A stretch of 56,844 bases of DNA, from positions 1 through 56,844 of the forward strand of contig DATBOX010000141.1 of NCBI GenBank assembly GCA_036561685.1, given 5' to 3'. Positions 1 to 56,844 of this stretch are shown in pieces (positions within the stretch are counted from its first letter, which is position 1; every line of letters begins with the position of its first letter). Origin of the DNA: Candidatus Limnocylindrales bacterium. GTDB lineage: Bacteria > Chloroflexota > Limnocylindria > Limnocylindrales > CSP1-4. The position numbers were made by a program, and so were the translations under genes. The notes beneath the pieces were generated by a model that saw only the letters and a list, made by a program, of their open reading frames with translations, was not told where the DNA came from and ran no database searches.

Positions 1-135
1 GGCGGGCTCCTGTCGGTCGCGGTCCTGGTCGCCGCCGTCGTGCTCGTCCTCGCCGCGTGGATCATCGCGGCCCAGCTTGACCCCGACCTGATCGGCAGCT
101 GGCGATGGTCGGACGGGCTCCGCCAGCTCGCCTGA
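1..135 (+). CDS. 3' end of a CDS cut by the window edge (hydrophobic C-terminal helix, product unknown)
   Basis: Frame 1 is open from base 1 to TGA 133-135. Translated tail GGLLSVAVLVAAVVLVLAAWIIAAQ... looks like a TM helix. Too short for the ORF track. Confidence 0.4.
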   Translation, partial: GGLLSVAVLVAAVVLVLAAWIIAAQLDPDLIGSWRWSDGLRQLA

Positions 136-196
136 GCCCCCCGGCCTAGCGGCGGGAGCTGGCGGTGGTCGGAAGGGCTGCAGCTGGGCTAAGCCC
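97..196 (+). repeat. Imperfect ~43-nt direct duplication of the 3' coding tail (copies 97-139 and 157-196)
   Basis: agctggcgatggtcggacgggct (97-119) versus agctggcggtggtcggaagggct (157-179), period 60 nt. The second copy still reads SWRWSEGLQLG-stop. Confidence 0.6.
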
Positions 197-201
197 AGGC
201 G

Positions 202-1020
202 TCAGCGGCGCGCGCTCGCCCCGGTGGCTGCTCCGGCGGTGGCTTCGGCCCCCACGAGGCGCTGCGAGATGTAGACGGGGATCGTGGAAAGGAGGATCAC
301 GAAGAGCGCCACGACGTTGACGATGGGCCGCTGGTTGGGCTGGTGGAGGTGGTCGTAGATCCAGATCGGGATCGTCTCCTGGGTGCCGGCCACGAAATAC
401 GTGACGATGATCTCGTCGAACGACAGGGCGAACGCGAGCAGTGCGCCGGCCAGCAGGGCCGTGCGGATGACCGGCAGGGTCACGTAGCGGAAGGTCTGCA
501 GCTGGTCCGCGCCGAGGTCGGCCGAGGCCTCCTCGAGCGACGACGAGGACCGCCGCAGGCGGGCGATGACGTTGTTGTAGACGACGACCACGCAGAACGT
601 GGCGTGCCCGATGACGATCGTCAGCGTGCCCAGCCCAAGGCCGATGCCGCGGAACGCGGCGTTGAGGGCGATGCCCGTGATGATGCCGGGCAGGGCGATC
701 GGCAGGACCAGGGCGAACGAGACGATGTCACGGCCAAAGAAGCGATAGCGGTGGACGGCCAGCGAGGCGGCCGTGCCCAGGATGATCGCCGCCAGCATGG
801 CCAGCGTGGCGATCGAGACGGACAGCACCATCGCGTCGCGCACCGACTGGTTGTTGAAGGCGTCGCCGAACCACTGCAGCGAGAAGTTTGTGATCGGCCA
901 CGTCTGGCCCCGGTCGCCGTTGAAGGCGTACAGGGCGATGACCGCGATGGGCAGGTACAGGAACGCCACGGTCAGGCCCGTCGCGACCCGCAGGCCGACG
1001 CGCGCGGCAGCCGCCCTCAT
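202..1020 (-). CDS. ABC transporter permease, PotC-like (spermidine/putrescine-type importer)
   Basis: 272-aa ORF with about 6 TM segments and an EAA-type loop (LEEASADLGADQLQTFRYVTLP). Lies in a 4-gene ABC operon. Confidence 0.85.
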   Translation of the reverse strand: MRAAAARVGLRVATGLTVAFLYLPIAVIALYAFNGDRGQTWPITNFSLQWFGDAFNNQSVRDAMVLSVSIATLAMLAAIILGTAASLAVHRYRFFGRDIVSFALVLPIALPGIITGIALNAAFRGIGLGLGTLTIVIGHATFCVVVVYNNVIARLRRSSSSLEEASADLGADQLQTFRYVTLPVIRTALLAGALLAFALSFDEIIVTYFVAGTQETIPIWIYDHLHQPNQRPIVNVVALFVILLSTIPVYISQRLVGAEATAGAATGASARR

Positions 1021-1021
1021 C

Positions 1022-1951
1022 TCACAGCGCCTCGAACGCGCCGAGACGGCGCACCGTGAGCAGGTAGACGGCCATGATGGCGATGGGGACCATGGCGAAG
1101 GCGGCCGCGAACGGGATGTCGCCGGCCACCCCGAGTTCGCCCACGATGACGTTGCCGATGAACTGCGAGTTGGACACGAGGCTCGGCGTGATGTAGTCGC
1201 CCAGGGTGAGCGAGAAGGTGAAGATCGACCCGGCCGCGAGGGCCGGGATGGCCAGCGGCAGGATGATCCGGCGGAACGTCGTCCACGGCCGTCCGCCGAG
1301 GTCGGCCGACGCCTCCAGGTACGAGGCGGGGATGCGTTCCAGCCCGGCGAAGATGGGCAGGATCATGTACGGCAGCCAGAGATAGATGAAGACGATCGTC
1401 ATCGACAGGTCGGAGATGCCGAACAGCGAGCCCACGTTGGCGATGCCGAGCTGGGCGAAGGCCCAGTCGACCAGCCCGCTGTCGGAGAGGATCACCCGCC
1501 AGGCGTAGACCCGCACGAGGTAGCTGGCCCACAGCGGCAGGAGGACGGCCACCGCGAGCGCGGCCCGCGTGCGAGGCGAGGCCACGCGGGCCATGTAGAA
1601 CGCGATGGGGAAGGCGATGACGGCGTCGGCCACCGTCACGATGGCGGCGATCACGGTCGTGCGCAGCGCGATCGTGGGGTAGACGCTCTCCGTGACCAGC
1701 TTCTGCAGGTTGGCCAGGCTGAACTGGTGGAGGACCTGGTGGGTGGTCGGGTCCAGGGTCCAGAAGGCCGAGACCAGCAGGAGCGCGAGCGAGCCGTAGT
1801 AGACCAGGCCGAACCAGCCGGCCGGCGGGACGAGCAGCGCCAGGAGCTGGAGCCGCGGGTGGCGGCTGAACCAGCCCAGCAGGCGCCGGCGCGCCCCGCC
1901 CGGCACGGGTATGGCGCCTAGCCCTTCACGCTCGTGTAGGCGTCGATCCAC
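1022..1951 (-). CDS. ABC transporter permease, PotB-like
   Basis: 309-aa ORF with EAA loop (YLEASADLGGRPWTTFRRIILP). The start is uncertain: ATG 1951 overlaps the upstream gene by 34 nt and GTG 1906 is an alternative. Confidence 0.82.
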   Translation of the reverse strand: MDRRLHEREGLGAIPVPGGARRRLLGWFSRHPRLQLLALLVPPAGWFGLVYYGSLALLLVSAFWTLDPTTHQVLHQFSLANLQKLVTESVYPTIALRTTVIAAIVTVADAVIAFPIAFYMARVASPRTRAALAVAVLLPLWASYLVRVYAWRVILSDSGLVDWAFAQLGIANVGSLFGISDLSMTIVFIYLWLPYMILPIFAGLERIPASYLEASADLGGRPWTTFRRIILPLAIPALAAGSIFTFSLTLGDYITPSLVSNSQFIGNVIVGELGVAGDIPFAAAFAMVPIAIMAVYLLTVRRLGAFEAL

Positions 1952-3192
1952 TTCGAGTAGTCGACACAGGTCTTGCCTCGACTATCTCCGCAGTCGGCGC
2001 TCGGCGTCTTCCAGAAGGCCACCGCGTTGTAGAACGCCGTGTCCTGGGCGTGGTAGATGGTGCAGAAGTCCTTGATGCCGTACGGGCCGTAGACGGCGTC
2101 GAGCTTGGGGCAGGCGAGGGGATTGGCCGGCGCCTCACCGAAGTACTCGGCCGACTGGACCTGGGTGTCGGGCTTGAGGGCCCACGCCATCCACAGGTAC
2201 ATGCAGTTGGGGTGCTTGGCGTACGCCGACATCATCCATGTGTCGGCCCATCCGGTCACGCCCTCGGTCGGCACGACGGTCGCGATCTTGACCTTGCCGT
2301 CGGCCGTGATGGTGTTGGCCTGGTACTGCCAGGCCGTGCCGATGGTCGACGTGCCGGCCTCGAAGTTGTCGATCTCGTCGGTGTACGAGGCCCAGTACTT
2401 GCCCACGAACGGCTGCTGCGCCTTGAGCAGGGCCACGGCCGCGTCGAACTGCGGCTGGGTCAACTCGTACGGATCGGTGATGCCAAGCGCCGGCTGGGCA
2501 CTCTTGAGGTAGAGCGCCGCGTCGGCGATGTAGATGGGCCCGGCGTAGTCGGTGATCTTGCCCTTGACGGCGGCGGCCTGGGTGGGGTCGAAGACCGACG
2601 CCCAGCTGGTCGGGGCGGTCGTGAAGTCCTTCGTGTTGTACATCAGGAAGTTGGCGCCCCAGCCGAGCGAGATGCCGTAGTGCACCCCGTTGACCGTGTT
2701 GTGCGCGGGGCTCTGCAGGAACGGCGAGATGTTGACGTAGTCGGGGATGAGGTTGACGTTGATGGGCGCGATCTCGCCGGCACCGATCAGGCGGTTGGAG
2801 GCGTCGCCGGAGGCCGAGACGCCGTCATACAGCCCGTGGTTCTGGGTCATCAGGTTGTACATGTCGTCCGACGTGTCGGCCGTCTTGGCGTTGACCTTGC
2901 AACCGGTCGCGTCCTGGAACGGCTTGACCCAGTTGTAATGGGGGTCGTTGGAGCCGTCCTCGGCGTAGCCGGGCCAGATGACGAGGTCCAGCTCGCCTTC
3001 GCCGGCGCCCACGGAGGTGGGCAGACTGGGCCCGGCGCTCGCCGCCGGGGTCCCGGATGCGACCGTCGTGGGCGGCGCCACGCTGTTCGCGGGGGTGCCC
3101 GTCGCGGCCGGCGGGGTCGTCGCCGTGCCGGAACACGCGCTCGCCAGGATGGCCGTCGCGGCCACCAGGGCCGCCCATCGTCGGTTGTTCAC
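1918..3192 (-). CDS. ABC substrate-binding lipoprotein, PotD/PotF-like
   Basis: 424-aa ORF with signal peptide and lipobox (AILASAC), then a Pro/Thr/Ala linker and a periplasmic-binding-protein-like body. GTG start overlaps the upstream stop (GTGA). Confidence 0.85.
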
Positions 3193-4406
3193 GCCCGTAC
3201 CTCCTCCTCCGGCGCCGGCACCGTGCCGGCGTCCACTGTCCCCTCGCCCCCGTCGGCCTGGACGGGGTAGTCATGTTCGCGGTTCCAGATGAGCCGCACG
3301 CGCCGACCCGAGGCCGCCAGGGCCTGCGTCGACGAGGTCGCCAGGTTCTGCTGGGTGACCACCAGTCGCGGGCCCAGGTCAAGGTGGACGACGTATCGCG
3401 TGTCCGAGCCCAGGTACACGACCTCGCCGATGCGCCCCAGGGCGCTCGTTTCGTCGGCCGCCACGGGATCGTCGGGCTCGGCGATGCGGATCTTCTCGGG
3501 CCGCACCGTGAACGTCCCGGCGCGTCCCACGATCTGGCGCGCGGCCTCGCCGCTGAGCAGGTTGGAGGTGCCCACGAAGCCCGCCACGAACGCCGTCGCC
3601 GGTCGCTCGTAGACCTCCGCCGGGGCGCCGACCTGCTCGATCCGCCCACGGCTGAAGACGGCCAGGCGGTCGCTCATGGCGAGCGCCTCCTCCTGGTCGT
3701 GCGTCACGTAGATGAAGGTGATGCCGACGCGCTGCTGGATGGCCTTGAGCTCCAGCTGCATCTCCTCGCGGAGCTTGAGGTCGAGCGCCCCGAGCGGCTC
3801 GTCCAGCAGCAGCACCTTGGGCTGGTTCACCAGCGCTCGGGCGAGCGCCACCCGCTGTCGCTGGCCGCCGGAGAGCTGGGCCGGGCGGCGGGCGTCGTAC
3901 CCGTCGAGGCGCACCATGCGGAGCGCATCGGCGACGCGGGTCCGTCGCTCCTCGCGGGGCACCTTGCGGATCATCAGGCCGTAGGCCACGTTGTCGGCGA
4001 CCGTCATGTGGGGGAACAGGGCGTAGTCCTGGAAGACGGTGTTGACGTCGCGCTCGAAGGGTGGGCGGCGCGTGACGTCCTCGCCGGAGAGCAGGATCCG
4101 GCCACTGGTGGGCAACTCGAAGCCGGCGATCATGCGCAGGGTCGTGGTCTTGCCCGAGCCGGACGGGCCAAGGAGTGAGAAGAACTCGCCGACCCTGACG
4201 TCAAGGTCCACGCCGGCCACGGCCACGACCTCACCGAAGGTCTTGCGCACCCCCTCCAGGCGCACGGCGACGGCGGGCGGCACCGCCTCGGCGGTAGTGA
4301 CGTTGGCGGTACCAGCCTGCACGCCGTCCCTCAATGCGCGGGTCCATGGCACCGGAGGTGCGACCTGTTCTCCCGCCAGGGTCGCGGCGCCTCGATGGCA
4401 CCGCAC
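3189..4406 (-). CDS. ABC transporter ATP-binding protein, PotA-like
   Basis: Walker [10 protein letters not shown], signature [15 protein letters not shown], Walker B LLLDEP, and a C-terminal TOBE-like domain. GGGAGG lies 7 nt upstream of GTG 4406. Confidence 0.9.
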
Positions 4407-4507
4407 TGTGCGACCTCCCGCGGACCGGTGTCAAGTCGCTGCGTGCGGCTGCGCCGACGCTACACTTGCCCCGCAAGCCAACGCGCAGGACAAGGAGATC
4501 TGCCCGC

Positions 4508-4795
4508 ATGACGTATGTCATCGCCGAGCCGTGTATCGACGTGATCGACCAGGCATGCGTGGCGGTCTGCCCGGTGGACTGTATCCACTTCGAGCAGGGC
4601 GTCGATCGCATGCTCTACATCGATCCCAACGAGTGCATCGACTGCGGGGCGTGCGAACCCGAGTGCCCCGTGACGGCCATCTTCCCCGAGGATTCGCTGC
4701 CGCCCGAATGGGCCGCCTACACGCGGGTCAACGCCCAGTGGTTCGAGGACAAGGCGGCCGCGCGCGTCGCCGTGGACGGCCTCAAACCTCGCTGA
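4508..4795 (+). CDS. Ferredoxin (7Fe type, 3Fe-4S plus 4Fe-4S)
   Basis: [26 protein letters not shown]...[13 protein letters not shown] cysteine motifs. ATG 4508 is preceded by AAGGAG. The upstream part of ORF 4334-4795 is Arg-rich junk. Confidence 0.88.
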
Positions 4796-4810
4796 CCGCC
4801 CGAGGCACCC

Positions 4811-4831
4811 GGCCGGGGCAGATCCCCGGCC
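4811..4831 (+). terminator. GC hairpin after the ferredoxin gene (GGCCGGGG-CAGAT-CCCCGGCC), no U-tract
   Basis: Perfect 8-bp stem with a 5-nt loop, 16 nt after the stop codon. No T-run follows. Confidence 0.3.
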
Positions 4832-4872
4832 CTTCCCGCCGCTCGGCCATGGTCTGCCGCTAGGCTGACGCC

Positions 4873-5796
4873 GTGCGCATCGTCTCACTCCTGCCGTCGG
4901 CCACCGAGATCGTCTTCGCCCTCGGCCTGGGCGACGAGATGGTCGGCCGGACCCACGAATGCGACTATCCGCCGGCAGCGGCCACCGTGCCGGTCATGAC
5001 CGCCGATGCCACTCCCGAGCCGGGTGCCCCGAGTCGGCGCATCCACGACCGCGTGCGCGCCCAGCTGCACGGCGGGAGCGCCATCTACCGCCTCGACGAG
5101 GCGGCCCTCGCCGCGGCCCGGCCGGACCTCATCCTGACCCAGGAGCTGTGCGAGGTGTGCGCCGTCAGCTACCGCCAGGTCGCCGAGGCGGTCCGGGCCA
5201 TCGACGCCGAGGTGACGGTGGTCAGCCTGGAACCGACCTCCCTGGAGGGCATCTTCAACACGATCACCACGGTCGGCGCCTATGCCTCGGCAGAGGACGA
5301 GGCAGTCGGCCTCGTGGAGGTCCTGCGCGAGCGCCTGGCTGCCCTGGAGAACCGCGTGCTCGAACGGCGCCTCGACGGCGTCGCCCCCCGGCGCGTCGTC
5401 TGCGCCGAGTGGCTCGATCCGCCCTTCACCGCCGGTCACTGGGTCCCCGAGCAGGTGCGGCGCGCCGGCGGCTGGGAGCTGCTGGGGCAGGCCGGCGCCC
5501 GGTCGGTCGAGACGACATGGGAGGCCGTCCGCGACGTCGATCCGCAGCAGCTCTTCCTCATGCCGTGCGGCTTCGACGCGACCCAGACGCGGGACGAGTG
5601 GGCGCGCACGCCCCATCCCGCCTGGTTCGCCGACCTCCAGGCGGTGCGTGAGGGCCAGGTGTTCGCCGTCGACGGGTCGGCCTACTTCAGCCGGCCCGGG
5701 CCGCGGGCCATCGAGGGCGTCGCCCTGCTGGCCGAATTGATGGACCCGGTCGGCTTCGCCGGAGAGGCGCCGCCGGGCAGCTGGTCCCCGGCCTAG
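4873..5796 (+). CDS. BtuF/FhuD-like (cobalamin/siderophore-type) binding-protein homologue without a signal peptide
   Basis: [33 protein letters not shown] is a typical class III binding-protein N-terminus. There is no leader peptide and no adjacent permease. GTG start. Confidence 0.7.
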
Positions 5797-7154
5797 ACCT
5801 TGGGCAGCCCGGCGAGGGCCGCCGCCACCTTCTCCGTGGGGTACTCGTAGTCCTCCAGGCGCCCGCTCAGGTAGCGCTCGTAGGCCGACAGGTCGAAGTG
5901 TCCGTGGCCGCACAGGTTGAACAGGATGACCTTGGCCTGGCCGGCCTCGCGGGCCGCCACCGCCTCGTCGATGGCGACCTTGATGGCGTGGGCCGGCTCG
6001 GGGGCGGGCAGGATGCCCTCGGCCCGGGCGAACATCACGCCGGCCTCGAACGTGGCCTTCTGGTGGACGGCCTGGGCCTCGATCACGCCCTGCTCCTTGA
6101 GCAGGCTGACGAGCGGTGCCATGCCGTGGTAGCGCAAGCCCCCGGCGTGGATCGGGTCGGGCACGAAGTCGTGGCCCAGCGTGTGCATCTTGACCAGCGG
6201 CGTCATCTGGCCGGTGTCGCCGAAGTCGTAGGCGTAGACGCCGCGCGTCATGGACGGCGCGGCCTCCGGCTCGACCGCGATGACCCGGTAGTCGGCCTCG
6301 CCGCGCAGCTTCTGGCCCAGGAACGGGAAGGTCAGGCCGGCGAAGTTCGAGCCGCCGCCGGTGCAGCCGATGATCACGTCGGGGCTCTCGCCGGCCATGG
6401 CCATCTGCTCGATCGCCTCCTGGCCGATGACGGTCTGGTGCAGCAGCACGTGGTTGAGCACCGAGCCCAGGGAGTACTTCGTGTCGTCGCGCTTGGCCGC
6501 GTCCTCGACCGCCTCCGAGATGGCGATGCCGAGCGAGCCGGGGCTGTCGGGGTCATCCGCCAGCACCCGCCGGCCGTAGTCGGTGGTCAGGCTGGGGCTG
6601 GCCACGACCTCCGCGCCATAGACCTCCATGAGCACGCGGCGGTACGGCTTCTGGTCGTAGCTGACGCGCACCATGTAGACCTTGACCTCGAGGCCGAAGA
6701 GCGCACCGGCGAAGGCGAGGGCGGTACCCCACTGGCCGGCGCCCGTCTCGGTCGCGAGGCGCTTCACGCCCTCGGCCTTGTTGTAGTAGGCCTGGGCGAT
6801 GGCCGTGTTGGGCTTGTGGCTGCCGGCGGGGCTGACGCCCTCGTACTTGTAGTAGATATGGGCCGGCGTCTGAAGGACCGCTTCCAGGCGATGCGCGCGA
6901 TAGAGCGGCGACGGCCGGTAGAGGGCGTAGGCATCGCGTACCGGCCCGGGGATCTCGATCTCGCGCTCGGTGCTGACCTCCTGGCCGATGAGGGCCATGG
7001 GGAAGAGCGGCGCAAGATCGGCCGGGCCGATCGGCTGGCCGGTGCCGGGATGGAGCACCGGGGCGGGTGGCGTGGGCAGGTCGGCCGCGATGTTGTACCA
7101 GACGCGCGGGATGCGTGACTCATCCAGCACGAACTTGGTGCGCTTCTCCGCCAT
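5793..7154 (-). CDS. trpB2: TrpB-like PLP-dependent enzyme (tryptophan synthase beta, TrpB2 type)
   Basis: [11 protein letters not shown]-lysine motif and the long TrpB2-type N-terminus ([20 protein letters not shown]). ATG 7154 is preceded by GGAGGAGGAG. Confidence 0.87.
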
Positions 7155-7280
7155 GGCCCGCTCCTCCTCCTGGTCGCCGGCTGCCGGCCATCGGGTGCGC
7201 GCCATGGCCGCCGGGGGGCACAGGATACCGGGCGCGCGCGCCGGCGGCGACATGCGGCCCGCTCATGGCACGATGGCACG

Positions 7281-8213
7281 GTGCCGGTTCGTGAGACGTT
7301 CGACTGCCTGTGGTGCGGCCAGCACTGGACGGTGCGTGACCGGCAGGACCTGGAAGCGTGGGCCCACCTGTGCCCCGAGTGCCTGGGCCGTGCGGGCGAC
7401 AACCCGTTCCTGCGGGCGCGGCTGCGGGCCGCCCTGGCCGAGCGAGCGGGCGCCGCGCAGGGGTCGGGCGCCGCGCAGGGGTCGGCCGTCGCGGAGGAGT
7501 CGGCCCGCGCCGGGGCGGCGACGGTTGACGAGCCGACCGACGCGGACCTGATCGCCTACTACGACGCTCGGGCCCCGGAGTACGACGACTTCTACCTGCG
7601 CCGCGGGCGGTACCGGCGTGGCGTGATCGACGACATGGCGTGGCAGATGGAGCTTGATCAGGCCACCGCCTGGCTGGATGACGTGCCCTTCAGCGGCCGC
7701 CTGGTGGAGCTGGCGAGCGGTACCGGATGGTGGTCGCCGCTGCTGGCCGGCAAGGGCGAGTTGTGGTGCTACGACGCGGCCGCGGCACCACTCGAGCTGG
7801 CGCGCCGGCGACTGGTCGCCCACCACCTGCTGGCCCACTTGCATCAGCGCGACGCATGGGCGCCGCCGGAGCCGCCTCCCGCGGGCGGGCTGTTCACCGG
7901 CTTCTGGCTGAGCCACGTGCCGCGCCATCGCCTGGCCGACTTCCTGCGCCTCGCCCGAGCCTGGCTCGCGCCGGGCGGGACCTATGCATTCATCGACTCG
8001 CGCCTCGACCCGGCGTCCGGTGCCGCCGGCAACGACTGGGACGCCGCCACCGAGGTGGCCACGCGGCGCCTGGCGGACGGCCGTGCCTTCCGCGTGCCGA
8101 AGGTGTTCTACGAGCCGGCCGAACTGGAGCGGGCGCTTGGCACGGCCGGCTTCAGCGACGCCACCGTCTCCACCACGGGCCGGTTCTTCCTCCTGGGCCG
8201 CGCCACCGCCTGA
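7281..8213 (+). CDS. Class I SAM-dependent methyltransferase with an N-terminal CxxC...CxxC zinc-ribbon
   Basis: CLWCGQHW...CPECLGR, then a linker, then motif I VELASGTGWW. GTG start. Confidence 0.72.
   Translation: MPVRETFDCLWCGQHWTVRDRQDLEAWAHLCPECLGRAGDNPFLRARLRAALAERAGAAQGSGAAQGSAVAEESARAGAATVDEPTDADLIAYYDARAPEYDDFYLRRGRYRRGVIDDMAWQMELDQATAWLDDVPFSGRLVELASGTGWWSPLLAGKGELWCYDAAAAPLELARRRLVAHHLLAHLHQRDAWAPPEPPPAGGLFTGFWLSHVPRHRLADFLRLARAWLAPGGTYAFIDSRLDPASGAAGNDWDAATEVATRRLADGRAFRVPKVFYEPAELERALGTAGFSDATVSTTGRFFLLGRATA
7448..7483 (+). repeat. Perfect 18-nt tandem duplication inside the methyltransferase linker (GAAQGS x2)
   Basis: gggcgccgcgcaggggtc at 7448-7465 and again at 7466-7483. 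Confidence 0.9.
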
Positions 8214-8244
8214 GCCCGTCGGCCCGTCGGTATACTCGGCGCCC

Positions 8245-9096
8245 ATGTCGCTCGCCACCGCCACCATCGGCATCGTCGGTTCTGGAGTCATGGCGGAGGC
8301 CATGATCGCGGGGCTCCTGCGTGGCGGTGACGTGAGCCCGGAGCGCATCGTGGCCAGCCATCCGCGGGCCGACCGACGGGCGCAGCTGGAACAGACGTAC
8401 GGCATCCGGGCCGTCGAGTCCAACGCCGCGGCCGCCGACGGCGCCGATGTCATCGTGCTCGGCGTCAAGCCCCAGATGCTCATCCGCGTGGGCCGGGACC
8501 TGGCCCCCGTCCTGAGCGAGGGGCAACTCGTCCTGAGCATCATCGCGGGGGCCACCACGACCGCCCTCGCCAACGCCCTGCGGCACCGCCAGATCGTGCG
8601 CAGCATGCCCAACACGCCGGCGCGCCTGGGGCGGGGCATGACCGTGTGGTACGCCACGCCAGAGGTCAGCGCGGCGCAGCGCGCGCAGGCCGCGAGCCTG
8701 CTGCAGACCCTCGGTGCCGAGCTGGCCGTGGACGACGAGCGCATGGTGGCCATGGCCACGGCGGTCAGCGGGACCGGGCCCACGTACGTCTTCCTGGTCA
8801 TGGAGGCCCTCATCGACTCGGCCGTCCACCTGGGCTTCCCGCGCCACATCGCCCACGACCTCGTGGTGGAGACGCTCGAGGGCAGCACCTACTTCGCCAA
8901 GCAGAGCGGCGACCACCCCGCCGTGCTGCGCAACATGGTCACCTCGCCGGGCGGGACCAGCGCCGCCGCGCTCCACGAGCTCGAATCGGGGCGCCTGCGG
9001 ACCGTGCTCTCGGAGGCGGTCTGGGCGGCTTACCGGCGCACCGAAGAGCTCGGCCGGCAACTCGAGGACGCCACCGCGCCCGACGCGGATCACTGA
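8245..9096 (+). CDS. proC: Pyrroline-5-carboxylate reductase
   Basis: IGIVGSGVMAEAMIAGL Rossmann N-terminus and the C-terminal VTSPGGTSAAAL motif. ATG 8245; the upstream part of ORF 7984-9096 is shadow. Confidence 0.9.
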   Translation: MSLATATIGIVGSGVMAEAMIAGLLRGGDVSPERIVASHPRADRRAQLEQTYGIRAVESNAAAADGADVIVLGVKPQMLIRVGRDLAPVLSEGQLVLSIIAGATTTALANALRHRQIVRSMPNTPARLGRGMTVWYATPEVSAAQRAQAASLLQTLGAELAVDDERMVAMATAVSGTGPTYVFLVMEALIDSAVHLGFPRHIAHDLVVETLEGSTYFAKQSGDHPAVLRNMVTSPGGTSAAALHELESGRLRTVLSEAVWAAYRRTEELGRQLEDATAPDADH

Positions 9097-10331
9097 GGCG
9101 AGCCCTGGACGGCTCGTCTGATTGGCGGCGCCTCGCGCTGATCTTCGCCACGGCGGGCTTCGTCGAAACGGTCAGCTTCGGGCACTTCGTGACGTTCATG
9201 CCCCTGCTCGTGCGGAGTCTCGGGGTCACCGACTCAGGGCTGGCCGTGACGGTCGGCATCCTGTCCGTGGCGGCCTTCATCGCGGGCCTGCCGCTCGTGC
9301 CCTTCTGGGGTGCGTGGGCCGACCGCTACTCGCGCAAGGCGGTCATCGTGCGCAGCGCGGCCGTGGAGACGGTGCTGTTCCTGCTCCTGTCGCGGGTCGG
9401 TGCCGTGTGGCAGCTCTTCGTGCTCGTGCCGCTGGCCGGCCTCGTGCTGGGCAACACGGGGGTCATGCTGTCCGAGGTCTCCGACCGGGCGCCCCGGGCC
9501 CGCCTGGCGCTGGCCATCAGCATCGTCGGGACGGCCAGCCCGCTCGGGTTCGCCGTGGGGCCCGCCATCGGCGGCGTGATCGCGGACCACTCCTCGGTGC
9601 AGACGCTCTTCCTGCTCGACGGGCTGCTCTCGCTGGCCATGGTCGTGATGCTCACTACCCTGTATCACGAGCATCGCGAGCGCCCGTCAGGCGGCTCGGT
9701 GCTCGCGCTGGTGCGTGCCTCGCTGAGCGCCATCGTGCGCACGCCGCTGGCCCGTGGCGTGTTCGCCGGCTACTCCCTCCTGCTGCTGGGGCAGCGCCTG
9801 GTGGCGCCCTACCTGCCGCTGTACGTCGAACGGCTGTCCGGACCGGTCCAGCTGGCCACGGTCGTCGGGCTGGTGGCGGGCGCCTACGGGGTGGCCTCGG
9901 CGGTCGGCTCGCCGGTCGCCGGCACCGTGGCCGACCGGGTGGGGTACCGGCGCGTCTTCGCGGTGGGGGCGATCGTCGCCGGGGCCTGCCTGCTGCTCGC
10001 ATCGGTGGCCCCGTCGCTCCTGCCGTTCGCGCTCGTCTACGCCGGGTCCGGCATCGGCTTCGCCGCCTGCAGCTCGATGCTGTTCACGATGCTCGCCTCG
10101 GGCCTGCCCAAGGCCATCCGCTCGAGCGTGCTCAACCTCGCCCTGGCACCCCTCTACCTCAGTGGTGTCGCCGGCTCCCTGGCCTCGGCGGCGGTCCTGC
10201 AGCTCAACGGCGGCGACCTGGGCCCGCTGTGGGTGGGCGGCGGGGTGGCCGTCCTGCTGTCGCTCCTGCCGGTGGCCCGCCTGCGGCTGGCCGCGGCGCC
10301 CTCCCCGCCGGCGGCGCCGGCGCCGGCCTGA
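9093..10331 (+). CDS. MFS transporter (start codon unresolved, possibly CTG 9093 in a CTGA overlap with the proC stop)
   Basis: About 12 hydrophobic segments. TM1 (LALIFATAGFVETVSFGHFV) lies upstream of the first in-frame GTG/ATG after the proC stop (9189/9198). The ORF-track ATG at 8646 lies inside proC and would only add Arg-rich junk. Confidence 0.72.
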   Translation: MRRALDGSSDWRRLALIFATAGFVETVSFGHFVTFMPLLVRSLGVTDSGLAVTVGILSVAAFIAGLPLVPFWGAWADRYSRKAVIVRSAAVETVLFLLLSRVGAVWQLFVLVPLAGLVLGNTGVMLSEVSDRAPRARLALAISIVGTASPLGFAVGPAIGGVIADHSSVQTLFLLDGLLSLAMVVMLTTLYHEHRERPSGGSVLALVRASLSAIVRTPLARGVFAGYSLLLLGQRLVAPYLPLYVERLSGPVQLATVVGLVAGAYGVASAVGSPVAGTVADRVGYRRVFAVGAIVAGACLLLASVAPSLLPFALVYAGSGIGFAACSSMLFTMLASGLPKAIRSSVLNLALAPLYLSGVAGSLASAAVLQLNGGDLGPLWVGGGVAVLLSLLPVARLRLAAAPSPPAAPAPA

Positions 10332-10338
10332 CTCCCAC

Positions 10339-10857
10339 CTACCGCGAGCGGCGGTAGCGGCGGCGGCGCTTCGCGGCGGCTGCGCCGGTGCCGTCGTAGG
10401 CGACGATGCTGATCGAACCGTCCTCCTCCAGCGTCGCCAGCTTGACCTGGCGGACCTCCTCAAGGCCGTGCTCGCGGAGCGCTGCGCCAAGATCGGCGTC
10501 ATCGAGGCCTTCCTCCTCCACGATGGCGGGCAGCCAGGTCCCGTCACGCCCGATGGTCGTCGGCTCGAACTGCAGGAACCGGCGCACCCACGGCACCCGG
10601 GCGCGCAGCAGCCCGATGATCGAGGTCACCACGAAGAGCGTGGCGATGACGATCAGGCCCCCGGTCACCGATGAGTCGGGCCCCGTCATGGCCGGCTGGA
10701 GGGCGTTGGCCGCCAGGAGGACGAGCGCGAGATCGAACAGCGTGAACTGGCCAAGCTCCCGCTTGCCCGAGACCCGCAGGAGCAGGAAGAAGACGAGATA
10801 GACGATCGCCGAGCGGACGACCAGTTCGAGCGGCGAGACGGTCAGGCCGAACATCAT
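10339..10857 (-). CDS. DUF421 (YetF-like) membrane protein
   Basis: 172 aa with N-terminal TM helices and a soluble C-terminal domain, typical of the YetF/YdfR family. Confidence 0.72.
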   Translation of the reverse strand: MMFGLTVSPLELVVRSAIVYLVFFLLLRVSGKRELGQFTLFDLALVLLAANALQPAMTGPDSSVTGGLIVIATLFVVTSIIGLLRARVPWVRRFLQFEPTTIGRDGTWLPAIVEEEGLDDADLGAALREHGLEEVRQVKLATLEEDGSISIVAYDGTGAAAAKRRRRYRRSR

Positions 10858-10894
10858 CCCTCCGGTCGGCGGCTCACGGGTAGATGCGAGCGGC

Positions 10895-11440
10895 TCAGGC
10901 AGCCGAACCAGGCGTGGCCGGCCCCGATCCGCCCAGGATCGCCGCCCGCTGATCGGCCGGCACGAGCGACTCGACCAGGGCCGTCAGCAGCTTCGTCTGG
11001 CGCAGGAGTTCGGCGTCCTGGAGATCGAGATGCTTCATGACCGCCTCGGTGTCGTGGAACATCTTGCCCACCGTCTTGTATTCGGCGTCCGACCGCACCT
11101 CAGCATGGCGATTCTGGAGGTTCTGGCCGACCATGATCAGGGGCATCAGCAGCAGCTGGACGATGTTGCCGAGGAAAAGCAGGAAGGCGAACGGGAACGG
11201 GTCGAAGGCGCCCTTGCCCGAGACCGACTGCCAGATCATCCAGCCGGCGAGGATGAGCGCGAACACGTAGACCGCATACATCGTGCCGATCGCGCCGGTG
11301 ATGACGAGCGCGATGCGGTCCTGTGCGCTCAGGCTCTGCTGGACCTTCTTGTAGGAGTTCTCCCGCTGGTGCGGGTCGGGCGTGAATTCGCCGAGGGTGC
11401 CCCTGCCTTGCGGGGCGGCGGCCGCTGGCGTTGCGGACAT
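10895..11440 (-). CDS. DUF1003 membrane protein
   Basis: FDPFPFAFLLFLGNIVQLLLMPLIMVGQNLQ...AEVRSDAEYK core. ATG 11440 is preceded by AGGAGG. The upstream part of ORF 10895-11755 is Arg/Ser-rich shadow. Confidence 0.75.
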   Translation of the reverse strand: MSATPAAAAPQGRGTLGEFTPDPHQRENSYKKVQQSLSAQDRIALVITGAIGTMYAVYVFALILAGWMIWQSVSGKGAFDPFPFAFLLFLGNIVQLLLMPLIMVGQNLQNRHAEVRSDAEYKTVGKMFHDTEAVMKHLDLQDAELLRQTKLLTALVESLVPADQRAAILGGSGPATPGSAA

Positions 11441-11507
11441 GGATGCGCCTCCTGAGCATCGGGTCGGCGAAGCCGCCGGCCTCCCTGACCGGCGTACGAT
11501 ACGGCCG

Positions 11508-12479
11508 ATGGCCGCCGCCGCTTCGGTCGCCCGCGAACTCCCGGGCCGGGCCTTGCGCGCCAGCCTCCTGTGGGCCTCGGGACGGCGCTCGCTGGCGCGG
11601 GTAGCGACGGCGACGCCCCTGACCCGTGGGATGGTGTGGCGCTTCGTGGCCGGCGAGACCCAGGAGGCCGGCCTGGAGGCCCTGGCCCGACTCCGCGACG
11701 CCGGATTCCACACCACGGCTGACGTGCTCGGAGAGGCGGTCTCCAGCGAGGCCATGGCGACGCGGGCGGCCGATTCCTACATCCGCCTGCTGGATGGCCT
11801 GGCCCAGCGGGGCCTCGAGGGCAACGTCAGCGTCAAGCTCACGCAGCTGGGCCTGGACCACGGGATCCAGGGCTGTCGCGTCCAGCTCCGCCGCGTCATC
11901 GAGGCGGCCGCGCGGACGAGCGCCTTCGTGCGCGTCGACATGGAGGACCACCACCGCACCGACGCCACGCTGGCCCTGGTCCACGAGATGCACGCCACGC
12001 ACCCCGACGTTGGCGCGGTCATCCAGGCCTACCTGCGCCGCTCGGCGGACGATGTCGCCGCGCTCATCGCCGCGGGCACGCGCGTCCGCCTCTGCAAGGG
12101 CGCCTACCAGGAGCCGGCAAGCGTGGCCTTCCCGCACAAGGGGGACGTGGACACCAACTATGAGCGGCTGGCCCAGACGCTCCTGGTCGACGGCACGTAT
12201 CCGGCCCTGGCGACCCACGACGAACGCCTCATCGAGCGGCTGCTCGTCTTCACCAGGGAGCGGGGCATCGACCCGTCGCGGTTCGAGTTCCAGATGCTCT
12301 ACGGCATCCGGCGCGACCTGCAGGACCGCCTGCGCGACGGCGGCTACACCGTGCGGGTGTACGTCCCGTTCGGGACGGAGTGGTACCCCTATTTCATGCG
12401 CCGGCTGGCGGAGCGACCGGCGAACGTGCTCTTCATCACCCGCTCGCTCCTCAGCGAGGGCCGCCGCGCCAAGCGCTAG
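11508..12479 (+). CDS. Proline dehydrogenase (monofunctional)
   Basis: VSVKLTQLG, VDMEDH, RLCKGAY, ATHDE and FQMLYGIR motifs of PRODH. ATG 11508. Confidence 0.86.
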   Translation: MAAAASVARELPGRALRASLLWASGRRSLARVATATPLTRGMVWRFVAGETQEAGLEALARLRDAGFHTTADVLGEAVSSEAMATRAADSYIRLLDGLAQRGLEGNVSVKLTQLGLDHGIQGCRVQLRRVIEAAARTSAFVRVDMEDHHRTDATLALVHEMHATHPDVGAVIQAYLRRSADDVAALIAAGTRVRLCKGAYQEPASVAFPHKGDVDTNYERLAQTLLVDGTYPALATHDERLIERLLVFTRERGIDPSRFEFQMLYGIRRDLQDRLRDGGYTVRVYVPFGTEWYPYFMRRLAERPANVLFITRSLLSEGRRAKR

Positions 12480-13006
12480 ACGCTAGGGGCCCCAGGCGCC
12501 AGACGCGCGCCAAGCAGCTCGTCCAGCTGGTCGGCGTGCTCCTCCAGGTGGGTGACCCAGAAACGGTCGACCATCGCCGGCAGGCGCATCGCCCCCAGTC
12601 GCGGATGCAGGCCGGCCGCGTCCCAGGCGGTGTCGGGCAGGCCCCGGATGAAGGCCTCGGCGGCCGTGATGCCCTGATCCACGCGCCCATGGAGGGCCCG
12701 CGGGTGATCGTGCCGGTCCTGCTCGATGGCCAGGATGCGCGTCGGGTCGGCCGCCGTGCGGCCGAACGGGATGGGCTCGGCCACGCCATCCGCCCGCGCC
12801 GCAAGGAGCCGCTTGAACTGGTCGAGCCAGTAAGCGGGGAACTCGGCGAGGTGGGCCCACACCTGCCCGGCCTCCCAGCGCTCGCCCGTCTGGGGATCGG
12901 CGCCGGTCAGGCCGGCATGGGCGCCGCTGGCGGCGTGGGCTGCCAGGCGTACGCGGACGGCCTCCATGCGCGCGATCGCGGCGGTCGCTTCGTCGGTCAT
13001 GGCCAC
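12476..13006 (-). CDS. DinB / mycothiol-maleylpyruvate-isomerase-N-like family protein
   Basis: 176 aa with a helical-bundle pattern and His residues (WAHLAEF...THLEEHADQL). The start is GTG 13006 or ATG 13000. Confidence 0.68.
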   Translation of the reverse strand: MAMTDEATAAIARMEAVRVRLAAHAASGAHAGLTGADPQTGERWEAGQVWAHLAEFPAYWLDQFKRLLAARADGVAEPIPFGRTAADPTRILAIEQDRHDHPRALHGRVDQGITAAEAFIRGLPDTAWDAAGLHPRLGAMRLPAMVDRFWVTHLEEHADQLDELLGARLAPGAPSV

Positions 13007-13140
13007 AGTGAACCACGCCGCGCAACGGCGCGCTCAGTCGGCGGCCGGGGGGGATGATGGACGAGGATCGAACGACCCGCGGCCGGTGGCGACTCATACA
13101 GGTCGATGCCCCGCCCGGGGCGCGATGCGGAGGGACGCGG

Positions 13141-13696
13141 GTGCAGGTGGCACTCGTCCAGGCGGCGATCGACGGCGATGAGGGCGCGTTCGCGGCCCTG
13201 GCGAGGGGCGCCAGCGACCGCCTGATGGCGGTCGCCTACCGCATCCTCCGCGACAGCCAGCTGGCCGAGGACGCCCTGCAGGCGACGCTCGTCGCCGCAT
13301 GGCGGCAGCTGCCGGCCCTCCGCGATGCGGAGCGCTTCGATGCGTGGCTCCACCGCCTGCTGGTCCACGCCTGCTACGCGGGAGGCCCGCCGGCGGCGCC
13401 GCTGGGCCCTCGTCATGACCATCCGGCCGCTTGCGTCCGTCGCGCCCGAGGACCAGTACCTGGCCGTCGACGACCGCGACCGGCTCGAGCGGGCCTTCAG
13501 CCGCCTGCCCGTCGACCAGCGGGCCGTGCTCGTCTTCCATCACTACCTGGGCCTCTCGGTGCCCGAGGTCGCCGACCGCCTGGGAATCCCGCTTGGCACG
13601 GCCAAGTCACGCCTCCACTACGCCTCGGCGGCGCTGCGAGCCGCGCTCGATGCCGATGCCCGGGGCCCCACGCTGCACCAGGAGCGACCCGCATGA
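13141..13696 (+). pseudogene. ECF (sigma-70 group 4) sigma factor interrupted by an apparent 1-nt frameshift near 13378-13382
   Basis: Region 2 (FAALARG...LAEDALQATLVAAWRQLPALRDAERFDAWLHRLLVHACY) is in frame 1. The EARRRRRW linker and region 4 (LPVDQRAVLVFHHYLGLSVPEVADRLGIPLGTAKSRLHYA) are in frame 2. GC3 periodicity switches at the same place. The 5' start is uncertain (GTG 13141/13147 or ATG 13054). Confidence 0.72.
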
Positions 13697-14616
13697 GCGC
13701 CTCCCCCGACATCGACCAGCTCGTGCGGGCCTTCCTGCACGAGGGCCCCACGACCGCCCCCGAGCGCGCCGTCGACGCCGCGCTGGATTCCGTCCATCGG
13801 GTGCGTCGCCTGCCTCGCCCAAGGACACGGAGGGACTTCTTCATGGCTCGTTCGAACCTCACCGCCGGGGCGATCGTGGTGGTGCTCGCCATCGCGCTCG
13901 GCGCCTGGATCCTTCGCCCGCTGGGCGGCACTGGCGTGGAAACCTCGCCCAGCCCGACGGCGCCGGCGGCGTCGACCACGCCCGCCCCAAGTGAGGCGGT
14001 TCCGACCGCAACGGCGGTCATCGTCGGACCGGACGGGCCCCTGGAGGTGGGCCAGACCTATCGCGTGCCCGGCTTCACGGTTCCCTTCAGCTTCACCACG
14101 CCGGACTTCCCACCGGCGCCGCCATCGGTGCTCCCGCCACGTATCGTCGGGGATCCGCACGTCCGCGGCATCTATCGCATCTGGGAAGACGGGGTGGGCG
14201 CGCTGACCATCTCGTATGACACGCCCCAGGCGGTCGATCTCTGTCATCCGGACCAGGGCACGGTGCCGGGAGTGCCCTCCACGCCGGAGGCGGTCGGCGC
14301 GTGGCTCGCGGCCGACCCGGCCTTGAAGGTCTCGAAGCCGACCCCGATCACCGTCGACGGACGCCGGTCGCTCTACTGGGACGTCACGTTCGGGAGCAGC
14401 TGCTATGCCGGCCCGGGCCCGGCGGCGGGCGGGCCGGCGATGACCATCCGCGCCGGGGAGTGGCACCGCTTCTACGCCATCTGGACCGGCGTGCGGACCC
14501 TGCTGGCCACGGAGTGGGCCGCCGACGACGTCCTCGCCGACACCGATGCTGATCCGCAACGCGCTGCCATGACGGCGGCGGCGGACCAGCTGGTCAAGTC
14601 CTTGACGTTCCCCTAG
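13693..14616 (+). CDS. Single-pass membrane protein coupled to the ECF sigma (possible anti-sigma or sigma-associated factor with unknown extracytoplasmic domain)
   Basis: ATGA overlap with the sigma stop. Short cytoplasmic N-terminus, TM helix AGAIVVVLAIALGAWIL, Pro/Thr linker and a ~220-aa external domain. Confidence 0.6.
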   Translation: MSASPDIDQLVRAFLHEGPTTAPERAVDAALDSVHRVRRLPRPRTRRDFFMARSNLTAGAIVVVLAIALGAWILRPLGGTGVETSPSPTAPAASTTPAPSEAVPTATAVIVGPDGPLEVGQTYRVPGFTVPFSFTTPDFPPAPPSVLPPRIVGDPHVRGIYRIWEDGVGALTISYDTPQAVDLCHPDQGTVPGVPSTPEAVGAWLAADPALKVSKPTPITVDGRRSLYWDVTFGSSCYAGPGPAAGGPAMTIRAGEWHRFYAIWTGVRTLLATEWAADDVLADTDADPQRAAMTAAADQLVKSLTFP

Positions 14617-14664
14617 TCCGTCTCTCCCGGGGCGGACCTCCGTCGCGGTCCCCGGAGGCGTTCC

Positions 14665-15888
14665 TCAGTCGGGGAAGGCCTCCGGGCCGCGCTCGGCCAG
14701 CTCGCGTGCTTCCGCGGTCGCGTCCTCCGGGGGCAACCAGGAGTAGGGATACGCCGCGTCCTCCAGGCCGGCGGCCTGGACCGTCAGGTCGAGCGGGTGG
14801 AAGGTGTCGACCATGACCGCCAGCTCTTCCGTGCTCTCGCGCCCGATCGAGGCCTCGGCGGTGCCCGGGTGCGGGCCATGGGGGATGCCGCCCGGATGGA
14901 CCGTGAACGAGCTGATGTCGACCCCGCGCCGGCTCATGAAGTTGCCGGCCACGTAGTAGATGACCTCGTCGCTGTTGATGTTGGAGTGGTTGTAGGGCGC
15001 CGGGATCGCCAGCGGGTGGTAGTCGAACTTGCGGGGCACGAAGGAGCAGACCACGAAGTTGGAGCCCTGGAACGTCTGGTGGACGGGCGGCGGCTGGTGG
15101 ACGCGGCCGGTGATGGGCTGGAAGTCACCGATGTTGAAGATGTACGGGTAGAGGTAGCCGTCCCAGCCGACCACGTCGAGCGGATGGTGGTGGTAGTGGT
15201 AGCGGGTCAGCTGGCCACGGGCCTTCACGTCGATGCTGAAGTCGCCCGCCTCCGTGTGCGGCGGCACGTCGGCCGGGACGCGGATGTCGCGGTGGTAGTA
15301 CGGCGCGTGCTCCAGGAGCTGGCCGTACTCGTTGCGGTAGCGGCGTGGCGGCTCGATCTCGCCGGGCGTCTCCAGCCAGAGCAGGCGCTGGTCGACCCCG
15401 GGGGCCGGGTCCAGCCGCCACGTCGTGCCGATGGGGATGACGAGGTAGTCGCCGGGCTCGTAGTCGAGGGGCCCGAAGACCGACTCGAACCGCCCGCGAC
15501 CCTCGTGGACGTAGAGCAGCTCGTCGCCCTCCCCGTTGCGGTAGAAGTGGCCGGCCGGCATGGCCGCGGCCGGACGCACCACGCCCAGCACCACGTCGCG
15601 GTTGAAGAAGAGGGGCACCCGGCCAGTCACCACATCGCCCGACGGCGGCAGTTCGGCCGTCTTGACCAGGTGATGGCGGTGGACCCCCTCGGCAGCCCGC
15701 TCGAGGGCGATGAGGGGGCCGGCCTCGACGCGGTGGGTGCGGGTGGGGGGCACGAGGTGGTAGAGCAGCGAGCTGCGGCCGGTGAAGCCCTCGACCCCGA
15801 ACAGCTCCTCGGCGTAGAGGGTGCCGTCCGGCGCGCGATGCTGCGTGTGGCGCTGGCGTGGCACGCTGCCGTGCTGGACGTAGTGCAT
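14665..15888 (-). CDS. hmgA: Homogentisate 1,2-dioxygenase
   Basis: MHYVQHGSVPRQRHTQHR...EELFGVEGFTGRSSLLYH N-terminus and overall HgmA-like sequence. ATG 15888 is preceded by GGGAGG. Confidence 0.88.
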   Translation of the reverse strand: MHYVQHGSVPRQRHTQHRAPDGTLYAEELFGVEGFTGRSSLLYHLVPPTRTHRVEAGPLIALERAAEGVHRHHLVKTAELPPSGDVVTGRVPLFFNRDVVLGVVRPAAAMPAGHFYRNGEGDELLYVHEGRGRFESVFGPLDYEPGDYLVIPIGTTWRLDPAPGVDQRLLWLETPGEIEPPRRYRNEYGQLLEHAPYYHRDIRVPADVPPHTEAGDFSIDVKARGQLTRYHYHHHPLDVVGWDGYLYPYIFNIGDFQPITGRVHQPPPVHQTFQGSNFVVCSFVPRKFDYHPLAIPAPYNHSNINSDEVIYYVAGNFMSRRGVDISSFTVHPGGIPHGPHPGTAEASIGRESTEELAVMVDTFHPLDLTVQAAGLEDAAYPYSWLPPEDATAEARELAERGPEAFPD

Positions 15889-15923
15889 GGCGCGACTGGC
15901 CTCCCTTGCGGACGGGGGCCAGT

Positions 15924-17246
15924 CTAGGCCGTTCGGCGCGGCTCCCGGTGGCGGCGCCAACGGGCCAGGGCGCGGCCCGTCTCGGGTGCCGTGATCCGCC
16001 GTTGGCCGTAGCGGGCCAGCTGGTAGTCGGCGGCCAGGCGGCGCAGCGGACCGGGTGCGACGTCGGCGCCAGCGTCGGCCAGGCGGCGCGCGTGGCCGGC
16101 CGGCGTCTCGGAGGCGTGCCGCGCGAGGTCGGGATCAGCGGCCAGCAGCTCCAGCGTCGCCAGGTACGCCGTCACCGCGTCGTGCGGTGTGCTCGGGACG
16201 GCCGGGCCGCGACGCCGCGCGGGCCGGGGGACCCGGACGGGCACGACGATGGACCGCTCTTCGACGATGCGCGGCCGATCCTGGGCGTCGCGATGTGGCG
16301 GCCGCAGCCAGCGCAGCACGAGCAGGATGCTCACCGTGATCACGACCATGAGCACGATGGCGATGGTCACCAGCTGGCCCGAGTCCAGGCCCCCGACGCC
16401 GATCCCGCTGCCCGTGCCGCCGCCCGCGTTGGGGACCGTCGCGCTGCCGGGTGTCAGGAGGCCGGCGAGGACACCGCCGGCCGCGATGGGCGGGGCGACC
16501 AGCAGGGCCACGATCGTGAACAGGAGGACGCCGGGCCGCACGATGGCCTCCGCCAGGTCCTCCGGCCGAAGACCGGCCCAGAGGGCGAGCGGCACGCCGA
16601 CCGCGATCAGGGCGAGCGGGACCGCGGCCGTCACCAGGAACCAGGTGCGCCCCGCGCGGTCACGAGGGTCCGCCGTCAGGCCAAGCAGCCGGAGGCGACC
16701 GAAGCCGAGCGCGGCAAACCCGGCGACCACGAAGACGAGCGTGCCCATCCACGCTGAGCCCACGAACGACTGGCGCAGGGTGGCCTCCGGGATGATCGCC
16801 CCGACCAGCCACGGCAGCAGCAGGATCGGCGTCAGGTAGCGCAGCAGGTTGGCGCTCGTCTCCACGTCGTCGAGCGGGTCCCGATGCGCGCCGCCGCGCA
16901 GCACCGCGGCCCCCAGCAGGAGCGCCCCCGGATGCGCCGCCAATGCAGATGGCAGCGCTCCCGCCTGGAGGGCCGTCCAGGTGGCGGGGCTGGCCAGCCA
17001 GCCGATCACGACGACGCCGGCAAGCGCGGCCAGGGCCAGCGGTCGAGGCCAGGTGCGCGGGCGACGCCCGATCCAGATGCCGAGGAGCGCGGCCAGCGTG
17101 AACTCGACCGGTCCCAGCGATGGCTGGTGGCGCATCAGGCCGACCTCGAAGCCCGCGTACACGACGAGCAGCCAGCCGCCCTCCATGGCCGCCTCGACGA
17201 CGGCGAGGCCCGCCGCCCCCAGGTCAGCCCGTCGTGACCAAGACAT
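15924..17246 (-). CDS. Polytopic membrane protein with a C-terminal DUF4129 domain (third member of a MoxR-DUF58 module)
   Basis: About 8 hydrophobic segments, then TAYLATLELL...ASETPAGHARRL...LAADYQLARYG, a DUF4129-like tail. Overlaps the DUF58 gene end by 23 nt. Confidence 0.65.
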   Translation of the reverse strand: MSWSRRADLGAAGLAVVEAAMEGGWLLVVYAGFEVGLMRHQPSLGPVEFTLAALLGIWIGRRPRTWPRPLALAALAGVVVIGWLASPATWTALQAGALPSALAAHPGALLLGAAVLRGGAHRDPLDDVETSANLLRYLTPILLLPWLVGAIIPEATLRQSFVGSAWMGTLVFVVAGFAALGFGRLRLLGLTADPRDRAGRTWFLVTAAVPLALIAVGVPLALWAGLRPEDLAEAIVRPGVLLFTIVALLVAPPIAAGGVLAGLLTPGSATVPNAGGGTGSGIGVGGLDSGQLVTIAIVLMVVITVSILLVLRWLRPPHRDAQDRPRIVEERSIVVPVRVPRPARRRGPAVPSTPHDAVTAYLATLELLAADPDLARHASETPAGHARRLADAGADVAPGPLRRLAADYQLARYGQRRITAPETGRALARWRRHREPRRTA

Positions 17247-18459
17247 CCGCCCGCCTCCAGTCCGGTTCGAGGTGGCCGATCACGGCAGGGATGCGCGCCT
17301 TTCGCAGGGTCGCCACGGCCGCCGCCGCGCCCGGTCCCACGGCCACGTGCTGCACGACGAAACCGCTCCGCACGAGGTGGCGCTGGGTGGCCAGATAGCG
17401 CGTCGGGGGACGGCTGCTGACCGTGACGAGGGTCGTGCCGGGCGGCACGCGCAGGGCCACTGCGGCCAGGGCTTGCTCGTAGGGCGCCGCGACGTAGAGG
17501 CCGATGCGGGCGACCAGCGTAGCGATCCGCATCGCCTGCTGCGGCCCCGAGCGCGGCGCGATGTACGAGACCTGCCGCGGTGCTCCGGCCCGGATGGCGG
17601 CCGCGAATCCGCACGCGTCGCCTGCCCCCACGATCGACCTGGCCAGTGAGGTGGCGGCCACGGCCAGCACCTCGATGAGCGTCTCGTCCACGCCCGGCAG
17701 CCAGTGGGGGCCGGGTCCCGTCTGGACGTCGAGCACGATCACGACCTGCCGCTCATGCGACGGTTCGAAGCGCTTCGTCAGCGGCCGGCCGGTCCGCGCC
17801 GAGGCACGCCAATGGCGCTCGCGAGGTGCGTCGCCCGGCTGGTACGGCCGCACCCCGGCGAAGAGGGCCGGGTCGTGGAAGAGGCTCTGGGTCGCGCGGC
17901 GGACGCCGAGGGGCGCGCGCGACGGCAGGGCCGTGACGACGGGCACGGAGCGCGGCAGCACCGTGAACGTGCCCGGCAGCGGCCGCTCCTGGGCGGCGAC
18001 CTCGCGACCGAAGAGGTCGGCCGCCTCGAGCCGCACCGGCCCCAGCTCGAACACGCCGCGCCGCACCGCCCGGACGTGGAGGTGGCGAGTGACGCGCTCG
18101 TACCACAGCAGCGACCAGCGGCTGCGCAGGATCGAGACGCCGGCCACGTCACTGCGGGTGAGGGGCAGCTCCACGACGTCCAGGCCGCCGCCCTCCACCA
18201 GGTCGTCGGTGGTGAGGCGGGGCAGCGGCAGGAGCTTGGCGTTCCACGCCGTGAGGCGCACCTCCACCTCGTCGCCCCAGATGGCCCGGCCGGTGCCCAG
18301 GTCGCGCTCATAGGTCACGCCGTCGAGGCCGTGGCGGTGCCACAGCTCCATCGTCAGCAGGACCAGGACGGTCACGACACCGATGAGGACGACCCCCGGC
18401 AGGGCGAGCGAGGCGCCGAGGAGGACGAAGAGGACCGCCAGCGCGAGCAGCAGGATCAC
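17224..18459 (-). CDS. DUF58 domain protein (vWA-like, MoxR partner)
   Basis: Two N-terminal TM helices and the GVRPYQPGDAPRERHWRASARTG DUF58 signature. Confidence 0.82.
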   Translation of the reverse strand: MILLLALAVLFVLLGASLALPGVVLIGVVTVLVLLTMELWHRHGLDGVTYERDLGTGRAIWGDEVEVRLTAWNAKLLPLPRLTTDDLVEGGGLDVVELPLTRSDVAGVSILRSRWSLLWYERVTRHLHVRAVRRGVFELGPVRLEAADLFGREVAAQERPLPGTFTVLPRSVPVVTALPSRAPLGVRRATQSLFHDPALFAGVRPYQPGDAPRERHWRASARTGRPLTKRFEPSHERQVVIVLDVQTGPGPHWLPGVDETLIEVLAVAATSLARSIVGAGDACGFAAAIRAGAPRQVSYIAPRSGPQQAMRIATLVARIGLYVAAPYEQALAAVALRVPPGTTLVTVSSRPPTRYLATQRHLVRSGFVVQHVAVGPGAAAAVATLRKARIPAVIGHLEPDWRRADVLVTTG

Positions 18460-18508
18460 GGGACCGCGCGCCTGACCGCGTCCGACGGGTCGGCGCGCCG
18501 CCGGGCGG

Positions 18509-19492
<984 letters not shown>

Positions 19493-19508
19493 GCGTGCGG
19501 CCCGCGGC

Positions 19509-20525
19509 TCAGGCGGGGGGTGGGGCGACGACGGGAGAGGTCAGGCGGCCCAGGCGCTCGATCTCCACGGTGACCACGTCGCCGGGCTCCAGGAAGCGGC
19601 CCAGGGTCGCCTCGCGAACCTCCAGCAGGCTGCCGCCGCCGATCGTGCCGCTGCCCACGATGTCGCCCGGCCGCAGGTGCACGTCCGACGAAGCCCGGGC
19701 CAGCATCTCGCCGAAGCTGTGGTGGATGGCCGCCCATGAGCCGCGGCTGCACTCGCGGCCGTTGACCGCCACGGTCCCGGCGAGGTCGTACCCCTTGCCG
19801 ATACGCGCGTCGGCGAGCTCGTCGGGCGTGACCAGCCACGGGCCGATGCTCACGGCGAAGTCCTTGCCCTTGGCGGGGCCCAGGCGCACGGTCGACTCGT
19901 CGCGTTGCAGGTCGCGTGCGGACCAGTCGTTGAGCACGAAGTAGCCGCCGATGGCGTCCTCCGCCTGGTCCGGCGACAGGTTCATCGCCGGGGTGTCGAT
20001 GAGGGCGCCGATCTCCAGCTCGTAGTCGAGTTCCGTGCTGCCGCGGGGCGCCCAGACCGGCTGGCCCGGTCCGCGGACCTCCGAGACGTTGCTGAAGTAG
20101 AAGATCGCCAGGCGGTACCACGCCTCCGGGATGGTGTCGTGCCGACGCTCCCACATGGCGCGGACATGGGTCTCGAAGGCGTAGAAGTCACGGAAGCTCA
20201 CCGGGCGAAGGATCGGCGGGCCGAAGGTCAGGTCGGCTGGATCCAGGGCCAGGTCGTCATCGGATCCGGGTGGGTCCGCCCGGATCGGACTGACGATATC
20301 GGCCAGGTCGGCGACCCGGTGGCCGGCCGCGAGGTGGGCATCCAGGGTCGTGATCGGCTCGCGAAAGAGGGGTTGGTTGTGAGCGAGCGCTGAGTCGCCA
20401 GCGGCCAGGCGGCGGCGAGCCGGCTCGAGGTCGAGCCACGCGCCGCCTTCGTCGTCCAGGGCCGCCGCCAGCCTGAAGGGCGTGCCCGTGGCGGCGTGCT
20501 GCTCGCGGACATGGGCCAGGCGCAT
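19509..20525 (-). CDS. Fumarylacetoacetate hydrolase (FAH) family protein
   Basis: 338 aa with a C-terminal FAH fold pattern (KGKDFAVSIGPWLVTPDEL...GDIVGSGTIGGGSLLE). Confidence 0.85.
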   Translation of the reverse strand: MRLAHVREQHAATGTPFRLAAALDDEGGAWLDLEPARRRLAAGDSALAHNQPLFREPITTLDAHLAAGHRVADLADIVSPIRADPPGSDDDLALDPADLTFGPPILRPVSFRDFYAFETHVRAMWERRHDTIPEAWYRLAIFYFSNVSEVRGPGQPVWAPRGSTELDYELEIGALIDTPAMNLSPDQAEDAIGGYFVLNDWSARDLQRDESTVRLGPAKGKDFAVSIGPWLVTPDELADARIGKGYDLAGTVAVNGRECSRGSWAAIHHSFGEMLARASSDVHLRPGDIVGSGTIGGGSLLEVREATLGRFLEPGDVVTVEIERLGRLTSPVVAPPPA

Positions 20526-20551
20526 CGGGCGAGTCTAACGGGCGGCTCGTC

Positions 20552-21430
20552 GTGCAGAATGCGTCGATGCCGCGACTCCAGCGCAAGAGTTTCGCCACAC
20601 CCGACGAGGTCCGGCCCTTCGAGCACGGCCGCATCGATGTCGTCCACCTGGACGAGACCGCCCTCGCCCGACTGATCTACCAGCCGGGCTGGCGCTGGTC
20701 GACCGACGTCGCCCCGATCATCGGCGGGACGTCCTGCCAGAACCGCCACGTGGGCTATGTCATCTCCGGCCGCCTTCACGTGATGCTGGATGACGGCACC
20801 GAGCTGGAGCTCCGCGCCGACGACGCCTACGAGATCCCGCCCGGTCACGACGCGTGGGTCGTCGGCGACGAGGTGTGGGACGTCATCGAGTTCGCCAGCG
20901 CCCGGGTCTACGGGGTGCGGCCGGATGCGGCGGAGGAGCGGACCGTCGCCACGATCCTCTTCACCGACATCGTCGACTCCACCGCCACCGTGGAGCGCGT
21001 CGGTGACGCCGCGTGGCGGACGATGCTGCTGGACCACAACGACCAGATGCGGGCCCAGCTGGATCGTTTCCGCGGGCGCGAGATCACGACCACGGGCGAC
21101 GGCTTCGTGGCCGTGTTCGACGGGGCGGCCCGGGCCGTGCACTGCGCGGCCGCGATGCGTGCTGCAGCTGGTGGCCTCGGCCTGCCCATCCGCGCCGGCC
21201 TGCACACGGGCGAGGTGGAGCTCACCGGCGGCAACGCACGCGGCGTCGCCGTCCATGCCGCAGCCCGCGTCGCGGCGCTGGCCGGCCCGGGCGAGATCCT
21301 GGTCTCCTCCACGACGCACGACCTGCTGGAGGGCTCCGGCCTGCAGTTCGCCGATCGCGGCCGGCACGTCCTGAAGGGCCTGGACGGGGAGCGGCAGGTG
21401 TACCTCCTGGTCGAGCCCGGGCCGGCGTAG
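20552..21430 (+). CDS. Cupin domain fused to a class III adenylate/guanylate cyclase catalytic domain
   Basis: N-terminal cupin (HVGYVISGRLHVMLDDGTELELRADDAYEIPPGHDAWV). C-terminal ATILFTDIVDSTA...TTGDGFVAVF...RAGLHTGEVE...GVAVHAAARV. Start is GTG 20552 or ATG 20567. Confidence 0.82.
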   Translation: MQNASMPRLQRKSFATPDEVRPFEHGRIDVVHLDETALARLIYQPGWRWSTDVAPIIGGTSCQNRHVGYVISGRLHVMLDDGTELELRADDAYEIPPGHDAWVVGDEVWDVIEFASARVYGVRPDAAEERTVATILFTDIVDSTATVERVGDAAWRTMLLDHNDQMRAQLDRFRGREITTTGDGFVAVFDGAARAVHCAAAMRAAAGGLGLPIRAGLHTGEVELTGGNARGVAVHAAARVAALAGPGEILVSSTTHDLLEGSGLQFADRGRHVLKGLDGERQVYLLVEPGPA

Positions 21431-22267
21431 GTGCTGGTCGGTCTCGACCACCTCATCGTGGCCGTCGCGGACCTCGACGAGGCAGCCGAGCACGTGGGGT
21501 CGTCGCTGGGCCTGGAGGTGGGCGGTGGCGGCCAGCATCCGGCGCTTGGCACGCGCAACCGGCTGGCCTGGTGGGGCGACTCGTACCTGGAGCTGGTGGC
21601 GATCGAGGACGCCGGAGCGGCGGCCGCGGCCGGCAACTGGTTCGGCGCGGCGGTGGCCGGGGCGCTGGCTCCAACCCGAGCCTCCGGAGACCCATCGCCA
21701 CTCGATGGCGTTCATGGCGCGCCCGTGGGGCTGGCCCTGGTGAGCGACGACCTGGTCGCGGACGCCGCCGTCACCCGGTCCGCCGAGATCACCAACGGCC
21801 AGCGGACGCGACCTGATGGACGGGTCGTCAGGTGGCGCATGGCACGGCCCGGCGGCGCGGCGGGCCCTCGCGCGGGCGCGGCGGGCCCTCGCGCGGGCGC
21901 GGCGGGCGCCTGGCCGACCATATTCATGATCGAGCACGACAGCACGGCGGCCGAGTGGTCCGACGCAGAACGCGCGGAACGGGCGGCGGCGATCCACCCG
22001 CTGGGGACGCCCGTCCGGCTGCGCGTCGTGACGGTTGGCGTGCCCTCGGTCACGGGGACCGTCGGGCGCCTCGGCCGGGAGTTCGCGATCCTCTTCCGCC
22101 CCGCCCTCGTGGGCGGCGGCGCCCGGGACGCATCGCTCGGACGGCAGACGCTGCGCATCGCCCCGGCACGCCCCGGAGAACCCATCCTGACGATCGACCT
22201 CCAGGGTGGCCACGAGTCCCGTGAGCTCGACCTGCTCGGCTGCCGCTGGCGCCTTAGTCCCGCCTGA
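21431..22267 (+). CDS. VOC / glyoxalase-like domain protein
   Basis: LDHLIVAVADLDEAAEH...GTRNRLAWWGDSYLELVAIED. GTG start abuts the upstream TAG. Confidence 0.68.
   Translation: MLVGLDHLIVAVADLDEAAEHVGSSLGLEVGGGGQHPALGTRNRLAWWGDSYLELVAIEDAGAAAAAGNWFGAAVAGALAPTRASGDPSPLDGVHGAPVGLALVSDDLVADAAVTRSAEITNGQRTRPDGRVVRWRMARPGGAAGPRAGAAGPRAGAAGAWPTIFMIEHDSTAAEWSDAERAERAAAIHPLGTPVRLRVVTVGVPSVTGTVGRLGREFAILFRPALVGGGARDASLGRQTLRIAPARPGEPILTIDLQGGHESRELDLLGCRWRLSPA
21856..21907 (+). repeat. In-frame 21-nt tandem repeat, ~2.5 copies (AAGPRAG units) inside the VOC protein linker
   Basis: cgcggcgggccctcgcgcggg at 21856-21876 and 21877-21897, with a partial third copy. Confidence 0.9.
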
Positions 22268-22316
22268 CGCCCCGTCGCGGAAGCCCGCGCCAAGAGGCGT
22301 GCGTCAGGCTCCACCC

Positions 22317-23048
22317 ATGGACGACCAACAGGTTGGGGCGGCGATGCGGGCTGTGCGCATCAAACGTCGGTGGCGCCAGGCGGATGTGTCGGCCCGGGCC
22401 GGCGTCGACGCGTCGCTGATCTCGCGGCTGGAGCGAGGTCACCTGGATCGCCTGTCCCTGGTGAGCCTCCGCCGGATCGCTGCGACCCTCGATATCCGGC
22501 TGGAGGTGTGGGCCCGGTGGCGTGGTGGCGAGCTGGACCGGATGGTCAACGCGCGCCACAGCGAACTCCACGAAGTGGTCGCGCGCTTCCTGCAGGCCGT
22601 TGGCTGGCAGCCCGCGCCCGAGGTCTCGTTCAGCATCTACGGCGAACGGGGCGTCATCGACATCTTCGCCTGGCATGCTGCGTCCGGCAGCTTGCTGGTG
22701 ATCGAACTCAAGACGGCGATCGTCGACGTGCAGGAGCTCGTGGGGACGCTCGATCGGAAGGTCCGTCTCGCCCCGCGGATCGCCGCGGAGCGTGGCTGGC
22801 ACGCGCGCACGGTCAGTGCGTGGGTAGTGGTAGCGACCGGCAGGACCAATCGACGTCGGATCGCTGCCCACCGCACGATGCTGCGCGCCGCCTACCCGAC
22901 GGACGGCAGGGGCATCCGAGCCTGGCTCCGTCGCCCGCGTGAGCCGGTCAGGGCCCTCTCGATATGGCCAGATCTGGCTCCGGGGCACGTTAGACCACGA
23001 CTCTCGCCCGTTCGGCGGGTGCGGACAACAGGCCATGGCCCTATCTGA
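22317..23048 (+). CDS. XRE-type HTH domain fused to a PD-(D/E)xK (YraN/restriction-endonuclease-like) domain
   Basis: HTH: IKRRWRQADVSARAGVDASLISRLERG. Nuclease-like core: GERGVIDIFAW(x9)LLVIELKT, a D...ExK pattern. ATG 22317. Confidence 0.68.
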   Translation: MDDQQVGAAMRAVRIKRRWRQADVSARAGVDASLISRLERGHLDRLSLVSLRRIAATLDIRLEVWARWRGGELDRMVNARHSELHEVVARFLQAVGWQPAPEVSFSIYGERGVIDIFAWHAASGSLLVIELKTAIVDVQELVGTLDRKVRLAPRIAAERGWHARTVSAWVVVATGRTNRRRIAAHRTMLRAAYPTDGRGIRAWLRRPREPVRALSIWPDLAPGHVRPRLSPVRRVRTTGHGPI

Positions 23049-23136
23049 GCGTGGAATCGCCGGGCGAGGATCCGTCCGGGCCACCTCAAGGGTTCGAAAA
23101 CGGCCCTAACGTGCCCCCCAGTCAAGTCTGGCCAGG

Positions 23137-23172
23137 TGCTTTGGCGCAGCGGTGTGCTTTGGCGCAGTGGTG
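23137..23172. repeat. 18-nt tandem direct repeat x2 (GTGCTTTGGCGCAGYGGT) in a convergent intergenic region
   Basis: gtgctttggcgcag at 23137-23150 and 23155-23168. The local sequence is visibly less GC-rich than its surroundings. Confidence 0.85.
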
Positions 23173-23236
23173 CGTAGGACCCGGTTTGGGCTCGGCGCAG
23201 GTGCGGCGAGTGCCCGAGCGACCGGCCCCGCTGCGG

Positions 23237-24412
23237 CTAGAGGTTGCCGCGGCGAGCCTGTTCGATCTCGATGGCCTCGAAGAGCGCCTTGAAGTTGCCG
23301 ACACCGAAGCCGCGGGAGCCGTGGCGCTCGATGATCTCGAAGAAGAAGGTAGGCCGGTCCTGGATGGGCCGCGTGAAGATCTGGAGGAGGAAGCCCTCTT
23401 CGTCCCGGTCGGCCTCGATGCCCAGCTCCTCGAGCGTGGCCATGGGCACGCCGACGTCGCCGACGCGGTCGGCGAGCTGCTCGTAGTAGGCGTGCGGCAT
23501 GCCCAGGAACTCGACGCCCAGCTCGCGCAGTCGGCGCACGGTGGCCACGATGTCCTCCGTGCGCAGGGCGATGTGCTGCGTGCCGGAGTCCAGGTAGTAG
23601 TCCAGGAACTCCTGGATCTGGCTCTTCTTGCGCCCCGCGGCCGGCTCGTTGATGGGGAACTTGACGCGCCCGTTGCCGTTGGTCATGACCTTGGACATCA
23701 GCGCGCTGTACTCGGTGTGGATGACCCTGTCGTCGTAGTGGATGAGCTGGCTGAAGCCAAAGACGTCCCGGTAGTAGTCGACGAAGCGGTTCATGTCGCC
23801 GAGCTCGACGTTGCCCACGCAGTGGTCGATCTCCAGCAGGCTCAGGCCCCTGGCGGCCGCGGCCGGGCGCTTGATGCGCCGGTAGCCGGGGGCGAACACG
23901 CCGTGGTAGTCGGAGCGGTCGACGAAGGAGTGGACCACCTCGCCGTACGTATGGACGGCTGATCGGCGCAGCGTGCCGTCCTCGCCGCCCGCCAGCTCGA
24001 CCGGCTCCAGGTAGCTTCGCGCCCCGCGCGTCGTGGTCTCGCGCCACGAGGCGGCAACGTCGTCGACGGCGAACGCGATGTCATGGACCCCGTCGCCGTG
24101 GCGGTGCACGTGTTCGGCGATCTCGCCCTCCGGCGACAGCGCCCCGGTCAGGACGAGGCGGATGTCGTTCTGGGCCATGACGTAGGAGGCTCGGTCGCGG
24201 ACGCCGGTCTCCAGGCCGGCGTAGGCGATGGGCGTGAAGCCCCACAGAGCCCGGAAGTAGGCCGCGGCCTGGCGGGCATTGCCGACCCAGAACTCGACGT
24301 GGTCGAGACCCTTGAGGGGCAGGAAGTCCTGTGCCTCGGCGTAGGCGTTGGGGTTGACGTGCGCGCCGGACTGGTTCGCCGCGCCCTGGCGGCGCTCGAT
24401 GGTCTCGGTCAT
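23237..24412 (-). CDS. hppD: 4-hydroxyphenylpyruvate dioxygenase
   Basis: LDHVEFWVGNARQAAAYF start and the C-terminal FFEIIERHGSRGFGVGNFKALFEAIEIEQARRGNL signature. Confidence 0.93.
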   Translation of the reverse strand: MTETIERRQGAANQSGAHVNPNAYAEAQDFLPLKGLDHVEFWVGNARQAAAYFRALWGFTPIAYAGLETGVRDRASYVMAQNDIRLVLTGALSPEGEIAEHVHRHGDGVHDIAFAVDDVAASWRETTTRGARSYLEPVELAGGEDGTLRRSAVHTYGEVVHSFVDRSDYHGVFAPGYRRIKRPAAAARGLSLLEIDHCVGNVELGDMNRFVDYYRDVFGFSQLIHYDDRVIHTEYSALMSKVMTNGNGRVKFPINEPAAGRKKSQIQEFLDYYLDSGTQHIALRTEDIVATVRRLRELGVEFLGMPHAYYEQLADRVGDVGVPMATLEELGIEADRDEEGFLLQIFTRPIQDRPTFFFEIIERHGSRGFGVGNFKALFEAIEIEQARRGNL

Positions 24413-25407
24413 GGCGGTACCTCCCTGGAGCTACCCGCGAAGGCGCCCATCCTACCCCCGTCGCCGACGCGGCCCGTCTCCGCCAGCAGGACCGCCCCGA
24501 TGACCAGCGCCCCGCCCAGCAGCTGGACGGGGGTCAGCGCCTCGCCGAAGAGCAGGGTCGCCAGCACGATCGTGTAGACCGGCTCGATCGTGCTCAGCAG
24601 CGACGCCCGTGCGGCGCCGATGCGGCGGGCCCCCGCGTAGAACGACTGCATCGACAGGGCCATCGAGACGACGCCCAGGCCCACCAAGCCGAACCATGCG
24701 CCGCTGGGGACGCGATCCGGCGTGACGGGCTCACCGGAAAGCACGGCGATGACGGCGTACACGGCCAGCGCGCTCGTCATCATCAGGGCGGCCGCGGGTG
24801 CCGGGTCGGTCGCCTCGACCCCCTCCATGGCCTCGGGCGGGGCCGGATCACGCGGCGTCCGGCGCTCGCCGCCGAGGCGTGCCGCCAGCACCACCCAGAC
24901 GGCGTAGATGACGCCGCCGGCCAGGGCGAGGGCGATACCCGTGGCCGGCGGCGCGTGCGAGGGGTCGATACCGCCCACGACGAGCACGATCCCGGCCACG
25001 GCCAGGCCCAGGGCGATCCACGGCCGGCGACCCTCGAGCGGCCGCCCGACCCGCAGGGCCATCACGGCGACGAGCACCGGATAGATGTAGACGAGCAGCG
25101 CGGCCAGTGAGGCGGAGACGGTCTCCAGGGCGGCGTAGTACGTGCTGGTGTTGCCCACGTACATGATGCCGAGCGCCCCCAGGACGGCCCACCGCCGCCT
25201 CGACAGGCGGCGCAGGGCCCGGCGGTTCGGGGCCCGGGCAAGGAGCCATGCCCAGGACACGAGGGCCGCGATGAGGAAGCGCCAGTAGAGCAGCGCCTTC
25301 CAGTCAAGGCCTGCGGCGTACACCGGTTTGGCGAACAGGGCGCCCGATCCGAAGGCACACGCCGAGACGATGACCAGGACCAGGCCGACCGTGCGGCCGC
25401 GGTTCAG
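24409..25407 (-). CDS. DMT/EamA-family transporter (start probably CTG 25407 in a CTGA overlap with the upstream stop)
   Basis: 10-TM EamA-like pattern. TM1 (GLVLVIVSACAFGSGALFAKPVY) lies upstream of the first GTG (25323), with no ATG/GTG/TTG in frame. ATGA overlap with hppD. Confidence 0.74.
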   Translation of the reverse strand: MNRGRTVGLVLVIVSACAFGSGALFAKPVYAAGLDWKALLYWRFLIAALVSWAWLLARAPNRRALRRLSRRRWAVLGALGIMYVGNTSTYYAALETVSASLAALLVYIYPVLVAVMALRVGRPLEGRRPWIALGLAVAGIVLVVGGIDPSHAPPATGIALALAGGVIYAVWVVLAARLGGERRTPRDPAPPEAMEGVEATDPAPAAALMMTSALAVYAVIAVLSGEPVTPDRVPSGAWFGLVGLGVVSMALSMQSFYAGARRIGAARASLLSTIEPVYTIVLATLLFGEALTPVQLLGGALVIGAVLLAETGRVGDGGRMGAFAGSSREVPP

Positions 25408-25922
25408 CCGATGATCTCCAGGATGTGGCCGAAGACGTCACGCGCGGAGACGATCCCGGTGGGGTGGCCTTCGCGAGTGAGAGGGATGTGGCGGAAGCCG
25501 CCGACGGCCATCTTGTGGATGGCGACGGCGATCGAGTCGTCCTCGCGGAGCACGACCGGGTCGGCCGTCATCAGCTCGCCGACCGGCGCATCCATCGTGC
25601 CCTGGGTCGCGCCGGCGACCTTGAGCAGCGCGTCGCGCTCGGTGAAGATGCCGACCAGGCGGCCGTCGCGGGTCACCAGGACCGAGCCCACGCCGGCCGC
25701 CTGCATGGCGGCGATGGCCTCGCGCACGGGGGCCGTGGCGGGCAGCATGATCGGGTCGCGGTGGCCCAGGTCGCTCAGGTGCTCGGTGACGAGGCGGCGC
25801 TCCAGGGGCGTTTCGGGCGTGGGCAGGTCGGCCGAGCGCAGGTCTGCGCCGCAGTTGTCGCACGCATCCGAGCCCTCGATGTTGTCGGCGTGGCAGACGG
25901 GGCAGATCATTCGACGGTCCAC
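25404..25922 (-). CDS. Zinc-ribbon plus tandem CBS domain protein
   Basis: CPVCHADN...CDNCGADL followed by a CBS pair. Confidence 0.8.
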   Translation of the reverse strand: MDRRMICPVCHADNIEGSDACDNCGADLRSADLPTPETPLERRLVTEHLSDLGHRDPIMLPATAPVREAIAAMQAAGVGSVLVTRDGRLVGIFTERDALLKVAGATQGTMDAPVGELMTADPVVLREDDSIAVAIHKMAVGGFRHIPLTREGHPTGIVSARDVFGHILEIIG

Positions 25923-26946
25923 GCGTCGCCGCTGCGCAGCAGCGCGGCCAGGTCGCCCTCGCCGCGCTGGGCGATGGCCTTGTCGATCTGCGCGGTCAGC
26001 AGTTCGTCGTGCGTGGGCCGGCTCACGTCACGGAAGACGCCCACCGGCACGGGGAAGTCCGGCCACCACATGCGCGAGAGCATGAAGGCGAGGTAGGGGT
26101 CGGGCGCGGCCTCGTCGTGCACGAGCAGGTCCGCCTCGCTCACGCCCTCGCCAAGCTGCACCACTTCCGGCTGGAGGCCGCGGAGGCGGATGCCGCGGTC
26201 GCGGTCCTTGCCGAAGATCATGGGCTGGCCGTGCTGCAGCACCAGCATCCGATCCTCGCGGACCTCCCGGTCGGTGAACTCGCGGTAGGCCCCATCGTTG
26301 AAGATGTTGCAGTTCTGGAGGACCTCGGTGAAGGCCGAGCCGCGGTGGCGTCCCGCTCGCTCAAGGGTCGTCTGGAGATGCTCGGTGTGGGTGTCGACCG
26401 AGCGGGCGACGAACGTCGCCTCGGCCGCCAGGGCGATGGACAGCGGGATGACCGGATGGTCGATGGTGCCCTCGGGACTCGACTTCGTGCGCTTACCCAT
26501 CTCCGAGGTCGGTGAGGCCTGGCCCTTGGTCAGGCCGTAGATGCGGTTGTTGAACATCACCAGCTTGAGGTCCACGTTGCGCCGCATCGAGTGGAGGACG
26601 TGGTTGCCGCCGATGCTGAGCGCATCGCCGTCACCGGTGATGACCCACACCATGAGGTCGGGACGGGCCGCCTTGAGGCCGGTCGCCAGCGTCGGCGCCC
26701 GACCGTGGATGGTGTGGAAGCCGTAGGTGTTCATGTAGTACGGCAGGCGGCCGCTGCAGCCGATGCCTGAGATGAAGACGATCTTCTCCTTGGGGTACCC
26801 GAAGTCGGGCATCGTCTTCTGGGTCTGGGCCAGGATCGAGTAGTCGCCGCAGCCGGGGCACCAGCGCACTTCCTGGTCGGACACGAAGTCCTTGCGGGTC
26901 AGCTGGATCACGGCCGCGTTCTCGGCGCTCAGGCCGTCGAGCGCCG

Positions 26947-26950
<4 letters not shown>
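25907..26950 (-). CDS. korB: 2-oxoglutarate/2-oxoacid:ferredoxin oxidoreductase beta subunit
   Basis: WCPGCGDYSIL and the TPP-binding GDGDALSIGGNH motif. Confidence 0.9.
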
Positions 26951-28805
<1,855 letters not shown>

Positions 28806-28809
<4 letters not shown>

Positions 28810-29303
28810 GCGCCTTCCGGCTCCTCCAGGCGTTGGTGCGGCCGCGGTGGCAGGTTGAGGATCTCCTCGGGGAACGCCTCCGCGATGTAGGCCAGGATGT
28901 CCTGCTGGCGCAGGGTCAGGACGGGGCGACCCTCGGGGTCGACGATCGGCACGTGCCGGAACCGGCCGCGATCCATCAGGTGGGCGGCATCGCCCAGCGT
29001 GGCGTCCTCCGTGAGGGTCTGGGGCCGGGGCTTCATGAACGCGTCGACGGGCGCATCGGACGCCACGTCGTGGCCGAGCACCTTGAGCAGCACGTCGCGC
29101 TCGGTGAAGATGCCCTCAAGCCGGCCGTCGCGGACGACGAGGGCGGGCTCGCCGCGGGCCGCGCGCATGCGCTGGATGGCGGCCGCGACGGTCGTGCCGC
29201 TCTCCACGAGCAGGGGCGCGCGCTGCGCCAGGGCGGTGACCTTCTCGGCGTGCAGCGAGCGTGCGGTGGGGGCGGTCATGGTGCCCTCGCGACTCGTGCT
29301 CAC
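28806..29303 (-). CDS. Tandem CBS domain protein
   Basis: 165-aa CBS pair with a GTGA overlap with korA. Start is GTG 29303 or ATG 29279. Confidence 0.8.
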
Positions 29304-29328
29304 GCTCGCAGTGTAGTCTCACTCTGCG

Positions 29329-29712
29329 ATGGGCACTCGACTCGAAGCCGGTCCCGCACGCGTCCTGGTGGCCGCGGACGATCTCATCTGGGCGTCGCGA
29401 CTCCGTGGCGCCGTCGAGCGGGCCGGGGCCGTCCCGGTGGCCGGCCCCCGGGCGGCAGCCGCTTCCGAGCCGGACGACGGCGACGGGCCGCACGGCGCCG
29501 TGGTGGACCTGGGGCTGCGGGGGCAGGACGCGACCGCGCTGATCACCGCCCTCGTCGCGGCCGGCGTGCCGGTCATCGCGGTCGGTCAGCACGACGACCT
29601 GGCCCTGCGCAAGCGTGCGCTCTCCGCCGGGGCGACCCGGGTGTACAGCTACGACAAGCTGTTCCGCGACGGGCCCGGCGTCATCCGCGCGTGGCTGGAC
29701 GGCGTCAAGTGA
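29329..29712 (+). CDS. Single-domain CheY-like receiver protein
   Basis: VLVAADD (acidic pair), AVVDL (acceptor Asp position), VIAVG and YSYDKL (Lys), spaced as in receiver domains. No output domain. Confidence 0.55.
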   Translation: MGTRLEAGPARVLVAADDLIWASRLRGAVERAGAVPVAGPRAAAASEPDDGDGPHGAVVDLGLRGQDATALITALVAAGVPVIAVGQHDDLALRKRALSAGATRVYSYDKLFRDGPGVIRAWLDGVK

Positions 29713-30872
29713 CCGTCCGGCCCGATCGTGGGGAGCGCTACGCGGCGCGACTGGCGGTCGCCCGCGAGGCGATGCGCGACGCCGGCGTGGCGGCGATGCT
29801 GGTCGGCCCGGGCGCCGACCTGCGCTGGCTGACCGGATACGGGCCACTCCCGCTGGAGCGCCTCACCTTGCTGGTGCTGCCGGCCGAGGGCCCCATCACG
29901 CTGCTCGCGCCGCGACTGGAGGCGGCGGGGGCGGAGGCCAGCCCGGCGGTCCGAGCGGGTGGGGTGGCCGTGGTCACGTGGGAAGAGACGGCGGACCCGT
30001 ACGAAGCGGTCGCCAGGGCGCTGCCGAGGAGCCGCGGCACCGGCGGGCCGGAGCGCCTGCTCGTCTCGCCGACCGTGTGGGCGATGCACCTGCTGCGCCT
30101 CCAGGCGGCGCGGCCCGATGCGACGTGGGGGCTGGCCACGACCGCCCTGCGGGCCGCGCGCATGGTCAAGGACGCCGAGGAAGTCGCGCTCCTGCGCGAG
30201 GCGGCCCACGCGGCCGACGCCGTCGTGCTGGCCATCGCCGGTGGCCGCCTGGTGGACCGCACGGAGGCCGACGTGGCGCACGAGGTCCGCCGCCGGCTCG
30301 TCGAAGCGGGTCACGATGAGGCCGCCTTCTGGATCGTGGGCAGCGGGCCCAACTCGGCCGAGCCGCATCACGAGCCGGGCGATCGCCGCATCGGCCCGGG
30401 CGAGCCGATCGTGCTCGACATCGGCGGCGTTCGGCGGGGCTACTGCTCAGACACGACGCGGACCATCTGGGTCACCGGCGGCGACCCGGCCTTCGGTCCC
30501 GACAGCACGTTCGCGGGCCTCTATGACGTCCTCCAGGGGGCTCACGGGGCCGCCGTCGCGGCGGTCCGGCCGGGGGTGCCGGCCGAGGCCGTCGACGCGG
30601 CCGCGCGTGAGCCCATCACGGCCGCCGGCTACGGGGCGCAGTTCATCCACCGGACCGGCCACGGCATCGGCCTGGAAGGGCACGAGGAGCCCTACCTGGT
30701 CGCCGGCAACGCCGAGCCGCTGGCCGTCGGCCACGCCTTCAGCATCGAGCCCGGCATCTACCTCGAGGGCCGTTACGGGGCGCGCATCGAAGACATCGTG
30801 GTGTGCGGCCTGGAGGGGGCGGACGTCCTGGATGCGACGCCACGCGACCTCTATGTCGTGAGCGGCCTGTGA
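29709..30872 (+). CDS. M24-family Xaa-Pro aminopeptidase/dipeptidase
   Basis: Creatinase-like N domain plus the pita-bread domain (VLDIGG...YCSDTTRT...HRTGHGIGLEGHEEPY...FSIEPGIY...ARIED). GTG 29709 in a GTGA overlap with the receiver gene. Confidence 0.86.
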   Translation: MTVRPDRGERYAARLAVAREAMRDAGVAAMLVGPGADLRWLTGYGPLPLERLTLLVLPAEGPITLLAPRLEAAGAEASPAVRAGGVAVVTWEETADPYEAVARALPRSRGTGGPERLLVSPTVWAMHLLRLQAARPDATWGLATTALRAARMVKDAEEVALLREAAHAADAVVLAIAGGRLVDRTEADVAHEVRRRLVEAGHDEAAFWIVGSGPNSAEPHHEPGDRRIGPGEPIVLDIGGVRRGYCSDTTRTIWVTGGDPAFGPDSTFAGLYDVLQGAHGAAVAAVRPGVPAEAVDAAAREPITAAGYGAQFIHRTGHGIGLEGHEEPYLVAGNAEPLAVGHAFSIEPGIYLEGRYGARIEDIVVCGLEGADVLDATPRDLYVVSGL

Positions 30873-30907
30873 CGGTGCGGGGCGGGCGGCTCGGCTAGAG
30901 TCCGCCT

Positions 30908-33900
30908 GTGGAAGTCGCGCTGCTGGGGCCGCTGCGGATCCGGGACGGACCGGCCGATATCGCGCCCGGCGGGCGCCGCCAGCGCCGCCTGCTGGCACGC
31001 CTGGGTCTGGAGGCCGGGCGGGGCGTGTCGTTCGACGAGCTGGAGAACGCGGTATGGGGCGACGAGCCGCCACCGACCGCCCGTCACACCATCGCCGCCC
31101 ACGTGTCGCGGCTGCGTCACCTGGGGCTGTCGATCCCGGCCGCGGGCGACGGCTACCAGCTCGACACGGCCACCGACGTCCTGGCCCTGGAGCGTCTCGC
31201 GGCCGAAGGGCGGGAAGCGCTGCCCTCCGAGCCGCGCCGGGCGATGGGCCTGTTCCGCGACGCCCTCGCCGGGTGGCGCGGCCGGCCCTTCCCCGACCTG
31301 GACCACGTGCCCCTCGGCCAGATCGAGGTGGCCCGCCTGGAGGAGCTGGTGGAGGGCGTGCGCGAGGACCTCCTGGCGGCCGAACTCGACGACGACGCGC
31401 GCGACGGCGGCCTGGTCGCGGTCGCCCGCGGCCTGACCGCCGAACAACCCTATCGCGAACGTCGCTGGGAGCTGCTGATGCTGGCCCTGTACCGGGCGGG
31501 TCGCCAGGCCGAGGCCCTCGACGTCTATGGCGAATGCCGCCGCCGCCTGGTCGACGATCTGGGCATCGAACCCGGCCCCGGCCTCCGGCGCATGCAGCAG
31601 GCGGTCCTGGCGCAGGACCCTGTCCTTGACCCACCGGTCGCCCGTGGCGCCCCCGCGGACCGTCGTCCTCGCCTGCCCGGCACCTCCACCCGCCTCATCG
31701 GACGGTCCCGGGAGCAGGAGGCCCTGGCGGAGGCCTGGACACGGGCCCGGGTCGTGACCCTGGTCGGCCCTCCCGGCGCGGGCAAGACCCGCTTGGCTGT
31801 CGAGGCGGCCCGGAACGCGGCGACCACGGTGTGGTACGTCGCGCTCGACCAGATGTCCCCGGAACGATCCGTGGCCGCCGCGGTCCTTGACGTGGTGGCT
31901 CCCTCCTCGCTGGCGACCGATCCGCGTCAGGGCGTGATCGAGGAGCTCGCGGACGCCACCGGCCTGCTCGTGCTTGACGGCTGTGAGGCCCGGCCGACAG
32001 ACGCCGCTGCGGAGGTCGACGCGGTCGTGGCGGCGTGCCCGGGGGTCCGCGTGTTGACCACCAGCCGTGAGCGCCTGGGGGTCTTCGATGAGGCGCTCAT
32101 CCCGGTCGGGCCGCTGGCCGAGGCGGAGGCCCTGGACCTGCTGGTCGATCGGGCGAAGCTGGTGGATCCGCACTTCGAGTTGCGGCCCGACGAGCTGGCC
32201 ACGGCCGACAGGCTCTGCGGGCTGGTGGATCGCCTGCCCCTGGGCCTGGAGCTCGTGGCCCGCCACCTCCACCTGCTGCGCCTGGATGAGCTGACGCAGC
32301 GCGTGGAGGTGGACCTGAGCCGGTGGGCCGGAGGGCCAACGCGTGGAAGGACGGGCCTGTGGGCGGCCCTCGACGCGAGTGTCGCTCGCCTTGGCCCCCT
32401 GGAGCGGCGGGCGATGGTGGCCCTCGCCGTCATGGTCGCGGATGCCGATGCGGCCCTCATCGCCGAGATCATCGACCCGGCCGATCCACACCTTGACGTC
32501 TTCGATGCCATCGCCCGCCTCGTGGACGCCAGCCTGGTCCAGGTGCGCAGCGCCGACGGCCCCACCCGCTACGAGCTCCTGCGCACGATCGCGGTCCACA
32601 CGCTGGAGACCGCCGACGCCGCGCTCGTGGCGGCCGCGCGCGGGCACTACCGGGACGCCGTGCTCAGGCGCGCCGCTTCGCTGGTCAGGCGACTGGCCAC
32701 CGCGGATCGCCCGGCCACGTTGCAGCTCCTGGACCGTGAGATGCCGCATGTCCGCGCCGTCCTGGCGACATGTGCCGCGTCGCTCGAGTCCGAGGCCGCC
32801 GTCCATGCGCTCGAGGTCGCGGTCGCCATGACCGAGTACTGGCTGGGCCGTCATCCGGCGGAGGGTCTGGAGTGGCTGCGACGGCTCCAGGCGGCCGCGC
32901 CACCGCTCAGTGCCCTGCGCGCCCAGGCGGCGCTGAGCGGCGCGCATCTCGCCTACTGGCTCACCGATTTCGCGCTGGGGCGCGAGATGGGCGAGGAGGC
33001 CCGTGCCCGGTTCGCGGCGATCGGCGATCCCCTCGGGGAAGGCCGGGCGCTGCGGCGTCTCGGGGCGATGGCCGCCGCCACCGATGACGTCGACGGGGCG
33101 CGCGACTACCTGGAGGCCTCGCTGGCCCGTCTCGACGAGGCCGGCGTCGAGCGCGAGATCGGGACCACCCTGCTCCACCTTGGCTCGCTCCTGGCCGACC
33201 AGGGCCTATCGGACGCCGCACGGCCGCTGCTTGCGCGTGCCCTCGCGATCGCCGTCACATCGGGCGACCCGCTGGCACGTGGCCACGCCCTGGCCGCCCT
33301 GAATCTGACCGACTGGAAAGGCGGCCATCTCGAGATGGCGATGGCCGAGGGCGAGGAGGCCCTGACCATCTTCGCCGAGCTCGGCCACAGGCCGACCGAG
33401 GGGAGCGTCAGCTACCGCCTCGCCGCTGTGGCCCGCGGACTCGGTCGGCGCAAGGCAGCCCGGCGCTTCGCGCACCAGGCGATCGTGGCCGGCGATGCGA
33501 GCAGCACCCGCACGACGGTCGCCTTGGGGCACATCAACCTGGCTCGCCTCGACCTGGATGACGGCGACACGGCGGCAGCCGCCGGGCATCTGCACGAAGC
33601 GCTCCAGGCGCTCGATGCCGTCGAGGACCGGTGGGTCCTGGTCGACGCGCTCGAGACAGCGGCCCGCCTGGCTCTGGCGGCGGGCGCGGACGGGGCCGCG
33701 CCACTGCTGGGGGCGGCGGCGGCGATCCGGGCGGCGATCCACCAGCCCGTGGCCCCGACCGAGTCGGACGATCTCGACGCTGCGCACCGTGAGGTCGGCC
33801 AGATACACGCAAGCGGAGCGGCCACGGGCCCGATCGGCATCGCCGCGGCCCATGCTGATGCGCTCAGCATCGTGAGCGACCTGGCACGGCCGACCGCCGC

Positions 33901-33931
33901 CCCGACGCCGCTGCGGCGCGCCCGGGCCTAG
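30908..33931 (+). CDS. AfsR/SARP-family STAND regulator: OmpR-type wHTH + BTAD + NB-ARC P-loop NTPase + TPR
   Basis: N-terminus VALLGPLRI...RRQRRLLARL...GYQL. BTAD (WRGRPF...YRERRWELLMLALYRAGRQAEALDVY). Walker A GPPGAGKT (nt ~31766-31789), Walker B LLVLDGCE. C-terminal ~350 aa of TPR-like helices. GTG start. Confidence 0.86.
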   Translation: MEVALLGPLRIRDGPADIAPGGRRQRRLLARLGLEAGRGVSFDELENAVWGDEPPPTARHTIAAHVSRLRHLGLSIPAAGDGYQLDTATDVLALERLAAEGREALPSEPRRAMGLFRDALAGWRGRPFPDLDHVPLGQIEVARLEELVEGVREDLLAAELDDDARDGGLVAVARGLTAEQPYRERRWELLMLALYRAGRQAEALDVYGECRRRLVDDLGIEPGPGLRRMQQAVLAQDPVLDPPVARGAPADRRPRLPGTSTRLIGRSREQEALAEAWTRARVVTLVGPPGAGKTRLAVEAARNAATTVWYVALDQMSPERSVAAAVLDVVAPSSLATDPRQGVIEELADATGLLVLDGCEARPTDAAAEVDAVVAACPGVRVLTTSRERLGVFDEALIPVGPLAEAEALDLLVDRAKLVDPHFELRPDELATADRLCGLVDRLPLGLELVARHLHLLRLDELTQRVEVDLSRWAGGPTRGRTGLWAALDASVARLGPLERRAMVALAVMVADADAALIAEIIDPADPHLDVFDAIARLVDASLVQVRSADGPTRYELLRTIAVHTLETADAALVAAARGHYRDAVLRRAASLVRRLATADRPATLQLLDREMPHVRAVLATCAASLESEAAVHALEVAVAMTEYWLGRHPAEGLEWLRRLQAAAPPLSALRAQAALSGAHLAYWLTDFALGREMGEEARARFAAIGDPLGEGRALRRLGAMAAATDDVDGARDYLEASLARLDEAGVEREIGTTLLHLGSLLADQGLSDAARPLLARALAIAVTSGDPLARGHALAALNLTDWKGGHLEMAMAEGEEALTIFAELGHRPTEGSVSYRLAAVARGLGRRKAARRFAHQAIVAGDASSTRTTVALGHINLARLDLDDGDTAAAAGHLHEALQALDAVEDRWVLVDALETAARLALAAGADGAAPLLGAAAAIRAAIHQPVAPTESDDLDAAHREVGQIHASGAATGPIGIAAAHADALSIVSDLARPTAAPTPLRRARA

Positions 33932-33955
33932 CGAACCCGGGGTCGCGGTCGAGCC

Positions 33956-34009
33956 GCGATCGGCCCCACCGTTCTCTGCGATCGATCTGCGATCGGCTCC
34001 CCCGACGCT
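33956..34009 (+). promoter_or_regulatory. Candidate SARP-type operator/promoter: three phased GCGATCG repeats plus a GACGCT -10-like hexamer
   Basis: GCGATCGG 33956, GCGATCGA 33978, GCGATCGG 33989 (start-to-start 22 and 11 nt). GACGCT at 34004-34009 lies 8 nt after the last heptamer. The same layout recurs at 36660-36713. Confidence 0.5.
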
Positions 34010-34013
34010 GGTG

Positions 34014-34036
34014 ACCTGCGGCCGTGATCCGCAGGT
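34014..34036 (+). promoter_or_regulatory. Leader hairpin ACCTGCGG-CCGTGAT-CCGCAGGT in the predicted 5' UTR
   Basis: 8-bp stem with a 7-nt loop. The 21-nt core ACCTGCGGCCGTGATCCGCAG is identical at 40185-40205. Confidence 0.45.
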
Positions 34037-34059
34037 GACCTCAAGCGATCGGAGCCCAG

Positions 34060-35253
34060 ATGACGCGCAGACCCGCGCTGACCGGCCTCACCGCCATCGC
34101 CCTTGTCCTGGCCCTCACCGCCTGTTCCGCGGGTGGCGCGGCGGGACCATCATCCGCGGGCGCCGGGAATGGCTCAGCCGCTGGTGGCGGGGCTCCCGCG
34201 TCCGCCGCGAACGCGGGGGGCGGCGGCTCGGCCGGATGTGGCAATCCGGCCGGGGCCACGGTCGGGGCGGCCGGCGGCGCCTATGCCTCGATGCTCGCCG
34301 GCGTCATCTGCGGCATGCCGAACATCGATCCGTGCGCGTATCTGGACCCGGCCAGCGTGCAGGCGCTCTTCGCGGTCACCCTGGACACGCCCACGACCGA
34401 TCACCTGGGCAATTGCACCTGGCCGCTCACCGACCCCTCCGTGGGCGACGGCCTCGAGGTGATCGTCAACGTGGGCCAAGGTGAGGGTCCTCTCGACGCC
34501 GACATGGGTATCGGCGGCGACGCGACCGCCATCAGCGGCATCGGTGACAAGGCCAGCTGGCAGCTGCTGGCGGGCTACTTCCCGCACCTGGGGGCCGTCA
34601 AGGGCGACACCACGTGCGAGCTGACTGCGGGTGGTGGGAACGCGCAGCTGAAGGTTCCGACCAGCGGCACCGGGCCCCTGGCGGGCATCGACCCATCCGC
34701 TGTGCCCGGCTTCATGACCAAGTTCGGCCAGCTCTGCAACCAGATCTTCGCCGGCCTGGCAAAGGGTGGGCCACCGCCATCGCAGGTCGCGTCGCAGACC
34801 ACGCCGCAGCCCAAGGTGGACCCCTGCTCGGTCCTCGCATCAGCGGATGTCCAGGCGCTCTTCAAAGCCGCCCTCGGCGCGCCCCAGAGCCCTCTTACCG
34901 GCGAGTGCGACTGGGCCCTCAGCGACCCGTCGAAAGGTGACGGCGGCCTGACCCTGCACGTGGACCGCAGCCAGGCCGGCCTGGCGCAGGACATGGTCCT
35001 CGCGCCGAAGATGACGAGCCTCTCGGGCGTCGGCGACAGCGCCGAATGGGGCCTCGCCGTGGGCGTCGATCCGCTCCTGATCGCCACCAAGGGCGCCCAC
35101 GGCTGCGAGCTCGCGGTCACCGGCGATCTGACGCAGCTGAACGTGGCCACCGTGGCGGGCATCTACACCACCATCGACCCCTCCGCACTGCCCGGCTTCA
35201 TCCAGCAGCTCGGCGGCCTCTGCACCAAGGTCTTCGCCGGGCTGGGTTCCTGA
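34060..35253 (+). CDS. Secreted lipoprotein with two tandem DUF3558-like domains
   Basis: Signal peptide and lipobox LALTAC, then a Gly/Ala-rich linker. Two ~145-aa repeats each begin DPC and carry 4 aligned Cys. GGAG 6 nt upstream of the ATG. Confidence 0.75.
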   Translation: MTRRPALTGLTAIALVLALTACSAGGAAGPSSAGAGNGSAAGGGAPASAANAGGGGSAGCGNPAGATVGAAGGAYASMLAGVICGMPNIDPCAYLDPASVQALFAVTLDTPTTDHLGNCTWPLTDPSVGDGLEVIVNVGQGEGPLDADMGIGGDATAISGIGDKASWQLLAGYFPHLGAVKGDTTCELTAGGGNAQLKVPTSGTGPLAGIDPSAVPGFMTKFGQLCNQIFAGLAKGGPPPSQVASQTTPQPKVDPCSVLASADVQALFKAALGAPQSPLTGECDWALSDPSKGDGGLTLHVDRSQAGLAQDMVLAPKMTSLSGVGDSAEWGLAVGVDPLLIATKGAHGCELAVTGDLTQLNVATVAGIYTTIDPSALPGFIQQLGGLCTKVFAGLGS

Positions 35254-35277
35254 GTTCCCGGCCCGGCGCACGGCCGG

Positions 35278-35286
35278 TGCTATCAT
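35278..35286 (+). promoter_or_regulatory. Extended -10-like element TGCTATCAT
   Basis: The only AT-rich hexamer in the 110-nt gap upstream of CDS 35364. No convincing -35. Confidence 0.25.
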
Positions 35287-35363
35287 CCCGGCCACCCGAC
35301 GCGCGTGACCGCGTCGCTCCTCGGTGTGACCCGACTCCTCGATGTGCCCGGATCGAATCGGAC

Positions 35364-35747
35364 ATGGATAGCCCTCCCAGCGAGCCGGCCGGCCAGGCCG
35401 ACCAGCCTGCCGTCGACGCCCCGGCGCCTTCGGTCCCCGGATCGACCGGCCCCGGTGAACAAGTACCGCACGTGGCGACCGCAGCCCAGCTGCGACGCTT
35501 CATCAAGTCCCGCCCGTACGTGCCGCTCCACGAGCTGCGCCGGCGCTTCGAGCTGAACGGCCAGGCCGACGACGTGTGTCCCGTGCGCGTCCCTGAAGGC
35601 GTCGTCTACGTCGGGCTGCCCCAGCGCGAGTCCGATCTGCTGGCCGAGCTCGTGCGCTGCGGCGATGTCGGCCTCGAGTTGTGCCGGGATCCGCTCGTGC
35701 CGATCGTGATGGGCGTCTTCCCGATGCGGCCCGTCGTCCGGAGCTGA
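35364..35747 (+). CDS. Small cytoplasmic hypothetical protein (127 aa, Pro/Ala-rich N-terminus)
   Basis: Strong GC3 bias in this frame, and no signal peptide. The conserved-looking core is AAQLRRFIKSRPYVPLHELRRRFELNG...CPVRVPEGVVYVGLP. I do not recognise the family. Confidence 0.55.
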   Translation: MDSPPSEPAGQADQPAVDAPAPSVPGSTGPGEQVPHVATAAQLRRFIKSRPYVPLHELRRRFELNGQADDVCPVRVPEGVVYVGLPQRESDLLAELVRCGDVGLELCRDPLVPIVMGVFPMRPVVRS

Positions 35748-35914
35748 CGCGGCCAGAACCCAGACGGCATCGATCCAGCCGACGCACGGTGTCCCGTGGC
35801 ACCGGCCAGCACGCGGCCGGTTCGTGCCGTTGACCTGGGGGGTCAGCACATCCTGACCTGGCGGGTTCGTATCTGACCCGATCTGGGCTCCCGCGACCGC
35901 GAATCGTCCGAAGC

Positions 35915-36000
35915 TGACCCGGGAGGACACAGGATGGCGAGATCGGCCGCCGAACGGGGCGCGGAGCCCTGCCCCCGTCCGGTACTGACCTCCCGGGTCA
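35915..36000. repeat. Perfect 12-bp inverted repeat TGACCCGGGAGG / CCTCCCGGGTCA with a 62-nt spacer, within a cluster of TGACC motifs
   Basis: Arms at 35915-35926 and 35989-36000. TGACC also occurs at 35831, 35854 and 35874. GAGATCGGCCGC is repeated at 35939 and 36015. Confidence 0.6.
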
Positions 36001-36030
36001 ACGCAGCCGGGGCTGAGATCGGCCGCATAC

Positions 36031-36606
36031 TCAGTCGACCAGGTCGGCGACCTGGAGGGCGATGCCCTCCAGGGCCAGCAGGCCCCGTTTGATCTCCGGC
36101 CCGTCCGGATCGTCGCCGTAGCCGCCGATGGAACCGTCGCCCGCCACGACGCGGTGGCACGGCACCAGCAGCCAGAACGGGTTGCGGCCCATGGCGGCGC
36201 CCACGGCGCGGGCGGCGCCGGGAGCGCCGATGCGGCGGGCCAGGCGCCCGTAACTGGTCACCCTGCCCCGCCCGATGGTGCGCGCCCCTTCGAGGACGCG
36301 CCGGTCCCAGGCCGTGACACCCGACCAGTCAAGCGGCACGTCCTCGAGGGCCGCCGGCTCGCCGTCCAGCGTCGCCCGGACGGCCGAAACGGCCTGACCG
36401 AGGAGACGGCGAGCTTCGCCCGCGCTGGTGCGGTCGACCAGCCGCACATCCGCCCCGAGCCGGCGACGGAGGACCGGCCGGACCGCCGCCGCCGAGCTGC
36501 GAAGCTCGACCGCGAGCACGCCGCGGGCGGTCGCCACGATCACGACGGGCCCCCACGGGGAGGGCAGTGTCGCCGAGGCTGCGGCGAGTGGTCGGGGGTC
36601 GGCCAT
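36031..36606 (-). CDS. ogt: Methylated-DNA--protein-cysteine methyltransferase
   Basis: Active-site LVPCHRVV motif and the preceding HTH (TSYGRLARRIG). Confidence 0.88.
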   Translation of the reverse strand: MADPRPLAAASATLPSPWGPVVIVATARGVLAVELRSSAAAVRPVLRRRLGADVRLVDRTSAGEARRLLGQAVSAVRATLDGEPAALEDVPLDWSGVTAWDRRVLEGARTIGRGRVTSYGRLARRIGAPGAARAVGAAMGRNPFWLLVPCHRVVAGDGSIGGYGDDPDGPEIKRGLLALEGIALQVADLVD

Positions 36607-36659
36607 CCGGCCATCCTGCCAGAGCGTTGCGCGGCCTGTGCCGGATCCGTTGCCGATCG

Positions 36660-36713
36660 GCGATCGGGGGCGCGCTCCATTGCGATCGATCTGCGATCGG
36701 CCGTGGCGATGCT
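36660..36713 (+). promoter_or_regulatory. Second copy of the candidate SARP-type operator/promoter
   Basis: GCGATCGG 36660, GCGATCGA 36682, GCGATCGG 36693 (22 and 11 nt). GATGCT at 36708-36713 lies 8 nt after the last heptamer, ~50 nt before ATG 36763. Confidence 0.5.
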
Positions 36714-36762
36714 GGTGGGCGTTGGCGACCCGCCATCACGACGCAACGACCTGGAGAACCCG

Positions 36763-37407
36763 ATGCGCACGCGGCCCATCATTCGAACGCTGAGCAGCTT
36801 GCTTCTCCTGCCCCTGCTCATCGGTGCCTGCAGCGGTGCAGGTCCGGCCGCGACGACCACCCCTGGTGCACCCGGGACCAGCCCCGCCTCGGTCGGCGGC
36901 GGTGCGACGGGCCTGCCCGATGGCGGCGCGACGACCGGTCCGGCGGCCAGCGGGCCCGTGCGCGGCCACGTGGGCGACAAGCTCCAGTGGTCGATCGACG
37001 GCACCCCGTATGCGGCGACCCTGGTCAAGGTCTTCGACCCGGCGACGGCGACCGGCTCGTCGGATGCGCCGCAGGCGGGTACCCATTGGGTCGGCGCGGA
37101 GATGACCCTGTCCGACGCCCAGGGGAACCCGGCGGACGACTCGGGCGCCCTGGACGGGACCGGATCCGACGGCCAGCGTTACGGCGCGGCCGGGAGCCCG
37201 AACTCCGGCTACCACCTTGGCACGCACGGTGCGTCCGGCGAGGTCTTCCAAGGCTGCACGGCCGTGCCCGGCGGCGAAGGGGGCCAGCTCGGCACCATCT
37301 GCAGCGCCTTCCTTGTCCCCGACGGCGTGACCGTCATGAGCGTCGGATATGGCGTCGAGGGCGTGGATGTCGGCGGCCCCGATGACGCTATCTGGTCGAT
37401 CCCCTGA
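36763..37407 (+). CDS. Secreted lipoprotein, DUF4352/Mpt63-like, paralogue 1
   Basis: Lipobox LLIGAC. GHVGDKL, ATLVKVFDP and WVGAEMTL blocks, 2 conserved Cys, C-terminal AIWSIP. GGAG upstream of ATG 36763. Confidence 0.75.
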   Translation: MRTRPIIRTLSSLLLLPLLIGACSGAGPAATTTPGAPGTSPASVGGGATGLPDGGATTGPAASGPVRGHVGDKLQWSIDGTPYAATLVKVFDPATATGSSDAPQAGTHWVGAEMTLSDAQGNPADDSGALDGTGSDGQRYGAAGSPNSGYHLGTHGASGEVFQGCTAVPGGEGGQLGTICSAFLVPDGVTVMSVGYGVEGVDVGGPDDAIWSIP

Positions 37408-37445
37408 TGCCCCTGCCATCCACCCCACCAGCGATCGGAGTCGAG

Positions 37446-38057
37446 ATGTCGGTGAGAACCCTCTTTCCCCGCGGCCTTTGTGTCGTGGCCCTGGCGATCG
37501 CCCTGGCGGCCTGTGGCGCCACAGGCGCCTCGGGCACGGGCAGCACGTCGTCGGGCGCGGCCGGTCCTACGCTGGCGCCTGGCGGGACCGTGGTGGCGAC
37601 ACCTGCGGGCAGCGGCGCGGTGACCGGCCACGTGGGCGACAAGCTGACGTATCCCGGGAGCAACGTCGACCTGGGCTTCGATGCGACCCTCGTCAAGGTC
37701 TTTGATCCCGCCACCCCGACCTCCGCCTCCACCGAGGCGTTGCCGTCCGGCGCTCGGTGGGTCGGCATCGAGATCACCATCGACAACCACTCGCCGCAGG
37801 CCGGCAATGACTCCTCGGCCATCGACGGGATGGCCTCCGACGGGACCGCCTTGACCACCGACGATGTCTATCAGGGCTTCTCGCGACCCATCGGCGAGTT
37901 CCAGGGCTGCACCGAGAGCAGCTCGCTCGGCGACACGGACGTGCCATACACGCAATGCGAGGCCTTCGTCGTGCCGGATGGCCAGACCCTGACGAAGGTC
38001 GGCTTCCACATCAACCAGCTGGGGGAAACCGATCAGGCCACCTGGACGGTGCCCTGA
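37446..38057 (+). CDS. Secreted lipoprotein, DUF4352/Mpt63-like, paralogue 2
   Basis: Lipobox ALAAC. GHVGDKL, ATLVKVFDP and WVGIEITIDNHS blocks, C-terminal ATWTVP. GATCGGAG upstream of ATG 37446. Confidence 0.78.
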   Translation: MSVRTLFPRGLCVVALAIALAACGATGASGTGSTSSGAAGPTLAPGGTVVATPAGSGAVTGHVGDKLTYPGSNVDLGFDATLVKVFDPATPTSASTEALPSGARWVGIEITIDNHSPQAGNDSSAIDGMASDGTALTTDDVYQGFSRPIGEFQGCTESSSLGDTDVPYTQCEAFVVPDGQTLTKVGFHINQLGETDQATWTVP

Positions 38058-38059
38058 TC

Positions 38060-40168
38060 ATGCGTACCCGGTGGCTCGTCGCGCTGCTGCTGACGGCCCT
38101 GTTGGCCAGTGCCTGCGGCGCCGCCACGACCACCCCGGGAGCGGCGAGCCCGGCCCCGAGCGGGCCGGCCAGCGCCATCGCCGCCCACCAGGTCCCACTC
38201 GGAGCGACCGCGCCCGTCGACGATGCGACATGGGCCCTGGCCGAGCGATTGACGGAAGACACCTACACCGCCGACACCACCGGTGCCATGCAGACGGCCC
38301 TCGCCCGCGCCGGTATCGCGGTCGTCGCCGATGCGAGCACCGACCCCGGCACGGACGCGCCCGAGGTCTCCCTGACGGGGCCCAGGAGCCCGTTCGAGCT
38401 GCTCGACTTCCAGGCCCATGCCCTGGCCGTGGGAGCCTGGGGTGGGGCGGGGTGGACGGGCGCCGAGCTCGATTCGGTCGTGCCCCTCCCGGCCGGCCTC
38501 TCCGGCGAAGCGCCGACCTCCGTGCTGCTGGCGGCCTACGTGGCCGCCGTGGCCACGCCGGGGGCAGCTCTCGCCCGCGCGCTCATGGCCGGCCAGGACC
38601 TGCGCGATCCAGCGACCGCCCGCTTCCCGGCCGTTGTCTTCGTCCTGTTCGTCTCCGACCTCGTGACCGACGGCGGCCGACTGGCCGGCCCAAGCGCGAG
38701 TCCGAGCGGGGCGGCCGGGCGCACGGAGCTGCTCAGTCTCGCAGCCCCTGATGCTGCGCCCGTCAAGCTCGCGGTGGCGGTCGATACCGTCTGCTCCGAT
38801 ACGGCGAACTGGATGAAGGGCATGCTGGACGGCCTGTTCAACGCCCTCAAGCTGGCCACCCCGGACAACGTGCCGGGGGCGATCGTCGCGTCGATCTGGA
38901 ACTGGATCGTCGACGTGGCCCATACCCTCGTCAACAACCTCATCGCGAGTGTCACGGCCGCGGTCATGGGGACCATCCGGAGCATCGGAGCGGCCATCGC
39001 CGCGGTCGCCGAGCAGGTGGCCACGTTCCTGCCGTACGCCGTGAAGGTCATCGCCAGCGGCGGGAACTCAGGGGCGGCCGGATTCCAACTTGGCAGCGTC
39101 CCGCTGCGGGGCACCTTCACCGCCGTCGTGAGCGCCGGCGACCTGCCGAGCCTGCCGGCCGTCCTCACCGATTGCGCTAAGACCGTCGACGTCGACGTGC
39201 CCGACTTCCGGGCGAAGCAGGTGCCGGTCACGTGGGGCCCCATCGAGTCGCTCCCCGACCCGCTGCTGGCGCCGATCGACTCGGCCGCCACGAACACCGT
39301 GACCGATGACACGGGCACCACGACGTGGGGCTTTCTGACCAGCCGTGATCCCGGCGATCCGACCGGCGAGCCGGTCGGTCAGCTCGATACCATGCCCATC
39401 GCGGTCCACCGTCCGGAGATCGAACAGGCCCGGACCAAGCTGACCGATGCCCTGCTCGGTTGGATCCCGCCCCTGGTCAAGCCGTTCGTCCTGGCCCTGT
39501 TCGCGCCCTATCTCGACGGACTGGAGGGCCGCCTGAACGCCCTGCTCGACGCGCGGGGCACGGGCACGGTGGACCTCAAGTACCACGAGAAGGCGCCACC
39601 GACGCCCTCGCCATCGACGACCCCGAGCGGATCCGGGGCCTGCGCGGTGACGCAACCCGCGGCGACCGACCAGGGCAGCCTGACCATCAAGTCGACGACG
39701 ATCATCCCACCGGGCCAGATCGACCTCGGCGAGCACGGCGGCGAGAACGACGCCGGCAGCGCCCCGCTCAGCGTCGCCGTGGGCGCAGACGGGTCGCTTA
39801 GCGGCCAGTTCACCCTCACGTCGCAGAACCACTTCGAGGCCCAGGGCATCAGCCAGGGGACGGAAGACACGACCGTCGTGGAGAACGGCAGCGTCGGCGG
39901 CACGCTGTGCGCCCTCGCCCTCCGGTTCCTCAACGAGACGATCACCGCCTGCAAGGCGACCGGCGTCCAGGCCGAACTCGGTTGCGGGCCGGTGAACACC
40001 ACGATCGACCTGACTGGGCTCATGCCGGCCGAGCCCCTGGGCGCGCCCACCGTGTCGGGCAAGACGTTCACTTGGTCGATCTCGTACGAGAACGGCTTCG
40101 ATGCCGGCTTCGGCGGGCTCGGCGGCGAGGTCCAATCGACGCTGACGATGACCCTGACCGCGCCTTAG
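38060..40168 (+). CDS. Large orphan lipoprotein (702 aa) with a central hydrophobic/amphipathic helical segment
   Basis: Lipobox LLASAC. The ATG lies 2 nt after the upstream stop. Strong GC3 bias throughout. I recognise no family. Confidence 0.7.
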   Translation: MRTRWLVALLLTALLASACGAATTTPGAASPAPSGPASAIAAHQVPLGATAPVDDATWALAERLTEDTYTADTTGAMQTALARAGIAVVADASTDPGTDAPEVSLTGPRSPFELLDFQAHALAVGAWGGAGWTGAELDSVVPLPAGLSGEAPTSVLLAAYVAAVATPGAALARALMAGQDLRDPATARFPAVVFVLFVSDLVTDGGRLAGPSASPSGAAGRTELLSLAAPDAAPVKLAVAVDTVCSDTANWMKGMLDGLFNALKLATPDNVPGAIVASIWNWIVDVAHTLVNNLIASVTAAVMGTIRSIGAAIAAVAEQVATFLPYAVKVIASGGNSGAAGFQLGSVPLRGTFTAVVSAGDLPSLPAVLTDCAKTVDVDVPDFRAKQVPVTWGPIESLPDPLLAPIDSAATNTVTDDTGTTTWGFLTSRDPGDPTGEPVGQLDTMPIAVHRPEIEQARTKLTDALLGWIPPLVKPFVLALFAPYLDGLEGRLNALLDARGTGTVDLKYHEKAPPTPSPSTTPSGSGACAVTQPAATDQGSLTIKSTTIIPPGQIDLGEHGGENDAGSAPLSVAVGADGSLSGQFTLTSQNHFEAQGISQGTEDTTVVENGSVGGTLCALALRFLNETITACKATGVQAELGCGPVNTTIDLTGLMPAEPLGAPTVSGKTFTWSISYENGFDAGFGGLGGEVQSTLTMTLTAP

Positions 40169-40184
40169 GCATCCCAACCTGGCC

Positions 40185-40205
40185 ACCTGCGGCCGTGATC
40201 CGCAG
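40185..40205 (+). promoter_or_regulatory. Second copy of the 21-nt hairpin core (ACCTGCGGCCGTGATCCGCAG) in the gap before paralogue 3
   Basis: Identical to 34014-34034. The following ~30 nt, including GATCGGAG-N6-ATG, also align with the 34037-34062 leader. Confidence 0.45.
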
Positions 40206-40226
40206 CTCACTCTGATCGGAGTCGAT

Positions 40227-40853
40227 ATGTCGATGCGAACCTTCGTGTCTCGATGCCTGTCCATCGCGGCCCTGAGCATGGTTCTCGCCGCCTGCGCCGG
40301 GGCAGGCTCGCCGGGTGCCGCCAGCCAACCGGCGGACGGGGGAAGCCAGACCCTGCAGCCAGGCGGGACCGCGGCCGCCGCCCCTGCCGGCAGTGGCGCC
40401 GAGCCGGTGACCGGCCATGTCGGCGACAAGCTCACCTTCTCCGAGTACGGCGGTGCCCAGGCCGACGGCACGCTCGTCAAGGTCCTCGACCCGGTCACCG
40501 ACACGGACCAGTACCCGGCCGTGCTCCCGACCGGGACACACTGGGTCGGGGTGGAGCTGATCCTCGACAACCACTCCCCCGACTACATGAACGAGGCGTC
40601 CCAGGTGGATGCGACCACCTCCGCTGGCGCCACGATCATGGAGGGCGACCCGGCGAACGGGAACAGCGGAATCTACGGCTACGCGGGATGCACCCCGACC
40701 GACGCCGGCAACGAGCAGGACGTCCAGCCCTTCACCCACTGCTACGGCTTCGTGGTGCCCGACGGCCAAACGCTCACCCAGGTGGGGGTGAAGGTCGGGG
40801 AGGTCGCGACGTTCGACCGGGTGACCGACGAGGCGATCTGGAAGGTGCCGTGA
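40227..40853 (+). CDS. Secreted lipoprotein, DUF4352/Mpt63-like, paralogue 3
   Basis: Lipobox VLAAC. GHVGDKL, TLVKVLDP and WVGVELILDNHS blocks, FVVPDGQTLT, C-terminal AIWKVP. Confidence 0.78.
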   Translation: MSMRTFVSRCLSIAALSMVLAACAGAGSPGAASQPADGGSQTLQPGGTAAAAPAGSGAEPVTGHVGDKLTFSEYGGAQADGTLVKVLDPVTDTDQYPAVLPTGTHWVGVELILDNHSPDYMNEASQVDATTSAGATIMEGDPANGNSGIYGYAGCTPTDAGNEQDVQPFTHCYGFVVPDGQTLTQVGVKVGEVATFDRVTDEAIWKVP

Positions 40854-40918
40854 TCTCCGCGCCACACGAGCTCAGCCGGGCGGGTCGTACGCTGACGGTG
40901 ACCCTGACCGCGCCATAG
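40854..40918 (+). pseudogene. Remnant of the 3' end of a second copy of the 702-aa lipoprotein gene
   Basis: gctgacggtgaccctgaccgcgccatag (40891-40918) matches gctgacgatgaccctgaccgcgccttag (40141-40168). Both read TLT(M/V)TLTAP-stop. Confidence 0.6.
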
Positions 40919-40932
40919 GCGATGATGCGGGC

Positions 40933-41418
40933 GTGAGTACCCGCCACGAACCACCGGGAGGCGCGTTCCGCTACCAGCACGCCATCGAGGTCCGCTTCAG
41001 CGATACGGACGCCATGGGCCACGTCAACAACGCGGTCTACCTGACCTACTTCGAGCTCGCCCGCGCGGGCTACTACCAGGCCGTGACAGGCCGCGTGTTC
41101 GAGACGCTCGCCGAGACCGATCGCTCGATGATCATGGCCCACGCCCGCGTGGAGTACCGCGCGCCGACCTTCTTCGGGGAGACCGTCATCGTGGCCTGCC
41201 GCGCCGCGTGGGTCAGCCGCTCGTCGTTCTCGCTCGTCTATCGACTCTTGGCCGCGGACGACTCACCGCGCGGCGGGGGCCGGCTGCTGGCCGACGGTGA
41301 GACGATCCAGGTCACCTACGACTACGCCAGCGGTCGGGCGACACGCCTCGACCCCGAGATGGTGCGCGCCATGGAGGCGTACGAAGGGCAGCGCATCCCG
41401 CCCCGCCCGGGCACCTAG
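40933..41418 (+). CDS. Acyl-CoA thioesterase, 4HBT/YbgC-like hotdog fold
   Basis: VRFSDTDAMGHVNNAVYLTYFELAR motif. GTG start. Confidence 0.82.
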   Translation: MSTRHEPPGGAFRYQHAIEVRFSDTDAMGHVNNAVYLTYFELARAGYYQAVTGRVFETLAETDRSMIMAHARVEYRAPTFFGETVIVACRAAWVSRSSFSLVYRLLAADDSPRGGGRLLADGETIQVTYDYASGRATRLDPEMVRAMEAYEGQRIPPRPGT

Positions 41419-42332
41419 GCAGGCTCGCTCCGGCGAGCCTCCAGCGCCTTCTCGAACGCGGCCAGCTCCTCGTCGGGCAGGCCGTAGGTGTGGCGCTCCT
41501 CCGGGAAGGCCCGGCTGCGTACGTCGGCCGCGTAGGCCTCCAGGGCGGCGCGGGTCGACCCGGCGAGGTCGGCATAGGCTTTCACGAAGCGCGGCGCCTG
41601 GCCCTGGGTCAGGCCGAGCAGGTCGTGCCAGACGAGCACCTGGCCGTCGCATCCGACGCCCGAGCCGATGCCGATGGTGGGGACCTTGAGGAGCCGGCTG
41701 ATGTGCTCCGCCGCCGGCGCCGAGACGGCCTCGAGCACGATGGCGAAGCAGCCCGCGGCCTGCAACGCCAGCGCGTCGTCAAGGAGCCGCATCGCCTTGG
41801 CGGCCGTGCGGCCCTGGGCCTTGAAGCCACCCAGCATCGTCACGCTCTGGGGCGTCAGGCCCAGGTGGCCCATGACGGGGATGCCGGCTTGGGCGAGGGC
41901 CCGGGCGCGGTCGACCGACGGGCCGGCCCCCTCCAGCTTGACCCCGTCGGCGCCGGCCTCCTTGACCAGCCGGATGCTGCTCTCGATGGCCTGCTGGTCG
42001 GAGACCTGGTACGAACCGAAGGGCAGGTCGCCCAGGAGGAAGGCATGCTTCGTGCCCCGCCGGGCGGCCCGGGTCAGCATGACCATCTCGTCCATCGTGA
42101 CCGGCGTGGTGCCGTCGTAGCCGAGCATGTTGTTGGCGGCCGAATCGCCGACCAGGATGATGTCCACCCCGGCCTCATCGGCCAGGCGGGCGCTGGGGGC
42201 GTCGTAGGCGGTGACCATCACGATCGGCTCGCGCCGCGCCTTGAGATCGCTGAAGGCCGTGAGCTGCAGGTGCATGGCCCGGGCGGCGCTCATGGCCGAG
42301 GCGTCCGCGCGGGGCCGGGCGGTGGTCGTCAT
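41415..42332 (-). CDS. panB: 3-methyl-2-oxobutanoate hydroxymethyltransferase
   Basis: VTAYDAPSARL...ILVGDSAANNMLGY...VKLEG motifs. Confidence 0.92.
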   Translation of the reverse strand: MTTTARPRADASAMSAARAMHLQLTAFSDLKARREPIVMVTAYDAPSARLADEAGVDIILVGDSAANNMLGYDGTTPVTMDEMVMLTRAARRGTKHAFLLGDLPFGSYQVSDQQAIESSIRLVKEAGADGVKLEGAGPSVDRARALAQAGIPVMGHLGLTPQSVTMLGGFKAQGRTAAKAMRLLDDALALQAAGCFAIVLEAVSAPAAEHISRLLKVPTIGIGSGVGCDGQVLVWHDLLGLTQGQAPRFVKAYADLAGSTRAALEAYAADVRSRAFPEERHTYGLPDEELAAFEKALEARRSEPA

Positions 42333-43129
42333 CGCGGCTGGGTCTCCCGTGGCGGCGGATCGAGGGTCACATTATCGATGAGGCGTGTCGAGCCTACCCG
42401 CACGGCCGCCGCGAGCACGTGGGGCTCCAGGTCGGCGACCTCCACGTAGTCGGGCTCGAGGCCGGCCTCGCGCAGGACGGCCAGGGCGGCCGCCCGATCG
42501 CGGGTGGCGAGGGCGCGCGGCAGCGCCAGGGCCTGCGCTCGCTCGGCCGGCGAGAGGCGGGCATTGCGTGACGAGAGGGCCAGGCCGTCGGCATCGCGGA
42601 CGGTCGGCACGACCCGCAGGCGGACGGGCAGGTCCAGGTCCCGGAGCACGGTGCGGATGACCGCCACCTGCTGGGCGTCCTTCTGGCCGAAGTAGGCCAC
42701 GTCGGGGGCCACGATGTGCAGCAGCTTGACGACGATGGTGGCCACGCCGCGGAAATGCCCCGGACGATGGACGCCCTCCAGGATCGACCCCAGGCGTTCC
42801 GCCTCGATCCAGGTCTGGTACCCCGGCGGATACAGCTCGCCGGCCTCCGGGGCGAAGACGAGGTCCACGCCGGCCGCCTGCGCTGCCGCCAGATCCTGCG
42901 GCTCATCGCGGGGGTACGCGGCGAGGTCGGGGCCCTCGCCGAACTGCGCCGGGTTGACGAAGAGGCTCATCACGACCGTGGTGCACTCGGCCCGCGCCGC
43001 GTCCAGCAGCGCGCGGTGACCGGCATGCAGGGCGCCCATCGTGGGCACGAGGCCGAGCGGACGGCCGGACGTCCGCCGCCGCTCGGCGATCGCGGCGCGG
43101 GCCTCGGGGATCGTCCGGACGACTTGCAT
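42329..43129 (-). CDS. panC: Pantoate--beta-alanine ligase
   Basis: VPTMGALHAGH and FGQKDAQQ motifs. 4-nt overlap with panB. Confidence 0.92.
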   Translation of the reverse strand: MQVVRTIPEARAAIAERRRTSGRPLGLVPTMGALHAGHRALLDAARAECTTVVMSLFVNPAQFGEGPDLAAYPRDEPQDLAAAQAAGVDLVFAPEAGELYPPGYQTWIEAERLGSILEGVHRPGHFRGVATIVVKLLHIVAPDVAYFGQKDAQQVAVIRTVLRDLDLPVRLRVVPTVRDADGLALSSRNARLSPAERAQALALPRALATRDRAAALAVLREAGLEPDYVEVADLEPHVLAAAVRVGSTRLIDNVTLDPPPRETQPR

Positions 43130-43142
43130 GGGCTGGCCGGCG

Positions 43143-44411
43143 TCAGGCCTCGAAGCGCCGGAAGATCGCCACCGCGTTCTGGCCGCCGAAGCCGAAGCCG
43201 TTGATCATGGCCGTGTCGACGCGGTGCTGGCGGGCCACGAGGGGCACGTAGTCGAGGTCGCACTCGGGCAGGTCGGGATGCTCCAGGTTGGCCGTCGGGG
43301 CGATGAGGCCCTCGCGGATCGCGCCGAGCGCCGTGAGGGCGCTGATGACGCCGGCCGCGCCGAGCAGGTGCCCGACCATCGACTTGGGCGAGCTGATGGG
43401 GCGTCCGTAGGCGTGCGGGCCGAAGGCGGCCTTGATGGCCCGTGTCTCGGTCACGTCGTTGAGCGGCGTGGAGGTCCCGTGGGCCACGATGTAGTCGATC
43501 TCGTCGGGCGCCACCCCGGCGTCGCGCATGGCCATGGTCATGGCCCGTGCCGCGCCCCGGCCGGTCGGCTCGGGGGCACTGATGTGGAACGCGTCGGCCG
43601 TGAGGGCCGCCCCGATGACCTCGGCGTGGATGGTCGCACCGCGCTCCAGCGCGTGCGCCGCGCTCTCCAGCATCACCGCTCCCGCCCCCTCGCCGAACAG
43701 GAAGCCGTCGCGGTCGCGATCGAAGGGCCGCGACGCGTGGGTCGGATCGGCGTTGCGCTTGGACAGGGCGCCCATGTTGCCCAGGGCAGCGAACCCGATC
43801 GGCAGCAAGGCGGCCTCGGAGCCGCCGGCGAGCACCACGTCGACCTCGCCACGCTGGATCAGGCGCAGCCCGTCCAGGAACGCGATGACCGAGCTGGCGC
43901 AGGCCGCGACCTGGGTGATGACCGGACCGGTCAGGCCGTACTCCATGGAGAGCTGGCAGGCGGCCATCGAGCCGGAGAGGGCGGGGATGGCGAAGGGGCT
44001 CACGAACTGGGGCCCGCGCTGCTCGACCGTGTGCGTGCCGTCCACGATCTGCTCCAGGCCGCCGCCACCGGTGTTGAAGGCGACGGCGGCGCGGTCGCGC
44101 TGCTCGGGGGACCACGTGGTGAAGTCGAGGCCGCTGTCGGCGACCGCCTCCTTGCCGGCGGCCATGGCCAGGTGGATGAAGCGGCTCATGCGGCGCGCCA
44201 TCTTGCGGTCCATGACCGTGGTCGGGTCGAAGTCCTTGACCTCGGCGGCGATGCGGACCTCGTACCGGCTGGCGTCGAAGCTCGTGATGGGCCCGCCGCC
44301 GTTGACGCCGGCCACGAGGTTGCGCCAGAACGTGGGGTGGTCGTTGCCGATGGGCGTGATGGCGCCCAGTCCGGTGACCACGGCGCGACGGGCGAGGTCC
44401 TGCTCAGGCAC
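43143..44411 (-). CDS. fabF: Beta-ketoacyl-ACP synthase II
   Basis: RRAVVTGLGAITPIG start, active-site ACASS, and HGTSTP / GHLLGAAG motifs. The start is uncertain (GTG 44411 or 44423); the ORF-track ATG 44552 adds Arg-rich junk. Confidence 0.88.
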   Translation of the reverse strand: MPEQDLARRAVVTGLGAITPIGNDHPTFWRNLVAGVNGGGPITSFDASRYEVRIAAEVKDFDPTTVMDRKMARRMSRFIHLAMAAGKEAVADSGLDFTTWSPEQRDRAAVAFNTGGGGLEQIVDGTHTVEQRGPQFVSPFAIPALSGSMAACQLSMEYGLTGPVITQVAACASSVIAFLDGLRLIQRGEVDVVLAGGSEAALLPIGFAALGNMGALSKRNADPTHASRPFDRDRDGFLFGEGAGAVMLESAAHALERGATIHAEVIGAALTADAFHISAPEPTGRGAARAMTMAMRDAGVAPDEIDYIVAHGTSTPLNDVTETRAIKAAFGPHAYGRPISSPKSMVGHLLGAAGVISALTALGAIREGLIAPTANLEHPDLPECDLDYVPLVARQHRVDTAMINGFGFGGQNAVAIFRRFEA

Positions 44412-45327
44412 GGCCGGCTTCACTCCTGGGGTGGGGACCCCGATCGTACCGCGCGGCGCGGCCGTCGCGAGCGGCGCGGGCGTCGGCGGCCCTGGCCTGC
44501 GGCATCGCCCGCCACGCCCGCGGCATGACGTGGACCCACAGGCGGATGGCACGATCCAGGCCGGCCGCCAGCCGCGCCCGGCGAGGCCCCCACGGCAGTC
44601 CGTAGCCCTCGCGGATCGACGCCGGCAGGAGGGCTACCGCCGGCAGGGTCATCAAGGCGGCCACCGGTCCCGGCAGGAACGGCAGCGGCGCGCGCACCAC
44701 GAGGCGCCCCAGGCGTCGCCCGGCGGCCGTGACGCGAACCGGTCCCGTGGGGCCAAGCATGCGGGCCATGTAGGCCTCGAAGGCCGGCCAATCGGCGGGA
44801 CTGTCATCGAGCGGGATGCCCAGGCGCGCCCCGACCAGCCGCGCCTCACCCCAGAAGGCCGCCCGATCCTCCGCCGTCAGCCGCCCCACCCATCGCTCGT
44901 ATGCCTGGACGCTCGTCCAGATGAGCGTCGCCTGGACCCACAGCAGGAGCGCCGGGTCCAGGGCCCGGTACCGTGCCGCGAGCGCGCGGGCGTCCGGATC
45001 GGCCGCCTCACCGCGCACGGTGGCATGGACCCCGTTGAGGCGCCGCACGGCCGCCTCGGCCGTCGGGCCGTCGCCGAAGACCAGGGCGAGCGTGGTGCGC
45101 AGCGTGCGGCGCAGGCGCCCCGCCGGGTCCGCCTCGAAGTCGCTGTGGGCGGCCACGCCCTCGGCCACCAGGGGATGCGCCAGCTGCAGCAGGAGGGCCG
45201 TGGGCCCCGCGCCGAGCAGGACCGCCTCGCGGTTGATGCGCCACATGCGGCTCCCCGGCCCGTAGAAGCCCAGGACGGGGTCGGGCTTCAGCGCGGCAGG
45301 GCCCGTGGTTCGAGGGGCACGTCCCAA
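44404..45327 (-). CDS. MpaB/DUF2236-family (rubber-oxygenase-like) protein
   Basis: LGFYGPGSRMWRINREAVLLGAGPTALLLQLAHPLVAEGV is a typical DUF2236 N-terminus. Confidence 0.75.
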   Translation of the reverse strand: MGRAPRTTGPAALKPDPVLGFYGPGSRMWRINREAVLLGAGPTALLLQLAHPLVAEGVAAHSDFEADPAGRLRRTLRTTLALVFGDGPTAEAAVRRLNGVHATVRGEAADPDARALAARYRALDPALLLWVQATLIWTSVQAYERWVGRLTAEDRAAFWGEARLVGARLGIPLDDSPADWPAFEAYMARMLGPTGPVRVTAAGRRLGRLVVRAPLPFLPGPVAALMTLPAVALLPASIREGYGLPWGPRRARLAAGLDRAIRLWVHVMPRAWRAMPQARAADARAARDGRAARYDRGPHPRSEAGRA

Positions 45328-45656
45328 TGGGCCTCCAGCAGCTCGAAGCGGTGGCGCTCCTCCGCCTGGTACCGCGCCTGGTCGGGGAAGAGGCGGGCCG
45401 CGATGGCCGCCTCGCTGTGGGCCTCCATGGCCGACCAGTCACGGTAGGTGATGGTCACCATGACGGTCCAGTCGGCCCGGCCGTCGCCGTGGAAGCGGGG
45501 CACGTAGGCCTGGACGTCAAGGAAGCGGCCGGCCGCCAGCTGTTCCCGGAGCAACGGCCAGTGGTTGCGCTCGAAGAGCTCCAGGAACTCCTCCTGGGCG
45601 CCCCACCGGACGCGGTAGAAGTAGGCGACGGTGACCGGTGCGCCGGCGTCGGCCAT
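45288..45656 (-). CDS. Small hypothetical protein (122 aa), possibly a ferredoxin-like alpha+beta barrel
   Basis: GC3-biased ORF 3 nt downstream of the KAS gene. I do not recognise the family with confidence. Confidence 0.5.
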   Translation of the reverse strand: MADAGAPVTVAYFYRVRWGAQEEFLELFERNHWPLLREQLAAGRFLDVQAYVPRFHGDGRADWTVMVTITYRDWSAMEAHSEAAIAARLFPDQARYQAEERHRFELLEAHWDVPLEPRALPR

Positions 45657-45659
45657 CCG

Positions 45660-46925
45660 TCAGTCGCCGTCGTAGCGCTTGAAGATCACCGCGCCATTGT
45701 GGCCGCCGAGGCCCACGTTGTCGCTGATGGCATAGCGGATGGGCATGGAGCGGGACGACCCGTGGACGACGTTGAGGTTGATCTCCGGGTCGGGGTCGCG
45801 GTAGTTCAGGGTGGCCGGTGCGCACTGGTGGTAGACCGACAGCACGGTGAAGATCCCCTCGACGGCCCCGGCGGCCCCCATGAGGTGGCCGGTCATGGAC
45901 TTCGTGCCGCTGATGGCGATCTCCGGCGTGCGATCGCCGAAGACCGCCCAGAAGGCCTGTGCCTCGCGCAGGTCGCCAAGCGGCGTGGACGTCCCGTGCG
46001 GGTTGATGAGGTCGATCTCGTCGCGCGGCACGCCGTGCCGCTCCAGGGCCATCTCGATGGCCCGCCGCGTCCCGTCGCCCTTCTCCACCGGCTGGATGAG
46101 GTCCCACGCGTCGGCCGCGGAGCCGAAGCCGACCACCTCGGCGTAGATGCGGGCCCCGCGCGCCCTGGCGTGCTCGAGATCCTCGACGACCATGGCCCCG
46201 GCGCCCTCACCCAGGACGAACCCGTCGCGCGTCCGGTCGAACGGCCGCGAGATCGTCTCGAGCGGCTCGCCCTCCCGCGGCGTGCCCATGCCCCGCATGT
46301 TGGAGAAGCCGATGTAGCCGACTTCGAAGAGGGGCGTCTCCGTCGAGCCGCAGATGGCGGCCACGAAGTCGCCCCGCCGGATGCCCTCCGCCGCCTCCCC
46401 GATGTTGTGGGTGCCCGTCGAGCAGGCCGTGACGATGCACATGTTGGCGCCGCGTGCACCGGTCTCGATGGCGATCTGGCCCGACGCGGTGTCGGGCAGC
46501 ATGTTGGCGATGAAGAACGGACTGACCAGCCGCGGGCCCTTCGTCTCCCACGTCTGGATGGCCTCCATCATGAGTCCCGGGCCGCCCACGCCCGAGCCGA
46601 AGACCACGCCGACGTCCTCGCTGTTCTGGGGCGTGATGGCCAGGCCGGAGTCGGCCACGGCCTGCTTGGCGGCGGCCACCCCGAACACGACGTTCTTGTC
46701 GGTGCGCCGCACCGCCTTGAAGTCCATCCAGGCGTTGGCGTCGAAATCGTGGACCTCGCCGGCGGCCTGACATTCCAGCTTGGAGGGGTCCCAATAGGTG
46801 ATCCGGCGCAGGCCGCTGTGCCCCTCGACGAGGTTGTGCCACGCGGTCGGGATGTCCTGACCGACGGGGCTGATGATGCCGAGGCCGGTGATGGCCACAC
46901 GGCGGGAGAAGTCGGGTCGACGCAT
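45660..46925 (-). CDS. Beta-ketoacyl-ACP synthase II (second KAS paralogue)
   Basis: RRVAITGLGIISPVG start, active-site TACSTG, and HGTSTP / GHLMGAAG motifs. Confidence 0.9.
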   Translation of the reverse strand: MRRPDFSRRVAITGLGIISPVGQDIPTAWHNLVEGHSGLRRITYWDPSKLECQAAGEVHDFDANAWMDFKAVRRTDKNVVFGVAAAKQAVADSGLAITPQNSEDVGVVFGSGVGGPGLMMEAIQTWETKGPRLVSPFFIANMLPDTASGQIAIETGARGANMCIVTACSTGTHNIGEAAEGIRRGDFVAAICGSTETPLFEVGYIGFSNMRGMGTPREGEPLETISRPFDRTRDGFVLGEGAGAMVVEDLEHARARGARIYAEVVGFGSAADAWDLIQPVEKGDGTRRAIEMALERHGVPRDEIDLINPHGTSTPLGDLREAQAFWAVFGDRTPEIAISGTKSMTGHLMGAAGAVEGIFTVLSVYHQCAPATLNYRDPDPEINLNVVHGSSRSMPIRYAISDNVGLGGHNGAVIFKRYDGD

Positions 46926-46939
46926 GGGCGGGCGGTCTC

Positions 46940-47929
46940 CTAGGTGAGCGGCTGGGCGAGGGCTGTGGCGGTCGGGTCGGGGAGGAGCGCCTCGGGCGCG
47001 AGGCCCTGGGGCGCGCTCGGGTCGTCAAGGGCGATGGTCGCGGCATCGGGGGCGATGCGGCGGATGAGGCCGCTCAGGACCTTGCCGGGGCCGACCTCGA
47101 TGAAGGCGGTCACGCCCGCGGCGGCCATCGTGCCAACGGCGGCCACCCAGTCGACGCCGGTCGTGAGGTGCTCGACGAGTTCACCGCGGCACGCCTCGCC
47201 GCTGGTCAGGGCACGGGCGTCGGCGTTCGCCAGCAGTGGCGTGCGCGGGTCGGCGAAGGGGACGGGCGCCAGGGCGAGCTGCATCGCGGCGGCGGCCGGC
47301 GCCATGAGGGGGCTGTGGGCGGCGACGCTGACGGGCAGCAGGATGGCCCGTCGGGCGCCCAGCCCGCGTGCCGCCTCCACCGCCGCCTCGACGGCCGGCC
47401 GCTGGCCGCTGACGACGACCTGGCCGGGGGAGTTGCGGTTGGCCACGCCGAAGACGCCGTGGGCCTGGCCGGCCCGCACCAGCTCGGGCAGCCGCGCGTC
47501 GTCGAGCCCGATGATGGCGGCCATGGCTCCGTCACCGCCGGCGGCCTGCATCTGCCGTCCGCGCTCGCGCACGAGGCGAAGCCCCGCCTCGAGGTCGATG
47601 ACGCCGGCCGCCACGAGCGCCGAGTACTGGCCCATCGAGTGGCCGGCATGGAACTCGGGCACGAGCGAAGGCACGCCGGCCGCCGCGCGGGCCGCTTCGA
47701 GGGCCCGCAGGAAGGCGATCGAGGCCGCAAGCAGGGCCGGCTGGGCGTTGACCGTCAGGTCCAGCTCCTCGGCCGGGCCGTCCCAGGCGAGGCGAGTGAG
47801 GGGCTCGGCGAGCGTGGCGTCGGCGGTCGCGAAGGCCTGCGCCGCAGACGGGAAGGCATCGGCCACGCGATGCGCCATGCCCACGCTCTGCGAGCCCTGC
47901 CCCGGGTAGACGAAGGCGACGCCGCTCAC
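46940..47929 (-). CDS. fabD: ACP S-malonyltransferase
   Basis: FVYPGQGSQ and GHSMGQYSAL motifs. GTG 47929 is the probable start. Confidence 0.88.
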   Translation of the reverse strand: MSGVAFVYPGQGSQSVGMAHRVADAFPSAAQAFATADATLAEPLTRLAWDGPAEELDLTVNAQPALLAASIAFLRALEAARAAAGVPSLVPEFHAGHSMGQYSALVAAGVIDLEAGLRLVRERGRQMQAAGGDGAMAAIIGLDDARLPELVRAGQAHGVFGVANRNSPGQVVVSGQRPAVEAAVEAARGLGARRAILLPVSVAAHSPLMAPAAAAMQLALAPVPFADPRTPLLANADARALTSGEACRGELVEHLTTGVDWVAAVGTMAAAGVTAFIEVGPGKVLSGLIRRIAPDAATIALDDPSAPQGLAPEALLPDPTATALAQPLT

Positions 47930-48039
47930 GTGCGGACCACGGGCGCGTACATCGCCCCAGTTGTAGCAGGCCCGGGCGGCCGGTGCCGCATATCGTGTGC
48001 AAGGTTGCACAGGTCGCCCTGCCCCGCTACGCTCGCGCC

Positions 48040-48525
48040 ATGGTCGACGCCCCGCCCCCGCAGAACCCGCGCCAGCTCTCCGACGCCATCGCCATGGGCA
48101 AGGCGCTGTGGCGGGACCTGGTCATCGGGTTCGCCGGCCAGCTCGGCACGCTGGGTCTGGGCTTCACCCAGCTGGCGGCGCTCTACGCCATCGCCGGCAG
48201 TGCGTCGCTGACCGTGGGGGACCTGGCGGAGCTGCTCGGCCGCTCGCCCTCCGCGGCGAGCCGCGTCGTGGCCTCGCTGCGCACGCGGGGCCTCGCCCAG
48301 GGGCTGGAGGAGGTCGCCGATCGCCGTCAGCGGGTCCTTCGCCTGACGGCCAAGGGGGCCGCGCTCGTGGCCGCCATCGACCGCTCGCGGGCGGACCAGT
48401 TCCTGGCCGTGGTGCGGCCCCTGCCGCTTGACGACCGGGCGCTGGTGGCGATGGCCGTGGCGGTGCTGGCGGACCGGGCCATGACGCCGCGGGGCCGGCT
48501 GATCAAGGCGCCGCCGAGCGGCTGA
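48040..48525 (+). CDS. MarR-family transcriptional regulator
   Basis: LTVGDLAELLGRSPSAASRVVASLRTRGL...DRRQRVLRLTAKG winged helix. Divergent from the fab operon. Confidence 0.82.
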   Translation: MVDAPPPQNPRQLSDAIAMGKALWRDLVIGFAGQLGTLGLGFTQLAALYAIAGSASLTVGDLAELLGRSPSAASRVVASLRTRGLAQGLEEVADRRQRVLRLTAKGAALVAAIDRSRADQFLAVVRPLPLDDRALVAMAVAVLADRAMTPRGRLIKAPPSG

Positions 48526-48526
48526 C

Positions 48527-48547
48527 GCGGTCCGCGGTCCGCGGTCC
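48527..48547. repeat. Perfect heptamer tandem repeat (GCGGTCC)x3 in a 28-nt convergent gap
   Basis: Units at 48527-48533, 48534-48540 and 48541-48547. Contains overlapping CCGCGG palindromes. Confidence 0.85.
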
Positions 48548-48553
48548 GCCGCC

Positions 48554-48901
48554 TCAGATCGTGGCGAGGTTGCTCATCGCCCCGACGACCCCGACGAAGA
48601 TGCCGAAGGCGAGGACCGCCCAGGCGAGGCGCGGGCGGTCGCGCACCAGCACCGCCACGATCGCCGCCACGAGGGCCCAGACGGTGAGCTTCGCGACGAG
48701 GGCGTAGAAGAGGCCGTGCGCCTGCAGCGACACGGCCAGGGGGTTGAGCTCGGCCGCGGCGCCGTGGGCCGCCAGCATCGTCCGATAGGTCAGGAAGTCG
48801 GTGAGCTGGGCGATGCCGAGCAACGTCAGCCCGAACGGCGTCAGGAGCAGGCTGCCCCGTTTGGCGGCCGATCGGGTGGACTGGATCACCTCCGCGGACA
48901 C
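48554..48901 (-). CDS. Small membrane protein, DUF5658-like
   Basis: 115 aa with 3-4 TM helices and an AAELNPLA motif. Confidence 0.55.
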   Translation of the reverse strand: MSAEVIQSTRSAAKRGSLLLTPFGLTLLGIAQLTDFLTYRTMLAAHGAAAELNPLAVSLQAHGLFYALVAKLTVWALVAAIVAVLVRDRPRLAWAVLAFGIFVGVVGAMSNLATI

Positions 48902-49058
48902 CCCCGCACCCTACACCCGCCGTCGGGTGGCTGCAGGGCGGACCCTGCCGAGGCGGGGTACACTGGCTGCACGTCCGACCCCACCGTCAGGCGCGCAGCG
49001 TCACCAGGCGCCGCGACAATCGGTCGATGCCAGCCCTCGCCACGGGCGCATCCCCTCG

Positions 49059-50285
49059 GTGCGGACGAGATCGCGAGGCACCGCGGTTCCGCCCGTCCGG
49101 CAACCTCGGAGGTCCGTCATCCGAACCGCGTTCGTCGCCACCTACCCGCCGCGTCGCTGCGGCATCGCCACCTTCACCCACGACCTCGCGTCGGTCGTTG
49201 GCGGGGGCGAGGTAGTCGTCCTGGACCCGCCCGATCACCGCGGACCGTACCCTCCCGAGGTCCACCACCGCATCCGCCGGGACGAGCCGTCGGATTACGC
49301 GCGCGCGGCCAACACCCTGCGGCACTGCCGCATCGACGTGGTGTCCGTCCAGCACGAGTTCGGGATCTGGGGCGGCGACGACGGCGCGGCCGTGCTCGAC
49401 TTCGTCGGCGCGCTTGAGGCCCCGAGCGTCGTCACCCTGCATACGGTCCTGCGTCACCCCACCCGGAACCAGCGGCGCATCATCGTCGAGCTGGTCGGGG
49501 CCTCCACGGCGACGGTGGTCATGTCGCGCAGCGCCGCGGTCCTCCTGGCCAACGTGTACGGCATCGATCCATCCCGGGTGGTGGTCATCCCTCACGGCGT
49601 GCCGAACCTGCCGCTGGTGGATCCCGAGACGATGAAGCCGGCCTTGGAGCTGGCGGGCCGATCGGTCATCCTCAGCTTCGGCCTGCTGGGGCAGGGCAAA
49701 GGCTACGAAACCGTGCTCGAAGCCTTGCCGGCCGTCGTGGCGGCCGTGCCCGACGTCTCGTACGTGGTCCTCGGGGCGACCCACCCCAACCTCCTGCGGA
49801 CCGAGGGTGAAGCCTATCGACGCTCCCTCGAGGAGCGGGTCGGACGGCTCGGCCTGACCGACCACGTGCGGTTCGAAGACCGTTTCGTGGGCCGCGTGGA
49901 GCTCGGCCGCTGGCTCGAAGCGGCCGACATCTTCGTCACCGCGTACCCCAACCTGGAGCAGATCGCTTCCGGCACGCTGGCATACGCGCTGGGGGCAGGC
50001 AGGGCGATCGTCTCCACCCCGTATGCCTATGCCCGCGAACTGCTGGCCGACGGTCGTGGCCTGCTGGTGGCGCCGGGCTCGCCGGCCGCCCTCGCCGAGG
50101 CCTTCATCGGCCTGTTTCGCGACCCGCGACGCCGGGCACGCCTGGGTCGCCGGGCGTATGAGCACGGCCGGGTGATGATCTGGTCGGAGGTTGGGGCGAC
50201 GTACCGGACACTGTTCGCGCGGGTCGCTGCGGGGCCGGTCAGGCGTCCAGCACCCGCGACCGCGCTCGCGACGATCCGTGTCTGA
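49059..50285 (+). CDS. GT4-family (group 1) glycosyltransferase
   Basis: IRTAFVATYPPRRCGIATFTHDL N-terminus and a typical GT-B C-terminal half. The start is unresolved: GTG 49059 is the nearest canonical codon, while GGAGG at 49107 lies 7 nt before an ATC. Confidence 0.78.
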   Translation: MRTRSRGTAVPPVRQPRRSVIRTAFVATYPPRRCGIATFTHDLASVVGGGEVVVLDPPDHRGPYPPEVHHRIRRDEPSDYARAANTLRHCRIDVVSVQHEFGIWGGDDGAAVLDFVGALEAPSVVTLHTVLRHPTRNQRRIIVELVGASTATVVMSRSAAVLLANVYGIDPSRVVVIPHGVPNLPLVDPETMKPALELAGRSVILSFGLLGQGKGYETVLEALPAVVAAVPDVSYVVLGATHPNLLRTEGEAYRRSLEERVGRLGLTDHVRFEDRFVGRVELGRWLEAADIFVTAYPNLEQIASGTLAYALGAGRAIVSTPYAYARELLADGRGLLVAPGSPAALAEAFIGLFRDPRRRARLGRRAYEHGRVMIWSEVGATYRTLFARVAAGPVRRPAPATALATIRV

Positions 50286-51378
50286 TCCGGCCCCCCTCTT
50301 CCCGGTCGTCCGCAGCCACCTCGAGGCGCTCTCCGACGACATCGGGATCATGCAGCACGCCGTGGGTGCGCAGCCGGATCCGCGCCATGGCTACTGCACC
50401 GACGACGTGGCGCGCGCCCTGTCGGTGGACGTGCTCCACGCGGCGGAGCTCGGCTGGACGGCCGTGGCGCCCAGCGTGGCCCGTGCCCTTCGCTTCCTCC
50501 GCGCGGCCGTCGACCCGGCGACGGGACGGTTCCGGAACCTGCGGGCCGCGGATGGGACCTGGCTCCCGGGCATGGGCTCGGAGGACGCCCACGCACGGGC
50601 GTTGCGAGCCCTGGCGGAGCTGGCGGCGGCCACCCCGGACGCCGGGCTCCGAGCGGAGGCACTGACCCTGTTCGAGTGGGCCCTGCCGCCGGCGGTGTCC
50701 CTGTCGGCCTCGCGCCCCCGAGCGGCGGCCCTCGTGGCGTGTGTCATCGCGACGCGGACGGGGCGCCCGAGCGATGCCGCTTCGGCCGCCTTGCGGAGCC
50801 TCGCCGGCGCCCTCTGGGCGACCGTCGGGCCGGCCGGCCAGGACTCATCGTGGCCATGGCCCGAGCCGGTCGCCACGTACGAGAACGGCCTCCTGCCGGA
50901 AGCCCTCCTGCTGGCCGGCCAAAGCACGGATGACGTCATGATGGTCGAGCGCGGACGTCAGCTCCTGGATTGGCTCATCGACATCCAGACCTCGCCGGCC
51001 GGGCACCTGTCGCCCATCGGCAATGACGGCTGGTGGCCGCGCGGCGGCCGGCGCGCCCGCTTCGACCAGCAGCCGATCGAGGCGACCGCGCTGCTCCTGG
51101 CGGCGCAGGCGGGCCGCGAGATCATCGGTGACGAGCGCTATGAGGCGACCATGGAGCGATGCTACGGTTGGTTCCTGGGGGCCAACGACGGCCACGTCGC
51201 GGTGGCCATCCCCGAACGGGGCGCCTGTCACGACGGCCTGACGCCGACGGGCGTCAACAGCAACCAGGGGGCGGAGTCGACCCTCATGTGGCTGATCGCC
51301 CTGGAAGGCATCCGGCGCGTGCGGATGGGGCGCGCGATAGGCATCCGCGCGGTCGAACTCGTCGGGGGGACCTCGTGA
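50278..51378 (+). CDS. Hypothetical protein, possibly an (alpha/alpha)6-barrel glycosidase-like fold
   Basis: 366 aa. GTG 50278 overlaps the GT4 end by 8 nt, with a GTGA overlap to the GH130 gene. The helical-repeat pattern is inferred by eye only. Confidence 0.55.
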   Translation: MSDPAPLFPVVRSHLEALSDDIGIMQHAVGAQPDPRHGYCTDDVARALSVDVLHAAELGWTAVAPSVARALRFLRAAVDPATGRFRNLRAADGTWLPGMGSEDAHARALRALAELAAATPDAGLRAEALTLFEWALPPAVSLSASRPRAAALVACVIATRTGRPSDAASAALRSLAGALWATVGPAGQDSSWPWPEPVATYENGLLPEALLLAGQSTDDVMMVERGRQLLDWLIDIQTSPAGHLSPIGNDGWWPRGGRRARFDQQPIEATALLLAAQAGREIIGDERYEATMERCYGWFLGANDGHVAVAIPERGACHDGLTPTGVNSNQGAESTLMWLIALEGIRRVRMGRAIGIRAVELVGGTS

Positions 51379-52352
51379 GGGCCCACGACGGCGATGGCCT
51401 GTTCGAACGGCACGCGAGCAATCCGATCCTCACCGCGGACGACCTGCCCTATCCGGCCAACGCCGTGTTCAACCCGGGCGTCGCCCAGGTCGGGGACGAG
51501 ACGCTGTTGCTGGTACGGGTCGAGGACCGCCGCGGGATCTCTCATCTCCACGTCGCTCGCAGCCTGGACGGCGTGACCGACTGGCGGTTCGACCCGACGC
51601 CGCTGCTCGAGCCGGACCCGAAGACACATCCCGAGGAGATCTGGGGCTGCGAGGACCCCCGGCTCACGTGGCTCCCGGAACGCGGTGAGTGGGCTATCTG
51701 CTACACGGCCTACAGCCGCCGCGGGCCACTGGTCTCGCTGGCCACGACGGTCGATTTCCGGACCGTTCAACGGCTTGGCGCGGTCATGCCGCCGGAAGAC
51801 AAGGACGCGGCCCTGTTCCCGTGCCGGATCGCGGGCCGTTGGGTCATGATCCACCGCCCATCGCCCCTCCGCGGCGGCGCCCACATGTGGGTGTCCTACT
51901 CCCCCGATCTGCGCCACTGGGGCGACCACAGCTTGCTCCTGGAGGCCCGCGACGGCGCGTGGTGGGACGCCGGCAAGATCGGCCTGGGACCGCCTCCGGC
52001 GGAAACGGCGGCCGGCTGGCTGGTGATGTACCACGGCGCGCACCTCACGGCAGCCGGGCCGATCTACAGGCTCGGCCTCGCGCTTCTCGACCTGGAAGAC
52101 CCGACGGTCGTGCTCAACCGCAGCGACGAGTGGATCTTTGGTCCGCGCGAACTGTTCGAGCGCGCCGGCGATGTATCCGATGTCGTCTTCCCGTGCGGCT
52201 GGATCGTCGATGAAGCCGCCGATTCGATCACCCTGTACTACGGCGCGGCCGATACGCGCATCGGCGTCGCGACCGCTGGTCTTGGCGCGGTGCTGGATCA
52301 CATCCGGGCGTGCCCCCGGCCGGAGAGAAGACGGCGGGACGACCTGATCTGA
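51375..52352 (+). CDS. GH130-family (DUF377) glycoside phosphorylase/hydrolase
   Basis: NPILTADDLPYPANAVFNPGV...LLLVRVEDRRGISHLHVARSLDG...CEDPRLTW beta-propeller motifs. Confidence 0.82.
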   Translation: MRAHDGDGLFERHASNPILTADDLPYPANAVFNPGVAQVGDETLLLVRVEDRRGISHLHVARSLDGVTDWRFDPTPLLEPDPKTHPEEIWGCEDPRLTWLPERGEWAICYTAYSRRGPLVSLATTVDFRTVQRLGAVMPPEDKDAALFPCRIAGRWVMIHRPSPLRGGAHMWVSYSPDLRHWGDHSLLLEARDGAWWDAGKIGLGPPPAETAAGWLVMYHGAHLTAAGPIYRLGLALLDLEDPTVVLNRSDEWIFGPRELFERAGDVSDVVFPCGWIVDEAADSITLYYGAADTRIGVATAGLGAVLDHIRACPRPERRRRDDLI

Positions 52353-52372
52353 TCGGCCCCGCGGCACTCGTT

Positions 52373-53782
52373 TCACCCGCAGTAGCGTCGCACCGCGTAG
52401 GCCAGGACGGGATAGCCCCAGCGCAGCGCGTCGACGGCGACCCGCTCGTCGTCGCCGTGGAAGCGCTCCAGGAAGGGCTCGTCGGGGTCCAGGCGCAGGG
52501 GCGAGAAGCCGTACGTCGGGACGCCCAGGCGGACGGTGTGCTTGGCGTCCGTGGCGAAGGGGGCCAGGAGGGGCACCGGCACGGCGGCGGGGTCGTGGGC
52601 GCGGAGCACCTCGCCAAGGAGGGCCAGCAGCGGATGGTCGAGCGGCTGTTCGACCGGTTCCCCGTGGCTCAGGACCTGCGTGGAGCAGTGCCGCCACAGG
52701 TCGGGCTCCACCTGGGCCGCCACGAGGGCCTCCACCTGGGCCGCCGTGGTGCCCGGCAGCTGGCGGCAGTCCACCACGACCTCCGCGGTGCCGGGCAGAA
52801 CGTTCTCCTTGACCCCGGCGTGGATGATCGTGGGGCTGATCGTGTCGCGCAGCAGAGCCTTGAGGGCACGCCGCTCAGGCTCGCGACACAGGTCGTCGAT
52901 GGCGGCGAGACCGGCCGTCGTATCGGCCGCCTCGAGGATCCGCGCGACCAGGGCAGCCGTCGAAGGGACGGCCCCCGCGACCTGCTCGAGGGCGCGCCGC
53001 ATGAGCGGCGTGATCCGCTGGGGAGTCGGCACGGCCAGCTGCTCGACGAGGCGCGCGGCGCGGATGGCGGCGCTGTCCGCCCGGGGCATGGCCGCGTGGC
53101 CGGCCGCGCCGCGCACGGTGATCCTCAGGCGGTGGTACCCCTTCTCGGCGACCTGGATGGGATAGAGCCGCCGCGCGCCCACCTGGACGCTCACCCCGCC
53201 GGCCTCGGTGAGGCACGCATCGGCGCGCAGCAGGTCCGGCTCGTGGTCGACCAGCCAGCCGGCGCCCAGGATGCCGCCCGCTTCCTCGTCGGCCGTCGCG
53301 GCGAAGATCAGGTCGCGCCGCAGGCCCGGGATGGCATGCCGGGCCGGGTCCAGGCCGGCCGCGGCCGCCTCGGCGGCGAGATCCAGCACGATCTGCAGCG
53401 ACATGGCGACCATGCTTTTCATATCCACTGCGCCGCGGCCGTAGAGGTAGCCACCGTCGAGCTCCCCGCCGAACGGGTCGTGCGTCCAACGCTCGGCATC
53501 GGCCGGCACGACGTCCAGGTGGCCCAGCAGGAGGAGGGGACCGCCGCCGGTGCCGTCGCCGCGCAGCCGGGCGACGACGTCGCCGCGCCCGGGGAACGGC
53601 TCCAGGACGCGGGACGGGACACCCGCCGCGGCCAGGACAGCGGCCAGGTAGCGGGCGGCCACGATCTCGTCACCGGGTGGGTTGACGGTCCGGAGGCGGA
53701 GCAGCGCCTGGAGGTGGCCGACCAGGCTGGCGATCGTCTCGTCGGGGACCGGGACCCGGCCGGAGCTCATGACGCGGCCCAT
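52373..53782 (-). CDS. M20/M25/M40-family metallopeptidase
   Basis: LLLLGHLDVVP, GRGAVDMKS and ADEEAGG motifs. Confidence 0.85.
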   Translation of the reverse strand: MGRVMSSGRVPVPDETIASLVGHLQALLRLRTVNPPGDEIVAARYLAAVLAAAGVPSRVLEPFPGRGDVVARLRGDGTGGGPLLLLGHLDVVPADAERWTHDPFGGELDGGYLYGRGAVDMKSMVAMSLQIVLDLAAEAAAAGLDPARHAIPGLRRDLIFAATADEEAGGILGAGWLVDHEPDLLRADACLTEAGGVSVQVGARRLYPIQVAEKGYHRLRITVRGAAGHAAMPRADSAAIRAARLVEQLAVPTPQRITPLMRRALEQVAGAVPSTAALVARILEAADTTAGLAAIDDLCREPERRALKALLRDTISPTIIHAGVKENVLPGTAEVVVDCRQLPGTTAAQVEALVAAQVEPDLWRHCSTQVLSHGEPVEQPLDHPLLALLGEVLRAHDPAAVPVPLLAPFATDAKHTVRLGVPTYGFSPLRLDPDEPFLERFHGDDERVAVDALRWGYPVLAYAVRRYCG

Positions 53783-54249
53783 TCGGCGACGTGATCGACG
53801 GTCACCCGGATGAGCGGCCGGTCGGCCAGGTCGTGGGTGCGGTACTGGGGGTAGCGCGCCCGCAGGCCTGCCACGGCCAGTTCGTGCTCGGCGGCGTCGG
53901 CGGCACCCGGACGGACGGGCCCCAGGAGGCGCGCCGAGCCGTCCAGGCGCACCCAGGCCAGGCGCCGCCAGTCCTCGTCCCAGTGGTCGATCAGGAGCGA
54001 CACGGCCGGCCGGGCCAGGAGGTCGCGGACGCGGCCCAGCTGCATCGGGTCGGCCACCGTCTTGGGCTTCTCGTCAAGCGCCGAGTAGACGAGCAGCGGG
54101 CTGTCCGCCTCGTCAGGACCCGCGTGGAGGTCGGGCATCCAGAAGCAGATGGGCACGAGCCGTGCCCGCCCGTCGCGCGTGATCGTGGCCAGGACCGCCC
54201 GCCGCGCCGATCGGATCAGCTGGTGGCCGGAAGCGGTGAGGCCGCTCAT
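53767..54249 (-). CDS. PPOX-class F420-dependent oxidoreductase (TIGR03668-like)
   Basis: ARRAVLATI..DGRARLVPICF...LVYSALDEKPK...WRRLAWVRLDG pattern. Confidence 0.75.
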   Translation of the reverse strand: MSGLTASGHQLIRSARRAVLATITRDGRARLVPICFWMPDLHAGPDEADSPLLVYSALDEKPKTVADPMQLGRVRDLLARPAVSLLIDHWDEDWRRLAWVRLDGSARLLGPVRPGAADAAEHELAVAGLRARYPQYRTHDLADRPLIRVTVDHVAEWAAS

Positions 54250-55136
54250 CCGAGCTCGTCGCGCAGGGGCTCGGCGACGTCACGGGCGAGCCGCTCGAGG
54301 GCTGCCCGGCCGCCTGCCGCTGGCATGCCCAGGATGATATCGGTGGCGCCCGCGCCGGCCATGTCGCGGGCCTGCCGGAGGGCCACCCCCGCATCGGTGC
54401 GCGAGGGGCCGACGTGCACCTGGCCGACGAAGGCGAAGCCGGCCGGATCGCGGCCGATGGCCTCCATCGCTCGCAGCACCTCCGATCGACGAGCGGCGAA
54501 GTACGCCGCGTCGCCCGCGTCGGTGCCCGGCTGCAGCCAGCCCGCTGCCGCCCGCGCCGCCAGCGCGATGCCCCGGCGACGCTGCCCGCCGAGGTAGAGC
54601 GGGGGGCCGCCGCGGGTCAGGGGGGCCGGCAGGTCGATGGCCTCGTGCAGCGGGTAGTAGGGATCGGGGCGGCTGATGCCCGGCGGCACGCCGGCGGCGG
54701 CCGAGAAGAGCGCCTGGAGCACGTCGACGGCGCTCTCCAGGCGGTCGATCCGCTCGCCGATGGGCGGCAGGGGGATGCCGAAGGCGGCATGTTCGCCCTC
54801 GTGCCAGCCGGCGCCGAGGCCCAGGATGAAATGGCCGCTCGTGGCGTGGTCCATGACCGTGGCCGCCTTGGCCAGGACGGCCGGGTGGCGGAAGGTGTTG
54901 GACAGGACGGCATGGCCGATCCACTTGCCGGGCACGAGATGGGCGAGCGTGGCGGCGAGGGTGAGCGCCTCCAGGCTCGGCCCGGGCGGCTGGGCCATGT
55001 CGGTCAGGTGGTCGTTCATCCATACGCCCTCGAAGACGGCCAGCCGGCCGCCGAGGGCCCAGGTGTCGCGCAGCGTCGCCCAGTCGACATCCTGGGGCGA
55101 TGTCTTGAAGCTCAGGCGGACGTGGCCCTTCACCAC
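54246..55136 (-). CDS. LLM-class (luciferase-like) F420-dependent oxidoreductase
   Basis: 296 aa with a TIM-barrel LLM pattern (GVWMNDHL...LGLGAGWHEGEHAAFG). Confidence 0.8.
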   Translation of the reverse strand: MVKGHVRLSFKTSPQDVDWATLRDTWALGGRLAVFEGVWMNDHLTDMAQPPGPSLEALTLAATLAHLVPGKWIGHAVLSNTFRHPAVLAKAATVMDHATSGHFILGLGAGWHEGEHAAFGIPLPPIGERIDRLESAVDVLQALFSAAAGVPPGISRPDPYYPLHEAIDLPAPLTRGGPPLYLGGQRRRGIALAARAAAGWLQPGTDAGDAAYFAARRSEVLRAMEAIGRDPAGFAFVGQVHVGPSRTDAGVALRQARDMAGAGATDIILGMPAAGGRAALERLARDVAEPLRDELG

Positions 55137-55158
55137 GGGCCGGCCGCCGGCGATCGGC

Positions 55159-56844
55159 TCAGGCCGGGCGGGCCGCGTCGCGCGACCCGGCCGGGACCAG
55201 GGTCACGGCGCCCTCGCTGGCCGAGCTGACGAGCGCGGCGTACTTGGCGAACACGCCGCGGCGGTAGTGCGGTTCGGGCTGACGCCACTCCCGGGCGCGG
55301 CGCGCCAGCTCGGCGGGCGCGACCTCCAGGTCCAGGCGCTTGCCGTCGACGTCGATGACGATGGGGTCGCCTTCGCGGACCAGCGCGATGGGACCGCCCA
55401 GCGCCGCTTCCGGCGCGACGTGGCCGATCATCAGGCCATGCGTCCCGCCGCTGAAGCGGCCGTCCGTCAGCAGCGCCACCGACTCGCCGAGGCCCTCGCC
55501 GACCAGGGCGGCCGTGACGCTCAACATTTCCTGCATGCCCGGTCCGCCGACGGGGCCCTCGTAGCGGATGACGACCACGTCGCCCGGCTTGATGGCCTGG
55601 GCCCGCACGGCTTCGTAGCAGGCGGTCTCCGAGTCGAAGACCCGGGCCGGCCCGCGGTGGTGGCGACGTTCGTGGCCGGCCAGCTTCACGACGCAGCCGT
55701 CCGGGGCGAGGGAGCCGCGCAGGATCGTCAGGCCGCCGGTCGGCTTGAGGGGGTCCTCGACCGGGCGCACGACCCGCTGGCCGGCGGTGGCCACCGCGTC
55801 GCGGCCCACCTGGGCCAGCGTGCGGCCGTCGACGGTCGGCGAGTCGCCGTGGATGAGGCCGCCGCGGTCGAGTTCGTGGACCAGCAGGCCCAGCCCGCCC
55901 GCCTCGTACAGGTCGGCCGCCGTGTAGCGGCCGCCGGGCACCATGTCGGCCACGATGGGGGTCCGGTCGGCGATCGTGGCGAAGTCGTCGAGCTGGAGGG
56001 GCACGCCGAACTCGCGGGCGATGGCCAGCAGGTGCAGGACGCCGTTGGTCGAGCCGCCGCTGGCGGCGATGGCGGCGATGGCGTTCTCCAGGGCCCGCCG
56101 GTCCACGATCGAGCTGGGGCGGCGATCGGCCCGCACAAGGTCCATGACCAGCTCGCCGCAACGGTGCGCCGCGGCGTCCTTGGCCGGATGCTCGGCCGGG
56201 ATGGCGTTGAGGCCGCCGGGGGAGAGGCCCAGGAACTCGAGGGCCATGCTCATCGTGTTGGCCGTGAACTGGCCGCCGCACGCGCCCGGCCCGGGGCAAG
56301 CCGCGTTCTCCACCTCGTAGAGCCGCTCGGCGGTGATCTTGCCGGCCCGGTACGCCCCGATGGCCTCGAAGACCGTGACGACCGTGGCGTCTCGCTTGCC
56401 GTCCAGCATGCCCGGGTAGATCGTGCCGTTGTAGAGGATCACCGCGGGCAGGTCGAGCCGGCCGACGGCCATCGCCGCGGCGGGGATCGTCTTGTCGCAT
56501 CCGACCAGGCACACCAGGCCGTCGAACAGGTGGCCCCGGGTCACCAGCTCGATCGAGTCGGCGATCACCTCGCGGCTGACCAGGCTGGCTTTCATGCCCT
56601 CGGTGCCCATCGATACGCCGTCCGAGATGGCGATCGTGTTGAACTCCATGGGCGTGCCGCCGGCCGCCCGGATGCCGGCCTTGACGTGCTCGGCCAGGCG
56701 GCGCTGGTTGTACGTGCAGGGCATGGTTTCGATCCAGCACGTGGCCACGCCGATGATGGGCTTGGCCAGGTCGTCATCGGTGAAGCCGATGGCCTTGAGC
56801 ATGGCCCGTGCCGCCGCTCGGTCCGGGCCGTCGGTGAGGGCCGC
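55159..56844 (-). CDS. ilvD: Dihydroxy-acid dehydratase (5' end runs off the window)
   Basis: CDKTIPAAAM, TDGRFSGGTHG and other IlvD motifs. The reading frame stays open upstream of ATG 56802 to the window edge (…DGPDRAAARAMLKAIG). Confidence 0.92.
   Translation of the reverse strand, partial: AALTDGPDRAAARAMLKAIGFTDDDLAKPIIGVATCWIETMPCTYNQRRLAEHVKAGIRAAGGTPMEFNTIAISDGVSMGTEGMKASLVSREVIADSIELVTRGHLFDGLVCLVGCDKTIPAAAMAVGRLDLPAVILYNGTIYPGMLDGKRDATVVTVFEAIGAYRAGKITAERLYEVENAACPGPGACGGQFTANTMSMALEFLGLSPGGLNAIPAEHPAKDAAAHRCGELVMDLVRADRRPSSIVDRRALENAIAAIAASGGSTNGVLHLLAIAREFGVPLQLDDFATIADRTPIVADMVPGGRYTAADLYEAGGLGLLVHELDRGGLIHGDSPTVDGRTLAQVGRDAVATAGQRVVRPVEDPLKPTGGLTILRGSLAPDGCVVKLAGHERRHHRGPARVFDSETACYEAVRAQAIKPGDVVVIRYEGPVGGPGMQEMLSVTAALVGEGLGESVALLTDGRFSGGTHGLMIGHVAPEAALGGPIALVREGDPIVIDVDGKRLDLEVAPAELARRAREWRQPEPHYRRGVFAKYAALVSSASEGAVTLVPAGSRDAARPA

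Follow-up and report, generated by a model that had tools for sequence, protein, structure and literature searches.

The closest described counterpart of the locus reported here is the AfsR/afsS system of Streptomyces coelicolor, whose regulator has the domain order OmpR-type wHTH, BTAD, NOD P-loop ATPase and TPR and acts on a 22-bp afs box of two 11-bp repeats, the first 8 bases conserved and the last 3 free, that overlaps the -35 region ahead of a weak -10. The afs box spans -40 to -19, with each AfsR protomer contacting the first 8 bp, and auto-inhibition of AfsR by its NOD and TPR parts is relieved by ATP (PMC10936776). Regulators of the MalT/LAL type (large ATP-binding LuxR) similarly join a STAND ATPase and a TPR-like sensor to a DNA-binding output, in their case a C-terminal GerE helix-turn-helix. 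EmbR of Mycobacterium tuberculosis, which has an FHA C-terminus, the kinase PknH as its switch and arabinosyltransferases as its targets, sets the precedent of a SARP that serves the cell envelope instead of antibiotic production. As for exported proteins, MPT63 (1LMI) and the DUF4352 proteins are Ig-like and secreted, with a beta-sandwich fold, and activities have been reported for the DUF4352 domain of Mpr, a mycobacterial phage-resistance protein (PMC12596739). The DUF3558 lipoproteins of actinomycetes are small and uncharacterised, and DUF3558 is enriched in the SigM/ESX-4 regulon of M. abscessus (PMC13491425).

In this study we analyse a stretch of 56,844 nucleotides (the window, 56.8 kb, an entire contig) from Candidatus Limnocylindrales (Chloroflexota), an uncultured soil bacterium and not an actinomycete; one locus in it had been described in a first-pass annotation. 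We read this locus as the regulon of an AfsR-type SARP, a STAND-type protein that would control a set of surface lipoproteins by the mechanism set out below, and we give this reading a probability of roughly 0.6. Its features are as follows.

30908..33931, + strand: AfsR-like large SARP regulator, 1007 aa, wHTH-BTAD-NOD-TPR (Pfam, NCBIfam and PDB matches)
33945..33998, + strand: P1 repeat box, phased heptamers GCGGTCG (33945) and GCGATCG (33956, 33978, 33989)
34004..34009, + strand: putative -10 hexamer GACGCT of P1, 8 nt past the last heptamer, read from the sequence
34014..34059, + strand: P1 leader, possible stem-loop ACCTGCGG-CCGTGAT-CCGCAGGT, ribosome-binding region AGCGATCGGAG
34060..35253, + strand: LppA, 397 aa, two tandem DUF3558-like domains (lipobox LTAC22, internal repeat)
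35364..35747, + strand: 127-aa protein without signal peptide, family unassigned by Pfam, NCBIfam or PADLOC
36031..36606, - strand: ogt, methylated-DNA-protein-cysteine methyltransferase (PF01035 E 3.6e-28, PCHR motif)
36660..36702, + strand: P2 repeat box, heptamers at 36660, 36682 and 36693
36708-36713, + strand: putative -10 GATGCT of P2
36763..37407, + strand: LpB1, MPT63-like lipoprotein paralogue, 214 aa (lipobox IGAC23; family profile E 2e-54)
37446..38057, + strand: LpB2, MPT63-like lipoprotein paralogue, 203 aa (lipobox LAAC23; NCBI gene model P0121 likewise 203 aa)
38060..40168, + strand: P702, 702-aa lipoprotein of a Chloroflexota-wide uncharacterised family (lipobox ASAC19)
40179..40226, + strand: promoter-less P1-type leader copy before LpB3, beginning at CTGG of the -10 region
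40227..40853, + strand: LpB3, MPT63-like lipoprotein paralogue, 208 aa (lipobox LAAC23; family profile E 1e-81)
40889..40920, + strand: duplicated 3' end of the P702 gene, encoding ...TLTVTLTAP* (repeat D10)

The regulator and the exported proteins

The regulator had been described at first pass as a 1007-aa wHTH-BTAD-NB-ARC-TPR protein, and both this architecture and its coordinates are borne out. Pfam gives matches to Trans_reg_C (27.5 bits), BTAD (E 1e-32), AAA_16 and TPR_12, and the NCBIfam AfsR model can be aligned with it from end to end (residues 4-903) but scores 152 bits, well short of the equivalog cut-off of 1430 bits, so that the protein, from Chloroflexota and not Actinomycetota, is no orthologue of AfsR. 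Its best relative in the PDB is the AfsR structure 8K60 (E 1.8e-31), the Walker A motif being GPPGAGKT, while its SARP module is homologous to that of EmbR (2FEZ, E 3e-25), NOD and TPR standing where EmbR has its FHA part and lipoproteins being the predicted targets. The wHTH-BTAD module is N-terminal, unlike the output domain of MalT/LAL. Orthologues in L064, L129, L045 and L074 are 81-93% identical in wHTH-BTAD and 76-94% in NOD-TPR, and no AfsK-like kinase was seen beside the regulator. Where the target of AfsR is a small pleiotropic regulator of antibiotic synthesis, here lipoprotein operons follow, with an extra heptamer pair upstream.

Five proteins encoded downstream had been credited with lipoprotein signals, and all five do have an N-terminal hydrophobic segment and a lipobox Cys that is conserved within their families. 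The first, LppA, arose by internal tandem duplication and has six invariant Cys. Its DUF3558-like label stands only by way of its homologues, 17 of 35 of which match PF12079 (best E 2.5e-5), but not for LppA itself, which gave no Pfam match at E<=10. Each of its domains is small, as are the actinomycete DUF3558 lipoproteins, but here the domain is either tandemly duplicated or, as in P0238, naturally fused to an MPT63-like domain to give an LppA+LpB protein. No ESX or WXG genes lie near the cassette.

LpB1 and LpB2 are 38% identical, and LpB3 is 76% identical to gene 1 of the P2 operon of L097. For LpB2 a start at 37407 was rejected in favour of 37446, in agreement with the NCBI model of 203 aa and a repeat of the ribosome-binding region (D9). 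The AlphaFold2 model of LpB2 has a core pLDDT above 90, and a Foldseek search of the PDB places MPT63 (1LMI) on top (E 1e-4, prob 1.0, target TM 0.64). The DUF4352/Mpt63 label given earlier to the three paralogues is thus sound at the level of the fold but not at that of sequence, as no Pfam model matches the three, PF11611 being absent even at E<=10, and among 74 family members a single one touches PF11611 (E 0.053); the LpB proteins differ further from MPT63 and DUF4352 proteins in being lipid-anchored and in having a conserved Cys pair.

P702 had been called an orphan, which it is not: a word search finds 126 homologues and a profile search at least 720 clusters. Only 2 nt separate the start of its gene from the LpB2 stop codon, and in relatives the corresponding LpB and P702 genes range from overlapping to 10 nt apart. 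Structure prediction, one of the checks proposed at first pass, gave an AlphaFold2 pLDDT of 78.8 and no significant match in the PDB or BFVD; Pfam recognises nothing in 66 family members, the central region is hypervariable, and no relative with known function was found by structure or sequence.

The remaining parts of the locus agree with their earlier descriptions. The small cytoplasmic-type protein of 127 aa has neither a hydrophobic segment nor a Pfam, NCBIfam or PADLOC match, is 97.6% identical in L097 and is absent from the arrangement in L074. The oppositely oriented ogt, divergent from P2, is present in L097 and L129 and absent in L074, and is probably a passenger gene. The decayed gene fragment is a copy of the P702 3' end, the last 32 nt of that gene being repeated at 40889-40920 with 94% identity; in L097 a thioesterase gene directly abuts the P702 gene, and the copy is a scar left when a rearrangement put LpB3 in its place.

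Cassette products would be exported, lipid-anchored, disulfide-containing proteins of DUF3558-like, MPT63-like Ig-fold and large P702 type. Most likely they work together in a single extracytoplasmic complex for binding or scaffolding, as suggested by the LppA+LpB fusion and the tight gene coupling; the conserved Cys and lipoboxes also count towards this. Doubtful is a reading in which the regulator link is real but the cassette serves substrate capture, with the STAND protein sensing an intracellular metabolite in the manner of MalT and maltotriose and the lipoproteins feeding a distant transporter. MalT/GutR-type STAND regulators are inducer-gated (PMC10936776, discussion), MalT-type ones flank sister cassettes, ABC transporter genes occur near some cassettes, and Pfam detects no catalytic domain in the cassette proteins; yet none of the transporter, hydrolase or solute-binding families shows a consistent link to the cassettes, their proteins match no recognised ligand-binding family, and a hypervariable P702 segment together with fast paralogue turnover would be unusual for nutrient-binding proteins.

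The repeat boxes and leaders of P1 and P2

That both lipoprotein transcription units carry the same phased-repeat box was confirmed. The 21-nt box TGCGATCGATCTGCGATCGGC has exact copies in the window only at 33977 and 36681, that is, at P1 and P2, and 0.01 matches would be expected there at up to 3 mismatches. The GCGATCG heptamers have identical offsets (0/+22/+33) in the two promoters, the heptamer at 33945 being a degenerate fourth copy in P1. The core 22-bp element is TGCGATCGATC followed by TGCGATCGGCT in P1 (33977-33998) and by TGCGATCGGCC in P2 (36681-36702), in each case two 11-bp direct repeats of 8 conserved (TGCGATCG) and 3 variable bases. This geometry, and its position relative to the -10, agree with the afs box as defined by experiment. 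The two promoters are similar over 77 nt at 70%, which stems partly from promoter duplication and is not independent conservation.

The layout heptamer-8 nt-NANNNT is found in all box promoters, and among 7 aligned promoters from 6 assemblies the heptamers are invariant and the flanks have diverged; the orthologous P2 promoters of L097 and L129 likewise keep their heptamers. In L129 and L127 only 7 nt separate the -10 hexamer from the ATG of the gene for the 702-aa homologue; such leaderless promoters would fix the register of -10 and start site, and the predicted starts are at about 34016 (P1) and 36720 (P2). In related loci totalling ~363 kb, perfect double heptamers are found nowhere but directly ahead of cassette-family lipoprotein genes; 17 box promoters were counted there, a few of them one-mismatch matches, and three further one-mismatch sites fall inside coding sequence.

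We propose, from the sequence, that two SARP protomers would sit side by side on the 22-bp element, which would replace the -35 and end 5 nt (its last heptamer 8 nt) before the weak NANNNT -10, and that a second SARP dimer may occupy the additional pair of phased heptamers upstream. The NOD ATPase and TPR probably auto-inhibit the DNA-binding module until ATP, and perhaps a ligand, is bound, as in AfsR, after which the SARP would recruit RNA polymerase to both promoters, P1 serving LppA and perhaps the 127-aa gene, P2 serving LpB1-LpB2-P702-LpB3.

The P1 leader is conserved in relatives, and 34008-34039 recurs at 40179-40210 with 88% identity (repeat D11). No repeat box precedes this copy before LpB3, so box and leader are separable; in L097 an LpB3-type leader and gene stand directly behind the P2 box. 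Of the leader hairpin said to be common to two genes, the shared sequence holds up but the structure finds no support: five leader copies with the shared motif have folding z-scores of -1.9 to +0.75, the P1 stem-loop has -1.26, and there is no covariation.

Arrangement of the cassette across Limnocylindrales

Regulator, box and lipoproteins recur together across the order. The search of related genomes suggested at first pass revealed conserved synteny in five assemblies (L064/L097, L074, L045, L129 and L060), in which SARP orthologue, box, spacing and lipoprotein genes are kept together and the box is always ahead of the lipoprotein genes. The arrangement is tandem in the window, L064, L074, L045 and L129, divergent in L060, and in L142 the SARP lies downstream of the cassette, and the box there differs in its spacer and lacks the upstream heptamer; because a MalT-type regulator lies upstream of that same cassette, the assignment of its regulator is ambiguous. 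Of the 9 loci with full 10-kb flanks, 6 have a DNA-binding STAND regulator directly next to the cassette, whereas AAA_16 genes in the background occur about once per 45 kb (p ~1e-6 by a rough binomial estimate).

LuxR/MalT-type STANDs occupy the equivalent position in L001, L125, L143, L144, L147, L004 and L142. Eight cassettes with a LuxR-STAND neighbour lack the box (L001, L004, L125, L133, L138, L143, L144, L147), and in place of tandem repeats five of them have GGGAWTCMCCGGAT (L001, L125, L133, L143, L144), which is not in L147 and has no clear match in L004 and L138. The absence of the box here, often with another motif instead, fits a box that belongs to the SARP. Five box promoters, in contrast, have no SARP within 10 kb (L003, L145, L146 with two, and L127), so that the module is not self-contained and either a regulator acts there in trans or another factor reads the box. 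The single regulon under a STAND switch that was first proposed is partly supported, by the comparative linkage and the afs-box geometry, and not as a self-contained module.

These promoters bear on a further reading, in which the box is read by another winged-helix activator, such as an OmpR/PhoB-type response regulator elsewhere, and the SARP regulates otherwise or neighbours the cassette by coincidence. Proteins of that type also bind 11-bp-phased direct repeats replacing the -35, the geometry of the pho box being similar, and an OmpR-type response regulator lies ~6 kb upstream in L142. We nonetheless consider this unlikely, as no response regulator recurs beside the cassettes in the gene tables, the SARP stays by the box in three different gene orders, LuxR-STAND loci without the SARP are also without the box, and the 8+3 repeat structure and the spacing to the -10 agree with those of the AfsR complex. 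It is very improbable that the box is a copied promoter/leader passenger or an alternative-sigma -35-like element with no dedicated activator and STAND genes that are simply abundant. In its favour, P1 and P2 have 77 nt in common, a third copy of the leader precedes LpB3, rearrangement and duplication of the cassettes are evident, and these genomes encode many AAA_16 proteins. Against it, heptamers and spacing are exact where P702 is only ~50% identical and the surroundings have diverged, a sigma -35 element is unlike a tandem 11-bp repeat, the LpB3 leader copy lacks the box, STAND adjacency is far above background, and regulator type co-varies with motif type.

Under the SARP-regulon reading, the cassette is one whose composition is reshuffled quickly between relatives and which, across the order, is tied to a dedicated promoter motif, usually with an adjacent STAND factor, either a SARP or a LuxR/MalT-type protein, each with a motif of its own.

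Gene content of the locus and identity of the regulator

The locus belongs to a member of the order Limnocylindrales, which sits in the Chloroflexota, an abundant and largely uncultured phylum of soil and freshwater, and despite a window G+C content of 69-75% the actinomycete frame implicit in the first-pass annotation was wrong. Eight genes are considered here; 3' of the last lie a thioesterase gene and then panB/panC.

Genes of the locus, with position, strand and description
30908-33931, +, SARP, 1007-aa regulator
34060-35253, +, LppA, lipoprotein
35364-35747, +, 127-aa gene, product without a signal peptide
36031-36606, -, ogt, DNA repair (PF01035 and a PCHR active-site motif)
36763-37407, +, LpB1, lipoprotein
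37446-38057, +, LpB2, lipoprotein
38060-40168, +, P702, 702-aa lipoprotein
40227-40853, +, LpB3, lipoprotein

The architecture first ascribed to the regulator holds, all four domains being detected: an OmpR-type winged helix at the N-terminus (Trans_reg_C, PF00486; 27.5 bits, cut-off 26.2), then a BTAD (PF03704, E 1.1e-32), an AAA_16 match of 30.8 bits that falls slightly below the 32.6 cut-off and has GPPGAGKT as its Walker A motif, and a TPR_12 match (E 2.7e-4). Among solved structures its closest relatives are AfsR (8K60, E 1.8e-31) and EmbR, the SARP modules of both of which align, and the alignment with AfsR runs through residue 562 and places the two Walker A motifs in register. The NCBIfam model for AfsR, NF053617, is matched across residues 4-903, with 151.8 bits against an equivalog cut-off of 1430, so that orthology is rejected and the Chloroflexota protein is a distant homologue of AfsR with which it shares its domain order. 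PADLOC returned only marginal P-loop and helix-turn-helix matches for the regulators and no defence-system match.

The 127-aa protein has no usable match in scans of Pfam (E<=10), NCBIfam or PADLOC. It is 97.6% identical in the related locus L097, where the SARP is 86% identical, and ranks second in conservation in the neighbourhood, with only panB above it. DNA-repair genes adjoin the lipoprotein genes in unrelated arrangements, as ogt in the window (36031-36606) and as an AlkZ-like glycosylase in two related loci (L127:8712-9866; L001:5528-6640), which may be coincidence.

A tandem-repeat box ahead of the lipoprotein genes

As had been claimed, the same phased-repeat box precedes both lipoprotein units. 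Two exact copies of the 21-mer TGCGATCGATCTGCGATCGGC, and no others, are present in the window, one at 33977 in the promoter ahead of LppA (P1) and one at 36681 in the promoter ahead of LpB1 (P2); with up to three mismatches allowed, 0.01 matches would be expected by chance. GCGATCG heptamers start at 33956, 33978 and 33989 in P1 and at 36660, 36682 and 36693 in P2, giving 22/11 spacing in both, and P1 has an extra degenerate heptamer at 33945. The core of the box consists of two direct repeats of 11 bp, each made of TGCGATCG and three variable bases. Eight nucleotides past the last heptamer stands GACGCT in P1 (34004-34009) or GATGCT in P2 (36708-36713), both of which fit NANNNT, and with the T of the hexamer set to -7 the box falls at about -39 to -18, transcripts being predicted to begin near 34016 and 36720. 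In the cryo-EM structure of AfsR the afs box spans 22 bp, with two 11-bp direct repeats at -40 to -19, and the NOD and TPR domains block activation until ATP binding (PMC10936776). The window box thus appears to be a close match to the afs box in repeat length, in its 8+3 pattern of conservation and in position. A scan of the window for consensus sigma-70 promoters and terminators was uninformative at 72% G+C. The third GCCGTGATCCGC, at 15988, sits within a coding region and was dismissed as chance, and autoregulation of SARP through a box of its own was rejected, there being none upstream of 30908. On the mechanism that we favour, SARP would bind the tandem repeats and activate P1 and P2, with ATP relieving auto-inhibition; judging from these sequence comparisons, we put the probability that SARP acts on the box promoters at about 0.6.

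The HIP1 repeat of cyanobacteria also has GCGATCG as its core, and for this reason a scan of GTDB genomes for the three-heptamer pattern returned mostly chance matches and gives no basis for a genome-wide count. In the matches listed, Pseudanabaena and other cyanobacteria show the pattern frequently. At least four relevant Chloroflexota assemblies came from the scan, and a fifth from a JGI contig. On a single 2.0-Mb contig, of which L064 and L097 are neighbouring pieces, SARP (86% identical) and the P1 box are followed by an additional lipoprotein of 318 aa, LppA (93%), the 127-aa gene (98%) and ogt; the P2 box and leader then precede an LpB3-like gene (76%), LpB2 (89%), P702 (59%), the thioesterase gene, panB and panC. 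L074 lacks the 127-aa gene and ogt and has one uninterrupted unit in which SARP and the box are followed by an LppA with a single domain, an LpB1-like gene and P702; L045 has SARP, the box and a 329-aa lipoprotein; in L060 the box points away from the SARP start and lies ahead of a DUF3558-like lipoprotein gene; and in L129, whose SARP is 93% identical, both boxes are present, the second immediately before P702. The predicted co-occurrence of SARP, box and lipoprotein genes is thus conserved in relatives. The surroundings of the divergent SARP and box in L060 also include another SARP-like gene, a small one on the minus strand that encodes 278 aa, and a 1267-aa protein whose C-terminal tail is rich in Gly and Ser (L060:3173-4009 and 4107-7910).

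When seven promoters are aligned, no position of the three heptamers or of the TCTGCGATCGG core varies, in contrast to the flanks. A wider search covered about 363 kb of sequence from Limnocylindrales loci and asked for two heptamers 11 nt apart with at most one mismatch. It located the box before lipoprotein genes of these families at L003, L124, L127/L137, L134, L142, L145 and L146 (twice); just three other one-mismatch sites were found, all within coding sequence. At L129:9962-10003 and L127:9908-9950 the heptamer is followed after 8 nt by the hexamer and after a further 7 nt by the ATG of the P702 homologue, a layout that would imply leaderless mRNAs and that lends independent support to the -10 and start-site register assigned here. 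One L146 box, with a related leader, precedes a lone LpB-family gene (L146:18081-18766, on the same 2.1-Mb contig as L003) at 6 kb from the nearest P702 gene, so that the regulon marked by the box spans more than one locus. At four of the loci (L003, L145, L146 and L127) the box occurs with no SARP within 10 kb. The proposal of one STAND-controlled lipoprotein regulon is well supported in its core, by synteny and phylogenetic footprinting, but its description of the module as self-contained is wrong. AfsR acts in trans, and at boxes that lack a nearby SARP either a SARP acting in trans or another winged-helix factor would read the box.

The lipoprotein genes, together referred to as the cassette, follow the boxes in different orders, and the content of the cassette shifts rapidly between relatives.

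Order of cassette genes after the box in four loci
Window, after the P2 box: LpB1-LpB2-P702-LpB3
L097, after the P2 box: LpB3-LpB2-P702
L129, after the P2 box: P702 directly
L074, after the P1 box: LppA-LpB1-P702

In the window LpB3 has a copy of the leader without a promoter, and 32 nt of the 3' end of P702 are duplicated around it (40139-40170 and 40889-40920); together these are a rearrangement scar. The leader repeat itself (34008-34039 and 40179-40210) is real, but the hairpin attributed to it is unsupported: folding z-scores of five motif-bearing leaders lie between -1.9 and +0.75, relatives do not share one stem register, and an Rfam search of the leader gave no match. RNAalifold favours another pairing, of GUGAUCCGC with GCGAUCG beside the Shine-Dalgarno sequence, in which all positions are invariant, so that covariation adds no support. 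The shared leader is a conserved sequence, and the hairpin is not counted as an established element. GCGATCG recurs directly 5' of the Shine-Dalgarno sequence (AGCGATCGGAG) at 34045-34055 and 37431-37441 in the window and in the leaders of L097, L074 and L045, and this heptamer is complementary to the conserved leader motif GUGAUCCGC.

Exchange of regulator class and promoter motif

At eight other loci (L001, L125, L143, L144, L147, L004, L133 and L138) the cassette is adjoined not by a SARP but by a STAND regulator of 930-960 aa with the AAA_16-GerE architecture of the LuxR/MalT type, and the GCGATCG box is found at none of the eight. Five of them (L001, L125, L133, L143 and L144) have in common the motif GGGAWTCMCCGGAT, which lies directly after the regulator stop codon, with a GATAcGGT-like hexamer about 18 nt downstream of it (L001:9912, L125:2962, L133:991, L143:8597 and 9299, L144:5097); there is no match in L147 and no clear one in L004 or L138. 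The motif is a candidate binding site of the LuxR/MalT-type regulators. In L142 a MalT-type regulator lies upstream, followed by the box, the cassette and then a SARP (57-65% identical) downstream, and in L128 a divergent SARP-like gene (32-35% identical) faces the cassette and no box is present. Nine loci have complete 10-kb flanks, and in six of these the immediate neighbour of the cassette is a DNA-binding STAND regulator, against a background frequency of AAA_16 genes in those flanks of about one in 45 kb (p ~1e-6 by a rough binomial estimate). That regulator class and promoter motif vary together gives the strongest reason to think that the tandem repeats would be read by SARP.

The lipoprotein families and the meaning of the cassette

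All five cassette proteins carry, as had been claimed, lipoprotein signal peptides, with a hydrophobic N-terminal segment and a lipobox cysteine that every family alignment shows to be conserved. Scans of LppA, LpB and P702 against Pfam (E<=10), NCBIfam and PADLOC gave nothing usable, Pfam and NCBIfam covering all three LpB paralogues and PADLOC covering LpB2. LppA consists of two copies of one domain. The window LppA does not match DUF3558 (PF12079) even at E<=10, but 17 of its 35 homologues do (best E 2.5e-5), and the DUF3558 label is putative, holding only by way of these homologues. The label DUF4352/MPT63 fares similarly: at the profile level it fails, PF11611 (DUF4352) matching none of LpB1-3 even at E<=10 and one of 74 members across the family (E 0.053), but at the fold level it stands. 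The AlphaFold2 model of LpB2 has a core pLDDT above 90, and its top Foldseek match in the PDB, and the sole significant one, is MPT63 (1LMI, E 1e-4, probability 1.0), with 4LES second, so that LpB2 is predicted to adopt the MPT63-type beta-sandwich fold. A profile of the LpB family found nothing significant among PDB sequences.

P702 is not the orphan that it was taken for, as a word-based search found 126 homologues and a profile search, run on 1.84 billion representatives, found at least 720 clusters, of which 346 reach E<=1e-30. Those relatives with a source name come from Limnocylindrales or Chloroflexota, and none is functionally named; sampled family members have no significant Pfam domain, and among ten distant relatives Pfam found a single VWD fusion, which is unrelated. 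The AlphaFold2 model (pLDDT 78.8) begins with an N-terminal alpha/beta domain, after which come a low-confidence Pro/Ser linker and a long helical hairpin (residues 241-321); a beta domain and another helical hairpin separate these from the C-terminal domain, whose strands are 16-20 residues long. Foldseek against PDB and BFVD gave nothing at E<=1e-3; OmpA-like barrels, PsbO and Ig-like chaperones were rejected as relatives, being weak matches that cover the C-terminal long-strand domain only. The P702 profile likewise found nothing significant among PDB sequences, its lone match being a botulinum toxin heavy chain at E 1. Residues 201-350 (window 38660-39110), which comprise the linker and the long hairpin, are only 26-46% identical to L097 and L129, whereas the neighbouring genes are 86-99% identical in the same comparison, a pattern that points to diversifying selection or to recombination between paralogues.

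The LppA-type and LpB-type domains are unrelated in sequence, and they are joined in P0238, a natural fusion lipoprotein of 421 aa (L142:8075-9340) that combines an LppA-type domain (66% identical) with an LpB-type domain (52%). Five to six P0238-like proteins of 413-447 aa appear among the LppA homologues. The gene directly before P702 is almost always LpB or LppA-like, and the distance to the P702 start is 2 nt from the LpB2 stop in the window and ranges from an overlap to 10 nt in relatives. This fusion, the tight coupling of P702 and the conserved cysteines in all three families together argue for one extracytoplasmic complex.

With low confidence we regard the cassette products as an inducible surface binding or scaffold complex; nutrient capture is an alternative. 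A further reading, which we consider improbable, is an inducible envelope recognition or defence coat, in which the NLR-like STAND factor of each copy, AfsR- or MalT-type, senses an intracellular attack cue from phage or competitor and switches on rapidly diversifying surface lipoproteins. It draws on the hypervariable central segment of P702, on the turnover of LpB paralogues between close relatives and on a DUF4352 domain that has been implicated in phage resistance at the membrane level in mycobacteria (PMC12596739); the cassette proteins belong to no recognisable catalytic or ligand-binding family, and PADLOC gave no defence-system match for LppA, LpB2, P702 or the 127-aa protein. In M. 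abscessus the SigM/ESX-4 regulon shows enrichment of DUF3558 (PMC13491425), and the literature on both domains provides leads on the role of the cassette rather than tests.

To our knowledge, SARPs have been studied almost solely as the antibiotic-synthesis switches of actinomycetes. As with every regulatory link of the cassette, we infer that an AfsR-type SARP outside the actinomycetes controls a widespread and previously undescribed lipoprotein cassette, which elsewhere is under LuxR-type STAND control. An AfsR-type regulator in the Chloroflexota thus appears to be wired to exported lipoproteins, with a putative binding box that is legible from sequence and that supplies concrete, testable promoters for a clade without a genetic system. 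Three protein families without Pfam models are defined, one with at least 720 sequence clusters, and they form a recurrent cassette whose regulator seems to have been swapped between two STAND classes with the promoter motif changing along, a natural experiment in the co-evolution of NLR-like transcription factors and their cis-elements.

Follow-up and report, generated by a model that had tools for sequence, protein, structure and literature searches.

Phased GCGATCG repeats as predicted operators of an AfsR-like SARP regulator ahead of two lipoprotein operons in a probable Chloroflexota lineage

The closest described counterpart of the system analysed here is AfsR of Streptomyces coelicolor, known from cryo-EM at the afs box of the afsS promoter (8HVR/8JKE/8K60; PMC10936776). 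In this promoter, two 11-bp direct repeats spanning positions -40 to -19 replace the -35 element ahead of a weak -10, and SARP promoters more generally place their 3' repeat 8 bp from the -10, with repeats 11 or 22 bp apart (PMC10936776). The cluster-situated SARPs, such as ActII-ORF4, DnrI and PimR, also use heptameric direct repeats with 4-nt spacers and are encoded beside their targets, which are biosynthetic genes. Their operators contain two to three heptamers, on which at least two monomers bind cooperatively (PMC10972967; PMC5930380). According to a 2024 review, SARPs are "exclusively found in actinobacteria" (PMC10972967).

Here, we analyse a stretch of DNA of 56,844 nucleotides (the window, with a G+C content of 72%) in which two sets of phased GCGATCG repeats, each ahead of lipoprotein genes, accompany the gene of an AfsR-like protein. 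The geometry of these repeats, its conservation and its co-occurrence with SARP genes in related genomes make it probable, in our view, that both sets serve as operators and that the SARP encoded at 30908-33931 controls the activator-dependent promoters to which they belong. The repeats and the promoter elements predicted from them are the following:

33945-33951, + strand: degenerate distal heptamer of site 1, GCGGTCG, in phase and 11 nt before the next one; kept in the related loci L011, L014 and L017
33956-33962, + strand: distal heptamer of site 1, GCGATCG, 22 nt before the proximal pair; roughly half of the related sites also have a distal repeat, 21-22 nt upstream
33978-33995, + strand: proximal tandem heptamer pair of site 1, where information content peaks across 24 related sites; 45.0 bits with a matrix built outside the window
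34004-34009, + strand: predicted -10 hexamer of site 1, GACGCT, 8 nt past the proximal heptamer; A2 in 22 and T6 in all of 24 related sites
34014-34018, + strand: predicted transcription start of site 1, at about 34017, deduced from leaderless relatives (L011 12366, L015 9962)
34017-34059, + strand: predicted leader of site 1, with GGAG at 34051-34054
36660-36666, + strand: distal heptamer of site 2, GCGATCG, a pattern match
36682-36699, + strand: proximal tandem pair of site 2, GCGATCG-ATCT-GCGATCG; 45.3 bits with the same matrix
36708-36713, + strand: predicted -10 hexamer of site 2, GATGCT, from the conservation of A2 and T6 at +8 in related sites
36718-36722, + strand: predicted transcription start of site 2, at about 36721, deduced as for site 1, with GGAG at 36753-36756

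At site 1, the GCGATCG heptamers begin at 33956, 33978 and 33989, that is, 22 and 11 nt apart, and are followed by an ATG at 34060; at site 2, they begin at 36660, 36682 and 36693 and are followed by an ATG at 36763. An earlier note on this DNA had pointed out the two phased triplets, and the coordinates confirm the spacing and the ATG distances that it gave for both. They also agree with its observations that a 20-mer, TGCGATCGATCTGCGATCGG, is identical in the two sites and that GAYGCTGGTG follows at equal offset; the 20-mer has these two occurrences only in the window, even when up to three mismatches are allowed (2 found, 0.01 expected). The triple-heptamer pattern is found twice in the window against 0.03 expected. 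Single GCGATCG heptamers are not enriched (50 found against 40.2 +/- 7.8 expected), and the note was right to warn that they occur by chance. With a weight matrix built from sites outside the window only, the two window sites reach 45.3 and 45.0 bits, against 4.1 for the next best position in the window and a maximum of 15.8 in shuffled sequences. DNA alignment of the two site regions found no similarity outside the motif, and comparison of the two proteins encoded downstream showed that they are not paralogues. Because these proteins are unrelated, the similarity is confined to the promoter; duplication of a whole gene together with its promoter is ruled out on the same ground, and the two sites therefore represent a shared promoter module and not a gene duplication. 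A scan of 33500-37200 for consensus sigma-70 -35/-10 promoters found none, as expected for an activator-dependent promoter, and the proximal heptamer pair covers the -35 position at both sites. Site 1 begins 14 nt past the stop of the regulator gene, which ends at 33931:

30908-33931, + strand: large SARP gene encoding 1007 aa, with OmpR-type winged helix, BTAD, NOD/AAA_16 ATPase and TPR domains (Pfam); proposed binder of the repeats

The SARP matches the Pfam families BTAD (1.1e-32) and Trans_reg_C (3.4e-06), together over residues 23-234, followed by AAA_16 at residues 262-350 and TPR_12 at 751-822. This succession of a SARP domain, a NOD/NB-ARC-type ATPase and TPR repeats is that of large SARPs, and the domain order is the same as in AfsR. 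The best solved relative is AfsR itself (8k60, E 1.8e-31), with EmbR also among the best PDB matches, and the alignment to AfsR comprises the SARP and NOD parts (residues 4-562) plus one TPR stretch. With 151.8 bits against a cut-off of 1430 for the NCBIfam AfsR equivalog NF053617, the protein has therefore an AfsR-like architecture but is not an AfsR orthologue. It keeps the arginine that corresponds to R92 of AfsR, which contacts bases, whereas the recognition helix as a whole differs (ARHTIAAHVSRLR against QALAAVRTYASRLR), with T88 becoming A in the window SARP. The helix, of the form RHT(I/L)A(A/T)(H/Y)xxRxR, is kept in nine of nine SARPs compared, and its difference from that of AfsR fits the difference in heptamer sequence, the window repeat being GCGATCG, with extra distal copies.

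The same association of repeats and regulator recurs in related contigs, which were fetched through orthologues of the 397-aa protein encoded after site 1. SARP orthologues, 54-93% identical, were found in at least eight distinct lineages, with the tandem heptamers kept and the flanks wholly diverged. Every retrieved locus with a SARP orthologue has the motif, either downstream of the SARP gene, divergent from it, or before a cassette that contains it; motif and SARP are found together in L011-L013/L145, L014, L015, L016/L017, L018, L034, L037, L077, L129 and L147. There are two sites each in L011-L013, L014 and L015 and one in L016/L017, and in L018 the site precedes a cassette whose last gene but one encodes the SARP. 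In L015, the SARP and its cassette occupy another genomic neighbourhood, and the unit therefore moves together. By tblastn, SARP orthologues (54-64% identity) or homologues of the target genes were located beside the motif in L034, L037, L077, L129, L121, L095 and L032. L147, chosen only because its SARP homologue is similar at the protein level, has the motif downstream of that gene. A SARP-anchored scan of metagenome contigs yielded two loci only, one of them a near-duplicate of L011.

We aligned 24 related sites with the proximal pair as anchor. The informative columns are those of T-GCGATCG-AnyT-GCGATCG-G and two positions of a hexamer at +8, A2 (22/24) and T6 (24/24), and the other flanking columns carry no information; the proximal spacing of 11 nt never varies, and the distal repeat is placed 11, 21 or 22 nt further upstream. 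Positions 2 and 6 are also the two that dominate in bacterial -10 elements. We also ran an exact-pattern scan for TGCGATCGNNYTGCGATCG over one genome per species, which gave at least 120 matches. Among the 19-mer-found matches listed, NANNNT stands at +8 in 12 of 15 clade sites, a set partly picked by eye, against 3 of 97 unrelated matches, and no other offset between 0 and 19 shows it in more than one clade site. Where sites are defined by protein association alone, it stands at +8 in 18 of 19 and at +7 in the remaining one. In L011 (12366) and L015 (9962), exactly 7 nt separate the hexamer from the called ATG, as in leaderless mRNAs. This arrangement would fix the transcription start 8 nt after the hexamer and place the window starts at about 34017 and 36721, no more than 1 nt away from the positions 34016 and 36720 predicted in the earlier note, with the proximal pair spanning about -39 to -22.

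The note had also taken GAYGCT for the -10, an assignment in keeping with A2 and T6 being the only positions conserved at exactly +8 and with the two leaderless relatives, and it had described the geometry as SARP-like, in agreement with the published 11/22-bp phasing and 8-bp gap; the window reproduces the AfsR layout within one base (PMC10936776). Its suggestion that the adjacent regulator reads the repeats is likewise sustained in silico, since that gene encodes a SARP and the layout is conserved beside SARP orthologues. The window thus combines, as far as computation goes, a regulator with winged helix and BTAD, direct repeats at 11 and 22 bp, an 8-bp gap and no -35 consensus. As in AfsR, a weak -10 stands without a usable -35. 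Compared with the cluster-situated SARPs, the heptamers are others (CGGCAAG for PimR), and the operator of PimR lies clear of the -35; in the window, the canonical 8 nt separate the repeats from the -10.

By analogy with AfsR, two SARP domains would bind side by side on the proximal heptamers (33978-33995 and 36682-36699), taking the place of the -35, and would recruit the RNA polymerase holoenzyme to the weak -10 (GACGCT or GATGCT) 8 nt downstream, so that transcription would begin at the two predicted starts. More protomers probably bind cooperatively at the distal heptamers, which are in phase (33945/33956 and 36660), the NOD-ATPase and TPR domains may gate the SARP activity upon a signal, and the output would be the expression of two cell-surface lipoprotein operons. 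Judged by this analogy, nothing in the mechanism departs from what is known of SARPs. Counting against the SARP-operator reading are the weakness of the -10 hexamers (GAYGCT), one full-score motif (L143) with another neighbour, and sites without a SARP in the 8-kb chunks around them, to which we return below. The genes following the two sites are:

34060-35253, + strand: target gene 1, a 397-aa lipoprotein with lipobox LALTAC, an S/A/G-rich linker and two repeats of a ~160-aa domain
35364-35747, + strand: 127-aa protein, possibly co-transcribed from site 1; called in identical contigs and also in L011/L014, absent from L015
36763-37407, + strand: operon 2 gene 1, a 214-aa lipoprotein
37407-38057, + strand: operon 2 gene 2, a 216-aa lipoprotein, paralogue of the 214-aa protein; its start overlaps the preceding stop (ATGA)
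38060-40168, + strand: operon 2 gene 3, a 702-aa lipoprotein, whose true start is M36 of a longer ORF
40227-40853, + strand: 208-aa lipoprotein, a paralogue of the 216-aa family and probably the last gene of operon 2, from DNA similarity to the p216-type genes of L014/L015

The predicted targets of sites 1 and 2 are lipoprotein genes and not an antibiotic cluster, which distinguishes them from those of AfsR (afsS and antibiotic pathways) as well as from the biosynthetic targets of cluster-situated SARPs. Pfam and NCBIfam searches placed the target proteins in no family, and the 208-aa protein has a weak lipoprotein signal-peptide match. The family of the 702-aa lipoprotein comprises about 126 clusters, all hypothetical. 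An AlphaFold2 model of this protein (pLDDT 73.6, pTM 0.36) has a helical N-terminal half and a beta-rich C-terminal domain, and a Foldseek search with it against the PDB gave no match at E<=0.001. L011 is devoid of the 214- and 216-aa genes, and its homologous site-2 promoter, which ends at the equivalent of 36718, therefore abuts the ATG of its 700-aa gene. The ogt gene (methylated-DNA-protein-cysteine methyltransferase; 36031-36606, minus strand), divergent from site 2 and present in L011 and L014, was considered as regulator or target and ruled out, being absent from L015, which retains the site; for the same reason it lies outside the conserved unit. Relative to L011 and L014, the window is without ~990 bp, with a junction at 34118 (compared with L011 9084-10074), where the 5' end of a 324-aa lipoprotein gene, encoding the signal peptide, is fused to the body of the next gene, of 403 aa, giving the 397-aa protein.

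The host is probably a member of the Chloroflexota, within the Limnocylindria, and contigs identical to the window come from soils (for example SRR16915474 and SRR11673296). Wherever homologues of the SARP or of the 702-aa protein are given an organism name, it is Candidatus Limnocylindrales, an order of this phylum, and among the matches listed the SARP-bearing genomes are titled Chloroflexia or Limnocylindrales, with one "Actinomycetota" MAG; the window contains neither rRNA nor tRNA genes. Given that the review cited above restricts SARPs to actinobacteria, the host range and the lipoprotein regulon are the unusual aspects of this system. The promoter architecture of Streptomyces AfsR is thus indicated, its geometry unchanged, before lipoprotein operons in a probable Chloroflexota lineage, and the locus provides a precise predicted operator-promoter pair for an AfsR-like regulator, made of GCGATCG, an 8-nt gap, GAYGCT and the proposed starts near 34017 and 36721.

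The most serious alternative, which we nevertheless regard as unlikely, is that the repeats are operators read by a regulator encoded elsewhere, either a response regulator of the OmpR/PhoB type or a SARP paralogue, the adjacent SARP being a mere neighbour. All OmpR-type winged-helix proteins share a periodicity of 11 bp in their direct repeats, which leaves room for such a reader, and a response regulator is encoded a few kb away in L015 and L018. By contrast, no response regulator gene was called in the orthologous loci L011 and L014, and no regulator other than the SARP is consistently found alongside, in at least eight lineages and in several genomic contexts. Several motifs speak for this alternative by their surroundings. 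In L143 (9236-9280), a full-score motif made of three consecutive heptamers with GACGCT at +8 stands before a homologous cassette encoding 225-aa and 709-aa proteins; no SARP was found within 10 kb of it, and its neighbour is a protein with Guanylate_cyc and AAA_16 domains (cyclase-STAND). Likewise, no SARP was found in the 8-kb chunks around the Chloroflexia sites L041, L095 and L121 or around any of the Dormibacteraeota sites (L026 4278, L051 16, L083 1231(-), L085 289, L087 6880, L103 825(-), L131 376(-)). At all these sites, the repeats would be read either by the regulator acting in trans or by another protein.

Promoters similar to the window sites occur in Dormibacteraeota MAGs as well. 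There, the tandem heptamers precede N8-nnTACT, behind which come the perfect palindrome GGGCTCGCCGAGCCC, a ribosome-binding site and then a lipoprotein gene; at least three such sites are present in a single Dormibacteraeota genome (OY970307.1).

A natural control bears on the same alternative. In the same lineage, LAL (large ATP-binding LuxR-type) STAND regulators, which differ from the SARP by a GerE/LuxR output domain, are likewise encoded directly upstream of homologous lipoprotein cassettes: in L019/L020, L141, L142 and L144, cassettes paralogous to that of the window (225-aa and ~700-aa lipoproteins) adjoin LuxR-type STAND regulators with AAA_16 and GerE domains. The GCGATCG motif is absent from L019, L141, L142 and L144, where the best score is 12.3 bits, within noise, against 39-45 for true sites, and phased GCGATCG repeats occur in none of these four loci. 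In their place, CCGGGAWWCNCCGGAT, a palindrome-like element (tCCGGGAWWCNCCGGATg), lies upstream of cassette genes in three of the four (L019 7547(+) and 9926(-); L141 8595 and 9297; L142 5095 and 6366(-)). It has no match in L144 and is absent too from the SARP-type loci, and we consider it a candidate LAL operator. The operator type therefore changes when the neighbour is a LuxR-type STAND protein, following the DNA-binding domain of the neighbouring regulator and not the target genes, as the SARP-operator reading would have it.

We hold it very unlikely that the repeats are non-regulatory, whether as the relic of a local duplication, as a mobile-element or recombination site of the integrase arm type, or as a GATC/CGATCG methylation cluster. 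The 20-mer is identical in its two copies, GATC lies inside each heptamer, and the cassettes vary among relatives through insertions and deletions, all of which would suit such an origin; against it, conservation is limited to the heptamers and to A2 and T6 of the hexamer, the neighbouring bases being randomised, the orientation and the distance to the downstream start codon are kept, the indel breakpoints fall in signal-peptide regions or at the predicted start site and not in the repeats, and no integrase or transposase genes were called in L011 and L014. The 19-mer itself has other settings. Among the matches listed for TGCGATCGNNYTGCGATCG, many are coding, some are cyanobacterial GCGATCGC repeats and some are adjacent to tRNA-Ser genes; the coding ones include L024, L025, L040, L057, L060, L068, L090, L102, L108 and L113, and many matches from unrelated phyla, again among those listed, encode the ABC-transporter ATPase motif ...LCDRIAIVDHG... 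Tandem heptamers are therefore not diagnostic by themselves. The occurrences next to tRNA-Ser also favour a recombination site: in Solirubrobacterales/Gaiellaceae MAGs, a tRNA-Ser gene or tRNA 3' fragment is followed, 130-190 nt past its 3' end, by TGCGATCGGTTTGCGATCG or a slightly altered form of it, in the manner of att regions (L023 242(-), L074 6222(-), L097 3413, L125 587, L105 3122, L107 5772, L079 3284(-), L080 482(-)). No -10-like hexamer is present at +8 of these TGCGATCGGTTTGCGATCG sites, which probably differ in kind from the SARP promoter and resemble an attachment region of integrative elements.

Least credible of all is that the conserved block acts as a transcribed RNA element (a leader, riboswitch or attenuator) reached from an upstream promoter or by read-through of the SARP gene, as the 14 nt between that gene and site 1, with no terminator in between, and the short inverted repeats directly downstream (TGCGG-N-CCGCA, 34017-34033) might suggest, given that Rfam has no match in 33000-38000 at E<=1 or in the whole window at gathering scores, that seven predicted leaders fold no better than shuffled sequences (z-scores -0.1 to +1.1), that the conserved unit is a direct repeat and not a pairing pattern, that two relatives have the ATG 7 nt past the hexamer, which leaves no leader, and that L077 has motif and SARP gene in divergent orientation, where read-through therefore cannot apply.

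A broader and much more speculative idea can be put forward, which we consider possible but doubtful: that an uncultured soil lineage, probably the Limnocylindria within the Chloroflexota, runs modules made of a STAND sensor and a surface-lipoprotein cassette, in which an NLR-like sensor is wired to its targets either by a SARP domain, GCGATCG repeats taking the place of the -35, or by a LuxR domain and CCGGGAWWCNCCGGAT, output domains and operators being swapped as units. Should these modules be real, promoters of the SARP type, with their sigma adaptation, would exist well outside Actinobacteria and secondary metabolism, in the control of the cell envelope. The natural swap between SARP and LuxR on paralogous cassettes offers a built-in comparative control for the wiring of STAND regulators to promoters. 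The practical value is modest; the activator and its promoter would form a compact pair for use in high-GC hosts, and the locus gives access to three lipoprotein families.

A further GCGATCG, at 34045-34051, overlaps the ribosome-binding site of target gene 1 (AGCGATCGGAG, 9 nt before the ATG). This lone heptamer is probably not bound; the leaders of L011 site 1, L014 site 2 and L017 keep it, and those of L014 site 1 and L095 have similar heptamers in its place.
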